Shown here piece by piece: positions 1 through 64,000 of a stretch of DNA of 64,000 bases. The number at the start of each line of letters is the position of its first letter. Position 1 is the stretch's first letter. The translations under genes were made by a program, and so were the position numbers. The notes below the pieces were generated by a model that did no database searches, was not told the DNA's origin, and saw nothing but the letters and a program-made list of their open reading frames with translations. The stretch comes from an uncultured Chloroflexia bacterium (GTDB taxonomy: Bacteria > Chloroflexota > Anaerolineae > CG2-30-64-16): the NCBI GenBank assembly GCA_963783655.1, contig CAWAOA010000005.1, forward strand, positions 95,331 through 159,330, written 5' to 3'.

Positions 1-657
<657 letters not shown>

Positions 658-719
658 CGATTTCCTCCCGTTGTGATGCTTGATATGTGATATAGGAATC
701 GAATCCTCGTTATAGCCGT

Positions 720-1219
720 CTAGCAAACGCCGTTGTGCTTGCTGGGCGCCCTGCTGCCGTCGGCACGCACCATGACCACCTGCCCGGTGCGCACCATCTC
801 CATGATCCCGAAGTTCCGCAGCAGCTCGATCAGCGACTCGACCCGGTCCTCCGGCCCGGTGATCTGCACCACCAGCGAGTCCAGCGCCACGTCGACCACC
901 TGGCCCCGGAAGATGTCGACCAGCTGCAGGATCTCCGCCGCGGTCTCGGCGTTGGTCGTGCACCTTCATCAGCGCCAGCTCGCGGACGACCGTGGGCTTC
1001 CGGTCACATCCTGCACCGCGGTCACGTTGATCAGCTTGAAGAGCTGCGTCTCGACCTGGACAGCTCGCGCTCGTCGCCGTCCACCACGAAGGTCATGCGG
1101 CTGATGCCCGGCGTCTCGCTGTGGCCGACGGCCAGGCTCTCGATGTTGAAGTTGCGCCGGCGGAAGAGGCTCGAGACCCGGTTCAGCACGCCGGGCTTGT
1201 CTTCCATCCAGGCGATCAT
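720..1219 (-). CDS. ilvH: acetolactate synthase small (regulatory) subunit, ACT domain; frameshifted
   Basis: [50 protein letters not shown] matches the IlvN/IlvH ACT domain. The C-terminus ...[15 protein letters not shown]...[16 protein letters not shown] is recovered in other frames. Confidence 0.75.
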
Positions 1220-1236
1220 CGTGTCGCTTCATGGCT

Positions 1237-2971
1237 CTATTCCTCCTCAGCTTCCATCGCCGGCAGCGGCCGGCGGATCATCTCGGCGTTGCTCTTGCCC
1301 GGCGCCACCATCGGGTAGACATTGATCAACGGCTCCACCTTGAAGTTGAGCAGGAACGGCCCGCGGTGCGCCCGCGCCGGCCGGATCGCTTCCGCCACGT
1401 CCGCCTTGCCGCTCCACGTGATGGCCGGGATGCCGTAGGCGTCGGCGATCTTGGCGAAGTCCGGGTTGAACAGCGGCGTGCCGGAGTAGCGCTGCTCGTA
1501 GAAGATGTCCTGCCACTGGCGCACCATGCCCAGGTAGCCGTTGTTGATGATGCCGATCTTGACCGGCAGCTTCTCCGCCACGACGGTGGACAGCTCCGGC
1601 ATCGTCATCTGGAAGCCGCCGTCGCCGGCCACCACCCACACCTCTTCGTCGGGTCGCCCGATCTGCGCGCCGATGGCCGCCGGCAGGCCGAAGCCCATCG
1701 TGCCCAGGCCGCCCGAGGTGATCAGGCTGCGCGCGCTGCGTGTGCGGGAAGTACTGCGCCTCCCACATCTGGTGCTGGCCCACGTCGGTGCACGACCGTG
1801 CAGTTGCCCTCGCCGGTCAGCGTGCCAGAGCTGGCGCATGATGTAGGGCGGGACCAGCTCGTCGCTCTCCTGCGCCAGCAGGTCGCGCCGGTCGGTGTCG
1901 TGCCGCCACTCGTGCGATCTGCGCGCAGCCAGTCGGGGTGCTGCTTGGGCTGCGACCAGCGGCAGCAGGGCCCGCAGCGTCAGCAGCGCATCGCCGATGA
2001 CCGGCGGTATCGATCTTGCATCGTCTTGCCCACCTCGGCCGGGTCGAGGTCGATGTGGATGATGCTGCGCCTTGGGGGCGAAGGTGCTGAAGGCCCCGGT
2101 CAGCCGGTCGTCCAGCCGGGCGCCGACGGCCAGCAGCACATCGCACTCCTGGATCGCGTAGTTGGTGTAGGCCTCGCCGTGCATCCCGCCCATGCCCAGC
2201 GCCAGCGGGTGGGTGTCCGGGAAGGCGCTCGATCCCCAGCAGGCGTGGTGGCGACCGGGATGTTGGCCATCTCGGCCAGCTTGCGCAGCTCGGCCGTCGG
2301 CGCGGGCGATCAGAACGCCGTGCCCGGCGAGGATCAGCGGGCGCTCGGCGCCGTTGAGCAGGTCGGGCCGCCGGCGCGATCGCCGCCGGAGCCGCGGCGC
2401 ACAGCGCCGGGCTGGTAGCCGGGCAGATGCACGCTATCGGGGTATTCGAACTCAGTTTCGGCATGCTGCGCGTCTTTGCAGATGTCGACGAGGACGGGGC
2501 CGGGGCGGCCGGTGCGGGCGATGTAGAAGGCTTCCTTGAGGGCTTGCGGGCAGATCTCTCGACGTCGGTCACCAGGTAGTTGTGCTTGGTCACCGGCAGG
2601 CTGACCCCCTGCACGTCGGCTTCCTGGAAGCCGTCCCTCCCCAGCAGGGTGGTGGTCACCTGGCCGGTGATCGCCACCACGGGGAGGAGTCCATATAGGC
2701 CGTGGCCAGGCCGGTGACCAGGTTGGTGGCGCCCGGACCCGAGGTGGCCATGCACACCCCCACCTTGCCGGTGGCCCGGGCGTAGCCATCGGCCATGTGC
2801 GCCGCGCCCTGCTCGTGGGTCACCAGCACGTGGCGGATCGGGTAGCGGTACTTGGCCTGAGCGTCGTAGATGGGCAGGATGGTCGCCGCCGGGCAGGCCG
2901 AAGACGACGTCCACCCCTTCGGCCATCAGGCTCTCCCAGACGATTTGTGCCCCACTCTTTCGCTGACTCAT
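1237..2971 (-). CDS. ilvB: acetolactate synthase large (catalytic) subunit; multiple frameshifts
   Basis: N-terminus [29 protein letters not shown], middle [24 protein letters not shown], and the C-terminal TPP-binding region [45 protein letters not shown], spread over 3 ORF-track frames. Confidence 0.85.
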
Positions 2972-3046
2972 GTCTCCCCCTCATGATTCCGGCGTTGGCG
3001 AGCGGATGATCCGGCGCCCGGTGCGTGATAATTGCGATTCCGGCAA

Positions 3047-3077
3047 ACAAAAAGGGCCTCCCTTGCGGGAGGCCCTT
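3047..3077 (-). terminator. Rho-independent terminator / putative attenuator hairpin immediately upstream of ilvB: GGGCCTCCC-gcaa-GGGAGGCCC followed by TTTTT on the minus strand
   Basis: Perfect 9-bp GC stem plus a T5 run read on the minus strand. It lies between the leader ORF and the ilvB start at 2971. Confidence 0.5.
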
Positions 3078-3109
3078 AGCCTTTTGGTTTGCCTTTAGCG
3101 GTCGTTGCC

Positions 3110-3208
3110 TCAGCCTGGACCTGTGTCCCCCCTGAACTCGCCATGCTCCTTGCCAAGTAGGCCAAGGAGCGTGCTAATAAGGACTAGGACCAGGCCGGAA
3201 GAATGCAC
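3110..3208 (-). CDS. putative ilv leader peptide, GTG start, 32 aa: (M)HSSGLVLVLISTLLGLLGKEHGEFRGDTGPG, rich in Leu/Val/Ile
   Basis: Short ORF in a locally AT-richer region (3080-3300), with AGAGG about 10 nt upstream of the GTG. It is followed about 30 nt downstream by the terminator hairpin and then ilvB. Confidence 0.35.
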   Translation of the reverse strand: MHSSGLVLVLISTLLGLLGKEHGEFRGDTGPG

Positions 3209-3411
3209 TATCGAGACCTCTGATTCCTGCTGTTGAACGTTGCAGCGAAGGTAACACAGGTTACATAGCCTGTCAAACTGACAAAAGTACCAAAGGGCAT
3301 GCAAAAAAGCCGCGGAAGCGGATGGTATAATGGCCGCCGGCCACCAAGGAAAGAGGTGCGATCAGTGGAACGGGATTCAACCCATATCCTGGGAGCGGCG
3401 GCACCCTGCGC

Positions 3412-4159
3412 ATGGTTGCCTACAACCTGGGCCAGGGCGGCCGGCGGGACGCCGGAGCCTGGCTGCGGCTCCTGGGGATACCGGTACCGGACCTGTTGTT
3501 CGTGCAGGAGTCACGCGATCCGGCAGGGCGCGTGGCTCGCGACCCTGCCGGGCGGCGCTCCAGAACAGTGCCACTGGGAAGACACGGGCGCGCGCCGCTG
3601 GGGCAGCGGGTTGTGGGTGCGCGATGGCCGGTTGACGCCGCTGACAGTTCCGCAGGCTTACCGCGGGCGGGTCGTCGCGGCGGTCGTGGAAGGGCTCACG
3701 TGGCCGGTGCTCGGCGCCTCACCGGTGGTGGCGATGAGCATCCATGCGCCTACGGCGAAAGGCAGCTCGTACATCAAAGAGGTTGGGCGCATCCTGGATC
3801 TGGTTCCCGCGATCGCCGCCGGGCTTCCCGTCGTGCTGGGCGGCGACTTCAACGTGGCCGTCGCTCTGCGGGCGTCCGACCACGCCCTCTACAACTCGCC
3901 CGGCGAGCGGACGGTGCTGGCGAGGATGCGTGACGAGCTGGGGCTGCTGCCTTGCTGGCAGTCGGCTCACCCGGATGAGGAACCTGCTCGCACGCTGCGG
4001 TGGATGCGACGCCGCGACTCGCTGCCCTACCACTGTGACGGCCTGTTCGTGCCTGCGGCGTGGATACCGTCGCTGATTGGCTGCGAGGTGTTGGAAGACG
4101 ACGACTGGTGCGCCCTCAGCGACCACAACCCGGTGGTGGCGACGTTTGCCTCCGCATGA
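3412..4159 (+). CDS. endonuclease/exonuclease/phosphatase (EEP) family protein; one frameshift near 3530
   Basis: VAYNLGQGG...LFVQES motif at the N-terminus, and ...VLGGDFNVA...SDHNPVVATF at the C-terminus, which is the EEP catalytic signature. Confidence 0.6.
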
Positions 4160-4317
4160 GCCAGACACGAGAGTCCGTTGTGTCGGGCCGTGAAGAGATC
4201 GTGGGACGGCCCATGCCGGTCCCTCCATTCCGGTTCAGCCAGTGAAGGCGTGTGCTGGTGTCCCCGTCCGGACTCGAATCCGGACCGCAACAGAATTTCG
4301 GTGGGTGCATCCGACGT

Positions 4318-4447
4318 TGGGGGCGATATGTAGGATAACATGCCGATGTTGTCCCGTGTGTGGGGTAGAGCGGGCTATTGTTGTCAACAAGCAGCATGCT
4401 CTACCCCATACCCGGGACAACATCGGCATGTTATCCTACAAATCGCC
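4318..4447. repeat. 125-bp near-perfect palindrome: about 50-bp arms (2-3 mismatches) around a palindromic core TTGTTGtCAACAA
   Basis: GGGGGCGATATGTAGGATAACATGCCGATGTTGTCCCG... mirrored by ...CGGGACAACATCGGCATGTTATCCTACAAATCGCCCCC. Intergenic between the EEP gene and the hydrolase gene. Confidence 0.7.
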
Positions 4448-4630
4448 CCCGACGTGCGGTGCGCCAACTTTCTGTCCCTGGCTTGACCCGCCAATACCCC
4501 GGCTGTATGCTAACGACTCGCAGGGGAGAGGGCGGTGGCGAGAGCATACGGCCCAGTATCTGCGCCTTGCGATCACCATCTGCGTCCCGGACCGGTGCAT
4601 TCAACCCTCGAACGCCGGAGGAGTTTACCC

Positions 4631-5532
4631 GTGTCGACTGCCAGCCTCAACGTATTCCGTACGGCACAGGGTGCAGAAGCCTATGGCGAGCTGTACCAAC
4701 GTTCGCTAGCATTATGGCGTCCTGCGGCAGAACCACTCACCGTCGAGACGGAATTCGGCGCGACGCGTGGGTTAACGCGGCGGGTTCGCCCGATTTGCCC
4801 CCGTTGGTGCTGATCCATGGCTTCGGCTTCTCTTCCGCACAATGGTATCCCAACGTACCGGCGCTTGCGCCACATTTCCGAATCTACGCCCCCGACGTCC
4901 CAGACCAGTTTGGGTTGAGCCGCCTCACAAAGCCGCTTCAGACACGGGAGAACTACGCGGCCTGGATTGCCGAGCTGCTCGATGGCCTCGGCATCGGCCG
5001 GGTTGCCCTCGTCGGGCACTCGTATGGCGGATGGTTGGCGACCAACTTTGCGATCGGCCGGCCGGACCGCGTCACCCGGCTGGCGCTGATCGCGCCGGCG
5101 GCCACCTTTGTCCCGCTCTCTCCCCAATTCTTCTTGCGAGGCATCGCCGGCGGAGCATTGGCGGGTATGCTGAACGTCGATTTCCCGGTCTATAGCATGG
5201 TGCGATGGATGACTACCGCCCGACCGGTGGAAGGACTGGAAATCATCGAGCAGTTCAAAATCGGAATGAAGAACCTGGCGCCCGTTCCATCAGGAATGCC
5301 GGGGGTCTTCAGTGCGGGCGAATTCGCGTGCCTGGATATGCCGGTCCTGCTGCTGATCGGGGAGCGCGAAGTCGTCTATCGAAAGCGCGCCGAGCAGGTG
5401 CTGGTCGAGGCGCGGAAAGCCATCCCGCAGCTGCAGACTGCGCTGATCCCCAACGGCGGTCACGCCGTAACTCTGGACCAGACAGAGGCGACCAACCGGG
5501 CACTGGCAGCGTTCCTTGGCTGCGCTCAATGA
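4631..5532 (+). CDS. alpha/beta-fold hydrolase; GTG start; one frameshift near 4770
   Basis: LVLIHGFGFSS...VGHSYGG (GXSXG nucleophile elbow)...NGGHAV. GGAGG lies 8 nt upstream of the GTG. Confidence 0.75.
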
Positions 5533-5631
5533 AGAGCCTGGTCACGACACCTGCGGGAGCAGCCAATGCACTGGACTGTACGTATGCTTGACGCCGAGTG
5601 TCGCTCACGCTCCGGTCACGCCAACCATCTA

Positions 5632-6599
5632 TGAAAGCAATTGTACAAGACCGATATGGTTCACCAGATGTTCTCAAACTTGCCGAGGTGGAAAAACCGG
5701 CCCCCGGCGAGAATGAAGTACTGATCAAGGTTCATGCGGTATCCATCAATGGATCGGACTGGGAGGGACTGAGAGGAAAACCGCTGTATGCCCGCCTCGG
5801 GGGGCTGCGAAAACCAGGTAACAAGATCCTCGGATCGGACATCGCCGGGCGGGTAGAATCGGTTGGCGGCAAACGTAAAGCAATTTCAGCCAGGGGATGA
5901 AGTGTTTGGGGAAATGGCGGGGTATCGGGGTGGTTTTGCCGAGTATGCCTGCACTTCTGAAAAGCTCCTGGCGCGGAAACCGGCCGGCATGACCTTCGAG
6001 CAAGCAGCGGCCATCCCGCAGGCGGCGGTGATCGCCCTGCAAGGGATTCGCGATAAAGGACAGGTTCAGCCGGGACAAACAAGTTTTGATCAATGGCGCC
6101 GGTGGAAGTGCGGGTACCTTTGCCGTGCAGCTTGCCAAACTTTGCGGGGCTGAAGTGACCGGAGTGGATAACACGGGCAAGCTGGACTTTTTGCGCTCAC
6201 TCGGCGCAGACCATGTCATCGATTACACCCGGGAAGACTTCACCAGGAACGGAAAACAGTATGATCTCATCCTGGATGTGATCGCGCATCGTTCGGTTTT
6301 TGCCTTGAAGCGGGCGCTCAAGCCCAATGGAACGTATTTCGTCGTCGGAGGTTCTGTCGCGACGCTTTTCCAGGTGTTGTTCCTGGGGCCGTTGATACGA
6401 AGGTCCGAGGGCAAGAATTTGCGCGTCCTGGCGGTTCAGCGAAATCAACGAAGATCTGGTTGCGATAACGGAGCTTTGTGAAGCCGGCAAGATCGTCCCT
6501 GTGATCGACCGGCGGTATCCGTTACGTGAGGTTCCTGAAGCGCTCCGGTATGTTGGAGAAGGACGCGCCAAAGGGAAAGTCGTCATCACGGTGGCATAG
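5632..6599 (+). CDS. MDR-family NADPH:quinone oxidoreductase / zinc-type alcohol dehydrogenase-like; about 2 frameshifts
   Basis: MKAIVQDRYGSPDVLKLAEVEKPAPGENEVLIKVHAVSIN, Rossmann motif INGAGGSAGTFAVQLAK, and C-terminus GKIVPVIDRRYPLREVPEALRYVGEGRAKGKVVI. Confidence 0.75.
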
Positions 6600-6804
6600 C
6601 AGAGCCACTTCTGTGGGCTCAACGGAGTGGCCGGGCGGACAGGCGCGATGCCGGCGCCCGTCTGCCGAATGGTGGTACAATAGGGCGGCACCAGAGAAGC
6701 GATCAGACTGGATGAGATCGCGGGATGTTCATCGACTCAGGTAAGGCTGGAACCTTCGCCCGTGATCGCTTCTCGGCGCGCGATTCCCAAGGAGGGCAGC
6801 CGAA

Positions 6805-7911
6805 TTGTCCACTTCCGCTACCATCGCAGGGAGACCGCCGGCCAGAAGTCTCCAATTCACGCAACAGCGCGGTTTCCGTAAAGCGCTCAACGAGCGCGTC
6901 AGCGCCTATCTGCGCGACAAGAACCTCCCGGCGCGCGACGTGCCGGCCATGTACCTCAAGACGGCGATCGTGATGTCCTGGTGGCTCGGTACGTACCTGC
7001 TTTTGATGCTCGGCCGTTTCCCGCCGGCGGTCAACGTCATTCTGTGCATGGTGTGGGCGCTGGCTATCGCCGGGGTCGGCTTCAACGTCATGCACGACGC
7101 CAGCCACAGCGGCTACTCCGATACATCCGCGTGTCAACAGGTTGATGAGCCTCAGCGGCGAGCTGCTGGGCATGAGCGGGTTCCGCTGGCGCACCAAGCA
7201 CAACGTGTGGCATCACACCTACACCAACATCGCCGGCTTCGACGACGACGTGGAGACGTACGGCACGCTGCGCCTTACGCCCCGCGCGCCGTGGAAGCCG
7301 ATGTACAGACTCCAGGCCTGGTACTTCCCGCTGGTCTACGGCGGAATCGGCTTCGACTTCATCGTGCGCGACTTCATGATGGTGTTGGTGGGTAAGTCCG
7401 ACGCCAACCACGTGTACCCCAAGATGAGCGCAGCGGACAAGGTCGACGTTCTGGGCGGGCAAGCTGTTCTACATCGTGATCATGTTTGCGCTGCCGCTGC
7501 TGGTCTTCCCCTGGTGGCAGGTGCTGATTGGCTTCCTGATCGTGATGGTAACGGTCGGCGTCGTCATGGGGCTGGTCTTCCAGCTCGCGCACATCAACGG
7601 CGATGCCGCATTCCCGGAGCCGGTGGGCGACCCGCTCGCACATCGAGAACGAGTGGGCAGTGCACCAGGTCCAGACGACCGTGGACTTCGCGCCGCGCAA
7701 CCGGCTGCTCGAGCTGGTACATCGGTGGCCTGAACTACCAGATCGAGCACCACCTGCTGCCGCACGTCTGCCACGTGAACTACCCGCGGCTCGCGCCGGT
7801 CGTGCGGGCGACGTGCGAGGAGTTCGGCGTTCGCTACACCTGCTACCCCACCTGGCGCGAGGCGTTGCCTGCCACTGGCGCGAACTGCGGGTCCTGGGAC
7901 AACCGGCATGA
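6805..7911 (+). CDS. membrane fatty-acid desaturase (DesA/front-end type); about 3 frameshifts
   Basis: Three histidine boxes recovered across frames: HDASHSGYS, HNVWHHTYTNI and QIEHHLLPH. Confidence 0.75.
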
Positions 7912-8104
7912 TCCGCGCCTGAGTCCGCCCCGGCGGCGAGAGGCATTGCCTGTTGGGGTGTCCCAGGTTTCGCGGTTAGAGCGGCTGGGCAGGCACGAAC
8001 AGAGCGTGACGATGATTGCCGGCCGTGCCGCCGTCCCTGAGTCCCTCGAGACCGTGGCGCAGCTCAAGCAGAAGAACGATTTGGGGTTTGATTGGTCGTG
8101 GTGG

Positions 8105-8797
8105 TCAATTCGGTGCACGCAAGCGGTAACCGACGCCGGGTTCGGTACGGATGTAGTGGGGACCGTTCGGATCTGGCTCGAGTTTGCGACGCAGGTTGCT
8201 CATCGTCACGCGGCAACAGGTGGGTTTCTCGCTCGTAGCCCGGACCCCATACGCCGCGCAGCAGCTGCTTGTGCGTGAGCACCCGGCCTGCTTCGGTAAC
8301 CAGCAGGCGCAGCAGGTTGTACTCCATCGGCGTGAGCATCACTTCGCGCCGGCCACATGCACGGTGCGCTGGCCCAAATCGACCAGCAATTCGTCGAGTG
8401 CGAACACCGTCACACTTCTGGCCGCTCCAGTGCGGCGAAGAGTCACTCGCATTCTCGCAAGCAGCTCGCTCAGACCAAATGGTTTGGTCACGTAGTCGTC
8501 GGCGCCTTCGTCCAGCGCCGTCACCTTGTCCGCCTCATGCTCGCGAACGGATAGGATGATGATGGGAGCCTCGCAGCGCTCTCGGAAAAGCTTGACCAGG
8601 TCCAGCCCGTTCATGTCAGGCAGCCCCAGGTCGAGGATGATCAGATCGGGTGTTTCCGTCGCCAGAACGTCCAAAGCCTCCCTGCCGCTGCTCGCGCCCG
8701 TGACCTGATAGCCGTGTGCCGTCAACGATGTGCCCAGGAAGCGCTGGATGGATGGTTCATCGTCGACCACCATGACCTGGACCGGCTTATCAGCCAT
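8105..8797 (-). CDS. kdpE: OmpR-family response regulator KdpE; one frameshift near 8210
   Basis: MADKPVQVMVVDDEPSIQRFL...DLIILDLGLPDMNGLDLV (receiver domain) plus winged-helix LTPMEYNLLRLLVTEAGRVLTHKQLLRGVWGP...RVTMSNLRRKLEPDPNGPHYIRTEPGVGYRL. Confidence 0.85.
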
Positions 8798-11505
8798 TTT
8801 GCGCCTCCTCGATGTCTGCCAGTGGGAGCGAAATTGTTATCACCGCGCCGCCTCCCGGGCCGTGCCGCCGCCCAGATCCGGCCCCGCTGCGCCTCGATCA
8901 GCCCCTTACTGATGGCCAGCCCCATGCCGGTACCGCCCACGCCGTCCGCCCTCTGGACCCGGTAGAACTTGTCGAAGACGCGTTCCTCGTCTTGCGTTGG
9001 GATGCCGACGCCGCGGTCAGCCACCGTAATTTCCACTGCCTCGTCTGCAGCCTGGGCCGCCACCTCAATGCCTGAGCCGGGGGGTGAATACTTGGCGGCG
9101 TTCTCGATCACGTTGACCAGCGCCTGCGCCGCCAGAGCCAAATCGGCAGATACCAACGGCAGGTCTGGTGCGGCGGTAACTGAGACTGTGCGGCCCTCCA
9201 GACGTTCCGCGAGCCTGGTCGAGCGCAGCCACGATCAACTCCTGCGCGTCACCGGCTCTTGCCTGGGACGGACTGCCCCGGCCTCGATCCGCGACATATC
9301 CAGCATGTTGCCTACGACCCGGTTGAGCCGTTCGGCCTGCTGGCGCGCGGTTGGAGGCCAGGCTGCGCCGGCTGGCGCCGTCGAGCCGGTCGCCGTCCTC
9401 CTCCAGGACGCCGAGCGTGCCGGTGATCGCCACCAACGGCGTGCGCAGTTCATGCGAGATTGAATTCAGCAGGGCGCCCTGCAAGCGTCTCCGTTGTCTC
9501 ACGCACCTCAAGCAAGCGGTTGTGCTCCGCCAACTGCGCTCGCTCGATAGCCAGCGCAGCCTGGCTGGCAAATGCCAGCATGAGCCGCCGCTGTTCAGGT
9601 GGAAGCACGACGTTTGGGTCTGGCGGCCATACACCCAGGACCCCCACGGTGCCGCGCGCCGTGGTAAGGGGCAGATACCTTCCCGACGCCGCCGCGAAAT
9701 GTGTCGGTGCCGCGTCCGGCCGGGCGGCCGCGCTCGGTAGACCCAATCAGCCACGGCGAGCTCGCTCTGGTCGAACTCATACCCAGGCGCTGCCGCTCGT
9801 ATCGTCTTCCCGTCATCGTCGGGAAGCAGAACCGCTGCGTGGCGCTCGAATACCTGCCGGACGTGGGTCAGCACCGCGTCCACAATCGTCGCCAGATCTT
9901 CGGCCGCCGCCAGATCGCGACTCAGCTCGTACTGCGCCAACGCCTGCATCTCTCGCTGCTGCGCAGCGTCGGCCTGCTCTCGCGCTCGAGCGGTCAGTGT
10001 GCTGATTACCAGCCCCACCGCCAGCAAACCGACAAAAGTCAACAGATACTGCGTGTCGGATACGGCAAAGCTCAGGTGCGGCGGCACGAAGAAGAAATCG
10101 AAACCCAGCACGCTCAACAGGGCGGCCAGCGCAGCCGGTCCTCTCCCCAGATACAGCGCGGCTACCACCACGCCCAGCAGGTAGAGCATCACCAGGTTTG
10201 GCGGCGCGACAAGATCGCGCAGTGGGATGCCCAGTGCAGTGATACCGGCGATGATCCCCAGGCTCAGCACATAACGATCCGCATGACTCGAAACGCCGGC
10301 CGGCACTGTCGAGGCGTGGCGCCGGCCGTTTCTCATCACCGGTTACCAGGTACACGTCAATGTTCCCGCTTTGTTTCGCGATCTGATCAACCAGCGAGCC
10401 TCGCAGCACCTCACGCCATCGTGGACGTTCCGGCCGGCCCGCGATGATCTTGGTGACATTATGCTTGCGCGCGTACTCTACGATGGTCTCGGCCACCGAC
10501 CGTCCCGGCAGGCTGACGGCCTTGCCGGACAGCTCTTCTGCAAGCTGCAGGGTGCGGGCAATCCTCTGCCGTTCGGCCTCAGAAAGGCGGGCATGGGCAG
10601 GCGTCGCCACGTAAACCGCCAGCCAGTCCGCGCCGATCTGATCGGCCAGCCGGCGCAGCGCTGTGTATCAGCCGCTCACCCAGTCGCCTGGACTTACGCA
10701 AACCAGCAGCCTTTCGCCTGCCGGCCACGGACCTGGTATGGCGCGTTCGGACATATAGTCGCGCATCTGAGTGTCGACACGTTCGGCGGTTCGGCGCAGC
10801 GCGAGCTCGCGCAAAGCGTTGAGATTCCCCCGACGGAAAAAACGCTGACCGCCCTGCGCCTCCTGCCGGGGACGTACACCTTGCCCTCATCCAGCCGCTG
10901 CCGCAGTTCGGCCGGCGGCAGGTCGATCAGCTCTATTTCGTCGGCGCCATCCAGCACGCCGTCCGGAATCCGCTCATCCACAACTACGCCCGTGATTTGC
11001 GCCACCACATCGTTCAGGCTCTCGATGTGCTGGACGTTGAGCGTCGTGTAGACGCTGATGCCGGCACCCAGGAGCTCCTCGACATCCATGTAGCGCCGGT
11101 TGTGACGCGAGCCCGGCGGGTTGGCATGTTCCAGTTCGTCGACCAGGGCGAGCTGAGGGCGGCGCAGCAGACAGCGCATCTGCGTCCAACTCCTCGCGGG
11201 CCTGCGATCCATTCCTCGATCGACCTCGGTGGAATCAGCTCCAGCCCCGCCAGCAGGGCGACAGTGTCGGGATGGCCGTGCGTCTCCACACAGCCGGCCA
11301 CCACGTCGATTCCTTCGGCCAGTCGTTGGTGAGCAGCCTCAAGCATCGCAAAGGTCTTCCCTACCCCGGGGGCGTATCCAAGAAACACCTTGAGCCGCCC
11401 ACGCGAGGGCTGCCCCGGACTGAGCTCAGTCCGGGGCAACGACTGGCCGGGCCCGGTGCGCAGGTTCTCGTCCATTTCCGCGTTCGTTGCTTGTCCTGGT
11501 GCCAT
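8790..11505 (-). CDS. kdpD: sensor histidine kinase KdpD (KdpD N-terminal domain, USP, 4 TM, GAF, HisKA, HATPase); several frameshifts; 4-nt ATGA-type overlap with kdpE
   Basis: N-terminus RGRLKVFLGYAPGVGKTFAML...; USP VAETIVEYARKHNVTKII; TM/GAF region; H-box LLNSISHELRTPL; C-terminus GTGMGLAISKGLIEAQRGRIWAAARPGGGAVITISLPLADIEEAQNG recovered by a frame switch. Confidence 0.85.
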
Positions 11506-11535
11506 CTGTTTCCCTTGACGTATTATGCCAAAGGG

Positions 11536-13495
11536 TTAGAGAATTTGATACGGCACTTCTGTGACTACGACACCCGGTTTGAACAGCAGGGCCAGCCGCA
11601 ACATCAGCGCGGTCTGGCTATGCAGCAGGTTATGCCAGGCGACGCGGGGCACGAACTGCGGGATGACGATCGTCAGCGTCTCGTTCGGCTGCTGAACCGG
11701 CGTAACCTTCTCCAGATATTCCAGCACCGGCTCAATTAGCAAACGATAAGGCGAGTCAAGCACGATCAGGCGCACCCCCTCGCCCCAGGTCTCCCATTTG
11801 CGGCGCACCTTCTCGCTCTCGATGGGATCGATCGAGACATACACGGCGGTTACGTCATCCGACAACGCCCGCGCATAGGAAAGCGCTGCCATTGTGCCGC
11901 GATGGACTCCGCCGATCAGCAAGACGACCCGGTGACGCCCAGAACGGGGCGACGCCCCAAACTGGTCGAGCGAGAGATGGGCGGCCAAGTCCTTGTAGTG
12001 GTGGTGAATCCGGAAGAAGAGGAACACGAGCGCCGGCACCAGCAGCACAATGATCCAAGCGCCGTCCTGGAATTTCGTGATTGCGAAGACGAACATGACA
12101 ACGCACGTACAGACGGCGCCCACCATGTTGATGGTCATCTTCAGGCGCCAGTTGGAATCATACCGCAGGACTGATCCCGGATCGACAACCTCTTCGCCGG
12201 GCGCCAGGCGCCCGCAGCGCCACCACCGCCGCGCCATTCCCGCCTGTGACAGCGTGAACGACAGGAACACACCGATCGCATAGAGCGGCAGGAGTGCCGT
12301 GACGCTGGCTCGGAAGAGCATGATCAGGCCGCACGCGATCAAAGCCAGAGCGACGATACCCGCGAGTAGACCAAGCGGCTGCCCTTAAATGTGAATTGAC
12401 GCGGCAGAAAACCGTCGCCCGCGTGCAGCGCTCCAAGGCGAGGGAAGTCGGCGAAAGCGGTGTTGGCCGCCATCAGTAGTATGAGCGTCGTTGAGGTCAG
12501 GGTCGCCAGGTAGAGTATGCCCCGGCCATCGTACACCGTACACGCAAGCTGCGAGATCACGGTTTCGGATTCCGACGGGACGGCGCCGATCTGACGAGCC
12601 AGGAAGGTGACGCCCAGCATTAGGCTGCCCAGGATAGCGGACATCCAGACCAGCGTTATTCCGGCGTTGTGGCTCTTCGGCTCGTGAAAGGCAGTGATTC
12701 CATTCGATATGGCTTCGACGCCGGTGAGAGCTGAAGTGCCCATCGAAAAGGCGCGCAGCAGAAGGAACACACTGATCGCCTGTGCGCCGCCCAGCATGGT
12801 CACCTCTGGCGGGTCAACCACAGAAGCGAGGCCGCCCGTAAGAAACTTGACCAGGCCTACTCCCACTGTCAGAAATGCCAGCGACAGGAACAAGTATGTG
12901 GGCACGGCAAAGAACTTGCCCGACTCCTTCACGCCGCGGAGGTTCATCAGCATCACGAGAAGGACCATGGCGACCGCGACGGGCACGGTGAAGGGTGTCA
13001 GCACAGGAAACGCCGACGTGATTTGGGCGACGCCCGACGAGACCGATACCGCAACCGTAAGGATATAGTCGGTGAGAAGGGCCGCGCCTGCGGTCTGTGC
13101 CGGCGCCTCTCCCAGGTTGTCGCGTGCCACAATGTAGGCCCCACCGCCGCCGGGATAGGCGTGGATTGTTTGCTCATAGGAGAGGGTCACGATGGCCAGC
13201 AGCGCCACGATACCAGCGCAAGTGGAACCGAGAAGGCGAGCCCCGCTACGCCGGCCAGGGCAAGCACCAGCATCAACTCCTGCGGCGCATACGCGACCGA
13301 AGACATGGCATCAGACGAGAAGACGGCAAGCCCAATCGTGCGGCCGATGGTTTGGTGGGGGGCGTCCGCCGTGGAGAGCGGGTGGCCGATCAGCCACGTA
13401 CGCCAGGACTTACCTGGCCGGAACTGCGACTCCCTCACCATGATGGAACTATCCGGTGTAGAATCCGTGTTATGTTGAGTACTATCAGCAATCAT
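11536..13495 (-). CDS. APC-superfamily permease, about 650 aa (12 TM plus a C-terminal cytoplasmic domain); possibly a K+ transporter of the KimA type; about 2 frameshifts
   Basis: Long hydrophobic protein with APC-like TM segments: GLAVFSSDAMSSVAYAPQE, ...GGGAYIVARDNLG... It lies 31 bp upstream of kdpD. Confidence 0.55.
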
Positions 13496-13773
13496 TCTTA
13501 TGTCCGTATGCAGCTTTGGAAGCGGTCACGAGGCCAGAGGGGATCGGATCCGTACTGCCAGATTTGTTCGACCCTCGGGAGCACAATGCCGGGACCCGAG
13601 GCCGCACTCCGCCAACCGATGTTCCGAGGGCACGCTCAGAGCTGGAGCCCGCGGCGGCCACCGAGCTGTGTCGATGCGCCGGGCCGGCCTCGTGACCGGC
13701 CCGGAAGAATTGGAGATCGCAAGGGGGAGGGCCGGTCGGCGCAGCGCGGATATGCGATACCGGTCCGGCAGAA

Positions 13774-14151
13774 TCAACTTTCGTCCCCCAATCCGGCCAC
13801 GACTACCGGCCGGTTGAAAAGCTGCGAGCATGTTCCGCTGCTTCCAGCATCACTGCTATCCAGCACTGGGATTGGCCACCGAACCTCCAGTCTTTGGTCT
13901 GGCACAATCAGTCTGTAAGTACAGCCGCCGGACGCCTCGGCATCCCGAATCGTCTCGCGCATGAGACCGGCGCTTTCAGCGTGAAGCCACATTGCGAGCA
14001 GAGTGAAGAACGCCAGCAGGATGGCGAGCTCCGCGACCGTATGTCCCGCCGGGGATAGACGCTCATGAGGCTCCCACCAGAACACGACCATCGTCGCAAT
14101 GAACATCAGATACAGGACCCACCACTTCGGCGCGGCTTCCCGGATACGCAT
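13774..14151 (-). CDS. small hypothetical membrane protein
   Basis: ORF with 2 predicted TM helices: WWVLYLMFIATMVVFWW and LAILLAFFTLLAMWL. The start was chosen at an internal Met. No recognisable domain. Confidence 0.3.
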   Translation of the reverse strand: MRIREAAPKWWVLYLMFIATMVVFWWEPHERLSPAGHTVAELAILLAFFTLLAMWLHAESAGLMRETIRDAEASGGCTYRLIVPDQRLEVRWPIPVLDSSDAGSSGTCSQLFNRPVVVAGLGDES

Positions 14152-14518
14152 ATCCACCTCCCAAATAGTCCTTGCCTTCCCCTGCCACCCGCCGGGTTCG
14201 TGCCAGGCATAGGACAACAAGTGCCACACGGGACCGGCGCCGAATGGCGCCGGTCTATGCTGCCTCAGTATAGGACTGCGCGAGATCAACCGGGCGTCAA
14301 GGGATGTCAAGAAATGGTCAAGCGGGCTGGGGGCGAAGCCAGTGCAGTTGATTTCAGCCCAATGACGTGGGGGATCGGGGGGACTTCAGTCGAACCGCGA
14401 TAAGTCAGCCGCGTAGCAGGGCACGCCGGCAGTACCGAGAGCCGGCGGCGCGACGGGATTGGCGTCCCGGCAGCAGGCTTGGCGGAGGGCAAGTTGTGGG
14501 ATCGGATCAGCAGGTGGA

Positions 14519-15708
14519 TCAGGCGCACCCAAGAGCGAGGTGCGGGTCAAGGAAAACGCTGACGGGGGCGAGGATCATGATCCTCGCCCCCGTCAGCGTT
14601 GGCGCCATCGCATGCCGGCTCAGTGGTTTCCGGGCGGCGCGGAGCCTGGCACGGGGAACTCTTCCTCCCTCCATGCTGCTCCCTATGCGTACAACCAGCA
14701 CTCCACAACATGCCCCGGATCCCGCTCGATCGCCGGCGGCGCCTCGACGGAGCATTGCGGCATTGCGAACGGGCAGCGGGGGTGGAAGCGGCAGCCCGGA
14801 GGCACGTTCGCCGCGGAAGGCACCATGTCTCGGATCGGCACGGTGTTGCGCTTCACGTCGGGTCAGGCACGGGCACGGCTGCGACCAGCGCCTGGGTATA
14901 GGGGTGCAGCGGGTTGCTGATCGACCGCACTGGGTTGGCCCCGTCTCGACGACGCGGCCCAGGTACATGATCGCCGTCCGCTGGCACATGTACTGGATCA
15001 GCGACAGATCGTGTGAGATGTAGACCACAGCCAGGTTGAGCTGCGCCGAGAGCCGCTTCATGAGGTTGAGCACGCTGGCCCGCACCGACACGTCCAGCAT
15101 CGAGACCGGCTCGTCGGCCACCACGAAGGCCGGCTCCAGCACCAGGGCGCGCGCCAGTACCACACGCTGGAGCTGCCCGCCGCTCATCTGGTGCGGGTAC
15201 TTGTGCAGGAAGGTGCTCGGCGGGCTGCAGGTTCACCGCTTCCAGCGCCTGCGCCGACGCGCTGCCCGCCCTTCCGGATCGCCGTCAGCCCATGGATGAT
15301 CAGCGGTTCGAGGATGGCGCGCTCGATGGTGAAGCGCGGGTTGAGCGCCTCGTATGGGTTCTGGAACATGAGCTGCGCCTGCCGCCGGAACGCCTTCAGG
15401 GCTGTCGCCGTCCAGCTGCGCGACGATCCTGTGCCCTCGAACAGCACCTGGCCCCTCGTGGGTGCGCGTCAGCTGCAGGAGCAGCTTGCCGGTCGTCGTC
15501 TTGCCGCAGCCACTCTCGCCGGCCAGGCCCAGCGCCTCGCCGCGGTCGCAGGTGAAGCGAGACGCCGTCGACGGCGCGCACGCTGCCGCGTCGGCGCTGC
15601 CGCCCAGGGCGCCAGAACGCCCCGTGCGCAGCGGGTAGTGCTTCTACACGTCGCGCAGCTCGACGATCGGCGGGCGCGAGTGCCGCCTATACGCTCAGTT
15701 TCTGCCAT
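14519..15708 (-). CDS. oppF: peptide ABC transporter ATP-binding protein (OppF/DppF-like); frameshifts plus one in-frame TAG
   Basis: Walker [12 protein letters not shown] (frame-recovered), signature [15 protein letters not shown], Walker [12 protein letters not shown]. Confidence 0.75.
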
Positions 15709-16718
15709 GTTTCCGCATCCTGGGCCTGGGCCCTCAGCGCCTCCGCCTCGTGCATCCGGTGACAGGCGACGTAATGTGGCCGCTTTCGACATCGAGGTAG
15801 CGGCGGCTCCTCGGTGCGGCAGATCTCGATCGCAAAGGGGCAGCGCGGTGCGAAGCGGCAGCCTGTCGGTGGGTTGAGCAGGCTCGGGCAGGTGAGCCCT
15901 CGATCGACAATCAGCGCGTCGCGGCTCCAGAAGATTGGGGAAGGCGCTCTTCAGGCCCATCGTGTAGGGGTGGAGCGGGCTGGCTGGAAGATCGTGCTGC
16001 ACCGGGCCCGCTCTCGACCACCTGCCCGGCATACATCACCACCACGTCCTGGCACGTCTGCGGCCACCACCGACATGTCGTGCGTGATCATGATCACCGA
16101 GATGCCCAGGCGCTCCTGCAGGTCGCGCATCACCTCGAGCACCTGGTCCTGCACGATCACGTCGAGGGCCGTGACCGGCTCGTCGGCGATGACCAGCGAT
16201 GGGTGCAGCGCCAGCGCCATGGCGATCACGGCGCGCTGCTTCATGCCGCCGCTGAACTCGTGCGGATAGTTGCGCAGGCGCGCCGTCGTCCAGTCCGACC
16301 AGCTGCGAAGAGCTCGGCCTGCGCGCACTCGGGCTTCGGAATGATTCATCCCGCCGCGGTCGCTCAGCACTTCCAGGAACTGGCTCTCAAGCCGGTAGAC
16401 CGGATCGAGCGAGTCCATCGACGACTGGGGCACCATCGCGATCTCGCGCCAGCGCAAGTCGCGCATCTGGCGCTCTGGGAGAGCGACCAGATCTCGCCCC
16501 TTGAAGGCGATCTGCCCGCCGGTCGATGCGCATGTTGCGCGGCATCACGCGCATGATCGCCCGGCCGACGGTCGTCTTGCCGCAGCCGCTCTCGCCGATC
16601 AGCCCCAGGCTGCGCCCCTCTTGCACGGCGAAGCTGACCCCGTCCACGGCGACGCTGCGGGCCGTACGCTGTGCTGTAGGAGGCACGACAGGTCACGCAA
16701 TTCGAGTAGTGCGGCCAT
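15687..16718 (-). CDS. oppD: peptide ABC transporter ATP-binding protein (OppD/DppD-like); frameshifts
   Basis: [37 protein letters not shown], and C-terminal [12 protein letters not shown] plus a cysteine-rich tail. Confidence 0.75.
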
Positions 16719-16719
16719 C

Positions 16720-17658
16720 TTAGTGCTCCCTCAGCCGTGGGAACAGCAGCTCTTCGGTACCACGGCCGATGAAGAAGCCGGCCATGACCATCAGCATGAT
16801 GCACACGCCCGGCGGGATAATCCAGCTCCATGCCCCGCGCGACATCGCCTGCGCCTGATAGGCATCTTGCAGCATGTAGCCCCAACTGACGATCTTCGGG
16901 TCGCCAAAGCCCAGGAAGCTCACGCTGGCCTCCGTCAGGATCGCCCAGCCCATCGCCAGCGAGCCGTACAGGAACGACAGCGGCAGGACGTTCGGCGCCA
17001 CGTAGACGAAGAGGATGCGCCACGGGCTGGCGCCGGCCACACGTGCGGCCTCGACGAAATCACGCTCCTTGACCACCAGCACTTGCGAGCGGATGACCCG
17101 CGCCGTGTTGCACCAGAGCAATAACCCCATTGCCAGCACGATGTTCCACAGGCTCGGCTTGAGGAAGGCCACCAGCACCACCACGAACGGCAGGAACGGG
17201 ATGCCGAAGGCGAGGTCGGCCAGGCGCATCAACACGCTGTCCACCCAGCCACCGAAATAGCCGGCGATCAGGCCGACAATCGTGCCGATGGCAACGACCA
17301 TGAAGGCTGCCGAGAAGCCTACCATGATCGCCGGCCGGGCGCCGAACACGAGCTGGGAGAAGATGTCGCGCCCCATGTTGGTGGTCCCGAGCATGAAGCG
17401 AGACGAAGGAGCCTGGTTGGTGAGCCACTTCGTGCCGTCCTTGACGACGAGCAGCGGGTCGAAGGGCGCCAAAAGCGGGCCGAAAACGGCGACGAGGATG
17501 AAAAAGCCATAGATGATCAGGCCGGCGAACGCAAATCGGTCGCGGCGCATGGCGATCCACATCGCACGTAACGATGAGGGCGGAGCACTGGAAGTGCCGG
17601 CTTCGTCGAAACGCAGCGGGGCCGCCGTCTCGGCCGGCACGGACACCTCGGCGGTCAT
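16720..17658 (-). CDS. oppC: peptide ABC transporter permease (OppC/DppC-like)
   Basis: BPD-transporter-like TM protein: ...LGTTNMGRDIFSQLVFGAR...EAARVAGASPWRILFVYVAPN. Confidence 0.8.
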   Translation of the reverse strand: MTAEVSVPAETAAPLRFDEAGTSSAPPSSLRAMWIAMRRDRFAFAGLIIYGFFILVAVFGPLLAPFDPLLVVKDGTKWLTNQAPSSRFMLGTTNMGRDIFSQLVFGARPAIMVGFSAAFMVVAIGTIVGLIAGYFGGWVDSVLMRLADLAFGIPFLPFVVVLVAFLKPSLWNIVLAMGLLLWCNTARVIRSQVLVVKERDFVEAARVAGASPWRILFVYVAPNVLPLSFLYGSLAMGWAILTEASVSFLGFGDPKIVSWGYMLQDAYQAQAMSRGAWSWIIPPGVCIMLMVMAGFFIGRGTEELLFPRLREH

Positions 17659-18655
17659 GCGGTCACCTCCTTCGACTTCCCCACCCGAGGATCGAGCAGG
17701 TAGTAGAGGACATCGGCGATCATGTTCAGCAAGATCATGATCGCGGCAATTGTCAGGAAGGCGCCTTGAGCCACCGGATAGTCGCGAGCCGATACCGCGC
17801 GCACGAGCATGCGTCCCAACCCCGGCCAACTGAAGATCGTCTCGACGACCACATCACCTCCAACAGCATAACCAACTCCCAGGGCCATCGCGGTGACCAC
17901 CGGCAGCAGCGCATTGCGAGCGGCATGGCGCAACATGATGGTCCATTCGCCGATCCCTTCATGCGCGCCAGCGTTACAAAATCTTCCTGCATCACGTCCA
18001 ACATGTTGCTGCGCATCAGCAAGAGGGGCAGGCCCTGTAGATAGAAAGCCATCGTCATCGCGGGCAGCACCAGATGCCGCCAGTAGTCGAGGCTGAAGAA
18101 CTGATTCAAGAAGCTCGGGTAGATCACGCCCGGGCTGGTAGCGCCGCTGGCCGGCAGCCATTGGAGCTTGAACGCGAAGATGGTAAGCAGGATCATGCCC
18201 ACCCAAAATTCGGGAGCCGAACGCGAAACCAGCGTATAAAGGATCCCGGCGCCTTCCAGCCGGCTGCCGCGGCGCCAGGCCAGCAGGCCGCCGGCCACGA
18301 TGCCGAATACATACGCCAACACCAGAGGGATTATCGCCAGTACCAGCGTGTTAGGCAGCAGCTCCAGCATGACGTCGGCGACAGGCTTCTTATAGAAAAA
18401 GGAGTCGCCCAGATTGCCCTTCACGAGGTTGCCCATATAGATGAAATACTGCGCGCTTAGCGGCTTATCCAGGCCGAACTGCTCGGTCAGCAGCCGTTGC
18501 TGTTCCTCGGTGAAGGTCGGGCTGATATAGGCCACCAGCGGGTTGCCGGGCATCAGTCGAAACATGAAAAACAGGATTGTCGCGATCGCGATAAGCACCA
18601 GCAGGCGTTCGCCAAGCCGGGTAGCTATCGCACGCACGGTACGCCAAGAGGCCAT
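17655..18655 (-). CDS. oppB: peptide ABC transporter permease (OppB/DppB-like); frameshift near 18200
   Basis: MLRHAARNALLPVVT...IFSWPGLGRMLVRAV motif. ATGA overlap with oppC. Confidence 0.75.
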
Positions 18656-18776
18656 GTCACTGCTCCCGAAAAGCCCAGGCGGCGAGTGAAACGCCCGCCG
18701 CCTGGGATAGGGCTGGCTAAAGTGATTCAGAGGATGGGGACGGAACGCTCCGTCCCCATCACAGCCGCAGGTAGGT

Positions 18777-20607
18777 CTACTTCCCGGCCAAGGTTTCGGT
18801 CTTGCCCGCCGGATACATCAGGCGCCCCTGGGCGTCCCATTCGTAGCCGTGCTCTTTCAACAGGGCCTTGGCCTTCTCAACGCTCGGCTCCCAGGTCTTG
18901 ACCGTGCTGTCGTACCAGGCCTTCATGCTGGGAGAGATGATGTTCGTCGCAGCCACACCGCGGCCCTTGGCCACACCGTTGATGATACCGTCCTTGTCGA
19001 TCGCCATCGCCAACGCCTGGCGGAAGTAGATGTCATCGAACGGCGCGCGGCGCAGGTTGTAGGCGAGGAAGCGTGAGCCCAGCTCGATGGTCGAGACCAT
19101 CTGCAGCTTGGGATCCTTCTTGACCTCTGCCGCCAACAGCTCGGGATCGCCGCCGAAGAAGCTGATGAAGTTCAGTTCGCCCGAGTGCATCATGCCCAAT
19201 ACCGCCTCGGGGTTTGCTACGAACCGCAGCACCCACCGGCGCATCTTCGGGGCGGCCCAGTGATCGGTGTTGGCCTCGAGCACAACCTCCTCGGATTGCT
19301 TCCAGGCCACGAACTTGAACGGGCCTGAGCCGATGGGGGTCTTCTCCTGGTACTTCTCGGCGTTTTCGGGCTTGGTCGCCAGATCCTTCAGCACAGGTTC
19401 CCAAATGTGCTTCGGGATCAGGTTGATCTTGGCCAGCGATGCGGTCTCGAACGGCACGTACGCGTTCTTGAGTGTGAAGCGGACGGAGTCGGCGCCCTTG
19501 GCCTCCATCTTGTCGATAGAGGTCACGAACGGCTTGTACATGGGCACTTCTTCACCCATTGGCGCCTGGAACGAGAAGATCACGTCGTCAATGGTGACGG
19601 GCTGACCGTCGTGCCACTTCATGCCCTTGCGCAGCGTTACGTCTACTGTCTTCGAGTCAACCCACTCGACCTTCTCGGCTGCCCACGGCTGGGCCAGACC
19701 TTCGGTATTGATGCGCATCAGGCGGTCCCACACCAACTCGGTGACCCATGAGTCGGTGCCGCCGCTGATGTAGAGCGGGTTCATGGCCGTGATGATCGGG
19801 CCGCTGACCAACACCATGTCCTTCTGGTTACCCTTTGGCGTCGCCTTGATGAAAGTCCAGAAGTTCTTGGCGCCGATGCCGGCTTGCTCCACAATGGTAG
19901 CCGGATCCCAGACGTCCTTGTTGAAGACGAAGTCCTGATACTGGTGGATGTAGAAGTCGTACGGCTGGTCGTTCGCCAGGATCTGCTCCGCCTGCTTGAC
20001 AAGCTCCACACGCTTCTTGGGGTCTGTCTCTGAGCGCTGAGCTTCGATGATCTTCTCGTACGCGGGGTTGTTGTAGCCGACGAAGTTGTAGCCCTTCTCG
20101 GCCGTCGAGGAGTGGAACAGGTTGTAGATCAGTTCGTCAGGGTCAGATCGCTCGGCGCGGCCGACCATCTGCCACAGCGTGAAGTCCCACTTCTGACGCT
20201 GGTACCAGACGAGCTCCGACACCTGTTCCCACGGCATCGCATTCAGCTCGACATCCAGGCCGATCGCCTTGAGAGCCTCGGCGGTGTAGCGTGCCATCTC
20301 GAATTCTTTGGGGTCAGAGCCCTGGTCCTGTGTGGTCAGGGCGAGCTTGCGGATCACGCGTGCCTTGGGGTCGCCCGCGGCAGCCGCCGGGGCCGCGGCC
20401 TTGGTGGCGGCGGGGGCGGCAGGAGCCGCGGTTGCGGCAGCCGGGGCGGCCGGCGCCGCGGTGGCCGCAGCCGGAGCCTTGGCGGGCGCAGAAGTTGGGC
20501 GCCGCGGTTGGGGCGGCAGGGGCCGGGGCCGGCGACGCGCAGGCGCTGATCGCCGTCAGGATCATCACGGCGATGACCAGTTGATGGAGCCACTTGGCGC
20601 TTCTCAT
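18777..20607 (-). CDS. oppA: family-5 peptide/nickel substrate-binding lipoprotein (OppA/DppA-like) with a long Ala/Pro-rich linker after a lipobox signal peptide
   Basis: Signal MRSAKWLHQLVIAVMILTAISACAS; linker (AAPAAATAAPAAPAA)n; SBP_bac_5-like body ...YNFVGYNNPAYEKI...GSGPFKFVAWKQSE.... Confidence 0.8.
20380..20525. repeat. GC-rich tandem repeat of about 30 nt period that encodes the Ala/Pro linker of oppA
   Basis: Repeated GCAGCCGGGGCGGCCGGCGCCGCGGTGGCC-like units. Confidence 0.5.
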
Positions 20608-20716
20608 ATTCTCGTCCTCCAGAATGGGTGCATTGGATTCACGATCATGTCTTGGCTGGGCAGTAGGCCTTACCAGGCCAGAAATTCGATGTGACGAGCC
20701 GGTTTCCTCCTCTCTG

Positions 20717-22479
20717 TCATCGCAGCGATGCAGGTCGAACTGGCAAATCGACCTGTAAAGCGGCCCTCACTTCTCGACTGGCCTGCCGCACGGCATTGAC
20801 CACGCGGTTCTGGCCGCGGACCAACGACGCGACCGTGAAGTGGGCGATATCGGTTTCGGGTGACAGTCGACCCAGCCGCAGCGCCGGCGCCAGGTCGGGC
20901 AGCGGGCGGATCGGGGTGGCCGGATCGTGGCGGAACCGGCCGGTGCGCCCGTAGTTGATGGGCACCAGCACGCCGCGCCAGGCGCATGATGGCCTCGTTG
21001 ATGCGCGCACAGCCGGCCCGGTCTCCGTTTGCCCGGGCCGTTTCGGCGGCAGCGTAAAGCCCGACCAGATTCGGACCGCAGCGCCTCGACCGCGGCCCTG
21101 GCGGGACTGAGATCGAAGCGACCGGCTGCCGCCAGCGCATAGTCGTCGAGCACGCCGGCGAACTCGTCGGCCACTGCCAGGAAATCGAAGGGATAGATGT
21201 CGCTGTTGGCGACGCGGCTCAGCGCCGTGATGTAGACCTTGATATCGCGCAGCAGGTTGTCGCGGTCGGCCACCTGGATCCCGTCATCCTCGGTGTGCCA
21301 TTCGATGTTTCCGCCACAGCCCCCCACGTCGTACAACCCTTCGGCTTGAATCGCCGCCTGGGGCTTGCTCGAGAGCAGCATGAAGAATGAGCTGATACCG
21401 ATGTTGTTGAAGGAGTAATCGCCGGCGCGATGCGGGCGCTCGCCGTAAGCCGGCACGCCGGCAGCATCGTGGATCGCCTGCTTGCAGAAACGATCGGTCT
21501 CGGGCATCCACGAGATGCCGTAGTAGGCCGTTGCACCGCGACAGCCGGGCGAGTCGATGTTTACCTGCGCGATGCAGTTCTCGGCCAGGTCAAGCGCGAA
21601 TGTGTCGGCATACCAGGTCGAGCCGGCGTAGCGGCCCGTGGAGTGGCCCGGCCACCAGGCAAGGCGGATGCTGCGGCGCAGCTGCCCGCGGTTGTTCCAG
21701 AACACGCGCGCCAGCTCCAGGATCGCAGCGTTGCCCACCGCGTTGTCACCGCCGCCAACGCCCCAGGAGTCCAGGTGGCCGTGGGCCAGCACGAACTTCT
21801 CCGGTTCTTCCGTGCCGCGGATCTCGGCCACCAGCAGCGGAACCTGCTTCCAGCGCTGGTCGGAGAGCGAATGGATCGTCACCTCGCACCCGCGCTCCCC
21901 GGCACGCGCGGCGAGCGCCAGCCCGTCTGACCGGTTGACCGCCAGCACGGGGGTGTTGGGGATGCGATCCATCGAGTCAAGATCGGGCATGCCCCAGACG
22001 GTGGTCGCGATGCCCCAATGGCTGTTCTGGCCGGGGTTGATGTAGATCTGGCCGATCGCACCCCGCTGCTCGAAGTCGAGGCAGCACTCAGGGTTGGCGA
22101 GCCCTTCCGACAGCACGATCTTGCCGGCCACGTCGTAGCGACCCGGCCCATAGTCCAGGTCGACGTACGTCTGCACGTCGTCAGGCGAATCGGCGGGCAC
22201 GTAGACCAGCTCGCCCGTCAGCCCCTTCGGGGGCGTGTTGGCCGAGAACGCCTGCGCCTTGGCCGGCATGTAGCGGCCGTCGAGCTCCACATGCGCAGAG
22301 ATCGGCACCGACAGGTACAGCTCAGGTTCGTAATAGTTGTACGGCACGCCCAATGCGTCGAGCTGGCGGCGGATATAGTCGAACGCCAGGCGTTCCTCTG
22401 CGCTGCCCGACTCGCGAACGATGGTGGTGAAATACTCAACCAGCGGCCAGGCTACGTCCAGATTGGCCCCGGCGAGCAT
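20717..22479 (-). CDS. M28-family peptidase with a PA domain (aminopeptidase-like); frameshift near the C-terminus (about 21000)
   Basis: ...FVLAHGHLDSWGVGGGDNAVGNAAILELARVF...WWPGHSTGRYAGSTWY... (M28 zinc-binding motifs). Confidence 0.7.
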
Positions 22480-22525
22480 CGAGGCTCTCGGCGGTCTCGA
22501 TTGCGGTTTGGCTCATGTCCCCTCC

Positions 22526-23230
22526 CTATCCGCAGCACGGATTGGCGACAATGCCGGCAGCGATCTTGGGCGGCGTGGGATACGACAGCGGGCTGTAGGT
22601 CAGGTGGTTGCAGACCAGTACTTCCGCCATCTTGAGGGCGGAAACCAGGGGATTGACCACCGGGATGCCTAGGTCGGCCTGGAGGCGTTCGGAGTAGAAG
22701 GAGAGGCTGGCGCAGCCCATCGTCAGGACATCGGCATGGTCGCGCTCAATGGCGTCTTTGGCAGTAGCGATCACGGCCTGATAGGTACTCTCCTCGCCGC
22801 GGCGCACGACCTCGACCGGAATGCCGATGGAGCGCACGCTGGCCAGCTTCTGGCTGACGCCGACCCGGTGTGCCAGCTCGTAAGTCGAGCGGACGACGCT
22901 GTCGAGGATGGTGATGATGGAGAATTTGTAGCCCAACATGGCCGCCAGGAGCATGCCCGACTCGCCGGGCCCGGTGACCGGGATACGCACCAGCTCGCGG
23001 GCGGCGTCCAGCCCTGGATCGCCGGCACAGCCGGTAATCACGCCCTCGTAGCCCTCGCGCTCCGCCTGAAGCACCGACTCGATCATCACGGGGATATACA
23101 GATACTCCTCGTACATCGACTCGATCGTCTTCGGGCCGTCCTTGCGGTCGATACAACCGACCTCAGTGCCGGGGAACGCCTTCGACTGCAGGTAAGCGCG
23201 GCGATCCTCACCCCCCAGGTAACACAAACG
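22526..23230 (-). CDS. Asp/Glu/hydantoin racemase family protein
   Basis: ...GYEGVITGCAGDPGLDAARE...ADVLTMGCASLSF..., two Cys-containing half-sites typical of the family. Confidence 0.6.
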   Translation of the reverse strand, partial: RLCYLGGEDRRAYLQSKAFPGTEVGCIDRKDGPKTIESMYEEYLYIPVMIESVLQAEREGYEGVITGCAGDPGLDAARELVRIPVTGPGESGMLLAAMLGYKFSIITILDSVVRSTYELAHRVGVSQKLASVRSIGIPVEVVRRGEESTYQAVIATAKDAIERDHADVLTMGCASLSFYSERLQADLGIPVVNPLVSALKMAEVLVCNHLTYSPLSYPTPPKIAAGIVANPCCG

Positions 23231-23532
23231 CATAGGTCTCCTCCGATGGCCATACAATTCGCGGCACGCTGACGGCGCGAGCAGCCGCGGCGATACGCCG
23301 AAGACGACCGGCTATGGTCAAGGGTGACGACACTGTGAAGACGAATCTGTCCTGGTTGCGGCAGTGCGGGTTCAGCGATGAACCGGAGGAGAGCGCCCTG
23401 AGGCCGCCGGACGATGGCTGGCGCAATCGAGAAGCCGGCCGGGTACAGGGAGCAGACGGTCCAAAATGGACTGGCGGGATATTAGTACAGAACCCCGCTT
23501 TGCGCAAATGCCGAAAAATGCCCGGGGCGCTT

Positions 23533-23567
23533 TGACTGCCGGACAGCCGTGGGCTAAGATGTTGCCG
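23533..23567 (+). promoter_or_regulatory. sigma70-like promoter: TTGACT, 17-nt spacer, TAAGAT
   Basis: Sequence motifs only. About 190 nt upstream of the DnaJ-FGE start. Confidence 0.3.
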
Positions 23568-23642
23568 GTGCGGACGCAGAGGGAGGTGAGGGGAACTGCT
23601 CTCTCCCAACACACCCATTATAGCACGACAGGGGCACGAAAA

Positions 23643-23667
23643 GTACGGCCAGATGGCCGTTTTTATC
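23643..23667 (+). terminator. small intrinsic-terminator-like hairpin CGGCC-agat-GGCCG followed by TTTTTAT, inside the 5' leader of the DnaJ-FGE gene
   Basis: 5-bp GC stem plus T-run, about 75-95 nt downstream of the predicted promoter. Confidence 0.3.
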
Positions 23668-23754
23668 GCGCAGTTTTCCTGGTATCCTCGACTGGCCCTG
23701 ACCCCGGCAGAGTGCATCTTCCGGGATCATGCCAATTCCCAAAGGAGAGATCGG

Positions 23755-24784
23755 GTGCCAGGATTGGATTACTATGCCGTGCTCGAGGTTCCGCCCGGGG
23801 CAAGCCCCGAAGCCATCCAGGCGGCTTACCGGCTTCTGTGCAAGAGGTATCATCCAGACACTCACCTGCCCAGCGCTTCGGCCGAGCGGATGGTGCTGCT
23901 CAACGAAGCCTACGGCGTGCTCTCGAACGGTGCACGCCGCCGTGAGTATGACGGCAGATATACACGCGAGCGCCGGAAGGCGCGCGCCACGCGGATTCGT
24001 GCGGTCGAGCGGGAGCTGGTGCTTGCGCCCGATCTGGCCATCCCGCTGGTGAGGGTCCCGGCCGGCGACTTCCTGATGGGCGGCGGCAACAGCGATCCGG
24101 CGCTCTGCCACAACTACCCGCTGTATCTGGACGAGTACTACATCGGCATGTTCCCGGTTACGGTGGCGCAGTACGGGGCATTTTCGCCGCGCAACCAGGC
24201 GCCCTGCCACGCCCTGGGCACGGCGAACGTACAGCATTGAGATGGACGACTTCGAGGATCTGGGGATGATCACCCGCCTGGACCGCAACTGGCGGCATCC
24301 GTTCGGCCGGGACGGGAGAGCCGCCCGCTACGACGAACCGGCGATGGTGATCACCTGGTACGATGCGGTGGATTTCTGCGCCTGGGCCGGCCGGTTGGCC
24401 GGGGCGAGGGTCCGCCTGCCCACAGCCGCGGAGTGGCAGAAGGCGGCACGCGGCGTAGACGGACGCCCTTTCCCCTGGGGAAAGGGCCCACTGCCCGGAC
24501 CGCACTACTGCAACAGCCTGCCCGAGCCCGACCGGTCGGCCCGTATCCCAGAGGGGATAACGACCCCGGTAGGCAGCTTCAGTCCGCTGGGCGACAGCCC
24601 TTGGGGCTGTTCCGATATGCTGGGGAACGTCTGGGAATGGACCAGCACGATGAGCCGGGATGACGAGGGGCGCCTGCTCTTCGGCCATCCATACCGGCCG
24701 GACGATGGTCGGGAGAACCCCAAGGGGCGTCACAGCCGCTTGCTGATGGGCGGGATCGTATCGCTCCAGCTACACGTGGGTTAG
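23755..24784 (+). CDS. DnaJ (J-domain) N-terminal fusion to a formylglycine-generating-enzyme (FGE)/SUMF1 domain; GTG start; one frameshift near 24240
   Basis: J domain [34 protein letters not shown] domain [13 protein letters not shown]...FPVTVAQY...WRHPFG...[18 protein letters not shown]...[14 protein letters not shown]...GNVWEWT. Confidence 0.7.
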
Positions 24785-24995
24785 CTGCGCAGCCGAGCGC
24801 GACCTGGACCCGATGCGGGCGCGAGACACCGGCTTCCGCATCGTCGTGGAGCCGTAGCGGTGATGATCGGCCTGTCACGCGAGCGAGCTCGCGTTGGCTT
24901 CGGAACTGTGGCTACACTACGCAGCACGCCCATCCCCGATACTGTCACACAAGCAGCGTACAACACCTCTCTCGTTCGCCGGTAGGAGGGCACCA

Positions 24996-25316
24996 ATGGG
25001 CAACTACGTTCTTCTGTACATCGGTGGAAGCGAACCTCAGGGTCAAGAAGAAGCGGCAAGCGTGATGCAGGCGTGGACCAGCTGGTTCACGAATCTCGGA
25101 GACAAGGTCGTGGATCCCGGCAATCCGTTCTCTGCGCAGGTCAAAAGCGTAAGCGGCGACCGGCAGGTGTCCGACGGCCCGATTGGCGCCAGGGCCACGG
25201 GATACTCGATCGTCAAGGCGGATTCGCTGGATACCGCAACCGACATCGCCAAGAACTGCCCCCACCTCCAGGCGGGCGGCGAGATCACCGTGTACGAGGT
25301 ATACGCGATTTCGTAA
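24996..25316 (+). CDS. YciI-like (DGPF-domain) small protein
   Basis: MGNYVLLYIGG...WTSWFTNLGDKVVDPGNPF...; GGAGGG SD 7 nt upstream. Confidence 0.65.
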   Translation: MGNYVLLYIGGSEPQGQEEAASVMQAWTSWFTNLGDKVVDPGNPFSAQVKSVSGDRQVSDGPIGARATGYSIVKADSLDTATDIAKNCPHLQAGGEITVYEVYAIS

Positions 25317-25348
25317 GGCGGGTCCCGCGGGACAACAGTAAAGGCGTC

Positions 25349-25397
25349 CGAAACGGGCAGCCCCACCATCTGCAGGGCTGCCCGTTTACGCGGCGTA
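25349..25397 (+). terminator. hairpin AAACGGGCAGCCC-loop-GGGCTGCCCGTTT downstream of the YciI-like gene
   Basis: 13-bp perfect stem. No long T-run. Confidence 0.35.
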
Positions 25398-25426
25398 TGC
25401 AAACGCTCCTCCGGGGATGACTGTAG

Positions 25427-25443
25427 GGGGCGGGTGACCCGCC
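25427..25443. repeat. GGGCGGG-TGA-CCCGCCC hairpin repeat; further copies at 35578-35594, 35807-35823 and 37303-37319
   Basis: Identical 17-19-nt stem-loop seen four times, each adjacent to MITE-like repeats. Confidence 0.7.
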
Positions 25444-25545
25444 CCGGGGCTCGCAATGCGACAAAATCACCGGGGCGCGGCGCGTGCGGGGCGCTGACGC
25501 GGCGCTCGGCACGTACGCCTTCGATGCGAGTTGGATGGGGCACGG

Positions 25546-25717
25546 GGCGTACTTCGACAGGCTCAGTATGGAGTAGTCAGTTGTAGGCAACGATGCGAAT
25601 GGTTCCGTCCATGGGCAGCGATGGAGCTCGGCACCCAAGTGCGGGGTTCCTGAACAGAACCATCTGCATCGTCGGTAACCCCTAACGCCTCCATCCTGAG
25701 CCTGTCGAAGGACGCCC
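25546..25717. repeat. MITE-like palindromic element of about 175 bp (copy A): terminal inverted repeats GGCGT(A/C)CTTCGA...CTCAG(T/G)ATGG and CCATCCTGAG...TCGAAGGACGCC around a palindromic core
   Basis: Shares the core GATGCGAATGGTTC(C/T)GTCC...GGCACCCAAGTGCGGGGTTCC...ACAGAACCAT with copies B, E and F. No coding capacity. Confidence 0.75.
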
Positions 25718-25784
25718 GGTGCAGCGCGACTCACTTCACCGCTAACCCTTGACAGAACCTCTCGCATTGTCGCATACAATCAAC

Positions 25785-25828
25785 AACTCCATCCTGACGT
25801 GCCGCAGGCCGTGTCGAAGGACGCCCCG
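25785..25828. repeat. solo right-arm fragment of the MITE-like element (CTCCATCCTGA...GTGTCGAAGGACGCC)
   Basis: Matches the right terminal inverted repeat only. Confidence 0.55.
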
Positions 25829-25972
25829 TCCACCAACCGGCTCTCATGCCCCCTATCCTCAAGCTTTCTCAGCCGATTCTCAGCCCCTTCATAGGTCCTC
25901 TTCAGGCGGCCGCTGTAAGGTTTGCCTGTAGAATCAAGGTGGCCTCTGGCCACCAATCCTGTGGAGGGTATG

Positions 25973-26691
25973 CAATGAATTCCAATTATCAGCAGAGCTT
26001 AGCTCTGTCCAAGCAGCGGCTGAGGAGCCGCGTCGCCGCCGTCGCCGGCACGGTGTTGCTGGCGGCCGGCATCGCGGCCTGCGCCCCGAGCGCCGCCTCG
26101 GGTCCGATCGCTTCGGCGCCCACCGGCGCTCCGGTTGCGGCTACGGCGGCTGCCGTCCAACCCGCAACCGCTGTTCAGGCAGCCACAAGTGCGCCTACCG
26201 CACGCCCGGCGGCTGTCGCCACTGCAACGGGCGCCGGCGCGGCGAGCACCGCGGCAAGCAGCCCGGCTTCTACGGCAGCCGCACCCACCACGCCGGTAGC
26301 TGCAGCGCAAGCCTCGACGGTAACCAAGCTCAATCTCAACACCGCTACTGCGGCCGAGTTCCTCAAGGTACCGGGCGTGGGCAACCAGATGCTGCGCGAG
26401 TTCCAGGAGTACAAACCATACACCAGCATCCTGCAGTTCCGGCGGGAGATCGGCAAGTATGTCGACGCACAAACGGTGGCCGCTTACGAGCAGTACGTGT
26501 ACGTGCCTATCTCGGTGGCGTCCGCCGATGCCGCCACACTGCAGCAGATCCCGGGCCTCGACGCAACGGAAGCGGCAGCGCTGATCGCGGGGCGCCCGTA
26601 TGCTTCCGGTGAGGCTTTCCTGAGCAAGCTGGCCGGATACGTGTCGCCGGCCGAGCTGGCCGCAGCCCGGTCGTACCTGGGCACCCCATGA
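25973..26691 (+). CDS. lipoprotein with an Ala/Thr-rich linker and tandem helix-hairpin-helix (ComEA-like) motifs
   Basis: Lipobox LLAAGIAAC; two copies of the LN.ATAAE(F)L..(I/V)PG(V/L) motif. Confidence 0.55.
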
Positions 26692-27179
26692 ACGCCGATC
26701 TGATTCTGGCGCGGCTGCGACGCTTCCTGCTGGGGCTGTCGGGTTTCCTGTTACTCGGGACGCTCGGCGAGCTGATCGCCATCCAGCACACCCAGGAGCC
26801 ACTGCAGCTCGTGCCCTTCGTGCTGTGCGGGCTGGGACTCGTGGCTGTGGCCGCAGCTCTCGCCCGCCCAGGGCGGCAGACGCTGATGGCGCTGCGTCTT
26901 CTGATGATCCCGCTGGCGCTGGGAAGCCTGCTGGGGGTCTGGGAGCACGTGCAGAGCAATATTGCCTTCTACCAGGAGGTACACGCAAGCGCCACGACGG
27001 CGCAGCTCATCGGGGCGGCGGTGGGTGGGCGAAACCCGCTTCTGGCGCCGGGCATGCTGGCACTGGCGGCGGCGCTGGCTGCAGCGGCAACCTACTACCA
27101 TCCGGTCCTGAGCCGCCAGACGGCTGCAGCCTATGAGAAGACAGGCAGTGTGCCTGTCAGGACCGGCCGGCGATCGTGA
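26688..27179 (+). CDS. hypothetical integral membrane protein (4 TM)
   Basis: Hydrophobic segments. ATGA overlap with the upstream gene. Confidence 0.4.
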   Translation: MNADLILARLRRFLLGLSGFLLLGTLGELIAIQHTQEPLQLVPFVLCGLGLVAVAAALARPGRQTLMALRLLMIPLALGSLLGVWEHVQSNIAFYQEVHASATTAQLIGAAVGGRNPLLAPGMLALAAALAAAATYYHPVLSRQTAAAYEKTGSVPVRTGRRS

Positions 27180-27445
27180 GTGATCCAACCGCGAGAGCGG
27201 GGCATGGCGGCAATGCCGCGGCCCATACCCTGTTCTCCCGTAGGATGCGGCCTCAGCCAACATCGAAGCATCCCGGAAGTCCGGCGCTTGCCGCTTCGGA
27301 AATGTAGGTCTCGTCGCCGTGCCGGCATGAGAGCCGTTGGAGACGGGGCGTTTGCGATTGAGGGGCACGGGCCGCAGTCCGGCCGGCAGGCCATCGAGGC
27401 ATGGGCATGGCAAGCTAACTGCATTGAAGGCTGCCGCACTGCCAC

Positions 27446-27626
27446 GGGCGTCCTTCGAGAACCTCAGGATGGATGCGCTAGTTATCAGCATCGATGCGAA
27501 TGGTTCCGTCCAGGGGTATCGGCAGAATGTGGCACACGAGCGCGGAGTCCCTCTGCATCACCACTCGCATCCTCGCAGACCACAAACTACTCCATCCTGA
27601 CTGGCCGCAGGCCGTGTCGAAGTACG
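27446..27626. repeat. MITE-like palindromic element, copy B
   Basis: GGGCGTCCTTCGAGAACCTCAGGATGG...CCATCCTGACTGGCCGCAGGCCGTGTCGAAGTACG. Confidence 0.7.
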
Positions 27627-27919
27627 AGCGTTACCCACTCGCGTGGCTGCTGCTGATCCCGCTCGCCGGTATCCCGCTGCTGTTGCGCCGCTCGCGGCCG
27701 GCGCGCCCGGTTTCCGCTCCTCAGGTGCACCGGCGGCCAGCCCAACCGGTCGCGCCCGATCGCCCCACGCGGCCGCCGCCACCAAGCGGCGCTGACGTGA
27801 CCCACGGAAGGGGCAAGTCGGGCAGGCCGAAGGCCGGGTGAAGTGTGGGCCGCGCAGGCAACGGGCACACAGCACCCGCCACCTGCCCACCCGCCGCGCC
27901 AGAGCGCCCCCGGCTGCGA

Positions 27920-28555
27920 TTACGGGGTAGCCGTCCCGTCAGGAACGAGCACGACGTCGAAGCGTCCCTCGCTCCTGCCTTCGGGATGGTAGAGATTGCT
28001 GAAGATCGCCCGGAAACCGGGTGCTGAGATCCGCATGTGGATGTGGTCGGTGGCCGGGCCCTCGAAGCTGTATTCCCCGGCGCCACCGGTGAACACCGTC
28101 GCCCGGTAGACGTCCGGGTGCCCGCCATCGACCTCGGGCCACAGCTCGACCTTTGCGTTGGGAATTGGACCGCATCCCTGCGAGGAGCGCACGCTGCCCC
28201 GCACGATGTGTCCCTGCCCGACCGACGAACGCACCGGCATGTCAGGTTTGTAAGTCGGCGAAGGTGGGTCTCCGAACGTGGGCGCACAATCCCGAGCCCG
28301 GATTGGCGGCCCGGCAGTCACAGACGGCGGTGCCGGAGCGGGCAGGACTGTTGCGGGCGGCGTGGCAGGTACACCCAGGGGAGCTGCGGCTCGAGACGGA
28401 GTCGCCGGGGGCAGTGACGGGGCAGCGCCAACCGTTGCCGGTCTCGTTTCGGGCGGCGCCGGTGACGGCGTGCAAGATGTGACGAGGGCAACCAGGATCG
28501 CCAATGCGATTGCGTCGACCGGCGTGCGGCGAAGGAGTGCTGATCTCGAGGACAT
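27920..28555 (-). CDS. small secreted protein with a carboxypeptidase-regulatory-like / intradiol-dioxygenase-like beta-sandwich domain; last gene of the cytochrome operon
   Basis: Signal anchor plus Pro-rich linker, then GHIVRGSVRSSQGCGPIPNAKVELWPEVDGG...YRATVFTGGAGEYSFEGP. Confidence 0.45.
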   Translation of the reverse strand: MSSRSALLRRTPVDAIALAILVALVTSCTPSPAPPETRPATVGAAPSLPPATPSRAAAPLGVPATPPATVLPAPAPPSVTAGPPIRARDCAPTFGDPPSPTYKPDMPVRSSVGQGHIVRGSVRSSQGCGPIPNAKVELWPEVDGGHPDVYRATVFTGGAGEYSFEGPATDHIHMRISAPGFRAIFSNLYHPEGRSEGRFDVVLVPDGTATP

Positions 28556-28702
28556 GCAAACGCCGGCCCGGCCAGGGCCGCGTGGGGAAGCGAAACGCAC
28601 AGGCGGCAGCGCGAAGAGCATGGGAGGATGATATCGTGCCGGAATGAGCGGTTATGTCCGGCTGCTTACGCCTCGATGCGGCGATTGTGCCGCCACCCGA
28701 CG

Positions 28703-30712
28703 CTATTCCGCTCCGTCCTCGCCGCCGGTCGCCGCCCCCGTTGGCTCGTCGCCATCGCCATCGCCGTCAGGTTCCTCGCGGGATCGTGGAGGCTGCCGGC
28801 GCCGGCGGGCCACGACGACCGCGCCCGTAGCGCACAGCCCAAAGGTCAGAAGGGAGAGTATCGCCGCCAATGGGCTGAAATCCATCACGCCCACGCTCGC
28901 CGCCAGCTCCTGCACCCTGGGCCAGACGCCGGGCTGCGGCTCGTAGAGCACAGGGAGCGCCCTTTGTGCGCCCATCATGCGGATGGCGGCTCCGTCCAGG
29001 GGAACAGGCAGCGGGCGGGCGATCCCCCGGCCCGCGAAGGCGCACATCTCACCGGCCTTCACGTTGACGTCCCCGCCGCTGGCCGATCCGATGCTGGCCT
29101 CTCCGGCCACCAGATAGAGCCAGGCGCTCTCGCCGGGGAGGTATTCGATCGCAAACGCGCCACCGCTGATCGATAGTGCGGCATCCGAGGTAATCACGGT
29201 GAGGGGAGTGTCGCCGCGGCCCCACAGCCAGCCGCGTTGGAGCCTGATCTGCGGGCCGCTGCCCGTGGCCAGAGTGCCCTCGGGTACGACCAGGCTGCCG
29301 GCGCCCCAAGGGATGGTGCGGGTGCCGGGCTTCGCTTCGAGCCGCACGTCGAGTGTCGCGCCTGGCCACGCGGGGACGACGCGGCTCCAATAGCCGGGTG
29401 CGCTAACGCCCAGAGTGCGACGGCCAGACGGCAATCCATAGACGGCGAATTCGCCTGAGAGGGGCGTTGCGGGGGAGATCGTATCGCCCCCGGCGCTGAC
29501 CCAGCCGAACGGCAGAGCCGCGCCCGTGCCGGCGCGGAGCGTACCGCGCACGGTCCCGCCCGTCGCCGGCACGAGACCTAGGGTGCCCGCATCAAACTGG
29601 CGGTCGTCAAGGGCGATGCGCTGCACGGCAGGCTGCGCGTTCAGCGCAGCCGCCTGGTCCCCATCGACGGCGAGCAGATAGTCCCCCATCGGTAGGCCGT
29701 CGAGTGTGAACCGGCCCCCGGCTGCGGAGCCGGTGAATGCGCGGCCATACGGCAGCTGGACGGCGCGAACGTCGATCGTTCCCGCGGGCGGTCCACCGTC
29801 GCGGACGACCGTGCCGGAGATCTGACCCAAATGAGCCACGACGGCAAGGTTTACCGGACCGGCGGAGGCCGCGCCCGGCGGCAGATCAATCTCAACCGGC
29901 GCGGCCGCCTGGTAGCGCACGCCGTCGATCTGGATTGGCGCGACATTGATTCTGTAACGGGTCGCCGCCCGAGACAGAGCCTCCAGCCGCAGGGTGGCGC
30001 GGCCCTGGCCATCGGTCAACGCCGTGAATTTGCGTGCGCGCCAGTCATAAACGCGTGTCGTGGCGTCTACGAGCAGCCCGCTCACGGTGCGTCCCGGCTG
30101 ATCTGCAATGCCGACCTGCACGGTAACGGTCGCGGTTCCTGCCTGGTCCAGGTAGATGCGGCGCTCGGCCGAAGCTTTCCGGCCCGTCGGTTCGATTGCC
30201 GTCACGCGCACCAGGGCTTCGCCCCGCGGGATTTCCACCGGCTCGTGGCCGTGGCAGCGAAAGCAATTCCCTTCGGGCGAGCCGAGCTCCGCTGTGCCGT
30301 AGGCGTTGGTCAGCGCCCTGAAGAAGAACCGGCCGTCCGCCTCTGGCGTGCCCGTCTCGCGGCCAACGGGCTTGCCATCCTGGAGCACCTCGAACTGGAC
30401 TTCCAGTTGGGCCGGATCGAAATCACTGCCGGTGACGTGACCGACGATCGGCACGGTCGTGCGCGGACCTACCAGTCCGGTGTAATAGGTCTCGCCTTCG
30501 CCCGGCCGGTCGATGACAACCTTAATCCCGGCCGGTTGGCCGGCTGCGGGCGTGGCCGTCTGCGCAGCCACGCCGAGTGGCAACGCAGCCGCAAACAGGA
30601 GACCCGCGAGCACAAGCCCGGCGCCGGGGCGACCGCGAAAGGCGCCGAGCGCCCCGGCCTTGCGGGCCAGAAGGCGCCGGCTCAGTGTGCCGAGGTCCGG
30701 CCGCCGGTTCAC
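28703..30712 (-). CDS. large (669 aa) secreted protein with repeated CarbopepD_reg-like beta-sandwich domains, one CXXCH heme-binding motif (NCFRCHGHEP), a C-terminal TM anchor and an acidic tail
   Basis: Signal peptide ...LLFAAALPLGVAAQ; motifs GxVxDxxGxPxxGxxV repeated; C-terminus LAAILSLLTFGLCATGAVVVARRRR plus EEPDGDGDGDE. ATGA-type overlap with the upstream cytochrome gene. Confidence 0.55.
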   Translation of the reverse strand: MNRRPDLGTLSRRLLARKAGALGAFRGRPGAGLVLAGLLFAAALPLGVAAQTATPAAGQPAGIKVVIDRPGEGETYYTGLVGPRTTVPIVGHVTGSDFDPAQLEVQFEVLQDGKPVGRETGTPEADGRFFFRALTNAYGTAELGSPEGNCFRCHGHEPVEIPRGEALVRVTAIEPTGRKASAERRIYLDQAGTATVTVQVGIADQPGRTVSGLLVDATTRVYDWRARKFTALTDGQGRATLRLEALSRAATRYRINVAPIQIDGVRYQAAAPVEIDLPPGAASAGPVNLAVVAHLGQISGTVVRDGGPPAGTIDVRAVQLPYGRAFTGSAAGGRFTLDGLPMGDYLLAVDGDQAAALNAQPAVQRIALDDRQFDAGTLGLVPATGGTVRGTLRAGTGAALPFGWVSAGGDTISPATPLSGEFAVYGLPSGRRTLGVSAPGYWSRVVPAWPGATLDVRLEAKPGTRTIPWGAGSLVVPEGTLATGSGPQIRLQRGWLWGRGDTPLTVITSDAALSISGGAFAIEYLPGESAWLYLVAGEASIGSASGGDVNVKAGEMCAFAGRGIARPLPVPLDGAAIRMMGAQRALPVLYEPQPGVWPRVQELAASVGVMDFSPLAAILSLLTFGLCATGAVVVARRRRQPPRSREEPDGDGDGDEPTGAATGGEDGAE

Positions 30713-31821
30713 GGCTTCTTCACGTCTGCCGGCAATCCGAAACCGTTGCCGGCGAAGTGGCAGCGGGCACAGTCAACAGCCCGTTGCACGTTGTGTGACA
30801 CGTAGGCGGCGTTCGTCTTGCGTCCCAGCAGCTCGGTCGCGCGCCAGGAGGTCCACTGGCCCGTTTCCTTTACTCTGCCGACCTGCAGCCCCCCCGCGTC
30901 GTGACAGGCTACGCAATCGACTTTGGCGTGCGCAGCGTCGTGCCCGGCAGGGGGGCTGGCGGCCGTCTTGATCGCGGCGTGGCAGTTGGCAGCGGTGCAG
31001 CTTGCCTGTGCCGAGTGGGGGTTGTGGCAGCTCGTGCAGGTGAAGTCCTTATGCGCCGGCGTGCCCAGCTCGCGGCGGTGGCGCAGGGTTTCCGTGTCCG
31101 TATGGCACTTCTCGCACTGCTCCGTAGAGCTCTTTATGGCCGTGTACTCGCCGGTGAGCGCGTCCCTCCAGGCCAGCTCTTTCGATACGCCGCCGTCCGG
31201 AGCCGGCCGGTGGCACTGCTCGCAGGGGATGCTCTTCCAGGAATTCTCAGGAACGAGTGGGTTGCCCTTGGCCTGGCGCACCACCGGGTCGGTGGGGAAT
31301 TTGCAGGAGACGCAGTTCGGCTGCGGGTCGATCTTCGCCGAGGACTCCCAGTTGCCCGGCGAGTGGCAGCGCGCGCAGTAGGTGTTTGGCCCCTTGCCCA
31401 ATCCGTAGGTGCTGCTGTGCGGCCCGGCCTGCCACGCGATCCCCGCTGCAACCTGGGACGCGGGCAGATTTTGCGGCAGCGTTGCCGTGGGAACGGGTGC
31501 GGGCGTGGCGAGCACGGGCATGGCCCCTGCGCCGCTGCCCGAAGCCGGGGCCGTGCCAGATGCCGCTGCGGCCGGTCGGGTGGCCGCCGGCGACGCCGCG
31601 GACGGCGCGGGCGCAGCCGTTGCGGTGGCGGGAGTCACTGCGGGCGCGGTAGTCGGGACGGCCGGCGCGGCGCCCGCCTGGGCCGCGGTCGGCATTGTGG
31701 GCGCGGCAGCCGGGACGGCCGGGGTCGCGCAGGCGGCCAGGAGCAGGCAGGCGAACGCGACACCCAACACGATGCGTACCCGGGACAGAGCAGTCACCGT
31801 GATTTGGGACGTATGCGGCAT
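30709..31821 (-). CDS. multiheme c-type cytochrome lipoprotein (about 7-8 heme motifs: CARCH, CEQCH, CEKCH, CTSCH, CX4CH, CVACH, CARCH, plus CVSCK)
   Basis: Lipobox signal MPHTSQ...VAFACLLLAACA, Ala/Pro/Thr linker, then dense CXXCH motifs. Confidence 0.8.
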   Translation of the reverse strand: MPHTSQITVTALSRVRIVLGVAFACLLLAACATPAVPAAAPTMPTAAQAGAAPAVPTTAPAVTPATATAAPAPSAASPAATRPAAAASGTAPASGSGAGAMPVLATPAPVPTATLPQNLPASQVAAGIAWQAGPHSSTYGLGKGPNTYCARCHSPGNWESSAKIDPQPNCVSCKFPTDPVVRQAKGNPLVPENSWKSIPCEQCHRPAPDGGVSKELAWRDALTGEYTAIKSSTEQCEKCHTDTETLRHRRELGTPAHKDFTCTSCHNPHSAQASCTAANCHAAIKTAASPPAGHDAAHAKVDCVACHDAGGLQVGRVKETGQWTSWRATELLGRKTNAAYVSHNVQRAVDCARCHFAGNGFGLPADVKKP

Positions 31822-31850
31822 GTGGGCTGCGGGTACCGGTCGGGAGTCTT

Positions 31851-32957
31851 TCACTTTTGTGTCGCCTCTGGGGTTGGAGCGGAGTCGCGCGGAAAAACCG
31901 GGCACCATTCGAAAGTCGCGCCGCCGGCGTGGCAGCCATCGGCATCGCAACTGACGCCGGAAACGATAGCCGCTCGCACGTTGGGAATCGTGAGCGCCTG
32001 CCCAACAGAGGTCAGCCCCCCCTGCACCTCACCCCGGGGGTGATGGCAGCGGCGGCAGTCTACTGCCGTCTGGATATTGTGCGAGGGCCACGACCTGAGG
32101 GTATGGGCGAAGCGTTGGGGGATGTACTCGCCGAAGTGGCGGGAATCGGGCAGCAGATCCTGCCAGATAGGCAGCCCGCCCGCATCGTGGCATCCAGTGC
32201 AGTTTGCACTGGCATGTGACGCATGGATCTGCGCCGCGCCGCCCCGGGTCACGTCGTGGCAGTCGATGCACTTCACCGGCGTGCCGTGCGAGCCGTGGCA
32301 GCTTGCGCAATCCCAACCCTTGTGGGCCGGCGAGTGCTCCTGCTCGTTCACCACCTCGAAACCGTGCCTGCCCTCGTGGCACTTCTCGCAGAGCTCGGTC
32401 GAATTCTTCACCGGCTCGTACACGCCCGCCTTTTGGTTCCAGAACGAGATCGAAGTGCTGTAACTTTCGCCGATGGGCTGGTGGCAGACATCGCAACTGA
32501 TGTTCTTCCATTGGGTTTGCGGCACCGGCACGCCGCCCAGCAAATCGGGCCTGGGCAGGCCTGGCTCGCGTTTGCAGCTCGTGCAGTCATGCGATGCCTC
32601 GGCTGCGACCACCTGCGTCGGATCCCAGTTCTTGGGTGACTTACAGGTCGCGCAGGTGGTGTTGGCGCCCATCCCGTTGTCGTACGTGTCGGCGTGCTGG
32701 GTCTTGGCCCACGCGGCCTGCGAAGCCCGGAGTTGATCGGCAGTGGCCGGGGTGCCGGGGGCCGGAGTGGCAGCCTGCCGCGGAGCCTGGGTAACGGTCG
32801 CCCCCGCCCACATCTCGGCGCCGGCCGAGACGGCGACGGTGAGGGTCCATGCGGCCACCATCACGACTACGAGGAGATAGAGAATCCCGAGCCGCGGGTT
32901 GGGCTTGCGCCCGCCGGCGCCAGGGCCAGCGCGTCCGAGCCGGTTGAATAAGTCCAT
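31851..32957 (-). CDS. multiheme c-type cytochrome, paralog of the downstream gene (CDVCH, CEKCH, CASCH, CIDCH, CTGCH, CRRCH, CX4CH, plus CATCK and CTSCK)
   Basis: TM/signal ILYLLVVVMVAAWTLTVAVSAGA, then the motifs listed. Collinear with 30709-31821 (the ...SPKNWDP / ...SPGNWES blocks align). Confidence 0.8.
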   Translation of the reverse strand: MDLFNRLGRAGPGAGGRKPNPRLGILYLLVVVMVAAWTLTVAVSAGAEMWAGATVTQAPRQAATPAPGTPATADQLRASQAAWAKTQHADTYDNGMGANTTCATCKSPKNWDPTQVVAAEASHDCTSCKREPGLPRPDLLGGVPVPQTQWKNISCDVCHQPIGESYSTSISFWNQKAGVYEPVKNSTELCEKCHEGRHGFEVVNEQEHSPAHKGWDCASCHGSHGTPVKCIDCHDVTRGGAAQIHASHASANCTGCHDAGGLPIWQDLLPDSRHFGEYIPQRFAHTLRSWPSHNIQTAVDCRRCHHPRGEVQGGLTSVGQALTIPNVRAAIVSGVSCDADGCHAGGATFEWCPVFPRDSAPTPEATQK

Positions 32958-33315
32958 CGTGTCGGGAACACTTTCCATTGGGGGGCGGGCCGCAAGCGCG
33001 CGCAACCGCCTCAGGCAAGCACAGTCTACCACACCTCGCCTGCGCCCTGCTTCACTGAGGTGGGTGATGTTTGGGCCGCCGGAAGGGTTATTGCAGCTAC
33101 TCCTTTTGGTGGGTCTGGGGCACGCAGCATAGCCCGATTGGGCGATGCGCGGATGATCGCCGTATGCCGCGTCACAGCTTGCACCGGCCGCCGGTGATGC
33201 CAGGGCCGGCCGGCTATCATCCTCCCCAGGGTTACCGGTGAGTGACTGGAAGATTGCTGACGACACTTCCAGGATGCGAACAAGATAATTCTTCCTCGGT
33301 GGAGGATTTGGAGTG

Positions 33316-33761
33316 AGTATGAACGACCTGATCGCGCCGCGTCTACAACCATCCAAGCCCCGGTGGCGAAAGTGTGGGACGCGCTGACAAATCCGGCAGC
33401 CATCAAGCAATACATGTTCGGCACCAACGTGGTTTCCGAATGGAAGGAAGGGAGCGGTATCACCTGGCAGGGCGAATGGCAAGGCAAAACCTATGAGGAC
33501 AAGGGGGTGATTCTGAAGCTGGCGCCGGAGCGAATGATCCGGTATACCCACTTCAGCCCGCTTTCGGGGCAACCCGACACGCCGGAGAACTATCACACCG
33601 TTACGGTCGAGCTTGCAGACGAGGGGACGCAGACTCGGGTTTCGCTGTCACAGGATAACAACACGACTGAGGAAGAGCGCGACCACTCTGCCGGGAATTG
33701 GGCATCGATGCTGGAGGGAATGAAGACACTGCTGGAAGGGCGGCGGCCAGACGGCCACTGA
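33316..33761 (+). CDS. SRPBCC-superfamily protein (AHSA1/Aha1-like); frameshift near 33340
   Basis: ...TTIQAPVAKVWDALTNPAAIKQYMFG...ITWQGEWQGKTYEDKGVILKL.... Confidence 0.6.
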
Positions 33762-33779
33762 ACGCCGGGTCAGCTTCGC

Positions 33780-34358
33780 ATGGAGGTAGCGATGGCCGAG
33801 ATACGTGACTGGCAAGAAATGAAGCGGATGTCGGCACGCCTGCTCGAGGAGAGAACAGGCGAGGGAGTCGATGCCTGGAACCGGCGGATCGACGCGGCGC
33901 AGCCGGCGGACGAGCAGCAGCTCCGTGCCTGGCTGGCCGGGCAGGGCGTCACCGGATATGCCCAGTCGCTTCTGGTGATGGAGCGTTTCGGCTATCCCGA
34001 TTTCATGCAGGCGTCCGCAAGTGAATTGATCGAGGGACAATATGCAGACCGCCCCGCGCTGCGTCCGGTCCTCGATGCGATTCTGGCTGCCGCGGCTGCG
34101 CTCGGCCCGGTGGCGATCCAGGCACGCAAGACCTACGTCTCGCTTGTCTCGCAGCGCCGGACGTTTGCCCGGGCGCAGCCCACGACGAGGCAGCGGGTCG
34201 ACCTCGGCTTGCGTCTCGACGGGCTCGATCCGGGCGGTCGTCTGCAACCCTCAAAGATCCATGAGACGATGCCGCTGCAGATCGGCCTCTCGAGTCCAGA
34301 CGAAGTGGATGGCGAAGTGTTGGAGTGGCTGCAGAAGGCATACGATCAAAACCGCTGA
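33780..34358 (+). CDS. hypothetical protein (DUF4287/DUF5655-like)
   Basis: Intact ORF. The 'WLQKAYDQN' C-terminus is typical of this DUF family, recalled from memory. Confidence 0.4.
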   Translation: MEVAMAEIRDWQEMKRMSARLLEERTGEGVDAWNRRIDAAQPADEQQLRAWLAGQGVTGYAQSLLVMERFGYPDFMQASASELIEGQYADRPALRPVLDAILAAAAALGPVAIQARKTYVSLVSQRRTFARAQPTTRQRVDLGLRLDGLDPGGRLQPSKIHETMPLQIGLSSPDEVDGEVLEWLQKAYDQNR

Positions 34359-34498
34359 CCGGCGCCGCGCGGAAAGTGGCGACGAGGGCCGTCCCTCTGG
34401 TACTGCGTATTACATACCCGGCGCTCCATCTGACATACAAATAGAACAAAGGTTCTTCTATCCCGCCAGCGTCACCCAAGATCAAAGGAGCTGAACAG

Positions 34499-34933
34499 AT
34501 GCCTGTCAATCCGTACCTCAACTTTGCGGGGAATTGCCGTGAAGCGGTCGACTACTATTGCGACGTATTCCAAACCGAGAAGCCTCGCATCATGACCTTC
34601 GGGGAGATGCCGCCCAACCCGGACTCCGCTTACCCTCTCCCAGACAGTGCCAAAGATATGATCATGCACGCGCAGCTTTGCATCCACGGGACCGACATCA
34701 TGTTCTCGGATGTTTTTCCCGGGTCGGAGCTGAACGTGGGGAACAACGTCAGCCTGACGGTCGTCACCAAGGACCGGGACGAGATCCTGAATGCGTTCAA
34801 CAAACTGAAGGACGGCGCAACCGTGCATATGGATCTGCAGGAGACGTTCTGGAGCAAACTGTACGCCAACCTGCGAGACAAGTATGGGGTTGAGTGGCAG
34901 TTCAGCCTCGACAGCGGCGAGACGTTCGGCTGA
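34499..34933 (+). CDS. VOC/glyoxalase-like protein, PhnB-like
   Basis: MPVNPYLNFAGNCREAVDYY...MHAQL...HGTDIMFSD.... Confidence 0.65.
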   Translation: MPVNPYLNFAGNCREAVDYYCDVFQTEKPRIMTFGEMPPNPDSAYPLPDSAKDMIMHAQLCIHGTDIMFSDVFPGSELNVGNNVSLTVVTKDRDEILNAFNKLKDGATVHMDLQETFWSKLYANLRDKYGVEWQFSLDSGETFG

Positions 34934-34972
34934 GCGGGCGGTGCCGTCGTACCGGCACAACGGGAGCATCAC

Positions 34973-35431
34973 ATGCTGACGATTCTCGACGACTACCTGG
35001 CGCAGCTTGCCGACCGGCACGCCGATATCGAGCAAGCGCTGGATGGGCTTCCGCCGGAGGCGCTGGATTGGACACCCGGCGCCGAGATGAACTCGCTGGC
35101 GGTGCTCGTCACGCACACAGCCGGGGCAGAGCGCTACTGGATCGGGGATGTGGCCGCGGGCCGGCCGTCGAGCCGCGACCGCGACGCCGAGTTCCGCGTG
35201 AGGGGCATCGAACCCGGCGCCTTGCTCGGCAAGCTCCGCGATAACCTGGCCTTCGCACGTCAGGCGCTCGAGCCGCTCACGCTTGGGGATCTCGAGGCGA
35301 CCCGCACCTCGGGCCGCGACGGGAGCGAGGTGACGGTGTTCCGGGCGTTGTCGCACGCGCTCGAGCACGCCGCGCTGCACGCGGGGCAGATCCAACTCAC
35401 ACGACAGCTCTGGGACCAGCGCGCGGCGTGA
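34973..35431 (+). CDS. DinB/DUF664-family (DinB_2) protein
   Basis: ...ALDWTPGAEMNSLAVLVTHTAGAERYWI... with the His triad of DinB_2. Confidence 0.65.
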   Translation: MLTILDDYLAQLADRHADIEQALDGLPPEALDWTPGAEMNSLAVLVTHTAGAERYWIGDVAAGRPSSRDRDAEFRVRGIEPGALLGKLRDNLAFARQALEPLTLGDLEATRTSGRDGSEVTVFRALSHALEHAALHAGQIQLTRQLWDQRAA

Positions 35432-35690
35432 GGGGCGGTCTGAGGGCCGCCTGATCGCCGTCTGAGCCGGGCTTGCCGCCGGCTGAAACGGGGCCACGAA
35501 CACCGGCTGAGCGATGCCGTGAACGCCAGCGCGGGTTGTGCTTTTGGCAGCGCACCCCGCGCTGGCGTTCCGATCGTAGGGGGCGGGTGACCCGCCCCGT
35601 GCCCCAATGCCACGCGATTTTCGGTGGGCGGCACGGGCGCGGCGGCCGGGATGCGGCGCCCCCGGCTTCGATGGGGGTTGCGAGGTCGAT

Positions 35691-35790
35691 GGGCGTCCTT
35701 CGTCAGGCTCAGGATGGAGTTGTTAGGGGTTACCATCGATGTGGGTGGTTCTGTTCAGGGACCCCGCGAGCATCAGGTCAGAGAGTTAGT
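35691..35790. repeat. degenerate/partial MITE-like element (left arm GGGCGTCCTTCGTCAGGCTCAGGATGGAG...)
   Basis: Left terminal inverted repeat and part of the core are present. The right arm is degenerate. Confidence 0.5.
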
Positions 35791-35823
35791 GGTGTTGTAT
35801 TGCAGGCACGGGGCGGGTGACCC

Positions 35824-37302
35824 ATACCTCATAGGTTAACGGGAATCAGGGTTTGTCAAGCATCGGATTTGCCCCCCTCTTCGTCCAGGGCCAGGCTCAC
35901 CTGCGTCAGCAGCGAGGGGCGGTCAGGGGCGCGGGCACGTTTGACGATGCCCAACAGCTTAGCCTCCTCGGCGAGAAACTGGGCGGCCGGGCCCTGAAAG
36001 GTGCCGGCCTGGGTGCGCACGGCGTAGTAATACAACATGCGGGACACCATCTCCAGCGAGATGCGCTCGAGCGGCAGCCCCAATTCCTCGGCCACCTCAT
36101 CGCCCAGATCGACCAAGACGGCGTAGTAGACCCAGGTGGCCCACACCTGCAGCTGCACGCCGTTGTTACTCCCCACCCACAGATATGACAGATCCAGCAG
36201 CCGCTTGACCAGCGCAAAGGCGCTCTCGATCTGCCAGCGCCTCTGGGAGACGGCCACCACTTCCAGCACCGAGAGCTGCTGCGGGTCGAGCACGTTGGTC
36301 AGGTAGCGGCGCCAGGCGCCGTCCACGTACACCTCGACCAGCCGCAGCGGGTGCTGCGAGCGGTGGGAGCGGTACCGGCCAAGCTGGACGATCTGATCGC
36401 GCACCTGCGGCTGCTGCCTCAGGCTCTGCCGCACAGTATAGCTGGTCTGCTCCCGCAGGCGGGTGACAAACCAGCTGCCCCTCTCCGTCAGGGCATCAAA
36501 GAAGCCAAAGGAGAAGTAGCCCAGATCGAAGACCAGCAGGCTGTTAGCGGGCAGCCAGGCCAGGAGCTGGGGCTGGAAGGCCTTGTCGTTGGTGGCCGGG
36601 TCCTCGCCAAACCAGATCTGGGCCGGCAGGTGGCTGAGCACATCCACCACCACCGCCAGGTGCCCACCCAAGGGCGCTTCCGGCACCTCGCGCAGCGCCT
36701 GCAGCTTGCGGAATAAGGCTTCCAGCGTGGTGCCATCCAAGGCGTAGCAGGCGGCGAAGCGCTGCGCCAGGCCGGCCAGCCGCGGCGGCAGCGGCCGCTG
36801 GCGGGCGGCGGCGCGGGCGGGCAGGGCGGCCAGCACCGTTTCCAGCACGCCCTGGAAGAGCTGGGCAGGGAAGGTGAGAAAGCGCTCGCTCAAAGCCGGT
36901 TGGCTGACCCGGAACGGTTGCGTCCACCCCACCCGTTCCTGCGCCAGCAAGCGCTGCAACTCACACACGCCCGCCAGATGCCGCCACAGCATGGCCAGCA
37001 CCACCGAGACCATCACCGGCAGGGTGAGCAGGCGGTTGCGCAGTCCCAACTGCCGGTAGTGCGCCATTTCGCTGTAGACGGCCGGTGCCACCAAATCTTG
37101 CAGCCGTTGTTCGATGGCAGCATCGCTGGGTGCCGGGGGGTGAACGCCGCCGGGCGTGATCTGGATCTCCCGCTGCTGCCGCGAACCGGCCGCTCCGTAG
37201 CCGCGGTTTGGCCCCGATTCGCATGTCCCTATCCTACGCCCCCACCGCCGGCGCCGCAAGCCCCCCCTTGACTCCCCCCTCTGTGCTTAACCTATGAGGT
37301 AT
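35824..37302 (-). mobile_element. IS4-family insertion sequence, 1479 bp, with 16-bp terminal inverted repeats ATACCTCATAGGTTAA / TTAACCTATGAGGTAT and an 11-bp target-site duplication GCGGGTGACCC
   Basis: Exact inverted ends at 35824-35839 and 37287-37302. The flanking 11-mers at 35813-35823 and 37303-37313 are identical. It contains one intact DDE transposase ORF. Confidence 0.8.
35856..37259 (-). CDS. IS4-family DDE transposase (467 aa, apparently intact)
   Basis: DDE_Tnp_1-like regions: ...LLVFDLGYFSFGFF...YRSHRSQHPLRLVEV...RWQIESAFALVKR... Confidence 0.85.
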   Translation of the reverse strand: MRRRRWGRRIGTCESGPNRGYGAAGSRQQREIQITPGGVHPPAPSDAAIEQRLQDLVAPAVYSEMAHYRQLGLRNRLLTLPVMVSVVLAMLWRHLAGVCELQRLLAQERVGWTQPFRVSQPALSERFLTFPAQLFQGVLETVLAALPARAAARQRPLPPRLAGLAQRFAACYALDGTTLEALFRKLQALREVPEAPLGGHLAVVVDVLSHLPAQIWFGEDPATNDKAFQPQLLAWLPANSLLVFDLGYFSFGFFDALTERGSWFVTRLREQTSYTVRQSLRQQPQVRDQIVQLGRYRSHRSQHPLRLVEVYVDGAWRRYLTNVLDPQQLSVLEVVAVSQRRWQIESAFALVKRLLDLSYLWVGSNNGVQLQVWATWVYYAVLVDLGDEVAEELGLPLERISLEMVSRMLYYYAVRTQAGTFQGPAAQFLAEEAKLLGIVKRARAPDRPSLLTQVSLALDEEGGKSDA

Positions 37303-37520
37303 GCGGGTGACCCGCCCCCTACGTCCGGAGCGGTGTACGCCCCTTAAGGCGTGATCTGGGAATCTACCAGACGACCCGCCCCATACGACAAGCGAAGTCT
37401 CGCCGTCCACAACACACCCGCCCCCTGCGTCCGGAGCGGTGTATGTCCCTTTGAGCGCAGCCTTCCCGTCTACCCGATGACCCGCTCCCTACGACAGCCC
37501 GAAGACGCGCCCCCCGTTCA
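37303..37520. repeat. about 3.5 degenerate tandem copies of a roughly 55-60-bp unit (GACCCGCCCCCTACGTCCGGAGCGGTGTACG...)
   Basis: Direct repeats visible at 37306, 37372, 37417 and 37478. Confidence 0.5.
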
Positions 37521-37641
37521 TCTAGCAACCCGCACCGGATACGGCCCCCACCGGCCGTTCCTCGTTCCCACACCGACGTCCACCCTGAACCGTCCCGCGT
37601 GCTATACTCTGCTCAGCAGCTTGCGGCGAGTCACAGCAGCG

Positions 37642-38076
37642 ATGTTGGCACCCACGGAGAAATTGATGCCGGACGTCACCGAATTCCTGTCTGATGTCGT
37701 CGCGTGGGCGCGGGATAGCGACGACGTCCTGGCCGTCGCGTTGGTGGGTTCGCAGGCTCGGGGCGCTGCGCGGGCGGATTCGGATGTGGATCTGGTGATC
37801 TTGCTGGGCGACCGGCAGCGCTATCTTGAGGATGCGGGCTGGACCGGGCAGTTCGGCACGGCGCTGAGCCTGGCACGCGAAGACTCGGGCGCGGTGCAAT
37901 CGCTGCGGGTGCGGTATGCGGACGGGCTCGAGGTGGAATTCGGGTTGGCGTCCGGCGAATGGGCCGCTACGGAACCTGTGGACGAAGGGACCCGGCGGGT
38001 CGCGGCGGACGGGCTGCGCATCCTTTTCGACCCCCACGGAAGGCTCGCACGGCTGATGGCCGCGATCGCGCGGTAA
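37642..38076 (+). CDS. nucleotidyltransferase-domain protein (Pol-beta-like NTase)
   Basis: ...LAVALVGSQARGAARADSDVDLVILL... (GS...D.D NTase motif). Confidence 0.55.
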   Translation: MLAPTEKLMPDVTEFLSDVVAWARDSDDVLAVALVGSQARGAARADSDVDLVILLGDRQRYLEDAGWTGQFGTALSLAREDSGAVQSLRVRYADGLEVEFGLASGEWAATEPVDEGTRRVAADGLRILFDPHGRLARLMAAIAR

Positions 38077-38130
38077 CGAGGAGCTACGATGAGCAAGGCG
38101 CGATCGCGCGGTAACGAGGAGCTACGATGA
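38057..38130. repeat. perfect tandem duplication of about 43 bp (GCGCGATCGCGCGGTAACGAGGAGCTACGATGAGCAAG x2) spanning the NTase stop and the RBS/start of the M24 peptidase gene
   Basis: Two identical copies back to back. The duplicated segment contains GAGGAG plus ATGAGCAAG. Confidence 0.7.
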
Positions 38131-39263
38131 GCAAGATAGGTATCGGCGCCGAGGAATACCGGGCGCGCATGGCTGCGCTCCAGGCGAGCCTGGCTGAGGA
38201 GGATCTGGACCTCTTCGTCGTGTCAGCCGAGGAATCGATCCAGTATCTGATCGGCGTCTCGTACCGGCCGCTGGAACGCCCTTTCTTTATCCTGGTCCGT
38301 CCTGCCGGTGACCCCGAGCTGCTGGTGCCCATGCTCGAGCGCGATCACCTCGCGCACGCCGCGTCGGTGGCCCGCGTGCACACCTATTGGGATTACCCCT
38401 CGCCGGCGGGGCAGGGTTGGGCTGAGCGGCTGTGCGAGCTGGCGGGCAACGCCGGCAACGCCGGCAGCGTGGGCATCGAGCCGAGCCTGCCGCAGGAGAT
38501 CGCCGGTGCGCTCGCAGAGTCGCGTCCACGGGCGGTCCCGCTGGTGGAGAGGCTGCGGCTGGTCAAGTCGCCGGCGGAGATCGCGATGCTGCGGCACGCG
38601 GCGCGCTATGCCGACATGGGGGTGGCGAAGGCGATCAAGGCGGCGTATTACGGCTGTTCCCTGCTCGAGCTCTTCAGCCAGGGCCGGTCCGTCCAGACGC
38701 AGATGATCAAGGAAGTGGGCTACGACGCGCTGCTGTCGAGCGTGCTGGCCGGAGCCTGGCCCGCGCCCGGGAGCGCGATGCCGCACGGCGTGCCGTCGGT
38801 CGGCACCCGGCTGAAGGATGGCCCGCACATTGCCCTGAGCCTGATGCGAGCGCTGGGTTACTGCGCCGAATGCGAGCGGACCTTCTTCCTCGCGCCGCCG
38901 ACGCCCGAGGTGCGGCGGGCGTTCGCAGCGATGACCGAAGCGCGCCGGCGGGCGTTTGCCGTGGTCCGGCCGGGCGCCACCTGCGAGGAAATTGACGTCG
39001 CGGCCAACGGCTTCCTGAAGTCGGAGGGCTACGGGCCCAACCTGCTCCATCGCACCGGTCACGGCTTTGGGCTGAGCACGCACGAAGGGCCGTGGGTAGC
39101 AGAGGGGTCAGACCAGGTGCTCGCGCCGGGGATGCTGATCAGCATCGAGCCGGGCATCTACATGCCGGGGACCGGCGGCGTGCGGCACTCCGATACCGTC
39201 CTTGTGACCGGGAGCGGCTACGATACCCTCACGCGTTACCCGACCGGCATCTCGAGAGCCTGA
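38127..39263 (+). CDS. M24-family metallopeptidase (Xaa-Pro aminopeptidase/creatinase-like), intact
   Basis: ...HRTGHGFGLSTHEGP...ISIEPGIY.... Intact 378-aa ORF. Confidence 0.8.
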   Translation: MSKIGIGAEEYRARMAALQASLAEEDLDLFVVSAEESIQYLIGVSYRPLERPFFILVRPAGDPELLVPMLERDHLAHAASVARVHTYWDYPSPAGQGWAERLCELAGNAGNAGSVGIEPSLPQEIAGALAESRPRAVPLVERLRLVKSPAEIAMLRHAARYADMGVAKAIKAAYYGCSLLELFSQGRSVQTQMIKEVGYDALLSSVLAGAWPAPGSAMPHGVPSVGTRLKDGPHIALSLMRALGYCAECERTFFLAPPTPEVRRAFAAMTEARRRAFAVVRPGATCEEIDVAANGFLKSEGYGPNLLHRTGHGFGLSTHEGPWVAEGSDQVLAPGMLISIEPGIYMPGTGGVRHSDTVLVTGSGYDTLTRYPTGISRA

Positions 39264-39362
39264 CCGTGCAGGGCAGAAAGCCGGCGCAGCGCCTGGTCGG
39301 TGCGATCACGCGCCGCGCCGTCGGGATGAAGTAGCGTTATTCGGGCGAAGGAGCAGGGGTGC

Positions 39363-40497
39363 ATGAAGCGGATTGCAGTATTGGGCGCCGGGATGGTGGG
39401 CAGCGCCATCGCGGCTGATCTTTGCGGGGAGTACGCGGTCACGAGCGTCGACTTCGACCAGGCGCGGCTGGATGCGCTGCAGCAGCGATGCAGCGCCTCG
39501 GCTGTCCGGGCCGATCTGCGCGATCCGGCGGAGGTGCAGCGGGTGGTCGCCGGCTGCGACCTGGTTATCGGCGCCGTGCCGGGGTTTATGGGTTCCGCGA
39601 CCCTCGAGGCCGTCATCCGGGCGGGCATGAATGCGGTAGACATCTCGTTCTTCGACGAGGACCCGTTTGAGCTGGATTCTCTTGCCCGCGAGCGTGGCGT
39701 GACGGCGGTCGTCGATGCCGGGATCGCGCCGGGCTTCAGCAACATGGTGCTGGGCTACCACGCTGCGCACATGAAGGTCCGCTCGTTTCGCTGCCTCGTC
39801 GGGGGGCTGCCGGTAGAACGCCGGTGGCCTTACCAGTACAAGGCGCCGTTTTCCCCGATCGACGTGCTCGAGGAGTACACCCGCCCCGCCCGGCTCGTGC
39901 TGGACGGCGAGGTGGTCGTCCGGCCGGCGCTCTCCGATGCCGAGCCGGTGGAGATCGAGCCCATCGGCACGCTGGAGGCGTTCAACACCGACGGCCTGCG
40001 GACGCTGCTGCGAACGATGGATGTCCCCGAGATGGTCGAGAAGACGCTTCGCTACCCCGGCCACATCGAGATCATGCGCATCCTGCGCGAGAGCGGCTTC
40101 CTGAGCAAGGATGCGATCGACGTCCGCGGCGTGGCCGTGCGGCCGCTCGACCTGGCCGGCAGCGCTCCTCTTCCCGCAGTGGCGGCTGGAGCCCGGCGAA
40201 GCAGAGTTCACCGCCATGCGCATCGACGTGCTGGGAGAGGAGAACGGCGAGCCTGTCGAGTACGCCTACCGGCTCTTCGACCGCTATGATCCGGCCACGG
40301 ACACCTCGTCGATGGCGCGGACGACAGGCTACACCTGTACCGCCGTGGCGAGACTCGTGCTCGAGGGCCGGTACCGGGAAGTGGGCGTGCGCGCGCCGGA
40401 ACACGTGGCCGCAAGCGGCGATTGCTTCGCGTTCGTCTCACAGGCGTTGGCGGCCCGCGGAGTGACCCTGGCGTGCGAGAGGGTCATGGGGAGATGA
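39363..40497 (+). CDS. saccharopine dehydrogenase (NAD(P)-binding) family protein; frameshift near 40150
   Basis: MKRIAVLGAGMVGSAIAADL...VVDAGIAPGFSNMV.... The C-terminal domain is recovered in the second frame. Confidence 0.65.
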
Positions 40498-40518
40498 CGA
40501 CCGTCTTCCGGTACCCGC

Positions 40519-42043
40519 TTACCGGATAGACGTGGCAGGTTCCGGGCAGGGAAGGGGAGTATTGGGTCCGTTGCGCGCGTGCGCGTGCGGCACTGCCGAT
40601 TCTGCCCGCCGGGCCAGGGCGCGGAGCAGGCCGCCGAAGACAAAGCGGTGGACCGGAGTCAGGAGGATCCAGGACAGAGCGCCCCAGAGTCCCTTGGGAG
40701 CGAAAAGGTTCGATTGCACCAGAAGAGTCTTCTGGTCCGGCTGCGGTATGGCCTCGAAGCTCAGCCATGCCGTCCCCGGCAGGGACATGTCCGAACGCAG
40801 CCGCAGGTGCCGGCCCGGGTTCCAGAGCATCGACTTGCCACAGGTCAACCACATCACCCAGCCTTAGCGCTGATGGATGGCTCCGTCCCCTCGCTCCGGG
40901 ACCGCCCACCAGGCGATCCAGCCACGCCCGGAACAGCCAGAGCCCGTTGGCATAGAGCCAGCCGTTACTGCCCCCCAACCGGGTAAACTGCGCATAGACT
41001 TCAGCCGGCGGGGCATCGACAAGCTTCTGGCGCCGCTCGACAAACATGCCCTGGACGTCGGCACGAGCCACGGGCGGTCCGCATGGCTCCGGCGCAGGAA
41101 ATGCGGGCAGTCCCGTGCTCGGGACGTGCGCACTGCTCAGAGCGGCCAGCGCCTGCTCCAGAGCGGCTCGGTAACCGAGCGGGGTGATGTCGGGAAACAG
41201 CGCTCGGGCTGACGGGTCGTTTACGACGACCTCGTTGCGCAGACCGTCAATGAGAGGGCGGGCGATCGCCGGAGAAAGCGGCGTCACCAACCCAACCCAA
41301 TGGGAAGACAGGCGCGGGGTCAACACCGGCACTGGCAGTAGCCGGCGTTGTAAGCCTCGCGCCCGGGCGTAGCCGAGCATCAGTTCGCCATACGCCAGGA
41401 TGTCGGTCCCACCGATCTCGATGACACGGCCGGCAGACGCGGGGACGGACGGCGCGGCGCTCAGGTAAGCAAGCACGTCGCGGATCGCGATTGGCTGCAC
41501 GCGGGTATAGACCCAGCTCGGGCAGATCATGACCGGCACCCGCTCCGTCAGGTAGCGGATCATTTCAAAGGATGCGCTGCCCGCACCGACGACCACCGCC
41601 GCGCGGAACTCGGTGACAGGCACGCCGCCTGCGCTTAGCGCATGACCGGTGTCTTGCCGGGAACGCAGGTGCGAGGAGAGATCCGTGTTCGGGTCGCCCA
41701 GCCCGCCGAGATAGATGATCCGACCGACACCGGCTGCAGCCGCGGCGCGGCCGAAATCTTCCGCCGCCTTCACATCACGGGTGGCGAAGCTCCCGCCGTC
41801 CAAAAGGCTGTGGATCAGGTAATAGGCTACGTCAACCCCTGCCAGAGCCTCAGCCAGGCCGGCCGCATTCCGGACGTCACCCTGCGCGACCTCAACTTGC
41901 GGCAGCCAATCCCGACCCTGTAAACGTACCGGCTCACGTGCCAGAACGCGTACCCGGTGACCGCGGCGCAACAACTCGGGTACCAGCAATCCCCCAATGT
42001 ACCCCGTGGCACCGGTTACCAGGATCGAAAATGTATTGGACAC
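40519..42043 (-). CDS. NAD(P)H-binding NmrA-like/SDR protein fused to a DUF2867 domain; frameshift near 40850
   Basis: ILVTGATGYIGGLLVPELLRRGHRVRVLAR...; C-terminus ...LSFEAIPQPDQKTLLVQSNLFAPKGLWGALSWILLTPVHRFVFGGLLRAL. Confidence 0.6.
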
Positions 42044-42185
42044 GTATGCCTATCCCCTGACTACCTCATTTGTATGTATCTAGAAATCTACACTATATCT
42101 ATACATAATTCATGTAGGGAAGCGTACCTACCTCTCACCTTGCTTTGCCGGGCGGCAATCCTATACAATATCTTTACAAGTCCCG

Positions 42186-43072
42186 TCAGCGGTTCCCAGG
42201 CAGCGAACGCAGGAACAGCCGCACGGCTTTCAACTCGTCGTCGGTCATTCTGCCGAAGTACTTCCATGGCATATCCTCATCGAGCTTCCGCCCTTCCGGT
42301 GTTACTCCGGTACGCATGGTTGATATGAAGTCCCCCTCTGACCAGACCCCCACCATACCGAGGCGCGTCAGGTTTGGGGTCTGCACTTCCTGGCCCGGAG
42401 GGCCGAACGGCATACCCTCCGAGATCGACTCCATGGCACTCAGTACAGGTGCCGGCCAGCAATCCCCCGTAGGCCTCGGTGACGCCCGCCGGCGGAGGAT
42501 CTGGGAAGGGAGCGTTGTGGTCGATCCGATCGGCGGGCAGCGGGGGCAACATGCCTGCCCCCGCCATCACCCGCGCCATGGGATCGATCCGCCGGGCGGG
42601 CAGCCGGTTGTCCACCGGAGGCAGGGCTTTCAGGTAGGCGATCAGGGCGCCCATGTCCTGCGCGCCGAACTTCCGCACTTCAGGGGACGGCATGAAGAAC
42701 AGAGCGCGCCCGTCCGCACCCACGCCGTGCGCAATCGCCCGCACCCAATCCTCTTGGCGTGTAGGTACCGCCGATCCCGCCGGCTCCCGCCGTGAGGTTC
42801 GGGGATGGGATACTCAGAAGGCCGGGCGCGTCGAAGTAGAGCTGGCCGGCCAGGTTGTCTGCGTGGCAGCGCGTGCAGAGCAGGATCGTCGCAAGGTGCT
42901 CGCCGCGTTGAATCGAGCCGGCATCGGTGGGAACGCTGATAGGTTGCGCCGCGACGTCGTAGTTCTTGCCGAGCTTTGCATTACCCACCAGATAGAGGAC
43001 CACCGCGGCCACGACGAGCAGCCCCAGGATACCGCCCAGGACAATGCCCACCCACTTCAGGATTCGTCGCAC
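42186..43072 (-). CDS. membrane-anchored diheme c-type cytochrome; 2 frameshifts
   Basis: TM anchor WVGIVLGGILGLLVVAAVVLYLV. Heme motifs CTRCH and CTECH. C-terminus ...MPWKYFGRMTDDELKAVRLFLRSLP. Confidence 0.65.
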
Positions 43073-43189
43073 GGTTCGATACTCCTCAATGACTCACGTC
43101 GAGCGCTGCTATCCCTCGCACTGAAGGATCGCCTGGTGATCAGATGACCTTGTGAAAGAACAGATGGGTCGCAACTTCCCGGCCTCCCA

Positions 43190-43615
43190 TCAGCGACTGA
43201 TCGACGGCGCCAACTCCGCCTGAACAGGAACGGGCGCCTGGACTTGCTGTGTGAGCGGCCGGGCCCGGCGTGCCAGGTTCAGGCCCAGGGCGAAGTCGAC
43301 GAGCGCCATCACGGGGTGGAACGCGGCGGCAACCGGCACCGACAAGCGCATGAAGATCAGAATGTCGGCCTGCAATATGTATACGCCGAACAGCAGCCAG
43401 GTCAGCCTCTTTACTCTCCCCGGCATCCTTCCCAGATACATGCTGACCAGCATCAGAAGTAGAGGCATAGAGAGAGTGTGGCCGAGTCCGGCGTGGGCAT
43501 CCCAACCCATGCTCGCCGCGACGACCACCATGCCCGCCAGAAACACCTGTGCCACAACGCCGGCCACGAAGAGCCAGCCGGAACCAAGATAGACGAAGCG
43601 CGAGATGCGTATCAT
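43190..43615 (-). CDS. hypothetical integral membrane protein
   Basis: 4 hydrophobic helices. ATGA overlap with the upstream SRPBCC gene. Confidence 0.4.
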   Translation of the reverse strand: MIRISRFVYLGSGWLFVAGVVAQVFLAGMVVVAASMGWDAHAGLGHTLSMPLLLMLVSMYLGRMPGRVKRLTWLLFGVYILQADILIFMRLSVPVAAAFHPVMALVDFALGLNLARRARPLTQQVQAPVPVQAELAPSISR

Positions 43616-44082
43616 GTGATCCTCTCATCCAATCGACCTGAGGGCCGGACGGCGCCTTCGAGCAGATCCTTTGCATCGCCCAGGCCCACGGCTATGTTTC
43701 GGCGCAGACTGCTGGCAACCAGTGCCTCGGCCACCGAGAAGAAGCCGTTCGTTTGCATTTCGAGACGCTGGGTCACGACGGTGCTCCTGCCGTATGGCTC
43801 ATAGCTGGTAGAGCCGGTGACATCCAGAGGTCCCGCAACCGTCTTGAAGGTTTCCTTCTGGTTGGGGACAAAACCATTGATCTCGATGGTCGTTTCGGAG
43901 CGGCGGCTCAGGAACTTGTGTATCGCAGTGACCAGGGTGCCCACCCCGACCGAGCCGTCAGGGGTCACCCGAGCCTCGAGCAACCCCTCCTGCCATCGGA
44001 TATCGTTGCGATGATCGGTGAGGAATGCGAACACCTCCTCCACCGGGCGATTGATCATGACACTTTCCTCAACCTCGATCAT
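43612..44082 (-). CDS. SRPBCC-family (polyketide cyclase/dehydrase-like) protein
   Basis: ...INRPVEEVFAFLTDHRNDIRWQEGL.... Confidence 0.55.
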   Translation of the reverse strand: MIEVEESVMINRPVEEVFAFLTDHRNDIRWQEGLLEARVTPDGSVGVGTLVTAIHKFLSRRSETTIEINGFVPNQKETFKTVAGPLDVTGSTSYEPYGRSTVVTQRLEMQTNGFFSVAEALVASSLRRNIAVGLGDAKDLLEGAVRPSGRLDERIT

Positions 44083-44126
44083 TTGCAGAGCCCTCTCTCG
44101 CCTGTAGGTCAGCCCTCGCCTCCGGC

Positions 44127-45404
44127 CTACCCCTGGGCTGCAAGGCTTCCCACCGGCGCTCGTCTCATTGCCACGCTTTCCACCAACTCGACTGCATGAT
44201 CGATGCTGGGTTGGGCGTGCATCTCGTCCCGCAGGCGGGCGACGTTCTGCCGGTACGCCGGGTCGTCCAGGGTCTTCCGAGCGGCCGAACGGATGGACTC
44301 GGGCGACAGGTCTCCCAATTCGACCACCTCACCGAATTTCGCCAGCCGGCAAAGGCCGGCATTCATGAACTGATCTGCAATCAGCGGGACCATCACCATG
44401 GGAAGACCGGCGTCCAGAGTCTGGAGCACCGTATTGCTCCCGCCGTGCGAGATCACCAGGTCGCAATATGGAAACATCAGACTCTGAGGGATGTATCGCT
44501 CGATGTGCACGTTAGGCGGCTGTGGTCCGAAATCAGCCGGATCCTTCTCGCGCCCCAGCGTAACGATCAGGTTGACCGGCTCGTCTCGCAGGCCGGCGAT
44601 GATCGCCTGGAACACTGCCGGATAGTAGTTGCCCCCCGGCATGTTGTTCACCATGGTGCCCAGCGTAACGTACACCACCGGCTGGTCCGGCATCGCCCGA
44701 ACCCACTCCGGAAGGCCGGCGCCGTCGGCCTGATCGTAGAACTGGCGGCGGATGAAGTGCGTGTTGGGCGGAAGCGAACGCGGTTTGTCCAGGTCGATGC
44801 TGGCCAAGCTAGGCGGCGAGTAGCAGATCGAGAGATAGGGGTACAACGATTCCAGCGTGGGGTCGGGCGCGAGGCCCCAGCTTTGCCGGATGGGGTCCAG
44901 GTACTTGCTTGCCCCTTCCATCCAGACGCTTTCACCCTTTTCCCACATTCCCGGGCTCACGTTGGCATGAGGCAGGCCGAGATGCTCGGCCGCGATCACG
45001 GTCCCGACCGATGCCGACTCGCGGATGAGCATATCCGGACGCCAGCGGCCGGCCAGCGGCACCAGATCGGCCGCCAGCCGTCGCGGGCCGAGGTCGAGAA
45101 ACACCTGCCCAATGATGGCCCGCTCGCTCTCAGGTCCCGGAGGCATTGTGGCGAGTTGGGCCATGAGCCGGTGGAACTCAGGGTCATTCTGCTCGTCGAG
45201 TCCGGCGGGGAGGAACTCGAACCCGGCCGCTCGGATGGTGGGCGCGAAGGAAGGCGTGGCTGCAAAGGCAACCTCGTGACCGGCTTCCACCAGGGCGCGC
45301 GCGAGCGGCACCAAGGGGTGGAGGTGGCCATAGAATGGAGAGGTGGTGAACAAGAATCGTCGCGGGCGGTGCCCGTTTGAGTTACCGTTTGAGTTGCCGG
45401 CCAT
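44127..45404 (-). CDS. GT1-family glycosyltransferase (MGT/UDP-glycosyltransferase type), intact
   Basis: ...FTTSPFYGHLHPLVPLARAL... and C-terminal ...CDLVISHGGSNTVLQTLDAGLPMVMVPLIADQ... (UDPGT signature). Confidence 0.8.
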   Translation of the reverse strand: MAGNSNGNSNGHRPRRFLFTTSPFYGHLHPLVPLARALVEAGHEVAFAATPSFAPTIRAAGFEFLPAGLDEQNDPEFHRLMAQLATMPPGPESERAIIGQVFLDLGPRRLAADLVPLAGRWRPDMLIRESASVGTVIAAEHLGLPHANVSPGMWEKGESVWMEGASKYLDPIRQSWGLAPDPTLESLYPYLSICYSPPSLASIDLDKPRSLPPNTHFIRRQFYDQADGAGLPEWVRAMPDQPVVYVTLGTMVNNMPGGNYYPAVFQAIIAGLRDEPVNLIVTLGREKDPADFGPQPPNVHIERYIPQSLMFPYCDLVISHGGSNTVLQTLDAGLPMVMVPLIADQFMNAGLCRLAKFGEVVELGDLSPESIRSAARKTLDDPAYRQNVARLRDEMHAQPSIDHAVELVESVAMRRAPVGSLAAQG

Positions 45405-45610
45405 GTATTGACCTCATTTCTACCGTGTCTTGCTTCCCCCGGTAGCAGCCAGGCAGTAGGCGCTATCGAGTGATGTGTGCGTAGTGTAGCCGGCCACCGC
45501 GCGCTGCGCATCGGTTGAGGTAACAATCTTTTGCCGGCCGGTGGCGGGCATGTGGGGTGTTAGTTCTAACAAGGCGTGCAGAAACCGGGGACATGCCGGG
45601 TGGGGGGAAA

Positions 45611-48119
45611 TCAGACCAGCCCGTGCTCCATTGCGAAACGTACGGCCGCGGCGCGGGACGTCACCCCAATCTTGGCGTAGATCGAGGTGAGGTGGGCGTT
45701 GATGGTCCTCGGCGTCACGACCAGCCGTTCGGCGGCCTGGCGGTTCGTCAGCCCGTCGGCGACCAGCCGCAGTACTTCCATCTCGCGCGGGGTCAGCGCG
45801 TCGGGGCCAACAGACCTGTGTGATGACCCGGCAGCGTGACTGACCCCGGCGCTCGCGCCGCCGGCGGCGACCTGCACGCCTGGCAAACCGGCCTTCTCCG
45901 GAGAGCGGGCAGAGTATATGTCAAGCACGGACCCGGCGTATTCCTCGGCGAACGCTGCGATTTCGTCCACACTCATCGCCCGGGCTGCGGAGAACTCGCG
46001 ATCGAAATTCTCCTGTCCCATCTCCGCCTTCAGCTTTTCGCACATGGGCACAACGAGCGTATCCCACTGGATCGCGTTCACACCTATCACCTTGTCTTGC
46101 CAGGCAGCCATGGCGCCCAGAACCCGCGCGGCCACCATGGGGCCGTGCAACAACCGTCCAACTTCCAGATAGGCTACCGGCTGATAGGTTCCTGACTGAG
46201 AGGGCTGCTCCTGTACTGTTCCGTCTGCATCGAACTCGAAGCCCTGCATGAGCACGAGGTGTCCGATCAGGTTGCCATAGTCTCCGAGGGCCGTATGGAG
46301 GCGAACAGCCTCCAGCATCAGGCCGGCGGCTCGCGCCGGGTTTCCGAGCCTCTGTTCCACGCGCGCCAGGGTGCCCAGCGCAGTGGCCACATCGGGCAAG
46401 GAGCCCAGCGCGCGCCAGATGCCGAGGCTCTCTTCCAGCGCCGGTACCAGACCGTCGAGTCGCCCTGATTCGACCGACGCGATTGCGAAGATATGGAGCG
46501 CCGTCGCTATAGCCGCCGGATCGCCGGCCTCGCGAGCCTGCGCCAGGCTTTCTTCGGCGTACCGCCGGGCACCCACCAGGTCCATCGCCTGGAAACGCAG
46601 CCAGGCCAGGTCATTCAATCCGGTCGCGATGCCGACAGCGTCGCCTTGCTCTCGCCAGATGCTCAACGCCTCGCTATGGTAGCGCGTCGACTGCTCGAAC
46701 TCGTTGAGCGTGTGCGCCATGATACCCAGAGCTCTGAGCAGACGGGCTCGCAGCGGCCGCGGGAGGGACGCGCTGCCCGGCAGCATCACGATCCGTGTGA
46801 GCCAGCAGTCGGCCTCTCGATGGTAGGCACGGGTAGACCAGAAGCCGTACAGTGCGAGGGCCAGCCGGGCGCCCCCCTCGGCCCATCCGCTTTCGACAGC
46901 CCAATCGAGCGCCCCACGGTAATTGGCCTGTTCGCGCTCCAGACGCAGGTACCATTGCTGTTGCCCGGTCCCGCCCGCCTGAGAGCTACCCAGCTCCAAG
47001 AAACCGATATACCAATCATAGTGGCAGCGCGCGGTGCGCTCGAGCTCGCCGGATTGGTCCAACTTCTCCCGGGCGTACAGCCGAATCGTCTCGAGCAAAC
47101 GGTAGCGCCCGCCGCCGTGGTCCACCTGGACGAGTGACTTGTCTACGAGCCGGAGGACGGCATCGAGCACTTCGGCGGTGGGGATCTCAACCGCACAGAC
47201 AGATTCGGCCGCATCAAGCGTCCAATCCCCCGGGAAAACCGCGAGCCGCCGCAGGACCGCACTTCTCACGTTCGTCGAGAAGCGTGTGGCTCCAGTCGAG
47301 CAAGGCTCCGAGCGTCTTGTGGCGAGGCAGAACCGAGCGGCCGCCGGCGGTGAGCAGGCGGAAGCGCTGATCCAGCCGGGCGGCGAGCTCGGAGACGGAG
47401 ACGACACGCAGCGCTCCGGCGGCCAGCTCGAGAGCCAGCGGGATGCCGTCGAGCCGGGCGCAGACCTGGGCCACGGCCGCGGCGTTGCCGGCGTCCAGCG
47501 AGAAGGCAGGATCGGAGAGCCGGGCGCGATCGAGGAACAACTGGACGGCCTCGAACTGCATCATCTCCTCGGTCGAGGGCAGCGCCTCCGGGTCGGGGAA
47601 GGAGAGAAGCGGCACCCTGAAGGTGCATTCGCCCCCGATCCCCAACGGCTCCCGGCTGGTAGCCAGCACGCACAGGCCCGGGCTCGCGGCAAGCAGCGTG
47701 GCTGCGAGACGGGCACATTCGTCCAGCAGATGTTCGCAGTTGTCGAGCACCAGCAGGGTCTTGCGCTCAGCCAGGAAAGCGGGCAGCGAGTCATCGAGCG
47801 ACACGGCGGGGGTGGATTCGATTCCGAGCGCACGGGCGACCGTCTCCGCCACCAGCTCCGGCGTTGTGAGCGAGGCGAGATCAACCAGGAATGCGCCCTG
47901 CGGGTAGTCCTCAGCCAGAGCGGCAGCCGTTTCGAGCGCCAGGCGCGTCTTGCCGGAGCCGCCCGCGCCGGTCAGGGTGACCAGCCGCCGCTCGTGCAGC
48001 AGCCGCCTCAGCTCGGCCAGCTCCAGGCTGCGGCCGACGAAGCTGGTCAGCCGGTGGGGCAGGTTGTGGGGGGATCGCCCACCCACAGGTTGGGAAGCTT
48101 GCGACATACGACTCATCAA
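45611..48119 (-). CDS. large LuxR-family regulator with N-terminal NB-ARC/AAA (STAND) ATPase, TPR repeats and a C-terminal LuxR HTH; frameshift at about 47220-47400
   Basis: Walker A LTGAGGSGKTRLALE; LLVLDNCEHLL; TPR region; HTH LTPREMEVLRLVADGLTNRQAAERLVVTPRTINAHLTSIYAKIGV. Confidence 0.75.
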
Positions 48120-48349
48120 TCGAGAAAGCGTATCGATTTGAACGACGATTGTGAAGTGATTGTATGGCTAGAGGTGCGGGGTGTCAATGGCTCTGCGGGG
48201 ACGGGCGTATGGCGGGGGCGCACGAATTGCGGGTGGCCACGTGAACCGTAGGGGCTAAGCACCGGCTGGCTAGCAAGACCTTTGGGTGCCGGTGCTTCGC
48301 CCTGTCGCATGGCACGGACCATTCGCAGGAAAACCCGATCAACATGGCG

Positions 48350-49040
48350 TTGCGGCTCCGCACTGACGGCGATCTGCGCTTGCCTTCCCCTTTACTACCG
48401 TAGCTGCAAAGCAGCCGGCGTTAACCCCAAACAGGATGCGGCAGGCTCTGCTTCCGGCAGCTTTGCTGTCGCTTGACCGGCAGCGCTGCGGGAAGCAGCG
48501 CGATCGCGGTGCCCGGGGCGCGGCGCGGGCGCGTGGCCAAAGGGCAGCGGCGCGGGTGCGCACCGGATGCTCCGCCGCCGGCTTCGACGCGAAGCAGGTG
48601 CGCGACGGGGCGTCCTTCGAGACCCTCAGGATGGCTGTGCTAATTGTTGCCACCAATGCAAATGCTGCGCTCCAGGAACCCCGCACTTGGGTGCCACAGA
48701 ATGTCGATGCCCCTTGACCCGAGCATCGGCTTCGGCGCCAACAATTAGCACAACCATCCTGAGGGTCTCGAAGGACGCCCCGTCGTACGGCCATCTCGCG
48801 TCGACGGCTGGGCAGTGCAAGAATCCCGTTAGCCTGTGAGGTCTGTGTCGCCGCGCCGCGGCCATCGCAATCGCGCTGCTTCCCGGCGCGTTGCCGGGTA
48901 CCGATGGCACGGTAACACGCGCCTCGCGGACTCCCGCGCAGGTTTGTGCAATGCGACAGCAAAGCTGCCGGAAGCAGACCTCGCCGCGTCCCGTTCGGGG
49001 TTAACGCCGGCTGCTTTGCAGCTACGGTATCAAGGGGGAA
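48350..49040. repeat. about 690-bp long inverted repeat (arms of about 160-240 bp) with MITE-like copy D (48607-48784) at its centre
   Basis: The left arm 48370-48530 is the reverse complement of 48840-49030 with few mismatches. Centre GGGGCGTCCTTCGAGACCCTCAGGATGG...CCATCCTGAGGGTCTCGAAGGACGCCCC. Confidence 0.75.
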
Positions 49041-49086
49041 GGCAATTCCGGCCAACGGAGCGGAGCGCGCCGCCACGCGGGGCGGG

Positions 49087-52000
49087 TCATCCCGTGGGCT
49101 GCGGCGCGTCCGCCCCCAGCAGCTCTTCGCGTCGAGCAGATCAGCGGTGGTGAACCCTTCGGTGAATTTGGCGTAGACTTCGCCGAGGAGGCGCCGGCCG
49201 CGTTCGGCGTCGTCCCCATGCCGGAGCGCGCGGCACAGGCCGGCGGCGGCTCGCAGCTCGAGCATCGGTAGCTTGACCTGCTGCGCCGCGCGTACGGCTT
49301 GCTCGAAGAAGCTTACGGCCTCGGCAGCCCGATCGGTCGAAAGCTTTAGCATGAGCTCGCCCGCAAGCCGGAGAAACTCGGCCGATAGAATGTCTTCGTT
49401 CTCGGGTGCAATCATCGAGCTTGCCTGCTCCAGCAGAGCCAATCCTTGCTCGGGCCTTCCCGCCTGGCCGCACACCTCGGCCTGGATGTAGAGGAGCAGC
49501 GGCCAGAATACGGGTGGGGTGTTCAAGCCCTGGTACTGGTCTATCCCCTGGCGGACCTGCGCCAGGCCCTCCTCGGCCCTGCCCATCCTGGCCAGCGCGG
49601 CACCCGTGCAGGCAGGTGGCGACGGCCGCCCAAACCTGAAACTCATGTTCCTCTGCCACTGTCAAGCGCAGCCTGAGCGCGTTCTCGGGCGAGCTCTGCC
49701 TCCCGCCTCCACAGGTGGAGCAGGCCGGCGTGGAACAGCGCATAGGCCATGCTGTACGGGATGATCCAGCCTCGTGGCCAGGGCCACGGCGTCGTTTGCC
49801 CGTTCGACGCGCGCGATCCGTGAAGCCCAGCATCCAGAGAAGCAGAGCGGACACGTTGAAGCGACTACACGCCGGGATATTGCCGAGCTGGAAACGACGC
49901 GTGCCGAGCCGTTCTGCGATCGTAGCCTGCCATCGCTCTTTCCAGATGCTCCATGCCCAACTTGACGTCCTTATGGAAGGCAGTAGTTGTAGCCCATCAC
50001 GAGATGTCCCTCGACTCGCATGCTCGCATCGTCGAGGCGCTCGGCCAGGCTCAGGATCCTCTCCCCCATCTGAGCGCCTTTCTCGAATTGGCCCAGGTAG
50101 ACGTAGAGGCTGGCCAATCCTCGCAGAACGGGGAAGAGCTCGGGAATCGTCTCCCGCGCCTCGGAGAGCTCCAGGGCGCGCGTGTAGGCTGCCTCGACCT
50201 CCGCCGTGTAGCCTTTGATGGCCAGCAGCGCCCGGGCCAGGCTGGTCTGCAACACGATCTCCTGCTGGACGCGCTCCGGCGTGGATGGGGTGGAGGAAAG
50301 GACGTTCAGCAGATCGGCGGTCAGATCGACCGTTGCGTGGTACCATCCGCGCGCATCATTGAGCAGCCACAGGCTGTCGACGAACTTGCCGAGCTGCTCC
50401 AGGTCCCTTTGCTCGACCCAGTAGCGCCAGGCGGTTCGCACGTTCTCGATCTCGGAGCCCAGCTCGCTCGAGCGCCGCCTCCCGTCGCGTGGCCGGTCAG
50501 GCGCTCCCATTGGTGCTGGGTGAAGCCGGCAAAGTAGGTGGCGTGTGCCCGGCGGGCGGCGGCGCTGAACGCCGGGGTCCGCATCCAGCCGTTCGGCGGC
50601 GTATTCCCGGATCGTTTCCAGCATCAGCAGCCGGGACTCTCCGGCTTCCGGATCCACCTGCCGGATCAGGCTTTTATCCACCAGGGAAGCCAGCCCATCG
50701 AGGACGTCCACTCCGTATCGTCCAGGCGCTCGAGCCCGCCGGCCACGCCTTCGACCGCCTCGAACGAGATGCCGCCGGCGAACACCGACAGCAGCTCGAA
50801 CAGCCGCTGCTCGCCCGGCGTCGAGCAGCTCATAGCTCCAGTCGATGGCGCCGCGCAGCGTCTGTTGGCGGACGGGCAGGTCGCGCGCCCCGCCGCGCAG
50901 CAGCCTCAACCGGCTCCCCAGCCGTTCGAGCAGCGCCTGCGGCGAAAACAGGCTGATCCGGGCCGCGGCGAGCTCGATCGCCAGCGGCAGGCCGTCCAGC
51001 CGCACGCAGATCTCGGCGACCGCCGGCGCGTTCTCGTTGGTGACCTGGAAATCCGGCTTCACCGCCTGGGCGCGCTCGATGAACAAGCGCACCGCCTCAT
51101 ACTGGGTGAGTTGCTCGAGGGACTGCCGGGCTTGAGATCGACGCTGGGCAGCGCGAGCGGGGGGACCGGGAAGACATATTCGCCGCGCACGTGCAGCGCT
51201 TCCCGGCTGGTCACCAGCAGCTTCAGACTGCGGGCAATCTCGGAGCAGTTCCACCACCCTGGGCGCCGCCGCCGTGACCTGCTCGAAGTTGTCGAGGAGC
51301 AGCAGCATCTGCTTGGCTCGCAGCTGTGCCTTCAGCTCGTCGAGCAGCGGTCGGTCGCTGGTCTCCTTCAGGCCAACGCGTCTGGGCAATCGCGGCGAGG
51401 ACGGATTCCGGATCCCTGATGGGCGCCAGGTCCACAAAATAAACCCCATCCTCGAAGCGATCGATCAGCTCCGCGGCCGCCTGCAGCGCCATGCGGGTCT
51501 TGCCGATGCCGCCCGGGCCCGGTGAGGGTCAGCAGGCGCACGTCGTCGGAACGCAGGCGCGCGACGATCTCGCCCAGCTCCGCCTCCCGTCCGATGAGCG
51601 CCGTGGGCTGCGCCGGGAGGTTCGGTGGTGGGGGGCCGTCCGCTGCCCGGAGGGGTGGGAAGTCCGCCGGGAGATCGGGCGCAGTGAGCTGGTAGATCCG
51701 CTCGGGTGAGGCCATGTCTTTGAGGTGATGGACGCCCAGGTCGCGCAGTCCCAGGCCGGGTGGCAGGAAATCCCGCGCCAGCGCTTCGACGGCGGCTGAG
51801 ACGAGCACCTGTCCGCCGTGGGCGGCCGCCATCAGACGGGCGGCCCGGCTGAGCGTGAGGCTCGAGGCGTACTGGCCGGCGCGCAGGTCGGCCTCGTTCA
51901 CCTCTGCCGGCCCGGCATGGATGCCCATGCGGGCGAGCAAGCGGCTCGATGTCCTGCCACTTCTCGGCAAGCAGCGCCCGCTGCGCGGCAGCTGCCGCCG

Positions 52001-52240
52001 CCAGGGCGGCAGTTGCCGTAGCGAAGGCCGCGCAGAAGCGTCGCCCACGATCTGGAAGATGTAGCCGCCGTTGTCCTGGATGGCGTTCTCCAGCAGGCTA
52101 CGGTGGCGGGCCAGGGCTGCCGGCATGGCGGCCGGATATTGCTGCCAGAGCGCCGTGCTGCCCTGGATGTCAGTGAAGAGGAAGATGGTGGTGCCCGCAG
52201 GTGGGATGCGAGGCTGCGCGCCTGGCGAAGGGTGAGACAT
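49087..52240 (-). CDS. adenylate/guanylate cyclase (class III) domain fused to an AAA/NB-ARC ATPase and TPR repeats (about 1050 aa); several frameshifts
   Basis: N-terminus ...TIFLFTDIQGSTALW...YIFQIVGDA...; Walker A in the middle ORF; C-terminus ...AKFTEGFTTADLLDAKELLGADAPQPTG recovered by a 1-nt frame correction. Confidence 0.7.
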
Positions 52241-52379
52241 TCAGCCTCCCGCCGCTCGTGAAGGGACGGCGTTCCCGAATACGAGCCGTTTCCATACCCG
52301 CCACTGGCAACAGGTTGGGGAGGCACGCTAACACGCCGAGGAGGCGGTGTCAAGGGAAATCGGGTGGGCAGGCCAAAGT

Positions 52380-52898
52380 TTAGCGTGGAGCTTGCTCGTC
52401 CACCGAAAGCCCGTACCCTCCTGCCGCTACAATCAGGTGTTCGAGCGCCCCAGTGGAAAACGGGTAACCATCCACAGCAACATGAACGGTGACGCTATCC
52501 GCGGTCACGCTGACGCTCCACCATTCCCAATCCCGATCGCGCATGCGATCCAACCACGACCCAAACATCCATGCCAAGCTGGCCCAGGTGGAGCGGTCAG
52601 AGCGTATTTGCAATATTTCGTCTTTGGAATAGGTGCGAAAGGTGCTCGTAAGCCAATCAGGAACAAAGGCGTTCCATCGCTCGTCGCTGGGCCAATCATC
52701 GCCGCCATACTCTGCAATGGTGAACATTACCGAGCGCAGTCGCTCCACGATCTCGGGCGGGTTCTTACCGAGAAAGTGAATCGTCGCATACATGCCCGGC
52801 GGCCGCTCCCCTGCCTGGTAGTGCAGCAGCCGGTACTGTTCTTCACTTGCAACCATCTGTCCCACCTCCCATCCCAGCCGATGGCTGTGCTTTTCCAC
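52380..52898 (-). CDS. hypothetical protein (172 aa, Trp-rich, acidic)
   Basis: Intact ORF. No recognised domain. Confidence 0.45.
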   Translation of the reverse strand: MEKHSHRLGWEVGQMVASEEQYRLLHYQAGERPPGMYATIHFLGKNPPEIVERLRSVMFTIAEYGGDDWPSDERWNAFVPDWLTSTFRTYSKDEILQIRSDRSTWASLAWMFGSWLDRMRDRDWEWWSVSVTADSVTVHVAVDGYPFSTGALEHLIVAAGGYGLSVDEQAPR

Positions 52899-52955
52899 TG
52901 CCCTGGAAGGAGTATTGTATCGAGCGTTCGCCCGCCATTACGAAGGTGGGTGATC

Positions 52956-53249
52956 TCATTGGTTTGTGGAATTTGCGGGTCCGGCTGTGTTGCTGCTGCC
53001 ACTCAGGTACACCCGAAGTCGATCCAGCAGGGCAGCGGCCTCGTCATGAAGGGTGTGCTCGGAGATCCTTAGAGGCGACGCTTCGTTCTGGGTCGTCCAG
53101 CCTTCCCAGTACGAATCTAGCGCCGCAAAGAGTGTATCTAGAATCCGATACAGCTCGTGATCCATGCCTGGCGGTTCGGCTTTGAATGCCTCAAAGAAGC
53201 GCGACTGGAATTCATTTGCCGAGATACGGTTCCTACACGAAATCCTCAA
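52956..53249 (-). CDS. small hypothetical protein (97 aa), immunity-protein-like
   Basis: Intact small acidic ORF in tandem with others. No confident domain. Confidence 0.35.
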   Translation of the reverse strand: MRISCRNRISANEFQSRFFEAFKAEPPGMDHELYRILDTLFAALDSYWEGWTTQNEASPLRISEHTLHDEAAALLDRLRVYLSGSSNTAGPANSTNQ

Positions 53250-53462
53250 TCAGGTCGTGCTACTCTTGAGGTTTCACTGTCAATCGCCTCCGCCCAAGAT
53301 CCCTGTCGTAATGAGACGCAGTGCTTGCGCATCACTCAACTTCCAACTGGGCATCCGCAACCGGACTTTGCCCGCCTTCGTAAACAGCACGGCAAGAGCC
53401 ACTTTCTCCAGAGCACAGGTGGCATGGGTGGAATCAATCGGTCGAACGCGCTGATTCAAGCG

Positions 53463-53800
53463 TTATCCCGGATAACGACGCGTGTGATCGCTGGGTCCTT
53501 GGTACAGAACGCGGTACTGCCCCGCGAGTTCAACCTGAAGCAGCTTCCAGAGAGCCTCGCCTTCTTCCTCGAAAGCCTTCTCCTCGGCTTCACTGGCGAA
53601 GCCGGAAGAAGCGGGATCGTCCCAGTTCAGAATCGCATCGAAGGCATCAGCCCACTTGATCAATCGATCGCGCGGTCTCATCACTCAGCGGTAGGGTGTG
53701 CGGGTCAATGTTATTTGGCTCATGAGGTGCTTCCCACCACAACGGCCACGTTCGATAGTCTGCCATCAACGTAATAGTGTCCATTTGTCGCTCTCCAACA
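53463..53800 (-). CDS. small hypothetical protein, frameshifted (MDTITLMADYRTWPLWWE... joined to ...LIKWADAFDAILNWDDPASS...)
   Basis: Two adjoining frames with continuous sense. Confidence 0.3.
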
Positions 53801-53828
53801 TCACAGCCTAGGGCCAACTCACTTCCCC

Positions 53829-54383
53829 TCAGTTTTCGTAAACCAGGGCGCCGGCCCCGAGTGGCCCGCCGCCGACCCTAACGGCGCATTGCGGATTGTG
53901 CCCTGCGGGGGCAGTATGGCGAAGGGGGTTGCCGCCGCCATACCCGTACCCGCTGCCGCACGTCCCCCGGCCAGGGGTCGCTGTCAGGAACACGCCGAAC
54001 TCCGATCGCAGGTAGCGCGCCCGCAGGAACAGCGAGCCGAGGTCTCGTCCGCTACTCGCCCGGTGTAGCCAAACGGCTCTCCGCCGTCCCCTTCCAGCGG
54101 CACGCCGTAGGGGTCGAAGCGGCGCGCCGCCAGCACCTGCCCCGTCAGCATCCGTCTCCTGGCGCACGCTGTTCAGGGCATCCCGACCCGACAGGTGGCG
54201 CCAAGTCCCGCCGCCATCCTCGCTGGCCAGCGGGCTGTCCCCGAGACCATAGACGTAGGTCGTCTGGTTGTCCGCCCGCGCCTGCGCCAGCACCGTCACC
54301 AAGGGCGCGGCCATGTCCAGCGTGACGTGACGGCTGGCCTGCGGCCCACGCAATGCCATCACCGGTCGCTGAACCCCGGCCAC
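53829..54383 (-). pseudogene. fragment resembling the C-terminal RHS repeat-associated core region (...LFLRARY(Y)...GYGYGGGNP...); probable remnant
   Basis: ...TTYVYGLGDSPLA..., ...DADGAG...APLRP..., ...GSLFLRARYLRSEFGVFL...GYGYGGGNPL compared with the RHS core consensus ...LYYxRARYYDPxxGRFxxxDP...NxYxYxxxNP; needs frameshifts. Confidence 0.35.
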
Positions 54384-55051
54384 GCCACCCAGGGGCTTCC
54401 GCCCTCAAGCTTGAAGATGGCGAACATGTCCGGCGCCCGATAGCCAACACCATCCAGGATGAGGGTGCGCTCGACCCCCTGCCCTTTGGCCAGCTTATCA
54501 CAGGCGCGACCGCTGCTGTGATTGATGGCAGACACGATAAATTGGGCGGCCGGCCAGACGAACTCCTGCATGCACTCGTACCGTTCGGGCGAGACCGGGC
54601 CGTATACCACGTATTCGGGCGGTCCGCGGCGTTCGACCACCGTCTCCAGGGTCACGGGGATGAGGAAGCTGATCCCCAGCGTCTTCAGCTTGTTGCCGGA
54701 GAAGGTGGCTGTGCCGCATTGTCCGGGCCCCCGGGGGTATTGGCAGCCAAAGCGCAGAATTCGATCAAAGTTTTGAAACGGGTTGATTTCCTGCGTGACG
54801 GTGATGGTGCTGGCGTCGACAAAGGGCAGGGTCTGCAGCGTGCTGATCACCTCTGCTTCGGTCGAGACATCCGGCACCAGCCCGTACCAGCAGGGCGGGG
54901 CGCAGGGTTCATCCGTCAGCAAACTGCGATCCGCCAGCGCCGGATCCATGGGGAAGACCCGCTCCTCGCGCGGGCTGGCAGCCGGCGGTCAGCAGCAGGA
55001 CGAGCAGGGAGAGCACGAGCCACCAGCGGGCGTAGCGAAGGATAGTTGTCA
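54359..55051 (-). CDS. hypothetical lipoprotein; frameshift near 54955
   Basis: Lipobox signal MTTILRYARWWLVLSLLVLLLTAGCQ..., then ...PCAPPCWYGL.... Confidence 0.45.
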
Positions 55052-55361
55052 TGCCTCACCTCTCAGCGGATGGCCGCGATCTCCGCGAGCACAAACGCCT
55101 TCCGCAGCGGGCCGATGTCCCTAATGACCCGGACCTAAGCCGACATAGTAATCCGGGTAGATGGTGGTCGCGAACGCCTCCGCCCAGTCCTCGATCAAGG
55201 GGGCAAAATTGCTGTTGTGGGCGTAGTTCGGGTCCATTCTCATTCACCTCCTCCTGGGTAGCTCATTGAGGGCAGCCTGTGCCATAGACCTGGCCGGGCC
55301 TTGTTTCCCACGCTCCTTCCTTACTGTGCCCGAAATGCGTCTGGTTGCGGCGAGCGGAGCG

Positions 55362-55715
55362 CTACGGTGAGAAGAGCCTCCATAGGGGCGCTACCACGGC
55401 TATAAACCCGAGGAACCAGAAACCGGCACGCGTCACCCGCTCCGGGCCGAAGATCGAATTGCGCGGGGCTTTCCGGGCCACGAGCAGAAACACGATTCCG
55501 GGAACAAACCGGGACAGAAAATCGACAAGTTTCTCATTGGTCATGCTGCCCGCTTTCTGGTTGATCGCGTGTCCCAGCCGTGCGGCTTGACGCCCGGCCC
55601 CACTCCGCTTCGCTCGGGGACTATAGTTGTAGCTGTACCAGAACTCGGCCACCTTCTCCTGGCCACCGGAGCGCCGCTGCATGAGCGCGGTCAGGCGGGC
55701 GGCGGCGTGGTACAC
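55362..55715 (-). CDS. hypothetical protein with a C-terminal 2-TM region; possibly the frameshifted tail of a longer gene starting near 56385
   Basis: ...LVDFLSRFVPGIVFLLVARK...FWFLGFIAVVAPLW. Confidence 0.3.
   Translation of the reverse strand: MYHAAARLTALMQRRSGGQEKVAEFWYSYNYSPRAKRSGAGRQAARLGHAINQKAGSMTNEKLVDFLSRFVPGIVFLLVARKAPRNSIFGPERVTRAGFWFLGFIAVVAPLWRLFSP
55613..55640. repeat. direct repeat CGGGGACTATAGT(T/C)GTAGC(T/C)GTA; second copy at 56594-56620
   Basis: Two copies about 980 bp apart. Read on the minus strand they encode related peptides: YSYNYSPRAKRSGAG versus DYGYDYSPRSGAG. Confidence 0.6.
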
Positions 55716-55871
55716 GGTCGGGCGTGTAGTGATCCCAGCGACTATGTGGCCACGCCGACCAATAGCCAGGTATCCTGTTCCAGGGCCGAGCTGAGCATCG
55801 CGATCACATATTCATAGGCCGCATGGTGCTCGGACGGCGGCGCCGCGGCGGTCTTCTCCGCCACGTACTTC

Positions 55872-56385
55872 TCATTCAGCGGTGAGTATGGGGATCAGAC
55901 GTCGCATATCGGCCTGATCAAGCCAACCCAGGCCGTAGCCCTGCGCCCAGTAGGGCCAGCCAGATTCGGCCCACTGCTCGGCCGTGCGGTGCTCGATTTC
56001 GGGCAACAGCAGCGCCCCGAACGGTCTGCCCAGCCACAACTCCCGGAACAGCCCCTGCCCCAATGCGTACCCGCGCAGCGCATCCAGGGTCGCCACCGCG
56101 CCGGCCATGCCGGGGACCGGCCGGCAGTAGTGGCAGGCCAGGATCATCATCCAAAAATGCAGCCTGCCCAGCTCCGTGTCGTACTCTGTCTCTTCATGGC
56201 CCAGCTCATCTGCATAGTGGCCGAAGTAGCCCACTCGCTCCCACACCGCCGGTTGGCTGTGCCCGATCGCCTGCGCCACCTGCCGCAAGGCGCTGAGATC
56301 GTGTCGCTGCAGGGGTGCCAGCAGCGGTTCCAGTTGGGAGCGAAAGCCGACGAGATCGAAGTAAAAGGCGATGCGAGCGGGCATA
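55872..56385 (-). CDS. hypothetical protein (about 170 aa; MPARIAFYFDLVGFRSQLEPLL...)
   Basis: The ORF-track ORF runs to 56597. The first Met after the repeat-encoded region was taken as the start. Confidence 0.35.
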
Positions 56386-56674
56386 GTGCACCTCACCTTC
56401 TCCTGATTATCGCCCGAGCGTGCGCTAGCTGGGCGAGCAGCGGCGCCAGCCTGGCTCTTCCAACCGCACGGGCCGCTGATGGTCGTCCCATCCGGGCTGC
56501 GGGCCTGCAGGCCGGTGGCCAGTGCGGGCTGCAGATCCACAACGTAGGTGGTAGTGACGCCGCCCGTCGCCTGCCAGCAGCGCAGCCCCTCCCGCACCGC
56601 TACGGGGACTATAGTCGTAGCCGTAGTCCGTGGTCAGCGGGCTCGACACCACCCGACTCCGCCGGTTCCCGTTG

Positions 56675-57125
56675 TCAAGCGATAGCTTTCTCACTCCGAC
56701 AAAGGGAGATGTGGGTCACCGCTTGATGATCCCGATCCAGCGCCGCTTCATCGAGTTCCCTCATCTTGTCTCGGATCAATTCGGTAAGGCGGCGAACTTC
56801 CGCTGAGCCTTGCGCGGGCAGACGGCTGTACTTGCCGAGCTCCCTGATTTGGATCGTCAACATGCACCAGTTCCGCTTCATCTACGAACTCGAGCCAGCG
56901 ATGATCGGGAACACCGACCTGAATCAGTCGGCTCCGATCCTTCCAGAGTACCCACGCTTGGCGTTCCATCTCGACCAGATACCAGTTCACCACAGCTTCT
57001 ACAGAATCAGAACTAGCAAGGCTCATGGCCTCGGTCCTTCTCTCAGGACTGCCAAAGCGCTCGGTGACGCTTATTTCGTCAGTGTTTGGCCGGCTACCGG
57101 ATACCAGGGTATCTCTGGCCACCAC
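56675..57125 (-). CDS. small hypothetical protein, frameshifted (MSLASSDSVEAVVNWYLVEMERQAWVLWKD...)
   Basis: Two adjoining frames. Confidence 0.3.
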
Positions 57126-57210
57126 TCACTGACGGGAATGAAAGCGATTGCATCGGTGTCAAACGTGCGCCGCCGGCTCTCTTTCGCACGCCGTTGTTGC
57201 ATGGAATCGG

Positions 57211-58299
57211 TCATGGCAGGGGTACCCCCAACTGCTGCAAGAGTGCCTCGAACTGTTGTACGTTCTGCGGGTTCATCTCCGGTAGGTCCCGCAGCCTGGG
57301 CAGCCAGTCCTGTGCGAATTCGGAGACACGTCGAACATACTTCGGCTGCGTCATCCGCTGAATATCCCCCATCGCGCTGGAGTATCTTCTCCAGCGTCTG
57401 GTGCGGGTACTTCGTCTGAAGTTCACCCAGCTTCGTGTTCACTTCGTGGAGCCAGCTTGAATCATCTCCACCCCCGGAGCGCCTGTCCCTAGACTGATTG
57501 GGGTCCAAGGGCGGCATGCCCGGGAATTGCAGACCACCGCCGCTCAGCTTATGCAGATGCTCGGCCAATGGACGTGCAGGATCTCTGGCGGCCAGGGAGA
57601 GAGGCGCCGCACCTCTCCGGCACGCCAGCCTACAGCCGGTCATCTAGCGACTCTGCCGTCCCGAAAAGCCTGGCGATGCTTTGGGTTGCCCAACTCCATC
57701 TCGAACACTTCCCATTGCCCAGCCTGGTTAAGGACGGCCATGTTCCGGGGGCCTGAGACATCATTGGGGAATTGCCACAGGATGTGGGAGCCATCCGGGT
57801 TGGAGAACCCTTCGCCATCCGCCTGCAGGATCCCGCCCAACGTCCCCCACAGCTCCCCCTGGATTGCCTGTATCGGCTCCCAGTTGTCCGTGTGAAGCGC
57901 GCCCGAAATCTCAAAGGCGTAGATCACCTTCACGGTCGGCAAGTACCCGGCGAGCCATGCCGCGGCTGAGCGCGGGTATGCTTCGTCCAGCTCGTCGAGT
58001 AACTCCTGGAGTTCCTCTTCCGCTAGCGACTGTGGGGCGACGCGATGGCGTTCCACGATCGCCAATTCTCGCCGGTGCTTGTCTAGGATGGTGATTTGCT
58101 CCCACGCTTCCGTTGCGGCTTTTTCCCGCCTGATGTTCGCCCTCAGTCTGTCCAGCAGGGTGACTTGCTCCTGCCCCATCGTTGCGGGTTCATCCACCCT
58201 GATGCTAGCCGGCAGCCTGTCAGCCCGCAGTCGACCTTCCAGGGCCGACGCAGGAACGTGCGATTCGTTCGGCGTCAGAAGTCTGGTGCAGTAGCTCAT
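57211..58299 (-). CDS. hypothetical protein(s); one roughly 330-aa gene with 2 frameshifts, or two or three small genes
   Basis: ORFs 57640-58299, 57071-57643 and 57211-57426 are contiguous with sense carried across frames. Confidence 0.3.
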
Positions 58300-58319
58300 C
58301 TTCCTGCTCGCTCCGTTGC

Positions 58320-58847
58320 TTAGCCGTGCAAATTTCGATCAGGCAGCGAGGCGTCAGCCGCTCGTGCTCTCCACTTGATTTCCCGGATCAGTTCGTCCCG
58401 CTCCTGGATTTGTGGACCGATGAGAAAACTGGGCATGAGCGTGCGGGAGTACAACCACCCGTAGACCCGGTGGAGCGGCGTGAGTCCCCGCGTACGGACC
58501 AGCACAAAGCCCCAGGGTACCCGACCTGCCCCCACATCCACGACGTCGCCCCACGGCACCTTCGCCCGAGCAAAGAGAAAGCTCTGCACTGCCAGATGGT
58601 CATCGGCCACCCACACGGTCGGATAACTGTTCATCAGTGCTGCACCTACCTGCCCGCCTCCAAACAGGATCCCGAGCGACAGGCAGCCCAGTGTTGCCAT
58701 TGACGCATCGGCCGGAGCGTCGCTGCCCATCGCGTATACGGGCAGCCCAATCGCAACTGCGCAGGAACCCAGCAGCGCCAGAGCGCCAACGACCTGGTTG
58801 ACGCGGGCGGCCACCCAGGCTCCCCCCGCATAGGTGTATTCCTTCAT
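58320..58847 (-). CDS. membrane protein with 2-4 TM helices and a bacterial-PH-like (YdbT/bPH_2-like) C-terminal domain
   Basis: Hydrophobic N-terminus, then ...VWVADDHLAVQSFLFARAKVPWGDVVDV...GFVLVRTRG.... Confidence 0.4.
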   Translation of the reverse strand: MKEYTYAGGAWVAARVNQVVGALALLGSCAVAIGLPVYAMGSDAPADASMATLGCLSLGILFGGGQVGAALMNSYPTVWVADDHLAVQSFLFARAKVPWGDVVDVGAGRVPWGFVLVRTRGLTPLHRVYGWLYSRTLMPSFLIGPQIQERDELIREIKWRARAADASLPDRNLHG

Positions 58848-59205
58848 CTGGACCCCCAGACAGGATTCATCCAGAAGTCGTGCGCGACAACTCGTTGGAG
58901 ATCGTCAAGTACTCTGACAGGCGAGGTCATGAACGGCAGGGGATGGCCACCTTGCGCGGCATCTCGGTAGACCTCGACCACAGCTACAGCGGCTCCCTTC
59001 TGGCGGCGCACTGCCCTACCCACGCACGGCTTGCGGCGACGACCAGAACCGCCTGCCAGTATACCCGGCGTGACGCCGCTTTGCTTTAGTACTTCGGCCC
59101 TAACTGGCTGGAGCGCAGCGCCGGTGCGCCCATTCTCTTGTTTCTCTCACTCAATCGTCTATAATGCCGCTTCGACCTGCCCGTACCGGAATCAGGATTA
59201 TCGCA

Positions 59206-60131
59206 TGCAACCATGGCAGCACTACCTGCAACCGCAGAGCGTGGCCGAGGCGCTGGAGTACCTGCGGTCGGCGCCGCAGCCGGCGCGAGTCATCGCCGGC
59301 GGCACGGATTTGCTGATCGACATCCAGCAGGGCCGGCAGAGCCCCGTCCAGACCCTCGTCGATATATCGGCCATCCCCGAGATGTGCGAGATCGCCGAGC
59401 GTGATGGGAGCCTGTACGTCGGGGCCGCCGCCACACACTACAGCATCATCAGCAGCGAGCCGGTGTGGCGCCACGCGGCGTGCCTGGCCGAGGGGTGCGA
59501 GCTGATCGGCGGCCCGCAGGTGCGCAACGTGGCCACCATCGGCGGTAATGTGGCGCACGGCCTGCCCGCCGGCGACGGCACGATCGGGCTCCTGGCGCTC
59601 GACGCCGAAGCGCTGGTCGCCCGGCCGGACGGCCGCAACTGGCTGCCAATGCGTGACCTGTTCCTGTCGCCGGGCCATACGATCTTCGACGACGAGGCGG
59701 CGCTGCTCGTGGCTTTCCGGCTGCCGCTGATGAAGCCGGGCGAGGGGTCCGCCTTTCACCGGATCATGCGGCCGCAAGGGATCGCCATCGCCATCCTGAA
59801 CATGGCCGTCTGGGTGCGCGCGGGGGCGTCCGGAGAGATCGAGGACGTTCGCCTGGCGGTTGGCCCTGCCGGGTTGACCCCGTTCCGCGCTCACCGGACC
59901 GAGGGGGCGCTGCGCGGGCGGCGGCCGGACGCGGACGTTCTCGCTGCGGCGGCGTCTGAGCTGGCGTCTGAGGCACAGGTGCGCACCAGCCCGCATCGCG
60001 CCAGCAAGGAGTACCGCCATCACCTGCTGCCGGTGGTGTTAGGGCGGGTGATGGAGTTGGCGTTGAGCAGGGCGGCGGTCGTCACGCGATCACGGAAGCG
60101 TGACGCTACAGGGGAGAGGCGTGGGGAATAG
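59206..60131 (+). CDS. coxM: xanthine dehydrogenase/CO dehydrogenase family FAD-binding subunit
   Basis: ...ARVIAGGTDLLIDIQQG...NVATIGGNVAHGLPAGD... (FAD_binding_5 plus CO_deh_flav_C). Confidence 0.8.
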
Positions 60132-60589
60132 GTGATGCCGGAAATCAAGCTGTGGGTCAACGGAGAAGCCAGGCAGACCGAGGTCACGGGCGGCGAGATG
60201 CTGTCGGACGTGCTGCGCAACCGGCTGGGACTGACCGGCACCAAGGTCGCGTGCGGCGAGGCGGAGTGCGGCTCGTGCACGGTACTGCTCGACGGCTCGC
60301 CCGTTATGTCTTGTACGCTGCCCGCCATGAAGGCAGCGGGCAGGCAGGTCGTCACGGTAGAAGGGCTGGCGAACGGGCAGTTGCACCCGCTGCAGGAGGC
60401 TTTCATCGCGCACGGCGCCGTGCAGTGCGGCTTCTGTATCCCCGGCCAGTTGATGATGGGGGCGGCGCTGCTGGCAGCGAGCCTGACCCGACCGAGGAAC
60501 AGATCCGCTACGCCTTCAAGGACACGCTCTGCCGCTGCGGCACCTACCCGGCGATCGTACGGGCGGTGCAGGACGCGGGGCGCAAGCTG
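60132..60589 (+). CDS. coxS: (2Fe-2S)-binding small subunit; frameshift near 60480; no stop codon separates it from the large-subunit domain in the recovered frame
   Basis: ...CGEAECGSCTVLLDG...VQCGFCIPGQLM...CRCGTY.... Confidence 0.75.
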
Positions 60590-62946
60590 CGAACCGGCGA
60601 ACAGATCCGGGCGCCCGAGCTCGAGCCGGGAGCGCCGGCCAACCTGCGCATCGTCGGTCACGTGGTCGCCCGGCCGGACGCCTTCCTCAAGGTGACCGGC
60701 GCCGCGAAGTTCACCGACGACTACACCTTCCCGGAGATGCTCCACGCCCGCGCGCTGCGGGCCATGGTCCCACACGCCATCGTGACCCGCCTGGACGTGA
60801 CCCGCGCCCAACGCCTGCCGGGCGTCCACGCCGTCCTGACCGCGGCGGACGTGCCGGGACGGAAGAACCACGGCCTGGTGACCTTCGATTGGCCGGTGCT
60901 CGTGGGCGTGGGCGAGAAGGTCCGCACGGTGGGCGATGCGGTGGCGATCGTCGCGGCCGACACCCGCGAGATCGCGACGGAAGCGCTCGCCCTGATCGAA
61001 GTGGCGTACGAGCAGCTACCGGTTGTGAGCGATCCCCGCGCCGGCGCTGGAGCCCGACGCGCTCAAGATTCACGAGTCGGGCAATCTGCTCAAGCACATC
61101 TACCTGAGCAAGGGGGACATCGGCGAGGGGTTTGCGCAGGCGGACACCATCTTTGAGGAGACGTACTTCACGCCGGCCCACGATCACGTCTTCATGGAGC
61201 CCGAATGCTCGATCGCCCGGCCGGTCGAAGACGGCAGGCTGGAGATCTACGTCGGCTCGCAGATCGCCTACTCCGACAGGAGCCAGGTGGCGGCGTCGCT
61301 GGACATGCCCCAGGCGGACGTGCGCATCGTCGGGACGCTGGTGGGCGGCGGCTTCGGGGGCAAGGAGGACATCGCCGGGCAGATCCATGCAGCCATGCTG
61401 GCGCGCGCCACCGGGCGGCCGGTCAAGCTGCTGTTCGATCGCCAGGAGAGCCTGATCGTCCACCCGAAGCGGCACGCCACCGAGATCCGCGTGCGGCTGG
61501 GGTGCAAGCAGGACGGCACGCTCGTGGCCGCGCAGACCGAGCTGATCGGCGACACCGGCGCCTACGCCTCGCTGGGCGAGAAGGTGATGACGCGCGCCAC
61601 CACGCACTCCACCGGCCCCTACGTCATCCCGAACGTCAAGTCCGACTGCTTCGCCACCTACACCAACAACCCGCCCGCCGGCGCCTTCCGCGGGTTTGGC
61701 GTGCTCCAGTCCGCCTTCGCCATCGAGTCGGCGATGGACGAGCTGGCCGAGCAGCTGGGCATGGACCCGATCGAGATCCGCCGGCTCAACGCCCTGCGCA
61801 CCGGCACAAAGACGAATACCGGCCAGCTTCTGACGGAGAGCGTGGGGCTGCCCGAGTGTATCGAGAGGATGGAAGCGGAGCTGCGCCGCGTATGCCCCGG
61901 CGACCCGTTCGCTCCCAGCCCGGTCGAAGGCTACCCGAACCGCCGCCGGGCCTGGGGCGTGGCGCTGGGCTACAAGAACACCGGGACTGGGCGGGGGCGC
62001 TCCCGACAAGGCCGCAGCCGAGATCGAGCTGTATCCGGACGGCGCCGTCGAGGTGCGCACGTCGTCGGCCGAGATCGGCCAGGGGCTGGTCACGGTGCTG
62101 CAGATGGTCGCCGCCGAGGAGCTGGGCCTGCCGCAGCACCGGGTACGCGTCCTGCTCTCCGACACCGACCGCACGCCCGACGGCGGCCCGACCACGGCGT
62201 CGCGCCAGACCTACGTGTCGGGCAACGCCGTGCGCAAGGTCGCCCAGTTGCTGCGTGCGTCGATCAACTCCACCCTCGCCGAGGCGTTCGACTGCCCGCC
62301 CGACGAGATCGAGTACATCGAGGGGCTGGCGCAGGTACGCGAGCGCAAGGTGTCGCTGGGAGAGGTGGTCCCGCTGATGCTGGCGGAAGGGCGCAGCCCG
62401 GTGGTGGGGTACGAGTACTGGGCGCCGGCCACGCAGCCGATCGTCGGCGGAACCGACATCCATTTCGCCTTCTCCTTTGCGGCGCAGGCCGCCGAGGTCG
62501 AGGTGGATACCGACACCGGAGAGGTGCGCGTGCTGCGCATGATCGTGGCCGACGACGTGGGCAAGGCGATCAACCCGCTGGGGCTGCGCGGCCAGATCGA
62601 GGGCGGCGTGATCATGGGGGTCGGCCAGGCGCTGACGGAAGAGTTCATCGTGAAGGACGGGGTGGTCGTCACCGACCGGCTCGGCCGCTACCGGATGCCG
62701 GGCATCACCCATACGCCCGAGATCATCCCGATCGTCGTGGAGCACCCGACCGCCGAGGGGCCGTACGGCGCCAAGGGGGTGGGCGAGATCAGCATCATCC
62801 CGACGCCGGTGTCGATCACGAACGCCGTCTACAACGCCTGCGGCGTCCGCATCCGGCGGCTGCCGATCGACCAGGATTGGCTGGCGCTGGAGCTGCGCCG
62901 GCGCAGGACCGGGGATCCAGGCGATGGCCGGCATGGGATCGGGTGA
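60590..62946 (+). CDS. coxL: molybdopterin-binding large subunit of a xanthine dehydrogenase/aldehyde oxidoreductase family enzyme; at least 3 frameshifts
   Basis: ...LKVTGAAKFTDDYTFPEMLHARALRAMVPHA..., ...GGGFGGKED..., ...RTPDGGPTTASRQTY..., ...GPYGAKGVGEI.... Confidence 0.8.
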
Positions 62947-63014
62947 TGATGAGAGTTGAGATCTGGTCGGATATCGTGTGCCCCTGGTGTTACATCGGCC
63001 GGGATCGGGGCTGA
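62946..63014 (+). pseudogene. 22-codon remnant of a DsbA/FrnE-like thioredoxin-fold gene (MMRVEIWSDIVCPWCYIGRDRG*)
   Basis: Contains the N-terminal CPWCY(I)G active-site motif of DsbA-family proteins and stops after 22 aa. Confidence 0.4.
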
Positions 63015-63034
63015 GCGGAGGAGAGGCATCTGCG

Positions 63035-63463
63035 ATGATCGTGCGGGATGGTTTGCCGGGGGACGCGGCGGTGATCGCGGCGCTGGTGCGGGAGCTGGCG
63101 GAGACGGGCGGGGAGAGCTCGCCGGTGACGGCGGAGTACGCGGCGGCGTATCTCGCCGCGCCGGGAAGCCACGTGCTGCTGGCAGAGGAGGATGGGCGCA
63201 CGGTCGGGTTACTGAGCTACGGCGTGCGGCCCAATCTGTATCACGGGGGCAACGTGGCGCTGATCGAGGAGCTGGTCGTGACGGCGGGCAGCCCGCGGCC
63301 TGGGGGCCGGCAGCGCGCTGCTGGAGCGGTGATGGAGCGGGCTGCGCAGGCGGGGTGCGCCGAGGTGTCCGTGTCGACGACGGCGGGTAACGAGGGGGCG
63401 ATCCGCTTCTACCGGGCGCACGGGATGGTGGACGAGGCGGTGCTGTTGGAGAGGCATTTGTGA
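63035..63463 (+). CDS. GNAT-family N-acetyltransferase; one frameshift near 63290
   Basis: ...VGLLSYGVRPNLYHGGNVALIEELVV...AIRFYRAHGM.... Confidence 0.6.
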   Translation: MIVRDGLPGDAAVIAALVRELAETGGESSPVTAEYAAAYLAAPGSHVLLAEEDGRTVGLLSYGVRPNLYHGGNVALIEELVVTAGSPRPGGRQRAAGAVMERAAQAGCAEVSVSTTAGNEGAIRFYRAHGMVDEAVLLERHL

Positions 63464-63550
63464 GGGTGAGAGAGGGGAGCGGGCGGCCGTCAACGAATTG
63501 CGGGAACGAAGGGGGGGGGTAAACGAATGGCGGCCGGAGCGGCGCGCGCC

Positions 63551-63772
63551 TGATGTGAATTGGGTGAGCGACGGGCGTCCTTCGAGAACCTCAGGATGGT
63601 TGCGTAATTGTGGGCACCAATGCGAATGGTTCTGTCCGGGGTACCGACAGTCCGCGGCACCCAAGTGCGGGGTTCCGGGACAGAACCATTGCACATCGCT
63701 GGTAATCCCCTGACAACTCCATCCTGAGCGTTCTCGAAGGACGCCCCGTGGCCCGCCCAATTCACATCAGAG
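63551..63772. repeat. MITE-like palindromic element, copy E; the inverted arms extend beyond the 175-bp core (CCTGATGTGAATTGGGTGAGCG ... CGCCCAATTCACATCAGAG)
   Basis: Core GGGCGTCCTTCGAGAACCTCAGGATGG...CCATCCTGAGCGTTCTCGAAGGACGCCCC. Confidence 0.75.
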
Positions 63773-63831
63773 TCAGTCGCGCCGCTCACAACGGCTCGGC
63801 TACCATTGATGCGAGTCGGCTAGCCAGACGA

Positions 63832-64000
63832 GCGTACTTCGTCAGGCTCAGTATGGAGCAGAAAGTTGTGAGGCACCAGAGTAAAAGGTTCCGTCATGGG
63901 GCACCGGCAGGTTGTGGCATACACATGGTGCGGGGTTCCTGTACAGAACCGTTCACGCAGACGGCAACCTCTAACTACTCCATCCTGAGCGTGTCGAAGC
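63832..64000. repeat. MITE-like palindromic element, copy F (runs off the window end)
   Basis: GCGTACTTCGTCAGGCTCAGTATGGAG...CTCCATCCTGAGCGTGTCGAAGC. Confidence 0.7.

Follow-up and report, generated by a model that had tools for sequence, protein, structure and literature searches.

The leader upstream of ilvBHC in the window, which is the whole 64,000-nucleotide stretch of DNA analyzed here, is likely a ribosome-mediated transcription attenuator of ilvBHC(-leu) that would answer Leu, Val, and Ile together. This reading, put forward in an earlier note on this DNA, is supported by the conservation of a leader open reading frame (ORF) in 26 of 26 related copies, by predicted pairing between the regulatory codons and a downstream RNA segment in 19 of these copies, and by the absence of a T-box. 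There is good reason to think that the family to which the leader belongs works by ribosome-mediated attenuation, with support that is mainly comparative. Somewhat less confidence attaches to the functionality of the window copy itself, given its weak antiterminator and the assembly quality.

Genomic Context and Assembly Quality

The leader and the operon that follows it are read from the minus strand, and all leader coordinates below refer to that strand. The gene order ilvB-ilvH-ilvC that had been claimed downstream agrees with the Pfam matches on the gene fragments. The acetolactate synthase large subunit gene ilvB (1237–2971, ATG at 2971) is followed by ilvH, encoding the small subunit (720–1219; Pfam ACT_AHAS_ss and ALS_ss_C), and by the 5′ part of the ketol-acid reductoisomerase gene ilvC (1–650; Pfam KARI_N), which leaves the window. 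A gap of 440 nt separates ilvB from a divergent gene of the endonuclease/exonuclease/phosphatase family (3412 onward, plus strand), and the leader lies within this gap. The GC content of positions 3001–3400 is 0.53–0.59, compared to 0.65–0.74 in the flanks, and the leader is thus AT-richer, as had been described.

The ilvB gene is interrupted by ~12 frameshifts, and more are found in ilvH, ilvC, and the divergent gene, amounting to approximately one indel per 140 nt. Elsewhere in the window several ORFs of 500–670 residues stay open, and two ENA assemblies with neighbouring accession numbers (ERZ25039495 and ERZ25039600) contain related contigs with similarly broken genes. The ilv frameshifts are probably long-read assembly indel errors rather than marks of pseudogenes; if real, they would mean that the operon is dead. 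Given the indel rate in the neighbouring genes, the 170-nt leader may itself hold an assembly error.

Leader ORF and Regulatory Codons

The earlier description of a 32-codon ORF rich in Leu, Val, and Ile is borne out. The ORF (3110–3208) runs from a GTG at 3208 to a TGA at 3112–3110 and comprises 32 sense codons that would specify the product VHSSGLVLVLISTLLGLLGKEHGEFRGDTGPG. Codons 6–18 (3155–3193) contain seven Leu, two Val, and one Ile codon, such that 10 of these 13 central codons specify the three branched-chain amino acids (binomial P = 1.2e-5 against a background of 19% Leu/Val/Ile in the nine coding ORFs of the window). The leader therefore carries a cluster of codons for the amino acids that are made by the operon itself. 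Six of the ten are rare codons (CTT three times, CTA twice, and ATT once); in the window genes CTT and CTA account for 9% and 3% of Leu codons, respectively, and ATT for 11% of Ile codons. Over the whole ORF, 6 of 11 Leu/Val/Ile codons are rare when the GTG start is counted, compared to a background of 23% (P = 0.02). The leader of this biosynthetic operon does contain a short ORF that could be translated.

The ORF had also been credited with its own Shine–Dalgarno (SD) sequence. An SD-like AGAGG (3217–3221) is indeed found 8 nt 5′ of the GTG start, but it is weak, and no consistent SD sequence was observed among the related leaders. A longer version of the ORF, beginning at an in-frame TTG at 3304 and comprising 64 codons, was considered and rejected, as this start lies 5′ of the putative promoter and is unconserved in the related locus L082.

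Putative Promoter and Terminator

A putative promoter was read from the sequence upstream of the ORF. It consists of a −35 hexamer TTGACA (3271–3276) and a candidate −10 hexamer TACCTT (3248–3253), of which 3 of 6 bases match TATAAT, separated by a 17-nt spacer. The equivalent site in L082 reads TTGACA, 17 nt, TAGGAT, following the same TTGACA-17-TAnnnT pattern. A scan with consensus promoters did not report the leader promoter, owing to its weak −10 element, and the same scan revealed no apparent separate ilvB promoter in the 80 nt 3′ of the terminator.

The leader ORF is separated from ilvB by an intrinsic terminator. Found by a terminator scan, it is a perfect hairpin (3077–3052) in which the 5′ arm AAGGGCCTCCC (segment 3, 3067–3077) and the 3′ arm GGGAGGCCCTT (segment 4, 3052–3062) enclose a GCAA loop and form 11 pairs, 8 of them G-C. 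The U-tract T5-G-T3 (3045–3053) can pair with an A-rich tract at 3080–3093, and the hairpin together with these flanking tracts has a folding energy of −33.4 kcal/mol (z = −4.25). The remainder of the window leader, with the terminator removed, folds no better than shuffled sequences (z = −0.98). The hairpin, the T5 run, and the succeeding ilvB are as claimed in the earlier note, while the distance from the ORF stop to the terminator is 32 nt rather than 30 nt; a further ~80 nt separate the terminator from ilvB. The hairpin cannot terminate a preceding gene, since the upstream gene (3412–4159) is on the opposite strand. Between the terminator and ilvB lie GCCGGAATC repeats; they were considered as a protein-binding site and set aside, as their two matches are not above chance in the window.

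A Family of Related Leaders

Related loci were retrieved by IlvB protein similarity alone, yielding 162 loci that comprise 80 from GTDB genomes, 80 from metagenomes, and 2 contigs found via close IlvB homologues; the IlvB proteins of the GTDB genome loci are at most 65% identical to that of the window among the matches listed. The best matches from named organisms fall in Anaerolineae/Chloroflexota, at 57–69% identity, and the Chloroflexota-like placement of the host is based on these. The 500 nt upstream of each ilvB were then scanned mechanically for short Leu/Val/Ile-rich ORFs and terminators. All five of the closest relatives (L081–L085; IlvB N-terminus at least 79% identical) contain a Leu/Val/Ile-rich ORF of 28–32 codons and a terminator. 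The same layout is present in L087, L091, L099, L105, and L128, and among named genomes it occurs in Anaerolineales/Anaerolineae (L001, L012), Caldilineaceae (L046), and Thermomicrobiales (L031). The leader of L082 is plainly homologous to that of the window, with the peptide MRHSSLVVVLISGLLGLIVKELTPAGRT, the same terminator, and the same promoter pattern. Loci of the myxobacterial type carry similar yet distinct leaders.

A covariance model (R1) was built from an alignment (A1) of 14 leaders and searched against the window and all 162 loci. The model yields 26 matches at E < 1e-5 among the 162 ilvB loci, 12 of them outside the training set, and the single copy in the window is among the best matches, with a score of 107 bits. 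Nine of the non-training copies are located 1–1.9 kb upstream of ilvB, where they head ilvD (L007, L039, L103, L161, L110, L107, L089, and L090) or ilvE (L026). Other non-training copies, at L155 and as the second copy at L087, are found just upstream of ilvB, and the two copies at L087 are in tandem. That the element heads operons for branched-chain amino acids (BCAAs) whether the first gene is ilvB, ilvD, or ilvE points to a cis-regulatory role and argues against an unrelated small gene.

The earlier note had named conservation of the small ORF as a check on its reading, and a Leu/Val/Ile-rich ORF is kept in all 26 related leaders. In each copy one frame begins with a start codon, stays open across the apical hairpin described below, and ends 17–44 nt before the terminator. 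This frame contains 7–13 Leu/Val/Ile codons among the 18 codons that precede the apical hairpin, while the other frames are either closed or contain 0–5. Leu, Val, and Ile are all represented in every copy, usually around a V-L-I core (GUC CUU AUU). Apart from its composition the peptide is poorly conserved, and the nucleotide motifs CCUUAUU, UUGGG, and CUCCUU/AAGGAG are kept more strictly than the peptide. The window copy and that of L084 share a GGGGGG variant of the segment 2 motif and a homologous TGA. Between these two features the copies are offset by a 1-nt indel, for which another indel farther upstream compensates, such that both ORFs stay in frame. As judged from these sequences, such frame-preserving indels are the pattern expected of selection on translation.

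On this comparative evidence we lean slightly toward regarding the window leader as a member of a family that is uncatalogued and extends across several classes. The core of this family would be YCCUUAUU ... CUCCUU/AAGGAG hairpin ... UUGGGAGG ... CCUCCC terminator, and it would head ilvB-, ilvD-, or ilvE-first BCAA operons in Anaerolineae, Caldilineae, Thermomicrobiales, and related uncultured lineages, with a T-box at the same ilvB position in Dehalococcoidia.

Structure of the Leader RNA

Minimum-energy folds of the window leader and its relatives place the Leu/Val/Ile codons in the 5′ arm and a G-rich segment in the 3′ arm of a long hairpin. In the window the predicted 5′ arm (segment 1, 3176–3203) overlaps codons 2–11, including GTC-CTT-ATT, and the predicted 3′ arm (segment 2, 3107–3139) has the core GGGGGG (3132–3127). 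This core corresponds to the family motif UGGGAGG and is complementary to the terminator sequence CCUCCC. Across the family, segment 2 contains a nearly invariant UUGGG that is usually extended to UGGGAGG. The Gly-Arg near the end of the peptide corresponds to the GGG-AGG of segment 2. Between the two arms is an apical hairpin, an inverted repeat with the arms GCTCCTTGG and CAAGGAGC (3145–3170), which is located inside the ORF over codons 14–21.

The apical hairpin and the terminator are well supported by the alignment, as 91% of their positions are paired compared to 77.5% in shuffled alignments and 49–65% in slid registers, in agreement with RNAalifold. Changes on both sides of the pair are observed for 15 of the 19 pairs in these two helices (7 of 8 in the apical helix and 8 of 11 in the terminator helix), a number that was reached by none of 500 shuffles. 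In fixed columns of the model alignment the stem between segments 1 and 2 pairs only in a subset of sequences, with some compensatory changes. The register of this stem differs between subgroups and the alignment of segment 1 is unreliable, and an alignment-free count of pairing partners was therefore used instead. By this count, taken from minimum-energy folds, the Leu/Val/Ile codons are the partner of segment 2 in 12 of the 14 training sequences and in 19 of the 26 copies, including the window. Consequently, segment 1 with its regulatory codons is predicted to pair with segment 2, as would be expected of an attenuator.

The Candidate Antiterminator

The top of the terminator 3′ arm (GGGAGG at 3062–3057 in the window) repeats the sequence of segment 2, which is therefore complementary to the CCUCCC of the 5′ arm (3072–3067 in the window), such that pairing of segment 2 with segment 3 could serve as an antiterminator. 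In this register 86.7% of positions are paired, compared to 78.7% in shuffled alignments and 39–65% in slid registers. The central pair of the putative antiterminator varies among A-U, G-U, U-G, and C-G along with the type of terminator (CCUCCC or CCGCCC), and further pairings are GGGCGG:CCGCCC in L039 and GGGCAG:CUGCCC in L089. With a fixed register in the 26-sequence alignment the excess is modest (79.1% versus 75.0%), and 10 of 500 shuffles are as high. When single sequences were evaluated with RNAduplex against dinucleotide shuffles, the duplexes of segments 2 and 3 were no better than shuffles except in L046 and L031. This mostly insignificant outcome is attributed to the G/C-rich background, which yields 6-bp matches by chance.

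Stalling of a ribosome was simulated by moving a 28-nt mask codon by codon along the leader. Equilibrium folding of the full leader with the mask was uninformative because the 11-bp terminator always wins (P ~0.95), and transcripts were therefore ended before segment 4 and folded to the end of segment 3. In seven leaders (L082, L001, L012, L046, L099, L091, and L128) the antiterminator is predicted when the mask covers the Leu/Val/Ile codons and only then, and it is gone when the ribosome is absent or is near the stop. The codon-by-codon scan gave no clean switch in the window copy. Its candidate antiterminator comprises 6 bp with one G-U pair (duplex energy −10.9 kcal/mol), and with a ribosome on codons 6–11 forcing the GGGGGG:CCUCCC pairing would cost 3.3–5.6 kcal/mol relative to a local hairpin of the freed segment 2. 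The antiterminator is the weakest part of the model, above all in the window copy. The earlier note had looked to an alternative pairing that overlaps the Leu/Val/Ile codons; such a pairing is predicted between segments 1 and 2 in most copies, the window included, and segment 2 does complement the terminator arm, but the candidate antiterminator of the window is short and energetically disfavoured.

Search for T-Boxes and Other Known RNA Families

No Rfam 15 family is found at threshold anywhere in the window. The Leu_leader (RF00512), Phe_leader (RF01859), His, Thr, and Trp leader families are all absent from the window at the gathering threshold, and a permissive scan of positions 2800–3600 returned terminator-driven noise, in which Phe_leader scored 23.4 bits (threshold 55) and aligned over the terminator only. 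The T-box model (RF00230) gives no match at the gathering score across the window, nor in positions 2800–3600 when the cutoff is relaxed to E = 10. Seven related leaders likewise gave no match to the T-box or to other Rfam families. As a positive control, the same search places a T-box above the Rfam threshold upstream of ilvB in 7–8 loci of the Dehalococcoidia type, with 93–112 bits immediately upstream of ilvB in L037, L038, L052, L053, L062, L066, and L068 and partial matches in L131 and L070. The absence of a T-box, which had been set as a check on the attenuator reading, thus holds in the window and in the relatives searched.

Proposed Mechanism

It is proposed that transcription would start approximately 35–40 nt upstream of the GTG at 3208, from the putative promoter described above. 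Segment 1 (3203–3176) and segment 2 (3139–3107) would then form the long hairpin, capped by the apical hairpin (3170–3145). With segment 2 occupied in this manner, segments 3 and 4 (3077–3052) would form the terminator and RNA polymerase would stop in the U-tract, at 3045–3050. When Leu, Val, and Ile are ample, the ribosome would reach the TGA at 3112–3110 and would either cover segment 2 or allow the 1:2 hairpin to re-form, with termination as the outcome. When charged tRNA-Leu, tRNA-Val, or tRNA-Ile is scarce, the ribosome would stall within codons 6–18 and mask segment 1. The freed segment 2 could then capture the emerging CCUCCC of segment 3, which would prevent formation of the terminator and permit read-through into ilvBHC. 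The rare codons at the regulatory positions would be expected to sharpen this response. Rare regulatory codons are known to sharpen the response of the enterobacterial leu leader.

Alternative Explanations

The family could be a genuine attenuator of which the window holds a relic that is decaying or no longer functions. The weakened antiterminator of this copy, in which GGGGGG replaces GGGAGG, is what such decay might look like, as are its energetic cost of 3.3–5.6 kcal/mol, the missing switch in the mask scan, and the frameshifts in ilvB (~12), ilvH, ilvC, and the neighbouring gene. However, this copy has kept its ORF, the 32-nt distance from stop to terminator, and both hairpins (apical and terminator) intact and in the form typical of the family, and it scores 107 bits. 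Moreover, L084, from an independent assembly, carries the same GGGGGG, which is thus probably a natural allele, and the similarly broken contigs in ERZ25039495 and ERZ25039600 point to sequencing indels rather than pseudogenes. A relic is consequently regarded as unlikely.

The two remaining explanations are given still less weight. It is improbable that the structured leader RNA is read by a protein, a small ligand, or a tRNA instead of a translating ribosome, with the ORF as a by-product of the CU-rich and AG-rich pairing segments. The stricter conservation of CCUUAUU, UUGGG, and CUCCUU/AAGGAG relative to the peptide would fit such a sensor, as would the origin of Gly-Arg in the GGG-AGG of segment 2, and mutation of the candidate regulatory codons of the Streptomyces coelicolor ilvB leader left regulation unchanged (PMC1262725), from which it follows that layout alone does not prove mechanism. 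A by-product would not be expected to retain, in 26 of 26 copies, a frame that has a start codon, stays open, and is closed at a fixed distance, with Leu/Val/Ile richness confined to that frame, all three BCAA codon types always present, and indels that keep the frame; there is also no Rfam riboswitch or T-box match. It is more doubtful still, to the point of being only a slight chance, that the ORF is a small gene in its own right, which encodes a hydrophobic membrane peptide, has its own terminator, and lies next to ilvB by chance. The peptide does have a core of 16 hydrophobic residues that resembles a short transmembrane segment, and a strong terminator follows the ORF. Yet little of the peptide beyond its composition is conserved, the element always has the same orientation and heads BCAA operons with three different first genes, its codons are predicted to pair with downstream RNA, and ilvB has no apparent promoter of its own in the 80 nt that follow the terminator. 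Ribosome-mediated attenuation therefore remains the preferred reading of the leader.

Comparison with Known Attenuators

The best-known attenuators of this kind precede ilvGMEDA (ilvL) and ilvBN (ivbL) in Escherichia coli and Salmonella, where 32-codon leader ORFs rich in Leu, Val, and Ile and RNA segments that pair as 1:2, 2:3, and 3:4 provide multivalent control (PMC3766115, PMC1183508). Similar to ilvL and ivbL, the window leader combines a 32-codon ORF, four RNA segments with mutually exclusive candidate pairings, and an intrinsic terminator ahead of the biosynthetic genes. In contrast to these leaders, the window family has CCUCC/GGGAGG pairing repeats, its ORF includes an additional apical hairpin, and it is found in a Chloroflexota-like host ahead of ilvBHC(-leu). 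No sequence similarity was detected between the window leader and the ilvL or ivbL leaders. The Ile/Val leaders have no Rfam model (PMC3766115). In a full-text literature search, no paper was found that describes an ilvB leader peptide from Chloroflexi, and Rfam 15 holds no model for one. A comparative survey of classical attenuation across phyla was reportedly carried out by Lopatovskaya, Seliverstov, and Lyubetsky in 2010.

The earlier note held that this attenuation layout is known mostly from Proteobacteria and that the ilvBHC order is more typical of Gram-positive and Chloroflexi-type genomes, in which T-boxes or other mechanisms would be expected. This part of the note needs correction in view of leader peptides described in Actinobacteria (PMC1262725, PMC11857589) and Firmicutes (PMC5794164, PMC5864092). 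In Corynebacterium glutamicum (ilvBNC) and in Mycobacterium and Streptomyces (ilvBNC/ilvBHC), an Ile/Val/Leu ORF and a poly-U terminator are found upstream of ilvB (PMC1262725, PMC11857589, PMC10272879), and consequently the gene order is no argument against attenuation. The window leader resembles these actinobacterial leaders in the order of the downstream genes and in having an Ile/Val/Leu ORF and a poly-U terminator before ilvB. The actinobacterial codon runs overlap the terminator hairpin itself, and their mode of regulation is debated (PMC1262725); the C. glutamicum leader has been described with a three-hairpin model. Going by the described layouts, the window family is set apart, as its ORF ends 17–44 nt before the terminator and its codons are predicted to pair with a separate segment 2. 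The overlap of codon run and terminator that characterizes the actinobacterial leaders (PMC1262725) is accordingly not found in the window, where the ORF stops 32 nt before the hairpin.

In Firmicutes, BCAA leader peptides include the ilv-leu attenuator peptide of Staphylococcus aureus and Rli60 of Listeria (PMC5794164, PMC5864092). These resemble the window leader as cases of leader-peptide BCAA attenuation outside the Proteobacteria, in a lineage that otherwise commonly uses T-boxes; compared by description, they have a different sequence, an ilvD-first operon, and added control by CodY. A 2010 survey reported leader peptides as known from Proteobacteria and Actinobacteria only and added the Firmicutes, and swaps between T-box and leader peptide at a given gene are already known as a theme in evolution (PMC2965389). 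The closest counterpart in position is the T-box (RF00230) of Dehalococcoidia, which shares the phylum and the gene with the window leader and, under the proposed mechanism, the terminator/antiterminator output and a tRNA-charging signal. Unlike the proposed attenuator, this T-box senses uncharged tRNA directly and without translation.

Significance

The leaders described here represent a new and definable family within a familiar class of regulators, and the mechanism proposed for them is not novel but that of the textbook. For the contig at hand, the ORF is best labeled as a leader peptide and not as a protein, and the breaks in the ilv genes are probably assembly errors. A sharply defined and searchable family, with 26 copies among 162 loci, would help annotators of metagenome-assembled genomes with intergenic regions and with short ORFs labeled "hypothetical". 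If the family assignment is true, it would constitute a definable new RNA family that could be used for tracing the gain and loss of attenuators, as well as a clean within-phylum swap of one tRNA-charging sensor for another. The occurrence of a leader peptide and a T-box at the same gene in one phylum would be useful for studying how sensor modules are exchanged in front of a conserved terminator. More broadly, these results provide evidence for leader-peptide control of BCAA synthesis in Chloroflexota-type bacteria.

Operon context of the leader family

Copies of the Leu/Val/Ile-rich leader are not confined to the position directly ahead of ilvB. Among the ilvB loci retrieved by protein similarity (L numbers), eight carry a leader-family copy that precedes ilvD (L007, 792-939; L039, 909-1084; L103, 550-713; L161, 611-773; L110, 487-671; L107, 624-780; L089, 555-727; L090, 565-745) and one carries a copy that precedes ilvE (L026, 1620-1767); in these loci ilvB comes second in the operon. 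The position of the leader family thus tracks the head of the operon rather than ilvB itself. A tandem pair of copies (1096-1246 and 1372-1512) lies upstream of a single ilvB in locus L087, and both copies have a Leu/Val/Ile-rich ORF and a terminator of their own. Weak matches to the covariance model of the leader (23-34 bits) were observed in Ancylomarina euxinus (Bacteroidota; L073) at 375-513, 519-674, and 6606-6757, two of which adjoin each other; these model scores suggest that analogous leader-peptide attenuators may occur in this organism.

The terminator and the stretch preceding ilvB

In the window, an A-rich tract ahead of the terminator stem (3080-3093) is complementary to the U-tract that follows the stem (3042-3055; 14 nt, 93%), which extends the hairpin and gives it a terminator-like look on both strands. 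The distance from terminator to ilvB is 80 nt in the window, compared with 196-270 nt in L001 (2590-2786), L012 (2516-2777), L082 (4488-4676), and L083 (324-556). The longer stretches each contain a further terminator-like hairpin, which could be a second regulatory element, and no Rfam family was matched within them. On the minus strand of the window, the repeats GCCGGAATC (3036-3044), GCCGGATC (3008-3015), and GCCGGAATC (2985-2993) lie downstream of the terminator and ahead of the ilvB ribosome-binding site. Across the window, exact copies of the 9-mer GCCGGAATC are no more frequent than expected by chance. Leader codons 2-5 (3205-3194) are 83% complementary to 2993-2982 on the same strand.

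Integrity of the ilv genes and neighboring features

Numerous frameshifts within window positions 1-4200 interrupt ilvC, ilvH, ilvB (approximately 12 in this gene), and a divergent endonuclease/exonuclease/phosphatase-family gene, whereas ORFs of 500-670 residues are open elsewhere in the window. Fragmentation of the same kind is present in related ENA contigs (L081 and L082). The frameshifts probably reflect indel errors in a long-read assembly, with pseudogenization as a possible alternative source. A 76-nt inverted repeat (4301-4376 and 4393-4468; 86% complementary, 16-nt loop) separates the divergent gene from an alpha/beta-hydrolase gene; it occurs once in the window and may be a palindrome resembling MITE or REP elements. 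Other ORFs in the window, unrelated to the ilv leader, encode a multihaem cytochrome-like protein (31851-33596), a DDE-type transposase (PF01609; 35856-37259), and a LuxR/TPR regulator (45611-47407).

Comparison with Dehalococcoidia

T-box leaders (RF00230, 93-112 bits) are located upstream of ilvB in seven Dehalococcoidia loci (L037, 2447-2708; L038, 2492-2744; L052, 2132-2401; L053, 2510-2727; L062, 2506-2753; L066, 2409-2711; L068, 2374-2585). The same family matches L131 at 73 bits and L070 with a truncated match. The place upstream of ilvB that a T-box occupies in Dehalococcoidia is taken by a leader peptide in the lineage of the window.

Follow-up and report, generated by a model that had tools for sequence, protein, structure and literature searches.

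What kind of element are the palindromic repeats that lie between the genes of this 64-kb stretch of DNA (hereafter, the window)? A first-pass annotation had described at least eight copies of a MITE-like palindrome of ~180 bp and had proposed either a recently active non-autonomous transposon or a structured RNA family. We confirm that the repeat family is real: it is abundant, intergenic, non-coding, and hairpin-forming, and its inverted ends are conserved. Its anatomy matches repeats of the REP/REPIN kind better than a classical MITE or a structured RNA, both of which we regard as weaker rivals of a REPIN-like reading.

Census and anatomy of the repeat family

An nhmmer profile built from four copies detected exactly seven loci in the window, all remaining matches being noise (Table 1). 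Five of these loci are full-length elements (the window end truncates c7), and c2 and c4 are half copies, which lowers the initial count. All loci listed initially do exist, as seen with the arm pattern, the core, and the profile. Similarity between copies runs ~25–30 nt past the arms as first delimited, on both sides, and the unit is thus ~230 nt long rather than ~180 bp. The family makes up 2.1% of the window, occurs in both orientations, and includes two tandem pairs (c1–c2 and c6–c7). Every copy lies between genes and is non-coding, as had been stated. The recurrent pseudo-peptide ILR(V/F)SKDA was likewise found again in c3, c5, and c6, and reads ILSLSKDA in c1. No Pfam family matches the read-through peptides, the elements have no ORF support, and they are not part of a larger repeat with coding capacity. 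The annotation of the source MAG reads a 358-aa 'protein' through c5; the elements thus generate spurious ORFs and should be masked in annotation.

Table 1. Copies of the repeat family in the window, with their internal features and relationships.
Feature	Position	Strand	Basis	Description
c1, full length	25517..25744	+	nhmmer E=7.8e-67	left arm with double change GCGTAC...CAGTATGG
c1 arm modules	25544-25573 (+), 25689-25718 (-)		sequence, model matches	
c1 core	25630-25650			GGCACCCAAGTGCGGGGTTCC
c2, half copy	25733..25848	+	nhmmer	right half alone (inner arm, arm module, outer flank); fused to end of c1, pairs with c1 left half; arm loop enlarged by GGCC-GCA-GGCC mini-hairpin, like c3
c2 versus c1 left half	25734-25847 vs 25626-25524		blastn	69%
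c2 versus c3 right arm				79–84% identity
c3, full length	27419..27644	+	nhmmer E=6.1e-60, alignment	core diverged to GGCACACGAGCGCGGAGTCCC
c3 left arm module	27445-27474			
c3 right arm module				loop broken by ~13-nt insertion (CTGGCCGCAGGCC)
c4, half copy	35665..35767	-	nhmmer E=3.1e-18	outer flank, arm module (35691-35719), inner arm, core start; reverse orientation
c4 versus c1 right arm			inverted-repeat search	88% complementary
c5, full length	48578..48808	-	nhmmer E=1.3e-65	entire element reversed; best-paired stem among all copies
c5 arm modules	48607-48636 (+), 48753-48781 (-)			
c5 core	48675-48695	-		
Imperfect palindrome, 666 bp	48380..49045		inverted-repeat search, blastn	c5 at exact centre
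Outer arms of 666-bp palindrome	48380-48472 / 48953-49045			90% complementary
Outer arms of 666-bp palindrome	48477-48525 / 48849-48897			86% complementary
c6, full length	63547..63775	+	nhmmer E=2.1e-65	flanks outside unit also inverted repeats (GAGCGGCGCG)
c6 arm modules	63572-63600 (+), 63717-63747 (-, loop 6 nt)			
c6 core	63656-63676			
c7, cut by window end	63804..64000	+	nhmmer E=3e-34	in tandem, 28 nt after c6
c7 left arm module	63830-63858			c1's GCGTAC...CAGTATGG double change

Identity among copies is 67–77% by blastn, corresponding to a divergence of 23–33%. At this level of identity the family is old, and the earlier suggestion of recent activity does not hold. The divergence also bears on whether the repeats could be an artefact of assembly or sequencing, either collapsed repeats or fold-back chimeras. 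Many genes in the window are split or frameshifted, indicating that the assembly contains errors or pseudogenes, and an artefact could be suspected on these grounds. We find this explanation scarcely credible, since copies that differ to such an extent are not collapsed repeats, their arms pair imperfectly, they lie inside the contig between intact genes, and the arm module is independently present in isolate genomes.

Each unit is a nested imperfect palindrome made of outer flank, arm module, inner arm, and asymmetric core. The arm pattern GCGTMCTTCG-N5-6-CTCAGKATGG matches the window nine times (0 matches in 100 shuffles), and the module is found on both strands of each full copy, with arms that are 71–90% complementary. 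Terminal inverted repeats are therefore present in every full copy as described, although the conserved module is subterminal, with similarity and palindromy continuing ~25 nt farther out. The core sequence reported earlier was recovered in three exact matches (0 expected) but has diverged in c3 and c7. It had been called palindromic; it is in fact asymmetric, and the sole hairpin inside it is a small GCAC-CCAA-GTGC. Both orientations of the core are indeed seen, but it is the whole element that is inverted (c5, c4), and the sequence adjacent to the core follows it.

The spacing of the modules is fixed, while the sequence between them is not. In c1, c5, and c6, whose sequences differ by 23–31%, exactly 121 nt separate the head-to-head arm modules. 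Spacer identity between copies is 65–77%, and the invariant columns fall almost entirely within the arm modules and a portion of the core, with the inner arms drifting. Overall, the arm modules are far more strongly conserved than the spacer. Within a copy, the five variable nucleotides of the module agree between both arms (ACAGG in c1, AGACC in c5, AGAAC in c6), and they differ from copy to copy.

With inverted modules on either side of a hairpin spacer, the whole strand can snap back into a stem of ~100 bp. Folding is far above that of shuffled sequence, with z = -12.1 for c6 as single-stranded DNA and z = -5.85 for c1 as RNA, in keeping with the long hairpins that had been anticipated. The first-pass annotation had also proposed a covariation analysis to separate RNA structure from DNA palindromy. 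RNAalifold run on four copies detected compensatory changes at 10 pairs of the long stem, but a bias of wobble pairs for one strand of the element, as analyzed below, is absent.

The arm module inside and outside the window

The arm module, CGTCCT-TC-G-N5-C-TC-AGGATG, is an imperfect palindrome of 25–30 nt. Among 110 instances gathered with a sequence-only model, pairing is found in 98.3% of cells. Cells with double changes number 14, compared to 1.2 +/- 1.0 in shuffles, none of the 500 shuffles reaches 14, and slid controls give at most four. In c1 and c7, the left arm has exchanged a C-G pair for A-T, a double change that preserves pairing within the module and leaves a mismatch in the long stem. 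Of 92 instances, 82 retain a G.U wobble, which is possible on one strand only. Thermodynamically, the stem formed by the module alone is marginal: as RNA it reaches -5.5 kcal/mol with z about 0, and under DNA parameters a different fold has the minimum energy. Covariation of this kind would be expected of a hairpin and of a symmetric double-stranded binding site alike. The nucleotides 5' of the module are GGG(G) or GTG, not GTAG. Separately, a GTAG-type signature is present in a different repeat of the window, GTAGGGGGCGGGTGACCCGCCCC.

Outside the window, the arm module is spread over at least eight phyla, where it occurs singly and in short hairpins. Its hosts include Alpha- and Gammaproteobacteria, Chloroflexota, Acidobacteriota, Patescibacteria, Bacteroidota, Armatimonadota, and Vulcanimicrobiota, and the GC content of the loci that bear it ranges from 34 to 72%. 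Solo modules predominate in these genomes (66 cases), followed by head-to-head (20) and tail-to-tail (4) arrangements, all of which are also seen for REPs. Hairpins of ~85 nt with the same arm module (GCGTCCTTCGACARGCTCAGGATG) occur in Alphaproteobacteria, specifically in MAGs of Dongiaceae, Stellaceae, and Azospirillaceae and on a Novosphingobium plasmid. Like the window elements, these hairpins are intergenic and carry the module head-to-head; unlike them, they have a spacer of only 33–58 nt with an unrelated sequence.

The inner 120 nt of the window elements are absent from the alphaproteobacterial hairpins and from everything else searched. The exact core gave no match in JGI metagenomes or in 64 foreign arm-bearing genome loci, and a pattern combining inner arm and arm returned 43 loci, all of them chance matches without an element. 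The c6 pseudo-peptide had no match in an index of 5.8 billion proteins, and an exhaustive phmmer search of 1.84 billion representatives with the c5 pseudo-peptide found, besides two unrelated repeat proteins, nothing but the ORF called in the source MAG itself. In 33 kb from the nearest retrievable relatives, whose neighbouring gene is 72–73% identical at the protein level, both the element and the arm are missing. IMG/VR gave no match to the element. Plasmids likewise contained no match for the window element and one for the short alphaproteobacterial hairpin; the Novosphingobium plasmid copy sits between parA and parB in a single operon. Literature searches with 13-mers of the arm and with the pseudo-peptides retrieved unrelated primers and peptides only. 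On the evidence of these searches the inner 120 nt appear to be lineage-specific, in contrast to the arm module.

Transposon, transcript, or palindrome

The label 'MITE-like' would make the family a deletion derivative of an insertion sequence (IS) with a DDE transposase, moved by cut-and-paste via its terminal inverted repeats (GGGGCGTCCTTCGA...). Conserved inverted ends, small size, lack of coding capacity, and the presence of several copies are consistent with this idea, and true MITEs do exist in the sequence neighbourhood of the arm, as illustrated by a 100-nt IS5-derived element with a 5-bp duplication in a Dongiaceae MAG. A classical MITE nevertheless seems improbable to us. No target-site duplication was detected at any boundary: direct repeats are absent at the homology boundaries of c1, c3, c5, and c6, which are fuzzy enough to accommodate a duplication of 2–3 bp, and the flanks tend to repeat in inverted, not direct, orientation, as they do at c5 and c6. 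Beyond the conserved part, which is subterminal, similarity and palindromy continue, and copies that are only 67–77% identical speak against a recent burst. A comparison of ~55 window ORFs with Pfam revealed no autonomous partner with matching ends. The only transposase in the window, an IS4-like DDE gene, sits in another repeat and has unrelated ends (ATACCTCATAGGTTAA).

Nor did other genomes supply the autonomous partner that the first-pass annotation had thought worth seeking. In the 64 foreign arm-bearing loci, the only arm-adjacent transposase is that of an IS5-family IS inserted in the arm: it has ends of its own, is flanked by a 5-bp duplication, and is not a partner of the arm. An arrangement of arm, AGACCTTTGCACGG, and transposase in Dongiaceae and Kiloniellaceae was considered as a long terminal repeat and rejected, as it is an IS5-family IS that has inserted into a short hairpin, bounded by 20-nt ends of its own and duplicating 5 bp (AGGAT). 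Across other genomes, an IS5-family IS and its MITE repeatedly occupy one fixed arm site. The 38-bp ends of the Tn3 family, compared by eye, have GGGG...GCTCAG in common with the element, but this is offset by 7 nt and TAAG is missing.

Among known small elements, the Correia elements of Neisseria and the enterobacterial ERIC/IRU sequences are 100–250 nt long, non-coding, bounded by inverted ends, and often co-transcribed as hairpins. Correia elements make up ~2% of the genome, have a TA target duplication, and are nearly identical to one another. The window family resembles these elements in size class, non-coding character, inverted ends, and abundance (2.1% of the window compared to ~2%). 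It differs from Correia elements in the lack of a duplication, in its strong divergence, and in a palindromy that runs through the whole element rather than being confined to the ends.

The other original proposal, a structured RNA family, supposes that the hairpins act in transcripts (as 3'-end mRNA stabilizers, RNase III substrates, terminators without a U-tract, or small structured RNAs) and that this role drove the amplification or retention of the family. The single-strand-only wobble of the module would favor such a role. In addition, module hairpins at a Chitinophagaceae locus and at low-GC (Patescibacteria-type) loci are followed by an opposite-strand T-run, resembling terminators, and the Novosphingobium copy, at its parA–parB position, lies within one operon. 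All five copy-holding intergenic regions of the window contain at least one gene 3' end, but this is not significant, as ~0.24 is expected by chance.

Against these points, the copies show both orientations with respect to the genes around them, and scans in and beside them turned up no consensus for a promoter or a terminator; no terminator-like site coincides with an element in 25300-27800 or 63300-64000. Rfam 15 gave no match at gathering score across the whole window and only noise in 25400-25900 at E values up to 10, and returned only tRNAs from 18 arm-bearing foreign loci. Mismatches between arms are mainly transversions (62, compared to 46 transitions). Those compatible with G.T pairing favor the minus strand of the window by 33 to 13 but are unbiased, at 21 to 25, when counted by element orientation. 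The bias thus follows the genome strand and not the element, and provides no evidence for a transcribed strand. Taken together, these data make an RNA-level reading of the family unlikely.

Several specific signals were also considered and rejected. In c2, ahead of the following gene, lies a sigma-70-like TTGACA...TACAAT with a spacer of 20 nt, which does not pass a promoter scan. Among resemblances noted by eye, a hammerhead core fails on CUGAGC in place of CUGANGA, and a tRNA T-arm fails for the commonest variant, ACAAG. A CsrA site would share CAGGAUG, yet CsrA is not known from most Alphaproteobacteria.

A further alternative dispenses with any element-specific enzyme and relies on the biology of palindromes themselves. 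Insertions that seek out hairpins might accumulate at hairpin tips, one nested in another like Russian dolls, or snap-back and template-switch errors might lengthen the unit and its flanks stepwise. The unit is built of nested modules, and the flanks of c5 and c6 continue as inverted repeats outside the family unit. Copy c5 lies exactly at the center of a 666-bp palindrome whose outer arms have no second copy in the window (blastn recovered the self-inverted match over 711 columns and nothing else). The repeated targeting of one fixed arm site by the IS5-family IS and its MITE fits as well. However, inverted flanks accompany only two of the four complete copies, and the model leaves unexplained both the same 230-nt unit and 121-nt spacing at seven loci and the superior conservation of the arm module. 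We therefore consider palindrome biology alone an improbable explanation.

A proposed REPIN-like family and its significance

With moderate confidence, we propose that the elements are intergenic repeats of the REP/REPIN kind, DNA-level and non-autonomous, that are mobilized in trans. This reading is supported by the fixed spacing, by the half and tandem copies, and by a divergence of 23–33% through which the hairpin has been kept. Each unit is an inverted doublet of a short REP-like imperfect palindrome, and the 121-nt spacer between the modules itself forms a hairpin, with two inner arms around the small asymmetric core. A structure-specific enzyme acting in trans might recognize the arm module, and, with the folded single strand being copied out or copied in, the family may have spread within its lineage. 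By analogy, this enzyme could be a HUH/RAYT-type transposase with a single gene in another part of the genome. The long persistence of the family could be explained if the modules are held by enzyme recognition and the spacer merely by the need to keep a hairpin. Individual copies may have secondary effects on neighbouring mRNAs, which would not be the origin of the family.

Related architectures are familiar from Escherichia coli, whose REP/BIME sequences are mosaics in which palindromic units of alternating orientation cluster at the 3' ends of genes. IS elements target these clusters, which can also be recruited to stabilize mRNA or attenuate transcription. The window family shares the alternating clusters of palindromic units at gene 3' ends, the targeting by IS elements, and the potential for co-option. 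In contrast to BIME units of 35–40 nt with short linkers, it has a ~100-bp stem with a conserved core, and the sequences are unrelated.

REPINs provide the closer parallel. In Pseudomonas fluorescens and other Proteobacteria, RAYT-mobilized REPINs consist of two inverted REPs (PMC3116915, PMC3337134), and their spacer, although no two copies share it, always forms a hairpin (PMC3337134). The window family likewise has two inverted short imperfect palindromes, a spacer that differs among copies but always folds, and discrete spacing classes. Both are extragenic, with singlets beside doublets and higher-order clusters, both number hundreds of copies per genome (by extrapolation for the window family), and both have persisted long enough for copies to diverge. 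They differ in size, as the window unit is ~230 nt with a 121-nt spacer and REPINs are roughly 90–110 nt, and in the module, which lacks the GTAG-type 5' signature of classical REPs and has a conserved center of 11–13 nt. A further difference is distribution: 10.1101/2022.05.22.493013 describes REPIN–RAYT systems as lineage-specific and vertically inherited, whereas the module of the window family is common to many phyla.

Finally, although REPINs are mobilized by a RAYT, searches by tblastn, HMM, and six-frame translation detected no RAYT/HUH gene in the 64-kb window or in 111 loci from other genomes, and Pfam scans found no Y1_Tnp domain. This is a weak negative, given that the RAYT profile was exclusively enterobacterial (115 RayT proteins, with low sensitivity for distant RAYTs) and that just 64 kb of the genome was covered. 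The best reading is that the family is ordinary in kind, a REPIN-like doublet with an unusually long structured spacer.

A bolder interpretation takes its cue from the distribution of the module. CGUCCU-UC-G-N5-C-UC-AGGAUG, with its G.U wobble, could be a recognition hairpin conserved in sequence from Patescibacteria to Proteobacteria, in effect a 'universal REP' for a widespread non-RAYT enzyme acting on single-stranded DNA or RNA that is either ancient or moving between phyla. The 230-nt Chloroflexota elements would then be its most elaborate derivative, a composite in which the 121-nt spacer and asymmetric core serve a second, lineage-specific function. We view this proposal as speculative and doubtful.

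Intergenic hairpin repeats are hot spots for recombination and insertion, alter the fate of mRNAs, and can account for up to several per cent of DNA, and mechanistic knowledge of them comes nearly entirely from Proteobacteria. The window adds a well-defined family from an uncultivated Chloroflexota-like lineage, constituting ~2% of the sequence, with an architecture that is REPIN-like and about twice as long. REP/REPIN systems are currently pictured as species-specific and inherited vertically, and an end module shared beyond one lineage conflicts with that view. If the module has a single partner enzyme in all these phyla, that enzyme should emerge from phylogenetic profiling in which the presence of the module is compared with gene content.

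Copies and anatomy of the repeat unit

With filters off, a profile HMM made from four full copies found seven loci (c1–c7) in the window, and only noise beyond them. Where the first-pass annotation had counted at least eight copies, there are five full-length copies (the window end cuts one) and two half copies, spread over five intergenic regions. The inverted ends reported at these loci are real: GCGTMCTTCG-N5-6-CTCAGKATGG has nine matches in the window and none in 100 shuffles. Exact matches to the core sequence GGCACCCAAGTGCGGGGTTCC number three, against none expected. The family is abundant and non-coding, as first described. Read-through ORFs across the repeats do give the pseudo-peptide ILR(V/F)SKDA, as well as an ILSLSKDA variant, and neither matched a Pfam family.

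Because similarity between copies reaches ~25-30 nt past the ends originally drawn, the unit is ~230 nt long rather than about 180 bp. From outside to inside it comprises an outer flank (TTCGATGCGAGTTGG...), an arm module of 25-30 nt ((G)GGGCGTCC-TTCG-N5-CTCA-GGATGG), an inner arm containing ...CGATGCGAATGGTTCYGTCC... and a core of ~35 nt that includes GGCACCCAAGTGCGGGGTTCC, followed by the reverse complement of the same parts. The core had been called palindromic; it is asymmetric and not itself a palindrome. It is indeed reversed in c5 and c4, but the sequence abutting each side follows it, so that the whole element is inverted and not the core alone. The two arm modules lie exactly 121 nt apart in c1, c5 and c6.

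Shuffled controls support the predicted folding into hairpins, with z = -12.1 for c6 folded as single-stranded DNA and -5.85 for c1 folded as RNA. Arms within a single copy are 71-90% complementary, and RNAalifold on four copies gave 74 pairs, with compensatory changes in 10. Invariant columns cluster in both arm modules and part of the core, and the inner arms drift. The module's five variable bases are identical in both arms of a copy and different among copies (ACAGG in c1, AGACC in c5, AGAAC in c6). Since copies are only 67-77% identical pairwise, there was no recent burst, contrary to the earlier suggestion of recent activity.

Coordinates of repeat loci and other features (window positions unless a locus is named)
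Feature	Position	Strand or orientation	Description	Basis
c1	25517-25744		full copy	profile HMM
c2	25733-25848		half copy, right half only	profile HMM
c3	27419-27644		full copy	profile HMM
c4	35665-35767	reverse	half copy	profile HMM
c5	48578-48808	reverse	full copy	profile HMM
c6	63547-63775		full copy	profile HMM
c7	63804 to window end		cut by window end	profile HMM
G run	63511-63521		~10-11 G, directly 5' of c6	
Palindrome around c5	48380-49045		666 bp, imperfect	
GTAG-type repeat	25423-25445, 35576-35598	+		13-mer matches
GTAG-type repeat	37310-37322, 37374-37386, 37416-37428, 37480-37492	-		13-mer matches
GTAG-type tandem array	37303-37495		four copies, spacing ~42-64 nt	
IS4-like insertion sequence	about 35813-37305	-	467-aa DDE_Tnp_1 transposase, gene 35856-37259; ends ATACCTCATAGGTTAA / TTAACCTATGAGGTAT	
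tRNA-like 3' half	4250-4290	-	T-arm, acceptor stem, CCA	
Unrelated 168-nt hairpin	4301-4468		76-nt arms, 86% complementary, 16-nt loop	
Exact 37-nt repeat	38061-38135		two copies, one base apart; CGCGATCGCGCGGTAACGAGGAGCTACGATGAGCAAG	
Broken-gene examples	20767-22479, 61194-63014, 9065-11212, 14519-16466			
IS5-family insertion sequence	L057 4409-5569		326-aa transposase, DUF772 + DDE_Tnp_1 domains; 20-nt ends GGAGACCTTTGCACGGGAGG; 5-bp AGGAT duplication	
T-run hairpin	L018 7630-7680		Chitinophagaceae MAG	

The window holds several other features. A second, unrelated repeat carries the classical REP signature, GTAG and then a GC-rich palindrome (GTAGGGGGCGGGTGACCCGCCCC); its 13-mer has seven matches in the window against 0.4 expected. 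One such copy lies ~70 nt upstream of each of c1 and c4, and the sequence leading from it into the element is also homologous (25423-25614 versus 35576-35760, 71%). The G run beside c6 may be prone to slippage, or it may reflect a homopolymer sequencing error. An apparent tRNA 3' half lies directly before the unrelated 168-nt hairpin and may be an attachment-site remnant; ARAGORN detected no complete tRNA gene in the window. The exact 37-nt repeat gives an M24 peptidase gene, which starts at 38127, a second ribosome-binding site and start codon. Many genes, among them peptidase, xanthine-dehydrogenase-type subunit, KdpD and ABC ATPase fragments, are split, or their good protein sequence gives way to nonsense rich in Arg, Gly and Pro; therefore either the assembly contains many indel errors or the genome many pseudogenes.

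Transposition, RNA and pairing within the module

A target-site check of the MITE interpretation was negative: no copy showed direct repeats at its homology boundaries. A Pfam scan of ~55 window ORFs detected a single transposase, IS4-like with a DDE domain, whose element has ends unlike those of the family. This insertion sequence interrupts one GTAG-type repeat copy and has apparently duplicated ~11 bp there (GCGGGTGACCC). The longer inverted flanks noted for some copies were confirmed in c5 and c6. The c5 element is the exact centre of its palindrome, whose outer arms, of 93 nt (90% complementary) and 49 nt (86%), have no second copy in the window. This palindrome lies downstream of a large TPR/cyclase-type gene, and the source annotation runs a 358-aa ORF (P0121) straight across it.

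For the alternative proposal of a structured RNA family, we found nothing in favour of an RNA gene. No Rfam family matched, either across the window at gathering score or across 25400-25900 with E allowed up to 10. No sigma-70-type promoter overlaps an element, and neither does any intrinsic terminator in 25300-27800 or 63300-64000. When each left arm was aligned to the reverse complement of its own right arm, mismatches comprised 62 transversions versus 46 transitions. G.U-compatible transitions numbered 13 for the window + strand versus 33 for the - strand. Because this excess persists in c5, which agrees although inverted, the count relative to element orientation is 21 versus 25. The pattern resembles a mutation bias tied to genome strand rather than selection on a transcribed strand. 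Since all five element-bearing intergenic regions hold a gene 3' end (not significant at five sites), the elements may have a secondary role in transcripts.

Pairing within the arm module was examined by covariation analysis. A sequence-only model, free of structural bias, gathered 110 instances; among them 98.3% of cells pair and 14 are double changes, versus 1.2 +/- 1.0 in shuffles (reached by 0/500); slid controls gave at most 4. Most instances are invariant because their loci were picked with a fixed pattern. A G.U wobble is retained in 82 of 92 instances. In 25 hand-picked sequences, 88.8% of cells pair as CGUCCU/AGGAUG, with 13 double-change cells versus 3.6 in shuffles (reached by 0/500). 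A loop-only pattern recovered extra copies with variant stems (CGTGC/GCATG, CGGCC/GGCTG, TGCCC/GGGCG, CACCC/GGGTG). The left arms of c1 and c7 (GCGTAC...CAGTATGG) carry a C-G to A-T double change that keeps pairing within the arm at the cost of two mismatches with the partner arm, and this very double change occurs in two unrelated MAGs. The module is therefore a short imperfect palindrome. Its 6-bp stem leads through a TC/TC internal loop and a single G-C pair to a variable 5-nt tip, where a sixth base (c6) or a 16-nt mini-hairpin (c2, c3) is tolerated. Thermodynamically the stem is marginal (-5.5 kcal/mol as RNA, z about 0), and under DNA parameters it is not the fold of lowest energy. A symmetric double-stranded binding site would be an equal source of this covariation.

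The arm module across phyla

Scanning one genome per species with the arm pattern returned at least 64 loci; by our estimate, which assumes equal base frequencies, ~9 matches are expected by chance. Among the matches listed, a handful inside genes look like chance, and about two thirds have ACAAG or ACAGG as the five unspecified bases, an excess that cannot be chance. The matches listed span Alpha- and Gammaproteobacteria, Chloroflexota (Dehalococcoidia), Acidobacteriota, Patescibacteria, Bacteroidota, Armatimonadota and Vulcanimicrobiota, include isolates (Altererythrobacter, Novosphingobium, Mesorhizobium, Luteimonas) and come from loci of 34 to 72% GC. Layouts vary: head-to-head short hairpins of ~85 nt in Rhodospirillales-type MAGs, tail-to-tail pairs and solo copies in sphingomonads, an overlapping 13-6-13 arrangement in low-GC Patescibacteria-type loci, and many solo copies across lineages. 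No module was found in 2.9 million viral contigs, and plasmids nearly lack it, with a single copy between parA and parB.

The element's inner part was not found in the 64 arm-bearing loci listed or in 33 kb of the nearest retrievable relatives, and had no match in JGI metagenomes or, via the pseudo-peptides, elsewhere among 5.8 billion proteins or among 1.84 billion representative proteins. Judged by these searches, the inner 120 nt is lineage-specific, unlike the arm module. By one protein, the 164-kb MAG contig that holds the window has its closest named relatives in Anaerolineae/Chloroflexi.

At some low-GC loci (L022, L026, L028, L038, L043 and L053, Patescibacteria-type) and at L018, the module forms part of a longer GC-rich hairpin followed by a T-run on the opposite strand, which looks like an intrinsic terminator. 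L018 and the Patescibacteria-type loci have other short hairpin modules in common, and their intergenic regions look like mosaics of short hairpin units.

In MAGs of Dongiaceae and Kiloniellaceae, AGACCTTTGCACGG and then a transposase gene come after the arm. This transposase was considered as a partner and rejected, as it belongs to an IS5-family insertion sequence inserted inside an arm and bearing its own ends. At L057 this element lies inside the arm of a short hairpin, and a 100-nt derivative (a MITE) occupies the same arm site in four other hairpins (element and derivative loci: L057; L007, L019, L024, L049 in Dongiaceae MAG JBFXDS01; L005, L016, L059 in a Kiloniellaceae MAG). Repeated insertion at one arm position, in MAGs assigned to two alphaproteobacterial families, suggests that the sequence or structure of the module is specifically targeted. 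The module is therefore a preferred target, not an end, of that element. In this it resembles the REPs of E. coli, which some insertion sequences prefer as targets.

Comparison with REPINs

REPINs consist of two inverted REPs whose intervening spacer is different in every copy but always folds (PMC3337134); they show discrete spacing classes, occur beside singlets and clusters, and are extragenic and long-lived (PMC3337134; PMC3116915). The window family fits this description point by point. However, its unit and spacer are about twice REPIN length, its module lacks the GTAG-type 5' signature of REPs, a low-power test detected no RAYT, and the module's spread across phyla contrasts with the vertical, lineage-specific inheritance described for REPIN-RAYT systems. 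Because of these differences, we suggest that the family works like a REPIN without classing it as a member. The best explanation, with about an even chance of being right, is an old, REPIN-like pair of REP-like modules around a long structured spacer, mobilised in trans by a putative enzyme.

The repeat family has a new sequence but is of an ordinary kind. The arm module, which has no Rfam family and for which limited searching found no description in the literature, is the most interesting loose end, combining internal covariation with a sequence kept across many phyla.

Follow-up and report, generated by a model that had tools for sequence, protein, structure and literature searches.

The window (the whole stretch of DNA that was analysed, 64,000 nt in length) carries on its minus strand two neighbouring genes for multiheme c-type cytochromes, here called MHC-A and MHC-B, and a third gene directly downstream of them. 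The features of this module and of the gene that follows it are:

31851-32978, minus strand: MHC-A, 375-aa nonaheme cytochrome c with nine heme motifs (two CXXCK and seven His-type)
32640-32654, minus strand: CATCK, motif 1 of MHC-A (codons TGC GCG ACC TGT AAG)
32571-32585, minus strand: CTSCK, motif 2 of MHC-A (codons TGC ACG AGC TGC AAA)
31929-31949, minus strand: CDADGCH, ninth heme motif of MHC-A, specific to the A family (CX4CH here, CX2CH or CX4CH in orthologs)
30709-31821, minus strand: MHC-B, 370-aa octaheme lipoprotein cytochrome c with eight motifs
31729-31740, minus strand: LAAC, lipobox of MHC-B (aa 28-31)
31363-31377, minus strand: CARCH, motif 1 of MHC-B, the His-type counterpart of the MHC-A CATCK
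31300-31314, minus strand: CVSCK, motif 2 of MHC-B (codons TGC GTC TCC TGC AAA), inside the family signature PPNCVSCKF
30979-30999, minus strand: CTAANCH, motif 6 of MHC-B, a CX4CH heme motif of the cytochrome c3 kind
28703-30712, minus strand: third gene of the module, 669 aa, with a signal peptide, one heme motif, CarboxypepD_reg/Ig-like domains, and a C-terminal TM helix at approximately aa 616-636
30251-30265, minus strand: CFRCH, sole heme motif of the CarboxypepD_reg protein
27920-28621, minus strand: 233-aa secreted protein, encoded by the following gene on this strand and containing a CarboxypepD_reg-like domain, of uncertain membership in the module

The MHC-A gene starts with the ATG at 32978, in agreement with a 375-aa database protein (P0121) that is 100% identical to it. 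Position 32957, which had been given as its end in the sequence-only reading of this DNA, lies 21 nt downstream of this start and corresponds to an internal Met (MDLF...). The N-terminus of MHC-A contains a hydrophobic anchor or signal at aa 28-56. MHC-B is composed of a signal peptide, a Pro/Ala/Thr-rich linker of approximately 95 aa, and a heme domain (aa 126-370), and its motifs comprise CARCH, CVSCK, and six further His-type motifs. Its lipobox Cys, C31, is kept in at least 90% of the B-family alignment. MHC-B motif 6 has the CX4CH form in 111 of 122 B sequences, and in a profile search against PDB sequences it was aligned with CGSSGCH of cytochrome c3. MHC-A is orthologous to the MHC_A genes of two related loci, L001 and L003 (50-51% identity), and MHC-B is orthologous to MHC_B genes at 44-56% identity. 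The start of the CarboxypepD_reg gene overlaps the MHC-B stop by 4 bp; this gene comes after the two cytochrome genes in almost every locus, and one protein, P0244, is a natural fusion of an MHC-B domain with the CarboxypepD_reg protein. In 13 orthologs the heme site of the CarboxypepD_reg protein reads CX2CH, and in 22 it reads CX3CH.

Pairwise alignment indicated that MHC-A and MHC-B are paralogs with 37% identity, in which CTSCK stands opposite CVSCK and CATCK opposite CARCH. This alignment and the ORF listing bear out the claim of the sequence-only reading that CXXCK occurs at aligned positions in both proteins. Motif 2 was invariably CXXCK, both in sequences of the MHC-A type (A; 121/121) and in those of the MHC-B type (B; 122/122), and these sets of approximately 240 sequences share no more than about 45-65% identity with the window proteins. 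At motif 1, CXXCK was found in 121 of 121 A sequences, while B had CXXCH throughout, with Lys in 0 of 121. Judged from these alignments, the recurrence of CXXCK is far beyond chance. The codons for the motif Lys residues are AAG, AAA, and AAA and all motif His codons are CAC or CAT, so that a change from K to H needs two substitutions, and CXXCK is therefore not an artefact. The earlier argument against a sequencing error is strengthened by this codon difference and by the strict conservation of Lys across the A and B sets. All identifiable relatives of the two proteins were from Anaerolineae-type MAGs. Since the rare CXXCK motif never varies in approximately 240 relatives from uncultured Chloroflexi, it is the mark of an undescribed cytochrome family; literature searches pairing CXXCK with Chloroflexi taxa did not find the family described. 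Elsewhere CXXCK is the motif of the Lys-ligated catalytic heme in NrfA and octaheme nitrite reductases (PMC8840924, PMC12285233), and its identification as such in the sequence-only reading agrees with these papers.

The B subfamily contains eight hemes but only seven conserved non-motif His residues, whereas the A subfamily has nine for nine hemes. Relatives in which motif 2 is deleted or degraded (in some distant relatives to CASAI, CAAAL, and similar) still have their seven other CXXCH motifs and every one of the seven non-motif His residues. Because of this retention, the seven His residues would be expected to pair with the seven His-type hemes, and heme 2 would be dispensable to the chain. 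We infer that heme 2 of MHC-B has no conserved distal His, and the same pattern suggests that the motif-2 heme lies off the main heme chain. A search of the family alignments for an alternative ligand of heme 2 found no conserved Met and no invariant Tyr. In MHC-A, given nine His for nine hemes, heme 2 could be Lys/His six-coordinate. The motif-1 Lys of MHC-A is probably on a heme that has a distal His, and this site therefore has the appearance of a ligand swap within the wire.

Comparison with NrfA and the octaheme enzymes, which the sequence-only reading had put forward as a check, gave no NrfA/ONR membership by sequence profile. PF02335 did not match the window proteins at E up to 0.1 and matched one of 76 family members (E 0.0026), and PDB NrfA sequences scored against the family profile with E of 2 or worse. 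When the B and A family profiles were compared with E. coli NrfA using hhalign, two weak, insignificant, and mutually inconsistent registers were obtained, one placing PNCVSCK on the heme 1 motif of NrfA (PMACWSCK) and the motif after it on NrfA heme 2, and the other placing motifs 3-4 on NrfA hemes 4-5. Owing to this inconsistency a residue-level mapping to NrfA, including the equation of the CARCH arginine with NrfA Arg106, was dropped. For the distal Arg/Tyr/His triad, also named in that reading, the hhalign registers conflict, and no such set is visibly conserved across the wider Lys-keeping sequences. Residues Y139, K143, and R182 of MHC-B were rejected as a defining triad, as they are conserved in close homologs but only partly in distant Lys-containing relatives.

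The family has the CXXCK motif in common with NrfA, ONR, and TvNiR, enzymes in which the Lys of the motif serves as proximal ligand to a catalytic heme that is five-coordinate (PMC8840924, PMC12285233). The position of the motif differs, being motif 1 of five in NrfA, motif 4 of eight in ONR, and, for the one common to MHC-B and MHC-A, motif 2 of eight or nine. NrfA has five hemes, a Ca site, and a three-helix bundle with long C-terminal dimer helices, whereas MHC-A and MHC-B have eight or nine motifs, no visible Ca site, and no such helices in their models. NrfA is encoded in the context of nrfEFG or nrfI and of NrfH or NrfBCD, whereas the usual context of the MHC genes is DmsABC, with no nrfEFG or nrfI nearby. 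Otr of Shewanella oneidensis (PDB 1SP3) has eight hemes, the same as the motif count of MHC-B. Its Lys-ligated active-site heme is said, with reference to Mowat et al. 2004, to be heme 2 in sequence order. The profile search against PDB sequences detected no relationship between Otr and the family, and the second Lys motif of MHC-A is a further difference. The active-site heme of Otr is indeed Lys-ligated (PMC12285233), but that Lys comes from outside the CXXCH motif, whereas in MHC-A and MHC-B it is the in-motif residue of CXXCK.

The window proteins have 3.3-4.4 kDa of protein per heme, and the family median is approximately 4.0. Such low values are those of the 'peptide-minimized' class, typical electron carriers, and fall below the 'peptide-replete' catalytic architecture of approximately 6 kDa or more (classes per PMC7096707). 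Otr, which has little secondary structure for its class (PMC7096707), is soluble and periplasmic with approximately 6.1 kDa per heme, in contrast to the membrane-anchored and heme-denser MHC-A and MHC-B. In AlphaFold models of the two proteins the helices outside the signal or TM segment are 12 residues or shorter, and several beta hairpins are present. The sole structural neighbours of both models are NrfA, Otr, ONR, and HAO, a point in favour of the sequence-only interpretation; Foldseek searches of the models against the PDB gave noise only, as expected given the little secondary structure.

Two other groups of cytochromes resemble parts of the family. Seven members were scanned one by one with Pfam Cytochrome_C554 (PF13435), and in five of them the stretch running from the conserved N-terminal His through motif 3 exceeded the gathering cut-off of 20.8 bits, with 26-38 bits and E up to 0.01. 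With the threshold relaxed to E 1, 29 of 76 members in alignment A4 gave a hit, and the two window proteins had no match at E up to 0.1. Heme 2 is the open or active one in c554, MccA, and OcwA (PMC6703420). OcwA of Thermincola potens is a nonaheme cell-surface reductase related to NrfA and c554, acting outside the membrane of a monoderm-type bacterium, and the open-coordination heme of its N-terminal c554-like module is heme 2 (PMC6703420). The high-spin hemes of OcwA and c554 are bound by CXXCH, versus CXXCK in MHC-A and MHC-B (PMC6703420), and OcwA has a C-terminal helix bundle, unlike the family described here. The second group is the c3/c7-type carriers, whose profiles PF14537 (38.0 bits, cut-off 25) and PF14522 (27.6 bits, cut-off 24.8) both exceeded the gathering score in MHC-B; MHC-A matched PF14522 (26.6 bits) and PF09699 (26.5 bits), and by this measure the window proteins belong to the group. 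The Pfam models Cytochrom_c3_2 and Cytochrome_C7 are thus exceeded, and the peptide-to-heme ratio is similar. Desulfovibrio c3 aligned with motifs 5-7 of the family, CX4CH included (E 0.003), and beyond this stretch the profile search and phmmer found nothing significant among PDB sequences. The c3/c7 carriers have three or four bis-His hemes and no Lys motif, are soluble, and cover only part of MHC-A or MHC-B.

The gene order DmsA-DmsB-DmsC-MHC_A-MHC_B-CarbReg-DmsD-Fer4-rSAM is conserved across 39 Chloroflexota loci. DmsABC-type genes adjoin the module in at least 33 of the 39, with the MHC pair and the CarboxypepD_reg gene usually lying just downstream of the operon, and a GAF-HisKA_3/NarL-type two-component system also takes part in the synteny with the DmsA/YnfE-family reductase. 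The family as a whole is almost always genetically linked to a respiratory molybdoenzyme of the DmsABC type. No DmsABC genes were found in the 64-kb window, and the trio also stands without them in two other loci, L004 and L030. Pfam searches of the nearby window genes identified unrelated housekeeping genes and an IS4-type transposase, and the 233-aa secreted protein showed no conserved association with the module in other loci. No ORF with a WWD motif (CcsA/CcmF-type, CcsA/NrfI-like) was found in the window or in 42 related loci, nor within 10 kb of the 39 Chloroflexota loci. Known systems frequently depend on a lyase dedicated to CXXCK, and S. oneidensis matures CXXCK without one (PMC12285233).

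The explanation that we favour, with moderate confidence in it as a whole, is that MHC-A and MHC-B are paired, heme-dense cytochromes with a peripheral, open motif-2 Lys heme and a role in anaerobic respiration. MHC-A, with nine hemes and an N-terminal anchor, and MHC-B, an eight-heme lipoprotein, would sit together on the outer face of the cytoplasmic membrane and work with the monoheme Ig-like-domain membrane protein encoded directly downstream. From the motif and its invariance, the CXXCK sites are presumably hemylated, with Lys replacing His as the proximal axial ligand. The motif-2 Lys heme of both paralogs would be peripheral to the chain of bis-His hemes and, having no conserved distal His, most likely five-coordinate or water-bound and high-spin. 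Its position would correspond to the special heme 2 of the c554/MccA/Otr/OcwA scaffold, and it may serve as an electron exit or entry site between the wire and a small ligand, substrate, or partner. The motif-1 Lys, found in MHC-A only, would be a subfamily-specific swap of the proximal ligand on a chain heme that probably keeps its distal His and would then be Lys/His-coordinated. In other loci the module is usually, it appears, co-transcribed with a Tat-exported DmsABC-type molybdoenzyme, a DmsD chaperone, and a two-component system, and it is therefore most likely part of a menaquinol-fed anaerobic respiratory chain.

If the CXXCK hemes were instead six-coordinate and low-spin, with Lys/His or Lys/other ligation, they would tune potential or partner recognition in a pure electron relay with no substrate chemistry. 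A density of 3.3-4.4 kDa per heme is in the electron-transfer range (PMC7096707), the Pfam matches are confined to c3, c7, Paired_CXXCH, and NrfB-like carriers, and a relay would also fit the lack of a conserved catalytic triad, the one conserved non-motif His per heme in A, and the motif-1 K/H switch on a heme kept in all relatives. It does not fit the B subfamily, where the missing His maps to the Lys heme, nor the deletion of heme 2 with retention of the other hemes, which is odd for a chain member. Mere tuning would be expected to leave Lys less strictly conserved than it is across 240 sequences, and all CXXCK hemes characterised to date are catalytic (PMC8840924, PMC12285233), so that we regard this alternative as a serious but doubtful one. 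A catalytic role of the lysine heme is plausible. The sequence-only reading had preferred catalysis to relay for the CXXCK hemes in general; this holds as a plausible proposal for motif 2 only and is unproven, since NrfA profile, triad, and long helices are lacking, little protein surrounds each heme, and the motif-1 Lys is likely a ligand swap on a wire heme.

A catalytic role could take the form of a miniature NrfA/ONR-like oxyanion reductase, in which the motif-2 Lys heme would reduce nitrite, hydroxylamine, sulfite, or a related product of the DmsA-type enzyme, making a two-step pathway in one cluster. The CXXCK motif itself, the one weak register of PNCVSCK on PMACWSCK, and the tight synteny with the DmsA/YnfE-family reductase and the GAF-HisKA_3/NarL-type two-component system point this way, as does OcwA, an NrfA-like monoderm cytochrome that reduces nitrite and hydroxylamine (PMC6703420). 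We consider it improbable, however, because PF02335 is confined to a single one of 76 family members and absent from the window proteins, the second hhalign run gave a conflicting register, no conserved Arg/Tyr/His triad, visible Ca site, or long helices are present, there is very little polypeptide from which to form a substrate channel, and the trio occurs without DmsABC in three loci. That the CXXCK sites are not heme sites at all (a disulfide, a metal site, or a degenerate motif), or that their Lys is a sequencing or assembly artefact, is hardly credible. Both Cys residues and the Lys are invariant in approximately 240 independent assemblies, K to H takes two base changes, and the spacing and flanks are like those of the neighbouring heme motifs; the decay of motif 2 in some distant relatives would fit such a view, as would the failure to find a dedicated CXXCK lyase nearby, but S. 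oneidensis needs none (PMC12285233). A bolder version of the favoured explanation, which we think unlikely, would make MHC-A and MHC-B a membrane-anchored heterocomplex and a new minimal class of catalytic multiheme reductase, with open motif-2 Lys hemes and an unprecedented di-Lys two-heme centre in MHC-A. It would act in series with the DmsABC-type molybdoenzyme (for example by reducing its oxyanion product) or as a terminal reductase at the surface of uncultured Anaerolineae.

Until now, CXXCK hemes were associated with NrfA and the octaheme nitrite reductases; here the motif occurs in a separate, unannotated, and very heme-dense family, and twice per protein in its A subfamily. Should the Lys heme prove to be an active site, these genes would point to a hitherto unrecognised activity, respiratory or detoxifying, of a dominant environmental phylum and would offer a minimal scaffold for studies of Lys-ligated heme catalysis. 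If it is only a relay, this would be the first multiheme wire in which conserved Lys-ligated hemes serve electron transfer. In either case, annotation on the rule that CXXCK denotes a nitrite reductase would mislabel genes of the MHC-A and MHC-B types. Members of the family occur widely in uncultured Anaerolineae of groundwater, soil, sludge, and sediments.

An ORF listing of the window placed three consecutive genes at the cytochrome site, all on the minus strand; the remaining ORFs listed were overlapping reading frames of the kind usual for DNA of 65-70% GC.

31851-32978, minus strand: UP, the upstream cytochrome paralog (MHC-A type), 375 aa
30709-31821, minus strand: DN, the downstream cytochrome paralog (MHC-B type), 370 aa
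28703-30712, minus strand: CarboxypepD_reg gene (669-aa protein), its start overlapping the DN stop by 4 bp

Nine heme motifs were found in UP (CATCK, CTSCK, CDVCH, CEKCH, CASCH, CIDCH, CTGCH, CRRCH and CDADGCH) and eight in DN (CARCH, CVSCK, CEQCH, CEKCH, CTSCH, CTAANCH, CVACH and CARCH), numbered here in sequence order. Pairwise alignment of the two proteins (37% identity) set CVSCK of DN opposite CTSCK of UP, and CARCH of DN opposite CATCK of UP, so that the occurrence of CXXCK at homologous positions in both paralogs, as claimed in the sequence-only reading, was borne out as written. In the CXXCK motifs Lys is encoded by AAG, AAA and AAA, and all motif His codons are CAC or CAT; thus two substitutions are needed for an interchange of Lys and His. 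Searches with DN and UP returned 338 and 181 relatives, respectively, and the best 120 non-redundant sequences of each were analysed; these split into two orthologous groups, A (UP-type) and B (DN-type). CXXCK was present at motif 2 in 122/122 sequences of the B set, in which motif 1 was CXXCH throughout with UP itself as the sole exception, and motif 6 was CX4CH in 111/122. The A group has a ninth motif, and CXXCK was present at both motif 1 and motif 2 in 121/121 sequences; the extra Lys of UP is therefore no peculiarity of the source genome but a defining mark of subfamily A. A joint alignment of the groups showed motif 2 to be invariant in both, the two Cys and the Lys alike. The CXXCK finding is real, and the earlier argument that its conservation in diverged paralogs speaks against an artefact holds, given these counts and the two-base distance between the codons.

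Three indirect lines of evidence (His counts, distant relatives and precedent) bear on whether the Lys heme is special. By His counting, the B group has seven conserved non-motif His (H135, H248, H257, H269, H294, H298 and H343) for eight hemes. Among more distant relatives that cover motif 2, gathered by exhaustive profile search, CXXCK was kept in 57, CXXCH was found in 3, and the site was lost in approximately 12, being degraded in some (CASAI, CAAAL) and removed with a segment of about 25 residues in others. The segment was cleanly deleted, with the other hemes and distal His kept, in the related lipoprotein cytochromes P0278, P0289, P0304, P0307, P0310 and P0313 and in a gene adjoining DmsABC in L041, a complete Anaerolineales chromosome:

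9926-10915 of L041: related lipoprotein cytochrome, with no MHC-A or CarboxypepD_reg gene beside it

In six clean heme-2-less proteins the seven other CXXCH motifs were retained, as was every one of the seven non-motif His. On the simplest interpretation, these His would provide distal ligation to the seven His-hemes, and heme 2 would have no conserved distal His and be peripheral, removable without breaking the heme chain. There is precedent for such a heme: in c554, MccA and OcwA it is heme 2 of the N-terminal module that is open or active (PMC6703420), and the active-site heme of Otr is Lys-ligated (PMC12285233).

The most likely picture is a heme wire anchored in the membrane, in which heme 2 of each paralog would be peripheral, Lys-ligated and probably of open coordination, with an additional Lys-for-His swap at heme 1 of MHC-A; in most genomes this module would work with a DmsABC-type respiratory system. 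As stated, the model of a peripheral open Lys heme is modestly probable. The Lys motif had earlier been taken to suggest a catalytic, substrate-reducing heme rather than a pure relay. A real NrfA-like oxyanion reductase, within or beside the open Lys heme model, is improbable. Neither window protein matched the NrfA profile PF02335, and residue-level mapping onto NrfA was rejected because the hhalign alignments were insignificant and disagreed in register. No conserved distal His/Tyr/Arg triad was found across the wider Lys-containing set, in which good conservation is limited to the Phe that follows the Lys; a pocket of Y139, K143 and R182 was rejected as a triad, being kept in close B homologs only. 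In the A group, conserved non-motif His and hemes are equal in number, nine of each. A CcsA/NrfI/NrfE-type gene is absent from the window and the related loci, a weak point since Shewanella matures CXXCK without a dedicated lyase (PMC12285233). The polypeptide amounts to 3.3-4.4 kDa per heme, far under that of NrfA or Otr, and this places UP and DN within the 'peptide-minimized' class of electron-transfer cytochromes (PMC7096707). A pure relay, again within or beside the open Lys heme model, is possible if doubtful.

Profile matches were only to generic multiheme families (c3, c7, Paired_CXXCH and NrfB-like, with c554 in some members), and PDB sequences gave no relative beyond cytochrome c3, over motifs 5-7. 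Structural neighbours of the UP model were Otr (6.1), ONR (5.4), HAO (3.4) and c554 (2.3); no long helices were present in the UP or DN models, which independently point, weakly, to the NrfA/octaheme superfamily alone. The cytochromes are not members of the NrfA family, but fall within the broader NrfA/c554/octaheme world as a new variant. Literature searches found no published description of this Chloroflexota cytochrome module, which is taken to be undescribed, and the Lys-type heme motifs are its defining features.

UP has a single, N-terminal hydrophobic segment, DN a signal peptide with lipobox LAAC (its Cys at least 90% conserved), and the 669-aa protein a signal peptide and a C-terminal TM helix, so all three are expected to leave the cytoplasm and stay attached to the membrane's outer face. 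Between lipobox and heme domain, DN residues 32-125 (31447-31728, minus strand) form a Pro/Ala/Thr-rich low-complexity linker of about 95 aa (pLDDT <50 in the model), unusually long compared with 10-30 residues in most orthologs. The 669-aa protein, which weakly matches an anammox S-layer glycoprotein domain, has CarboxypepD_reg/Ig-like domains and one conserved heme motif, CFRCH (30251-30265, minus strand), which in its orthologs at L001-L040 is CX2CH in 13 and the unusual CX3CH in 22. In the metagenomic protein P0244 (907 aa), an MHC-B-type octaheme domain (residues 10-285) is fused to a CarboxypepD_reg monoheme protein 37% identical to that of the window over 583 aa. This fusion supports a physical association of the two proteins, although P0244 may be either a genuine Rosetta-stone fusion or the product of a frameshifted gene call.

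When one genome per species was scanned, 39 loci came up, with no cultured isolate among the hosts; these were Chloroflexota MAGs (Ardenticatenaceae, Promineifilaceae, Anaerolineales, Aggregatilineales, Ca. Flexifilum and 'Chloroflexia') apart from one bin labelled Desulfobacterales and one very weak Gemmatimonadota match. The Desulfobacterales-labelled bin holds a complete cluster (L040, CAZWEO010000054.1), reflecting either misbinning or horizontal transfer. Gene order was strikingly conserved: sensor kinase, DmsC-like protein, NarL-type regulator, DmsA-like molybdoenzyme with a Tat signal, DmsB, DmsC, MHC_A, MHC_B, CarboxypepD_reg protein, DmsD-type chaperone, polyferredoxin and radical-SAM protein, with FmdE-like and TatA genes at the end in some loci. 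By NCBIfam, the molybdoenzyme belongs to the DmsA/YnfE subfamily (E 2e-163, under the equivalog cut-off), the iron-sulfur subunit scores over the cut-off as a DmsB equivalog and the chaperone is DmsD-like. The cytochromes adjoin DmsABC-type genes in at least 33 of the 39 loci, and a few loci have MHC_A and the CarboxypepD_reg gene without MHC_B. Some loci have more than one DmsABC set (two to four); in L015, L003, L005, L006 and L029 these stand in tandem around a single cytochrome module, which suggests that one module serves several molybdoenzymes. The trio stands alone in L004, L030 and the window, in whose 64 kb tblastn found no DmsABC. Its flanks there are unrelated genes and a transposase about 3 kb upstream, which may bear on why the DmsABC genes usually found ahead of the cytochromes are missing. 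A secreted protein encoded next to the trio is not a conserved partner in the other loci.

35856-37259, minus strand: IS4-type DDE transposase ORF, 467 aa (PF01609)
27920-28621, minus strand: 233-aa secreted protein with a CarboxypepD_reg-like/dioxygenase-like beta-sandwich domain, directly downstream of the trio

In L001 (1-2495) and the equivalent stretches of approximately 20 loci, the stand-alone DmsC-like membrane protein gene has a GAF/HisKA_3 sensor kinase gene on one side and a NarL-type response regulator gene on the other, directly upstream of the DmsABC-cytochrome cluster. Also conserved, on the downstream side (L001 11647-14872 and equivalents), are the polyferredoxin, the radical-SAM protein, which weakly resembles HxsC/MoaA, and a zinc-finger protein of FmdE-like type, a set that might have a role in cofactor or protein maturation.

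Follow-up and report, generated by a model that had tools for sequence, protein, structure and literature searches.

The feature analyzed here, in a window comprising the whole 64-kb stretch of DNA, is very probably a 1481-bp IS4-family insertion sequence that lies within a REP-like palindrome and belongs to a branch of the IS4 family favoring hairpin centers as targets. Its parts, and those of the repeats around it, are as follows, with positions counted from the first base of the window.

35823-37303, minus strand (that of the transposase): complete IS4-family insertion sequence, 1481 bp, with 17-bp perfect terminal inverted repeats; boundaries set from the CAT...ATG ends and 9-bp duplications of relatives
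35823-35839, plus strand: low-coordinate terminal inverted repeat (3′ side of the transposase), CATACCTCATAGGTTAA, 17 bp, perfect
37287-37303, minus strand: high-coordinate terminal inverted repeat (5′ side of the transposase), 17 bp, perfect; its reverse complement reads CATACCTCATAGGTTAA and its plus strand TTAACCTATGAGGTATG
35856-37224, minus strand: transposase gene, frameshifted as sequenced, 455 aa after removal of one G from a G6 run; identified from Pfam and NCBIfam matches and homologue alignment
37135-37140, no strand assigned: G6 run (read as C6 in the coding direction) in which the 1-nt frameshift lies; residues 1-447 of the corrected protein align to residues 1-447 of homologue P0002
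35814-35822, plus strand: left copy of the target-site duplication, most likely 9 bp, CGGGTGACC, from the sequence and the ends of relatives
37304-37312, plus strand: right copy of the target-site duplication, most likely 9 bp, CGGGTGACC, from the sequence and the ends of relatives
35810-35822, plus strand: left part of the interrupted hairpin, with 5′ stem GGGGCGGG, loop TGA and then CC, from sequence and fold
37304-37322, plus strand: right part of the interrupted hairpin, with CGGGTGACC, the rest of the 3′ stem (CGCCCC) and a CTAC tag at 37319-37322, from sequence
35576-35598, plus strand: intact GTAG-tagged hairpin (GTAG at 35576, stem-loop 35580-35598), about 211 bp from the interrupted copy and in the opposite orientation to it, from sequence
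25423-25445, plus strand: second intact GTAG-tagged hairpin (GTAG at 25423, stem-loop 25427-25445), from sequence

The transposase matches both Pfam DDE_Tnp_1 (PF01609; E = 1.7e-15) and NCBIfam NF033592 transpos_IS4_1 (173.3 bits against a cut-off of 115), in agreement with the original prediction of an IS4-family element. That prediction had placed the element at 35824-37302 with 16-bp perfect repeats. The 16-bp arms are real, with ATACCTCATAGGTTAA present at 35824-35839 on the plus strand and at 37287-37302 on the minus strand (0.03 matches expected by chance with three mismatches allowed), but the repeat is 17 bp long and the element extends over 35823-37303. Compared with the IS231 signature CAT-------AA--TAA, the ends, CATACCTCATAGGTTAA, carry CAT and TAA in register and AG at positions 11-12 (G at position 12), where relatives have AA. 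Because the signature falls in register only with a start at C35823, it supports that base as the first of the element. A second copy or protein-coding remnant of the element was found nowhere else in the 64-kb window.

Deletion of the element together with one copy of the flanking repeat regenerates GGGGCGGGTGACCCGCCCC, a 19-bp GC-rich palindrome with a GTAG/CTAC tag, which as single-stranded DNA folds into an 8-bp stem and a 3-nt loop at about -10.5 kcal/mol. Two further copies are intact, as had been noted, each reading GTAG and then GGGGCGGG-TGA-CCCGCCCC, with GGGCGGGTGACCCGCCC uninterrupted at 25428-25444 and 35581-35597; their stem-loops span 25427-25445 and 35580-35598, so that the start at 35578 given earlier for the second copy was slightly off. 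The 64-kb window thus holds three full hairpin copies (about 57 bp in all), and four further CTAC-tagged half units lie at 37309-37493. All three full copies are extragenic: the interrupted hairpin and the one at 35580 have a DinB/MST-family gene (34973-35431) on one side and a nucleotidyltransferase gene (about 37.6-38.08 kb) on the other, and the hairpin at 25427 lies 3′ of a stop codon. REPs of the GTAG class, defined by their GTAG tag and a GC-rich stem of 6-9 bp, are on record from Chloroflexi (PMC3733652). The GTAG/CTAC tag makes the window palindrome REP-like, and its stem-loop, tag and extragenic position agree with the definition of a GTAG-type REP; we refer to it as REP-like. No Y1 transposase of the RAYT type was present among the ten window ORFs scanned against Pfam, and no Rfam family matched anywhere in the window. 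The hairpins were also considered as terminators and rejected as such, since they have no T tract and are not terminator-like.

The sequence flanking the element raises the question of how much of it is target. GCGGGTGACCC occurs at 35813-35823 and 37303-37313, directly adjoining the 16-bp arms, and otherwise only within the intact hairpins (25430 and 35583), making four matches in the window against 0.13 expected. The claim that the same sequence flanks both sides of an element inserted in a hairpin repeat is upheld, in that GCGGGTGACCC abuts both arms and excision restores the palindrome. The asymmetric loop reads TGA on the plus strand in both flank copies, which shows that the flank is directly duplicated target DNA into which the inverted repeat does not extend. 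The length of this duplication had been given as 11 bp; the perfect duplicated flank is real, but it is probably 9 bp long, with two of the 11 bases being element ends. The 17-bp inverted repeat by itself leaves the length at 9, 10 or 11 bp, and the most likely duplication from comparison with relatives is the 9-bp CGGGTGACC, although 10 or 11 bp could still hold. The 11-mer would then consist of the 9-mer plus the terminal C and G of the element, a match to the next target bases that follows from the target being palindromic and having G...C on its flanks. It had been pointed out at the outset that the 11-mer identity might be part of the inverted repeat and not target DNA; this is most likely the case for the terminal C and G, with the other nine bases being a direct duplication of the target.

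Several sets of relatives bear on this length. Complete plasmid records with 41-44% identical transposases show 9-bp duplications, several of them within interrupted genes, and the element ends in these records are CAT...ATG in Nostoc and Chlorohelix and GAT...ATC in Calothrix, all with 9-bp duplications. CAT...ATG ends with 9-bp duplications also occur in metagenome loci L031, L039, L051, L066, L073 and L080. At L001, the closest relative with a discriminating site, the repeat is 10 bp long with one mismatch if the terminal C/G are assigned to the element, and 12 bp long with three mismatches if they are left outside. Boundaries of 35824-37302 with 16-bp repeats and an 11-bp duplication, or a 10-bp duplication with asymmetric ends, would be favored by the exact identity of the 11-mer, by the IS4-family duplications of up to 13 bp on record (PMC2266710, Table 1) and by the 10-bp duplications of L002 and L089, close relatives with symmetric ends. 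We consider these boundaries unlikely, however, since all relatives with an unambiguous site duplicate 9-10 bp and have an element-owned base before AT (CAT, TAT or GAT), the IS231-type end signature comes into register solely from C35823, and a palindromic target flanked by G...C often mimics one extra base per side. Across the branch, 9-10 bp is the safe statement of duplication length. Terminal inverted repeats and a duplication close to one helical turn are what the IS4 family is known for, and the window element agrees with this. For annotation, this means that palindromic targets can give duplications an apparent length above the true one.

Whether the hairpin was hit by preference was judged from relatives of the element, namely two loci of one Anaerolineae MAG (the sole matches of a scan of the genome collection), 80 metagenome loci, 17 loci from exact-protein look-ups and five plasmid records. 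Close relatives were defined as those with transposases at least 56% identical to that of the window, and relatives at 43-49% identity formed a distant comparison group. Many of the relatives lie on metagenome contigs of 1.5-2.5 kb, in which the two flanks may stem from different copies. Among the close relatives, L002, L004 and L089 have GC-rich hairpin targets with perfect, loop-centered duplications, and L001, L009, L018 and L086 have GC-rich hairpin targets with loop-centered duplications containing one or two mismatches; most of the hairpins in these seven clean cases carry the GTAG tag. At nine of 27 distinct close-relative loci, the insertion site is spanned by a stem of 7 bp or more, as against 0.45% of random control sites on the same contigs (binomial p = 3e-15). 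A GGGGCG-type half-stem (GGGGC, GGGCG or GGGAGG, a motif picked after inspection of the data) is present in 46 of 60 distinct close-relative flanks (77%) against a background of 8.9%, and in 6 of 89 flanks (7%) of the relatives at 43-49% identity. In the flank consensus of the close relatives, G reaches 62-78% at -16 to -14 and at -12, and 53-55% at -13 and -11, with the G run present on both sides, and no G-run signal appears in the flank profile of the distant relatives. Insertions of distant relatives (41-49% identity) lie in unrelated DNA, with clean 9-bp duplications in the 43-49% group.

The target preference for the hairpin repeat put forward in the original prediction is therefore upheld in relatives from other genomes and metagenomes, as a preference that rests on these relatives and not on the element itself, of which one copy from the source genome was inspected. 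That single inspectable copy could have landed in a hairpin by chance, with no preference beyond the usual weak IS4-family consensus, and some close relatives do have flanks that are not hairpin-like (L007, L008 and one flank each of L011 and L023, within a total of about a quarter of close-relative flanks). Such an accident is distinctly improbable given that hairpins make up about 0.1% of the window, which sets the probability of a random hit at about the same value, that independent insertions of relatives in other genomes fall repeatedly at hairpin centers, and that the half-stem enrichment separates the close relatives from both the background and the distant clade. As judged from sequence comparison, insertion into such palindromes is a property of the branch at about 56-73% identity and not an accident; in Anaerolineae-type genomes and numerous metagenomes, members of the branch are found overwhelmingly at the centers of GC-rich hairpins that are alike without being identical. 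The stems, loops and sizes of these hairpins vary from host to host. The window hairpin is 19 nt long with a 3-nt loop and its G blocks lie nearer the junction, as compared with target hairpins of 22-24 nt with 4-6-nt loops in the relatives, and what the targets have in common across hosts is the dyad and not a fixed spacing. A search for an empty-site allele through the adjacent M24 peptidase found no close strain, the next best match being 85% identical and located on a 2-kb contig.

At eight metagenome loci (L003, L006, L017, L028, L040, L052, L078 and L099), the two flanks repeat one another in inverted orientation and share no direct repeat. Most of these lie on short contigs; L003, on a 58-kb contig (ERZ25039502 contig_224622), is less easily dismissed. 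L099 comes from GCA_036704645.1. Elsewhere, one and the same right flank occurs with different left flanks across samples (L095/L096 and L086/L088/L092). The simplest reading of the inverted-flank loci is that flanks of different copies, which had inserted into hairpins in either orientation, have been joined via the repeated body of the element, and such joining could come from assembly or from recombination between copies. Recombination between copies has been proposed for the hybrid repeats of ISRm22 (PMC1525189).

The same eight loci are what would be expected if the hairpin halves were outer parts of the element, forming longer inverted repeats, and the free hairpins were footprints or miniature derivatives of it. 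We rejected this idea, which is highly improbable, on the grounds that the duplication of the loop is direct and that hairpins also occur free of the element. The flanks of the window copy, L002, L004 and L089 share a direct repeat that includes the asymmetric loop, excision restores a hairpin identical to the free copies, flanks differ between loci with the same element, distant relatives end exactly at CAT/ATG, and the identical right flanks found with different left flanks point to copies joined through the body. There is also a small chance that the branch recognizes the shape of a hairpin or cruciform, or dyad symmetry, instead of a fixed sequence, in which case the inverted-flank loci would be real products. 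Inverted flanks could then arise when the two halves of a REP dimer each receive an insertion and recombination follows, or alternatively from unusual integration at palindromes, and would not be assembly chimeras.

The transposase gene of the window copy is not intact as sequenced. Its ORF had been described as free of frameshifts, but the G6 run at 37135-37140 contains a 1-nt frameshift. The first 40 or so codons of the 467-aa ORF in the mechanical ORF list are out of frame and without match to homologues, and the conserved N-terminus begins in an overlapping 87-aa ORF (36961-37224). Deleting one G from the G6 run yields a 455-aa protein whose residue 1 falls on residue 1 of P0002, with 74% identity. 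Homologues are single ORFs of 450-458 aa and the IS4 family is defined as lacking a programmed frameshift (PMC2266710), on which grounds a programmed frameshift was rejected; what is seen is either a lesion or a mistake in sequencing and not a design feature. The protein collection contains three gene calls of the element, P0122 from the window, P0035 from a 189-kb contig and P0121 from a 26-kb contig, each truncated differently in the manner of a frameshift. The odd C-terminus of P0121 is reproduced by loss of one C from the C6 run at 35872-35877, and the N-terminus of P0035 implies a further 1-nt indel. These differing truncations fit a homopolymer-error-prone assembly and decaying copies alike.

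The DDE triad and the YREK signature of the transposase are conserved in the window copy with one exception. In the numbering of the 467-aa ORF, the D...D...E triad (D175, D245 and E345) is invariant in all sequences aligned at those columns of the 123 compared, and R341 and K352 are also conserved. The Y(2)R(3)E(6)K signature reads S338-R341-E345-K352 in the window copy, with a TCC codon in place of the expected TAC. Of the 122 other sequences, 121 have tyrosine at this position, among them the siblings P0035 and P0121 (98% identical), and the sole other serine is in P0122, the window's own gene call; the YREK motif belongs to the element type, and the window copy is a point variant of it. 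No PDB sequence match was obtained for the transposase. The Y319A mutation of Tn5 impairs the resolution of hairpins and all but abolishes strand transfer (PMC2566895), and by analogy the Tyr-to-Ser change would hit a residue needed for late steps of transposition. As sequenced, the window copy is either damaged or mis-sequenced. An intact ORF had been taken as a sign of recent activity or, alternatively, as an argument that the other frameshifts in the window are genuine decay. Neither conclusion can be drawn, since the gene is itself frameshifted and has serine at the otherwise invariant YREK tyrosine; the ORF is unusable as evidence of recent activity or of decay elsewhere in the window. 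More generally, a long ORF is no proof of an intact transposase gene. The perfection of the repeats does suggest that the insertion is fairly recent.

The element, with its single DDE transposase and IS231-like ends (5′-CAT...ATG-3′), would move by cut-and-paste, as do Tn5, Tn10 and IS231A. By analogy with the same systems, a transposase dimer would join both 3′ ends of the element to target strands staggered by 9 bp. The window copy landed at most 1 bp from the dyad axis of the 19-bp palindrome (the insertion point is 1 bp off), and nine bases, CGGGTGACC, were duplicated. We infer that the two-fold symmetric transposition complex likely prefers a dyad-symmetric target with GGGGCG/CGCCCC arms, as the symmetry of the complex would naturally favor such targets. 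The target consensus of IS231A, from work by Hallet et al. in 1994, is reportedly also dyad-symmetric, GGG(N)5CCC.

Targeting of REPs is known for members of the IS3, IS110, IS4 (ISRm22), IS256 and IS5 families and was described in 2006 (Tobes and Pareja, PMC1525189), and the window element is a further case of this habit and not a new kind of system. The insertions of its relatives correspond to what Tobes and Pareja term a type 1 association, with all or most copies of an element lying in REPs at a fixed point. The likeness to ISRm22 of Sinorhizobium meliloti, an IS4-family DDE element, lies in the location of all ISRm22 copies in REP palindromes with insertion at the axis, and some ISRm22 copies have hybrid, non-matching duplications (PMC1525189) that may be compared with the inverted-flank loci described above. 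ISRm22 differs in its 6-bp duplication, as opposed to 9 bp here, its host phylum and its REP sequence, and it is assigned to subgroup IS4Sa (PMC2266710), whereas the ends of the window element, set beside it by description, fit the IS231 signature better. The window element resembles IS231A of Bacillus thuringiensis and the IS231 subgroup, as judged from its ends, which come close to the CAT-------AA--TAA signature (PMC2266710, Table 1); they too have one transposase ORF, and their insertion specificity is documented. That subgroup is almost confined to Firmicutes and has a 10-12 bp duplication (PMC2266710, Table 1), in contrast to the 9 (to 10) bp, just below that range, the probable Chloroflexota host and the tagged REP-like hairpin target found here. 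IS1397 and ISKpn1 (IS3) and IS621, ISPpu9 and ISPpu10 (IS110) also insert specifically within REP palindromes (PMC1525189; PMC12288879), but with other transposase families and chemistry and with duplications of 2-3 bp or none; in the IS110 family, a bridge RNA directs a DEDD recombinase (PMC11208160). The target repeats themselves resemble by description the GTAG REP families (Di Nocera et al. 2013, PMC3733652), including GTAG-23 of Thermomicrobium roseum from the Chloroflexus phylum, in which one end bears the GTAG tag, the GC-rich stem measures 6-9 bp, the loop is short, and copies are extragenic and tend to cluster.

The difference between close and distant relatives suggests that target choice switched from unrelated DNA to hairpin centers within one transposase lineage, and the two groups form a natural pair in which to trace target choice to a particular part of an IS4-type transposase. 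To our knowledge, REPs have been documented as landing pads for insertion sequences almost only in Proteobacteria, and in Chloroflexota GTAG-tagged repeats are known to us but their interplay with transposons is not. The present case extends the REP-targeting habit to a large, mostly metagenomic branch of the IS4 family that is probably of Chloroflexota. In searches with the transposase and with the M24 peptidase, the nearest named relatives of the source genome were Anaerolineae MAGs.

The insertion sequence in the window has two sibling copies, represented by the transposase gene calls P0035 and P0121, that are 98% identical and lie on other contigs (189 kb and 26 kb), and both of these gene calls are truncated as well. 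The sibling P0121 carries a one-base difference in the C6 run that occupies window positions 35872-35877, and P0035 carries a 1-nt indel at about 36715 in window coordinates. Each copy of the element known so far thus has a frameshift of its own.

At locus L009 (~400-1990), a relative of the element sits in a target hairpin that makes up half of a REP dimer, in which two GTAG hairpins stand in inverted orientation with 3 nt between them; with the element removed, the site reads GTAGGGGCGCACCTGCGTGTGCGCCC AGA GGGCAGACACGCAGGTCTGCCCCTAC. More distantly related elements, L100 and L104, are carried by plasmids from Nostoc sp. UHCC 0302 and Candidatus Chlorohelix allophototropha. They have inserted within genes for a DNA cytosine methyltransferase and an ATP-binding protein, leaving clean 9-bp duplications, and the halves of the split genes carry separate gene annotations. 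At loci L003, L006, L017, L028, L040, L052, L078 and L099, the flanks of the element are mutually inverted, without direct duplication. The GTAG/CTAC tag is present on both outer sides at L006, L028, L040 and L099, and only on the right side at L003, which lies on a 58-kb contig. The probable, though unproven, explanation is that flanks from different copies were joined via the repeated element.

Beside the element in the window, positions 37309-37493 hold a cluster of four half-hairpin units, each with a CTAC tag and reading GACCCGCCCCCTACG or a variant of it; the first unit is the hairpin interrupted by the element. Their spacings of 64, 42 and 64 nt correspond to a 106-bp duplication. A second dispersed repeat family, with units of ~200-300 bp, is found at 25405-25720, 35558-35823 and 63650-64000, and searching it against Rfam gave no match. 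Two of the units, at 25.4 kb and 35.56 kb, share 76% identity, and in both the GTAG hairpin lies at the 5′ edge. The 21-mer TTCGWCAGGCTCAGNATGGAG of this family occurs five times versus zero expected, with copies paired as inverted arms at 25553/25689 and 63838/63978.

Farther along the window, CAGACCTCACAGGCTAACGGGATTC (48822-48846, minus strand) shares 19 of its 25 bases with the end of the insertion sequence and may represent an isolated remnant of such an end; a search for a transposase remnant near this site found none. We also observed a perfect 37-nt tandem duplication with a period of 38 at 38061-38135, spanning the ribosome-binding site and ATG of an M24 peptidase gene (38127-39263), the product of which is 378 aa long in the window as compared with 394-397 aa in homologues.

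Follow-up and report, generated by a model that had tools for sequence, protein, structure and literature searches.

Orphan rhs-CT/rhsI and cdiA-CT/cdiI modules have been described downstream of full-length rhs and cdiA genes (Poole et al., 2011; PMC3150448). Heterogeneous poly-immunity loci have also been described (Zhang et al., 2012; PMC3482391), with extended loci of at least four genes reported only in Proteobacteria, Bacteroidetes, Firmicutes and Actinobacteria. The same paper names ImmD as the chief partner of Tox-ColicinD, also with RHS and in Chloroflexi.

We analysed a low-GC island within a 64-kb stretch of DNA (the window). The island resembles the modules of Poole et al. (PMC3150448) in having 5'-truncated rhs fragments with some of the conserved region retained and a small immunity ORF behind each of them, in a tandem, co-directional layout and with foreign base composition. 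It differs from them in lacking CT toxin sequence after the DPxG motif in every module, in having two scars that end upstream of the core, in the absence of an adjacent full-length rhs, and in a lineage that appears Chloroflexota-like rather than proteobacterial. As in poly-immunity loci (PMC3482391), structurally unrelated immunity genes stand in tandem without a linked complete toxin and ImmD is one member. Unlike those loci, the island keeps visible rhs scars and a toxin tail that show its origin, and four of its five immunity families are not in Pfam.

Given the observed rhs scars, toxin tail, Pfam-level immunity domain and immunity-position context of homologs, the island is most probably a decayed array of orphan rhs C-terminal toxin/immunity modules from which the toxin parts were deleted and the immunity genes left. 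This amounts to a heterogeneous poly-immunity locus: at least five co-directional immunity genes, none related to another (U5, the lipoprotein, U2, ColD-immunity and U1), without a linked toxin. The earlier note had read the layout as an orphan toxin C-terminus/immunity array that might be degenerate or displaced, and the Rhs scars, the PF09204 match and the four immunity-position homolog families bear this out. One refinement is that, because the toxin halves are gone, the island is an immunity-only relic rather than a store of usable toxin cassettes. The note's other option, a different unrecognised system, is not needed.

Composition and reading frames of the island

The island spans ~52.3-58.9 kb (~6.5 kb) and is coding on the minus strand only. 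Its GC content is 0.55-0.66 against 0.66-0.73 in the flanks, a dip that points to a foreign origin. All island elements described earlier were found at or near their reported positions, and the reading frames listed here are backed as coding by GC3 frame analysis.

52380-52898, minus: U1, orphan immunity-type gene; a homolog overlaps the end of an Rhs-toxin gene (L019)
52956-53249, minus: colicin-D-immunity (ImmD) family gene, PF09204 Colicin_immun
53463-53817, minus: U2, CdiI/RhsI-type immunity gene, one frameshift at ~53658; homologs overlap the stops of CdiA and another large gene
53877-54323, minus: scar C, degenerate RHS-repeat-associated core within ORF 53829-54383, from TIGR03696 and alignments to Rhs relatives
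54359-55052, minus: lipoprotein, immunity-type gene, frameshift between 54950 and 54977; homologs directly after Rhs toxins
55145-55234, minus: final ~30 codons of a HExxH metallopeptidase toxin from an Rhs C-terminus; DPNYAHNSNFAPLIEDWAEAFATTIYPDYY aligns with the C-terminal ends of the toxins of L002 and L020
55362-55544, minus: 60-aa two-helix membrane ORF, 3' part of ORF 55362-55715, coding supported by GC3
~55600-55640, minus: scar A, short piece with the YSPR..AEW motif of Rhs relatives; DNA repeat with scar B
55742-56384, minus: U5, immunity-type gene, ~213 aa, one frameshift at 55880; homologs after Rhs-core fragments
56481-56622, minus: scar B, piece of rhs sequence lying 5' of the core (YDYSPRSGA / GLRCWQATGGVTTTYVVDLQPALATGLQARSPDGTT), from tblastn and frameshift-aware alignment
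56675-57430, minus: multiply frameshifted coding-like stretch, ~0.8 kb, with GC3 frame switches
57640-58299, minus: U7, member of a widespread ~200-aa family (127 homologs)
58320-58847, minus: U8, two-TM protein with a weak bacterial-PH hint (PF10756, E 0.03, under cutoff)

The assembly carries ~1 indel per kb and the flanking housekeeping genes are equally affected; therefore several of the "small ORFs" of the island are halves of single genes. A single frameshift divides each of the genes U5 (56384-55742), U2 (53817-53463) and the lipoprotein (55052-54359) into separate ORFs, so that the count of about 11 small minus-strand ORFs given earlier was right as to strand and too high in number. 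These three genes can be aligned with their homologs from one end to the other (39-47% identity) and contain no internal stop, and the frames of U1, ColD-immunity and U7 are intact. The single frameshifts are most simply assembly errors, since the flanking genes show an equal indel rate; if the frameshifts are real, the three split genes are dead.

The array adjoins a divergent xdh-family operon, in which model matches to the Fe-S subunit cover residues 4-118 only and the Mo subunit is broken across at least three frames. The neighbour had been called a cox cluster, a name that does not hold, as its best score is to a xanthine-dehydrogenase-family Mo enzyme, under every equivalog cutoff and likewise frameshifted. 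No integrase, tRNA or flanking repeats were found within the 64-kb window, and no antitoxin or defence family was among the profile matches of the island.

Immunity-type genes

Five immunity genes stand in tandem, co-directional and unrelated, without a linked complete toxin, one assigned by Pfam and four putatively from the conserved gene context of their homologs. Profile searches of the small ORFs against immunity families had been suggested, and they gave a match of 52956-53249 to PF09204 (E 3.2e-12; 47.3 bits against a gathering score of 22; profile positions 14-88 of 88). The product had no sequence-level match to a solved structure. The other four families (U1, U2, U5 and the lipoprotein) have no Pfam model. 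Their homologs, from other genomes and from metagenomes, are encoded immediately behind an Rhs or CdiA toxin gene or overlap its stop codon; the small ORF is directly 3' of the toxin segment in L002/L020, L014/L017, L019, Pantoea and Ralstonia.

The lipoprotein noticed earlier carries a signal peptide and lipobox (LLTAGC) at 54978-55052, with its body (54359-54949) in a different frame. It is 39% identical over 195 aa to L002 11160-11840 (E 3e-41) and 50% over 88 aa to L020 9256-9873, and both homologs lie directly 3' of a gene encoding an Rhs core and an HExxH toxin.

U1, whose true start is probably Met15 (~52856), is identical at 80 of 158 positions to L019 842-1351. L019 103-861, with whose 3' end that gene overlaps, encodes the end of an Rhs core (PQSLNRYAYGLNNPVKFADPTGH; TIGR03696 positions 50-76, E 2.8e-5) and, after it, a C-terminal toxin domain; this gene context comes from one 3.1-kb contig only. 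U1 had no Pfam or NCBIfam match and its single-sequence AF2 model was poor (pLDDT 52).

Residues 1-95 of the merged 106-aa U2 product align through the frameshift junction at 44-47% identity to two types of small ORF. One, on the Pantoea plasmid NZ_CP155067.1, has a 4-nt overlap with the stop of a CdiA identified by its VENN motif and PF21483 CdiA_helical (E 3e-27), and the second, on Ralstonia megaplasmids, overlaps the stop of a gene of 7.9 kb. Over 127 aa the toxin C-termini from Pantoea and Ralstonia share 52% identity.

An exhaustive search for U5 returned 40 representatives, all with a start at the identical Met, and U5 matches P0144 over its full length (89/207 identical), the small ORF 55742-55864 included. 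The product of 55872-56385, reported earlier as a small acidic or Trp-rich protein, is part of this ~213-aa gene. In L014 and L017 the U5 homolog lies 3' of an Rhs-core fragment and a ~122-aa C-terminal domain (45% identical between the two loci, E 8e-13), and the short contig L016 keeps the tail of that domain next to a U5 homolog. No Pfam match was found in the 31 family members tested.

Remnants of rhs genes and of a toxin

Inside the island lie three scars (C, B and A), each derived from the conserved 3' end of an rhs gene. The RHS-core-like character noted for ORF 53829-54383 (scar C) was borne out by TIGR03696 (Rhs_assc_core), both as called (E 0.0047; 17.4 bits; model positions 28-76) and after frame repair, when the whole model was matched (E 7e-7; 29.6 bits). 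Both scores are under the cutoff of 32.5 and the scar is a clearly homologous, degenerate copy, with 94 of 135 residues identical to the intact relative P0007 in a frameshift-aware alignment and 22 Rhs-fragment homologs; the ORF as called is present in the public protein set (P0001). Scar C has four frameshifts within ~190 nt (54137, 54033, 53980 and 53952), and its autoproteolysis motif reads APAGH against DPTGH or DPSGH in relatives. It has no toxin domain, as only ~22 codons remain between this motif and the stop.

The YD-repeat-like text recognised earlier is true Rhs sequence (scar B; 35-55 residues, one frameshift at 56592). It shares 71-72% identity with the Rhs fragments P0010 and P0013 at their N-termini; tblastn matched these two to 56481-56588 (E 4e-10 and 7.5e-11, respectively), and 40 of 58 residues are identical in a frameshift-aware alignment. 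Its homology ends at 56481, ~100 nt before U5. The peptide-level repeats of the earlier note correspond to a 23-nt repeat (21/23 identical) shared by scar A (55615-55637) and scar B (56603-56625), for which a 17-mer search gave two matches against 0.09 expected by chance. The YSPR..AEW motif is confined to the Rhs relatives P0005, P0007, P0010 and P0018; protein-level homology of scar A was not significant (score 38-41 against shuffled scores up to 45). Scars C and B are 5'-truncated rhs fragments that keep conserved rhs sequence, and scar A is backed at the DNA level only. Scars A and B both end upstream of the core.

No match to the RHS_repeat models (PF05593/TIGR01643) that would mark a long YD-repeat shell was obtained in any island ORF. 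The 3543-aa Rhs of L003 aligns to the window solely at 53901-54320, and no full-length rhs or further Rhs/YD sequence was found elsewhere in the 64 kb, in agreement with the earlier remark that a full-length partner is missing from the window.

No toxin domain survives in the island. The one toxin remnant is the 30-residue tail of an HExxH toxin at 55145-55234, in which DPNYAHNSNFAPLIEDWAEAFATTIYPDYY is identical at 13 of 17 positions to the end of the 580-aa L002 toxin, and which is 63% identical over 30 aa to the L020 toxin (E 1.6e-8). The HELGHVWD catalytic part of the L002/L020 toxins is absent from the window, and the cognate toxins of relatives gave no match when searched against it. No ColD-type toxin remnant was detected upstream of the ColD-immunity gene, and the modules do not each hold a variable CT toxin-coding segment.

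Other coding stretches

ORF 55362-55544 had no family match and no match in the fetched relative loci. For 56675-57430, SUKH-4 (PF14435) gave a hint that was not significant (E 0.04-0.36; 11.3-14.5 bits against a gathering cutoff of 25.5), with the ORF as called and three stitched versions covering only the last ~35 profile positions; this stretch had no plasmid match. The homologs of U7 neighbour integrases, DUF932 and ParE/Phd genes (mobile-element contexts) and no Rhs, and its AF2 model (pLDDT 91.6) had no fold match in PDB or BFVD. U8 had no NCBIfam or plasmid match. Profile, plasmid and U7-context searches found no toxin/immunity link for U7, U8 and 56675-57430, which make up ~2.2 kb, about a third of the island.

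Intact relatives and origin of the array

The intact form is found in a related Anaerolineae MAG (CAZYXV010000015.1; loci L002 and L003), in which a 3543-aa Rhs is followed by at least six orphan modules. In L003 the Rhs gene lies at 731-11362 with Rhs-core copies after it at 14300, 16276 and 19353, and L002 holds additional copies at 6574, 10001 and 14776. This array resembles the island in an Rhs core ~60% identical to repaired scar C and in the shared HExxH-toxin/lipoprotein-immunity pair, and unlike the island it keeps its Rhs and orphan modules intact, with toxin domains of 200-400 aa. In L020 the order is HExxH toxin, lipoprotein homolog and 5'-truncated rhs, the last beginning at the identical point (TLD.AAPLVTVLA) as in the island.

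Orphan modules would accumulate downstream of a full-length rhs as new C-terminal cassettes displace old ones by recombination, and scars A, B and C would mark no fewer than three 5'-truncated rhs 3' ends once present here. Later deletions may then have taken out the toxin-coding parts while the downstream immunity genes stayed; this order, displacement and then deletion, is what we infer. The array does not lie downstream of a full-length rhs within the 64 kb, and because none is found upstream, where the array adjoins the divergent operon, this part of the history is drawn solely from the relatives.

Discussion

The frameshifts in U5 (55880), U2 (~53658), the lipoprotein (54950-54977), scar B (56592) and scar C (four), the change of DPxG to APAG, the lack of a complete toxin and of any promoter-like excess would fit an island that is non-functional wreckage of a former rhs locus, immunity genes included, drifting to deletion and giving no protection. 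We consider this unlikely, as the indel rate is equal in the flanking xdh Fe-S and Mo subunit genes, U1, ColD-immunity and U7 are intact, the three split genes still align over their whole length, and GC3 periodicity is kept. The surviving immunity proteins may still shield the cell from the matching Rhs/CdiA toxins made by neighbouring strains. Each would bind its own partner domain, and these domains are predicted to be a ColD-type tRNase, an HExxH peptidase and three further toxin domains; the peptidase would act outside the cytoplasm, because its immunity protein is a lipoprotein.

Reportedly, orphan modules in Salmonella are re-activated by recombination, and scars B and C retain, at 35-150 residues, some of the conserved sequence through which such exchanges take place, as would be expected if the fragments were homology arms of a silent cassette store used for toxin switching in a full-length rhs elsewhere. 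That the store is still usable is very improbable and largely refuted by the absence of toxin domains, which leaves no toxin-coding sequence to mobilise; scar C is degraded in frame and cleavage motif, and a crossover at scars A or B would not deliver a toxin because both stop short of the core. Slightly less probable still is an island of unrelated kind, for accessory or defence functions (toxin-antitoxin or mobile-element cargo), that only happened to acquire an Rhs fragment. The low GC and the ParE/Phd, integrase and DUF932 neighbours of U7 homologs speak for it; against it, five genes are independently tied to polymorphic toxins, three separate rhs scars and a toxin tail are present, and the window shows no integrase, tRNA or flanking repeats and no matched antitoxin or defence family.

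The type of locus is already known and the lineage is unusual for it. Tentatively, the decayed array may represent an intermediate, of a kind mostly just assumed, in which an orphan rhs array becomes a poly-immunity island by selective toxin loss, in a Chloroflexota-like lineage without earlier reports of extended poly-immunity loci. It may also define, as families without a Pfam model, the four immunity types U1, U2, U5 and lipoprotein, together with no fewer than three toxin domains of Rhs/CdiA proteins. U7, widespread and with a confident fold lacking a structural relative, might represent a novel immunity protein of broad range or a novel mobile-element protein.

For annotation, strings of small ORFs in error-prone assemblies may be halves of ordinary genes. 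The locus offers four candidate toxin/immunity pairs, in which U1 is matched to the C-terminal toxin of L019, U2 to that of the Pantoea/Ralstonia CdiA, U5 to the ~122-aa 'NHWEL' domain encoded at L014 1448-1816, and the lipoprotein to the HExxH/EDWAEAF peptidase encoded at L002 9449-11191. Because its rhs scars are still visible, it illustrates concretely how orphan cassette arrays can give rise to poly-immunity islands, and it supports the view that immunity genes outlast their toxins.

Composition of the island and quality of the assembly

The GC content was 0.55-0.66 across 52.3-58.9 kb compared to 0.66-0.73 in the rest of the window, and this island was coding on the minus strand only. The GC3 frame plot backed coding in the listed frames, with sudden frame switches within several apparent genes. 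The window lacked tRNA genes, integrases, flanking repeats and matches to Rfam families, and it had no excess of promoter- or terminator-like sites.

Features of the island and its flanks
52956-53249, minus strand: ColD-immunity (ImmD) gene, match to PF09204 (Colicin_immun; E 3.2e-12, 47.3 bits, cutoff 22)
55052-54359, minus strand: lipoprotein gene, lipobox LLTAGC, frameshift between 54950 and 54977
~55600-55640, minus strand: rhs remnant (scar A), with a 23-nt repeat common to scar B
56481-56622, minus strand: rhs remnant (scar B), 71-72% identical to the N-termini of the database homologs P0010 and P0013
57640-58299, minus strand: U7, of a widespread ~200-aa family (127 matches) without a Pfam or NCBIfam model
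59031-63014 and 49141-52240: frameshifted flanks, comprising xanthine-dehydrogenase-family FAD, Fe-S and Mo subunits and a cyclase-type regulator

The window was indel-rich, with the flanking genes frameshifted approximately once per kb. In the flanking operon the model match of the Fe-S subunit was restricted to residues 4-118 and pieces of the Mo subunit lay in three or more frames. Across the island, the gene for the adenylate-cyclase-type regulator was likewise split. These frameshifts point to an indel-prone assembly. As the public protein set holds the frameshifted ORF 53832-54359 as such (P0001), and also U7 (P0023), the indel errors are a property of the deposited assembly, and single frameshifts in island genes are therefore weak evidence of decay. 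An operon does lie where the earlier note placed a "cox cluster", but that label is nonspecific, since the best scores were to xanthine/aldehyde dehydrogenase models and all scores, these included, fell below the equivalog cutoffs.

Remnants of rhs genes

A third remnant, scar C (53877-54323, in ORF 53829-54383), matched the Rhs_assc_core model TIGR03696 at model positions 28-76 (E 0.0047). Used as a query after frame repair, it retrieved 22 short Rhs-type proteins, and aligning scar C to two intact relatives (P0007 and P0012) with frameshifts allowed gave 94/135 identities and shifts at 54137, 54033, 53980 and 53952; the RHS-core-like remnant proposed here by the earlier note is thus upheld by both the model match and the alignment. 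After repair the match extended over the full length of TIGR03696 and scored 29.6 bits, below the 32.5 cutoff, compared with 62.8 bits for P0007. Its self-cleavage motif was APAGH, not DP[ST]GH, and a stop followed ~22 codons past the motif. Scar C is homologous to the Rhs core but degenerate, and it has no toxin domain. Its shifts (53952-54137) formed two compensating pairs, +1/-1 and -1/+1, which kept the 184-aa ORF open so that it was called as a protein (P0001). The frames of the relatives P0013, P0014, P0016 and P0008 were also shifted in the region matching these shifts.

Scar B, with one frameshift (56592) and 40/58 identities in a frameshift-aware alignment, corresponds as a paralog to residues 1-25 of scar C, and its similarity to P0010 and P0013 confirmed the YD-like text noted near 56594-56700. 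As a protein-level Rhs match scar A was rejected, being non-significant in a shuffle control. No further Rhs or YD sequence was found in the 64 kb, in agreement with the earlier statement that a full-length Rhs is absent from the window.

The closest Rhs relatives (P0005, P0007, P0010, P0018) carry an in-frame motif of 10 residues, Y[SN]PRS.AEWD, within their YD motifs, where it breaks up RRY|DPYG, Y|DGDG and DPY|GVPL, with two copies in P0010. It was present in both window scars at 55600-55640 and 56590-56625 and absent from the Anaerolineae MAG loci and from L020 (an ENA contig). One possibility is a loop insertion, specific to one lineage, that gene conversion has spread.

Immunity-type genes and their homologs

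The earlier idea that immunity families occur among the small ORFs was borne out by the above-cutoff PF09204 match of the ImmD gene. A ColD-type toxin remnant was looked for upstream of this gene and not found, and the ORF had no match in a profile search of PDB sequences and none among plasmids (tblastn). The lipoprotein proposed for the island was likewise recovered, with its lipobox. It was 39% identical over 195 aa to an ORF on an Anaerolineae MAG contig (L002 11160-11840) directly 3' of an orphan Rhs ORF with HELGHVWD and ...EDWAEAFATYVYPYYY in its C-terminal domain. On L020 an HExxH (metallopeptidase-type) toxin, a lipoprotein homolog and a 5'-truncated rhs lay in the same order as in the window, and this truncated rhs started at the same point as its window counterpart. 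Of the HExxH toxin, DPNYAHNSNFAPLIEDWAEAFATTIYPDYY alone remains in the window (55145-55234).

An exhaustive search with U5 gave 40 representatives of ~210 aa with the same start methionine. Their C-terminal 40 residues matched the small ORF 55742-55864, so U5 is a single gene that runs from 56384 to 55742 and is frameshifted at 55880; the earlier count of about 11 small ORFs is too high. U5 was identical to P0144 at 89/207 positions and had no PDB sequence match in a profile search. At two loci (L014 and L017) the U5 homolog follows an Rhs-core fragment and a ~122-aa domain, these domains being 45% identical to each other (E 8e-13), and the short contig L016 kept the tail of this domain. U1 was 51% identical to L019 842-1351, which overlaps the 3' end of an ORF made of an Rhs-core end and a toxin domain; a single-sequence structure model of U1 (52380-52898) was too poor to use. 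Read across a shift at ~53658, residues 1-95 of U2 aligned to small ORFs of two kinds: one lies on a Pantoea plasmid and overlaps a CdiA gene (VENN motif, PF21483) at its stop by 4 nt, and the other lies on Ralstonia megaplasmids and overlaps the stop of a 7.9-kb gene. The toxin ends of these two genes were 52% identical. No Pfam or NCBIfam model matched the U1, U2, U5 or lipoprotein families, and apart from the HExxH tail no trace of the relatives' cognate toxins was found in the window.

Several Rhs/CdiA C-terminal toxin domains at these loci were without a Pfam model (L014 1448-1816, L017 439-813, L019 103-861, L002 9449-11191, L021 about 5600-6004). They comprise the ~122-aa domain with an NHWEL motif, the peptidase-like HExxH...EDWAEAF domain, the L019 domain and a domain that the Pantoea CdiA has in common with the giant Ralstonia protein.

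Genes and stretches left unassigned

Homologs of U7 had integrases/integrative elements, DUF932 and ParE/Phd pairs as neighbors, not Rhs. Its AF2 model was confident (pLDDT 91.6), with no significant structural neighbor in PDB or BFVD, and a profile search of the family against PDB sequences gave nothing. U8 is a protein with two membrane helices, and its bacterial-PH hint lay below threshold. The stretch 56675-57430 was coding-like with several frame switches; a SUKH-4 hint here was never significant in the four sequence versions tested, and SUKH-4 was dropped as an assignment. Plasmid tblastn searches with U7, U8 and pieces of 56675-57430 gave no matches, and a 60-aa membrane ORF (55362-55544) had no relatives in the data examined.

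Intact form, history and possible function

Relatives in the genome collection were Anaerolineae MAGs only. One MAG contig encodes a 3543-aa Rhs (L003 731-11362) and, downstream within ~25 kb (L003, L002), six or more additional copies of the Rhs core, each in a 450-850-aa ORF. This is the classical arrangement of a full-length rhs with orphan modules (Poole et al., PMC3150448). Beta-propeller (PD40/PQQ) genes fill some of the immunity positions in this array.

Degenerate scar C, together with homologs of island genes behind Rhs/CdiA toxins, supports the degenerate orphan toxin/immunity array that the earlier note had proposed. In the simplest history, the island began as an orphan rhs-CT/immunity array like those of the Anaerolineae MAG and L020, from which deletions would then have taken out the toxin segments while leaving the immunity genes in place. 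The main rival, that the immunity genes are also dead, is disfavored because housekeeping genes show the same indel rate and the split genes match their homologs over their full length. A usable store of toxin cassettes was rejected, as no toxin sequence is left. What remains, if functional at all, would act as what Zhang et al. (PMC3482391) call a heterogeneous poly-immunity locus, each immunity protein neutralizing incoming Rhs or CdiA toxins of one class.

This kind of locus is already known, and three points go slightly past the routine. The rhs scars are still visible within an immunity-only island. The host is apparently Chloroflexota-like, judged from the nearest Rhs relatives only, and extended poly-immunity loci were described in four other phyla (Zhang et al., PMC3482391). 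Finally, the locus and its relatives add four immunity families and several toxin domains without any profile model.
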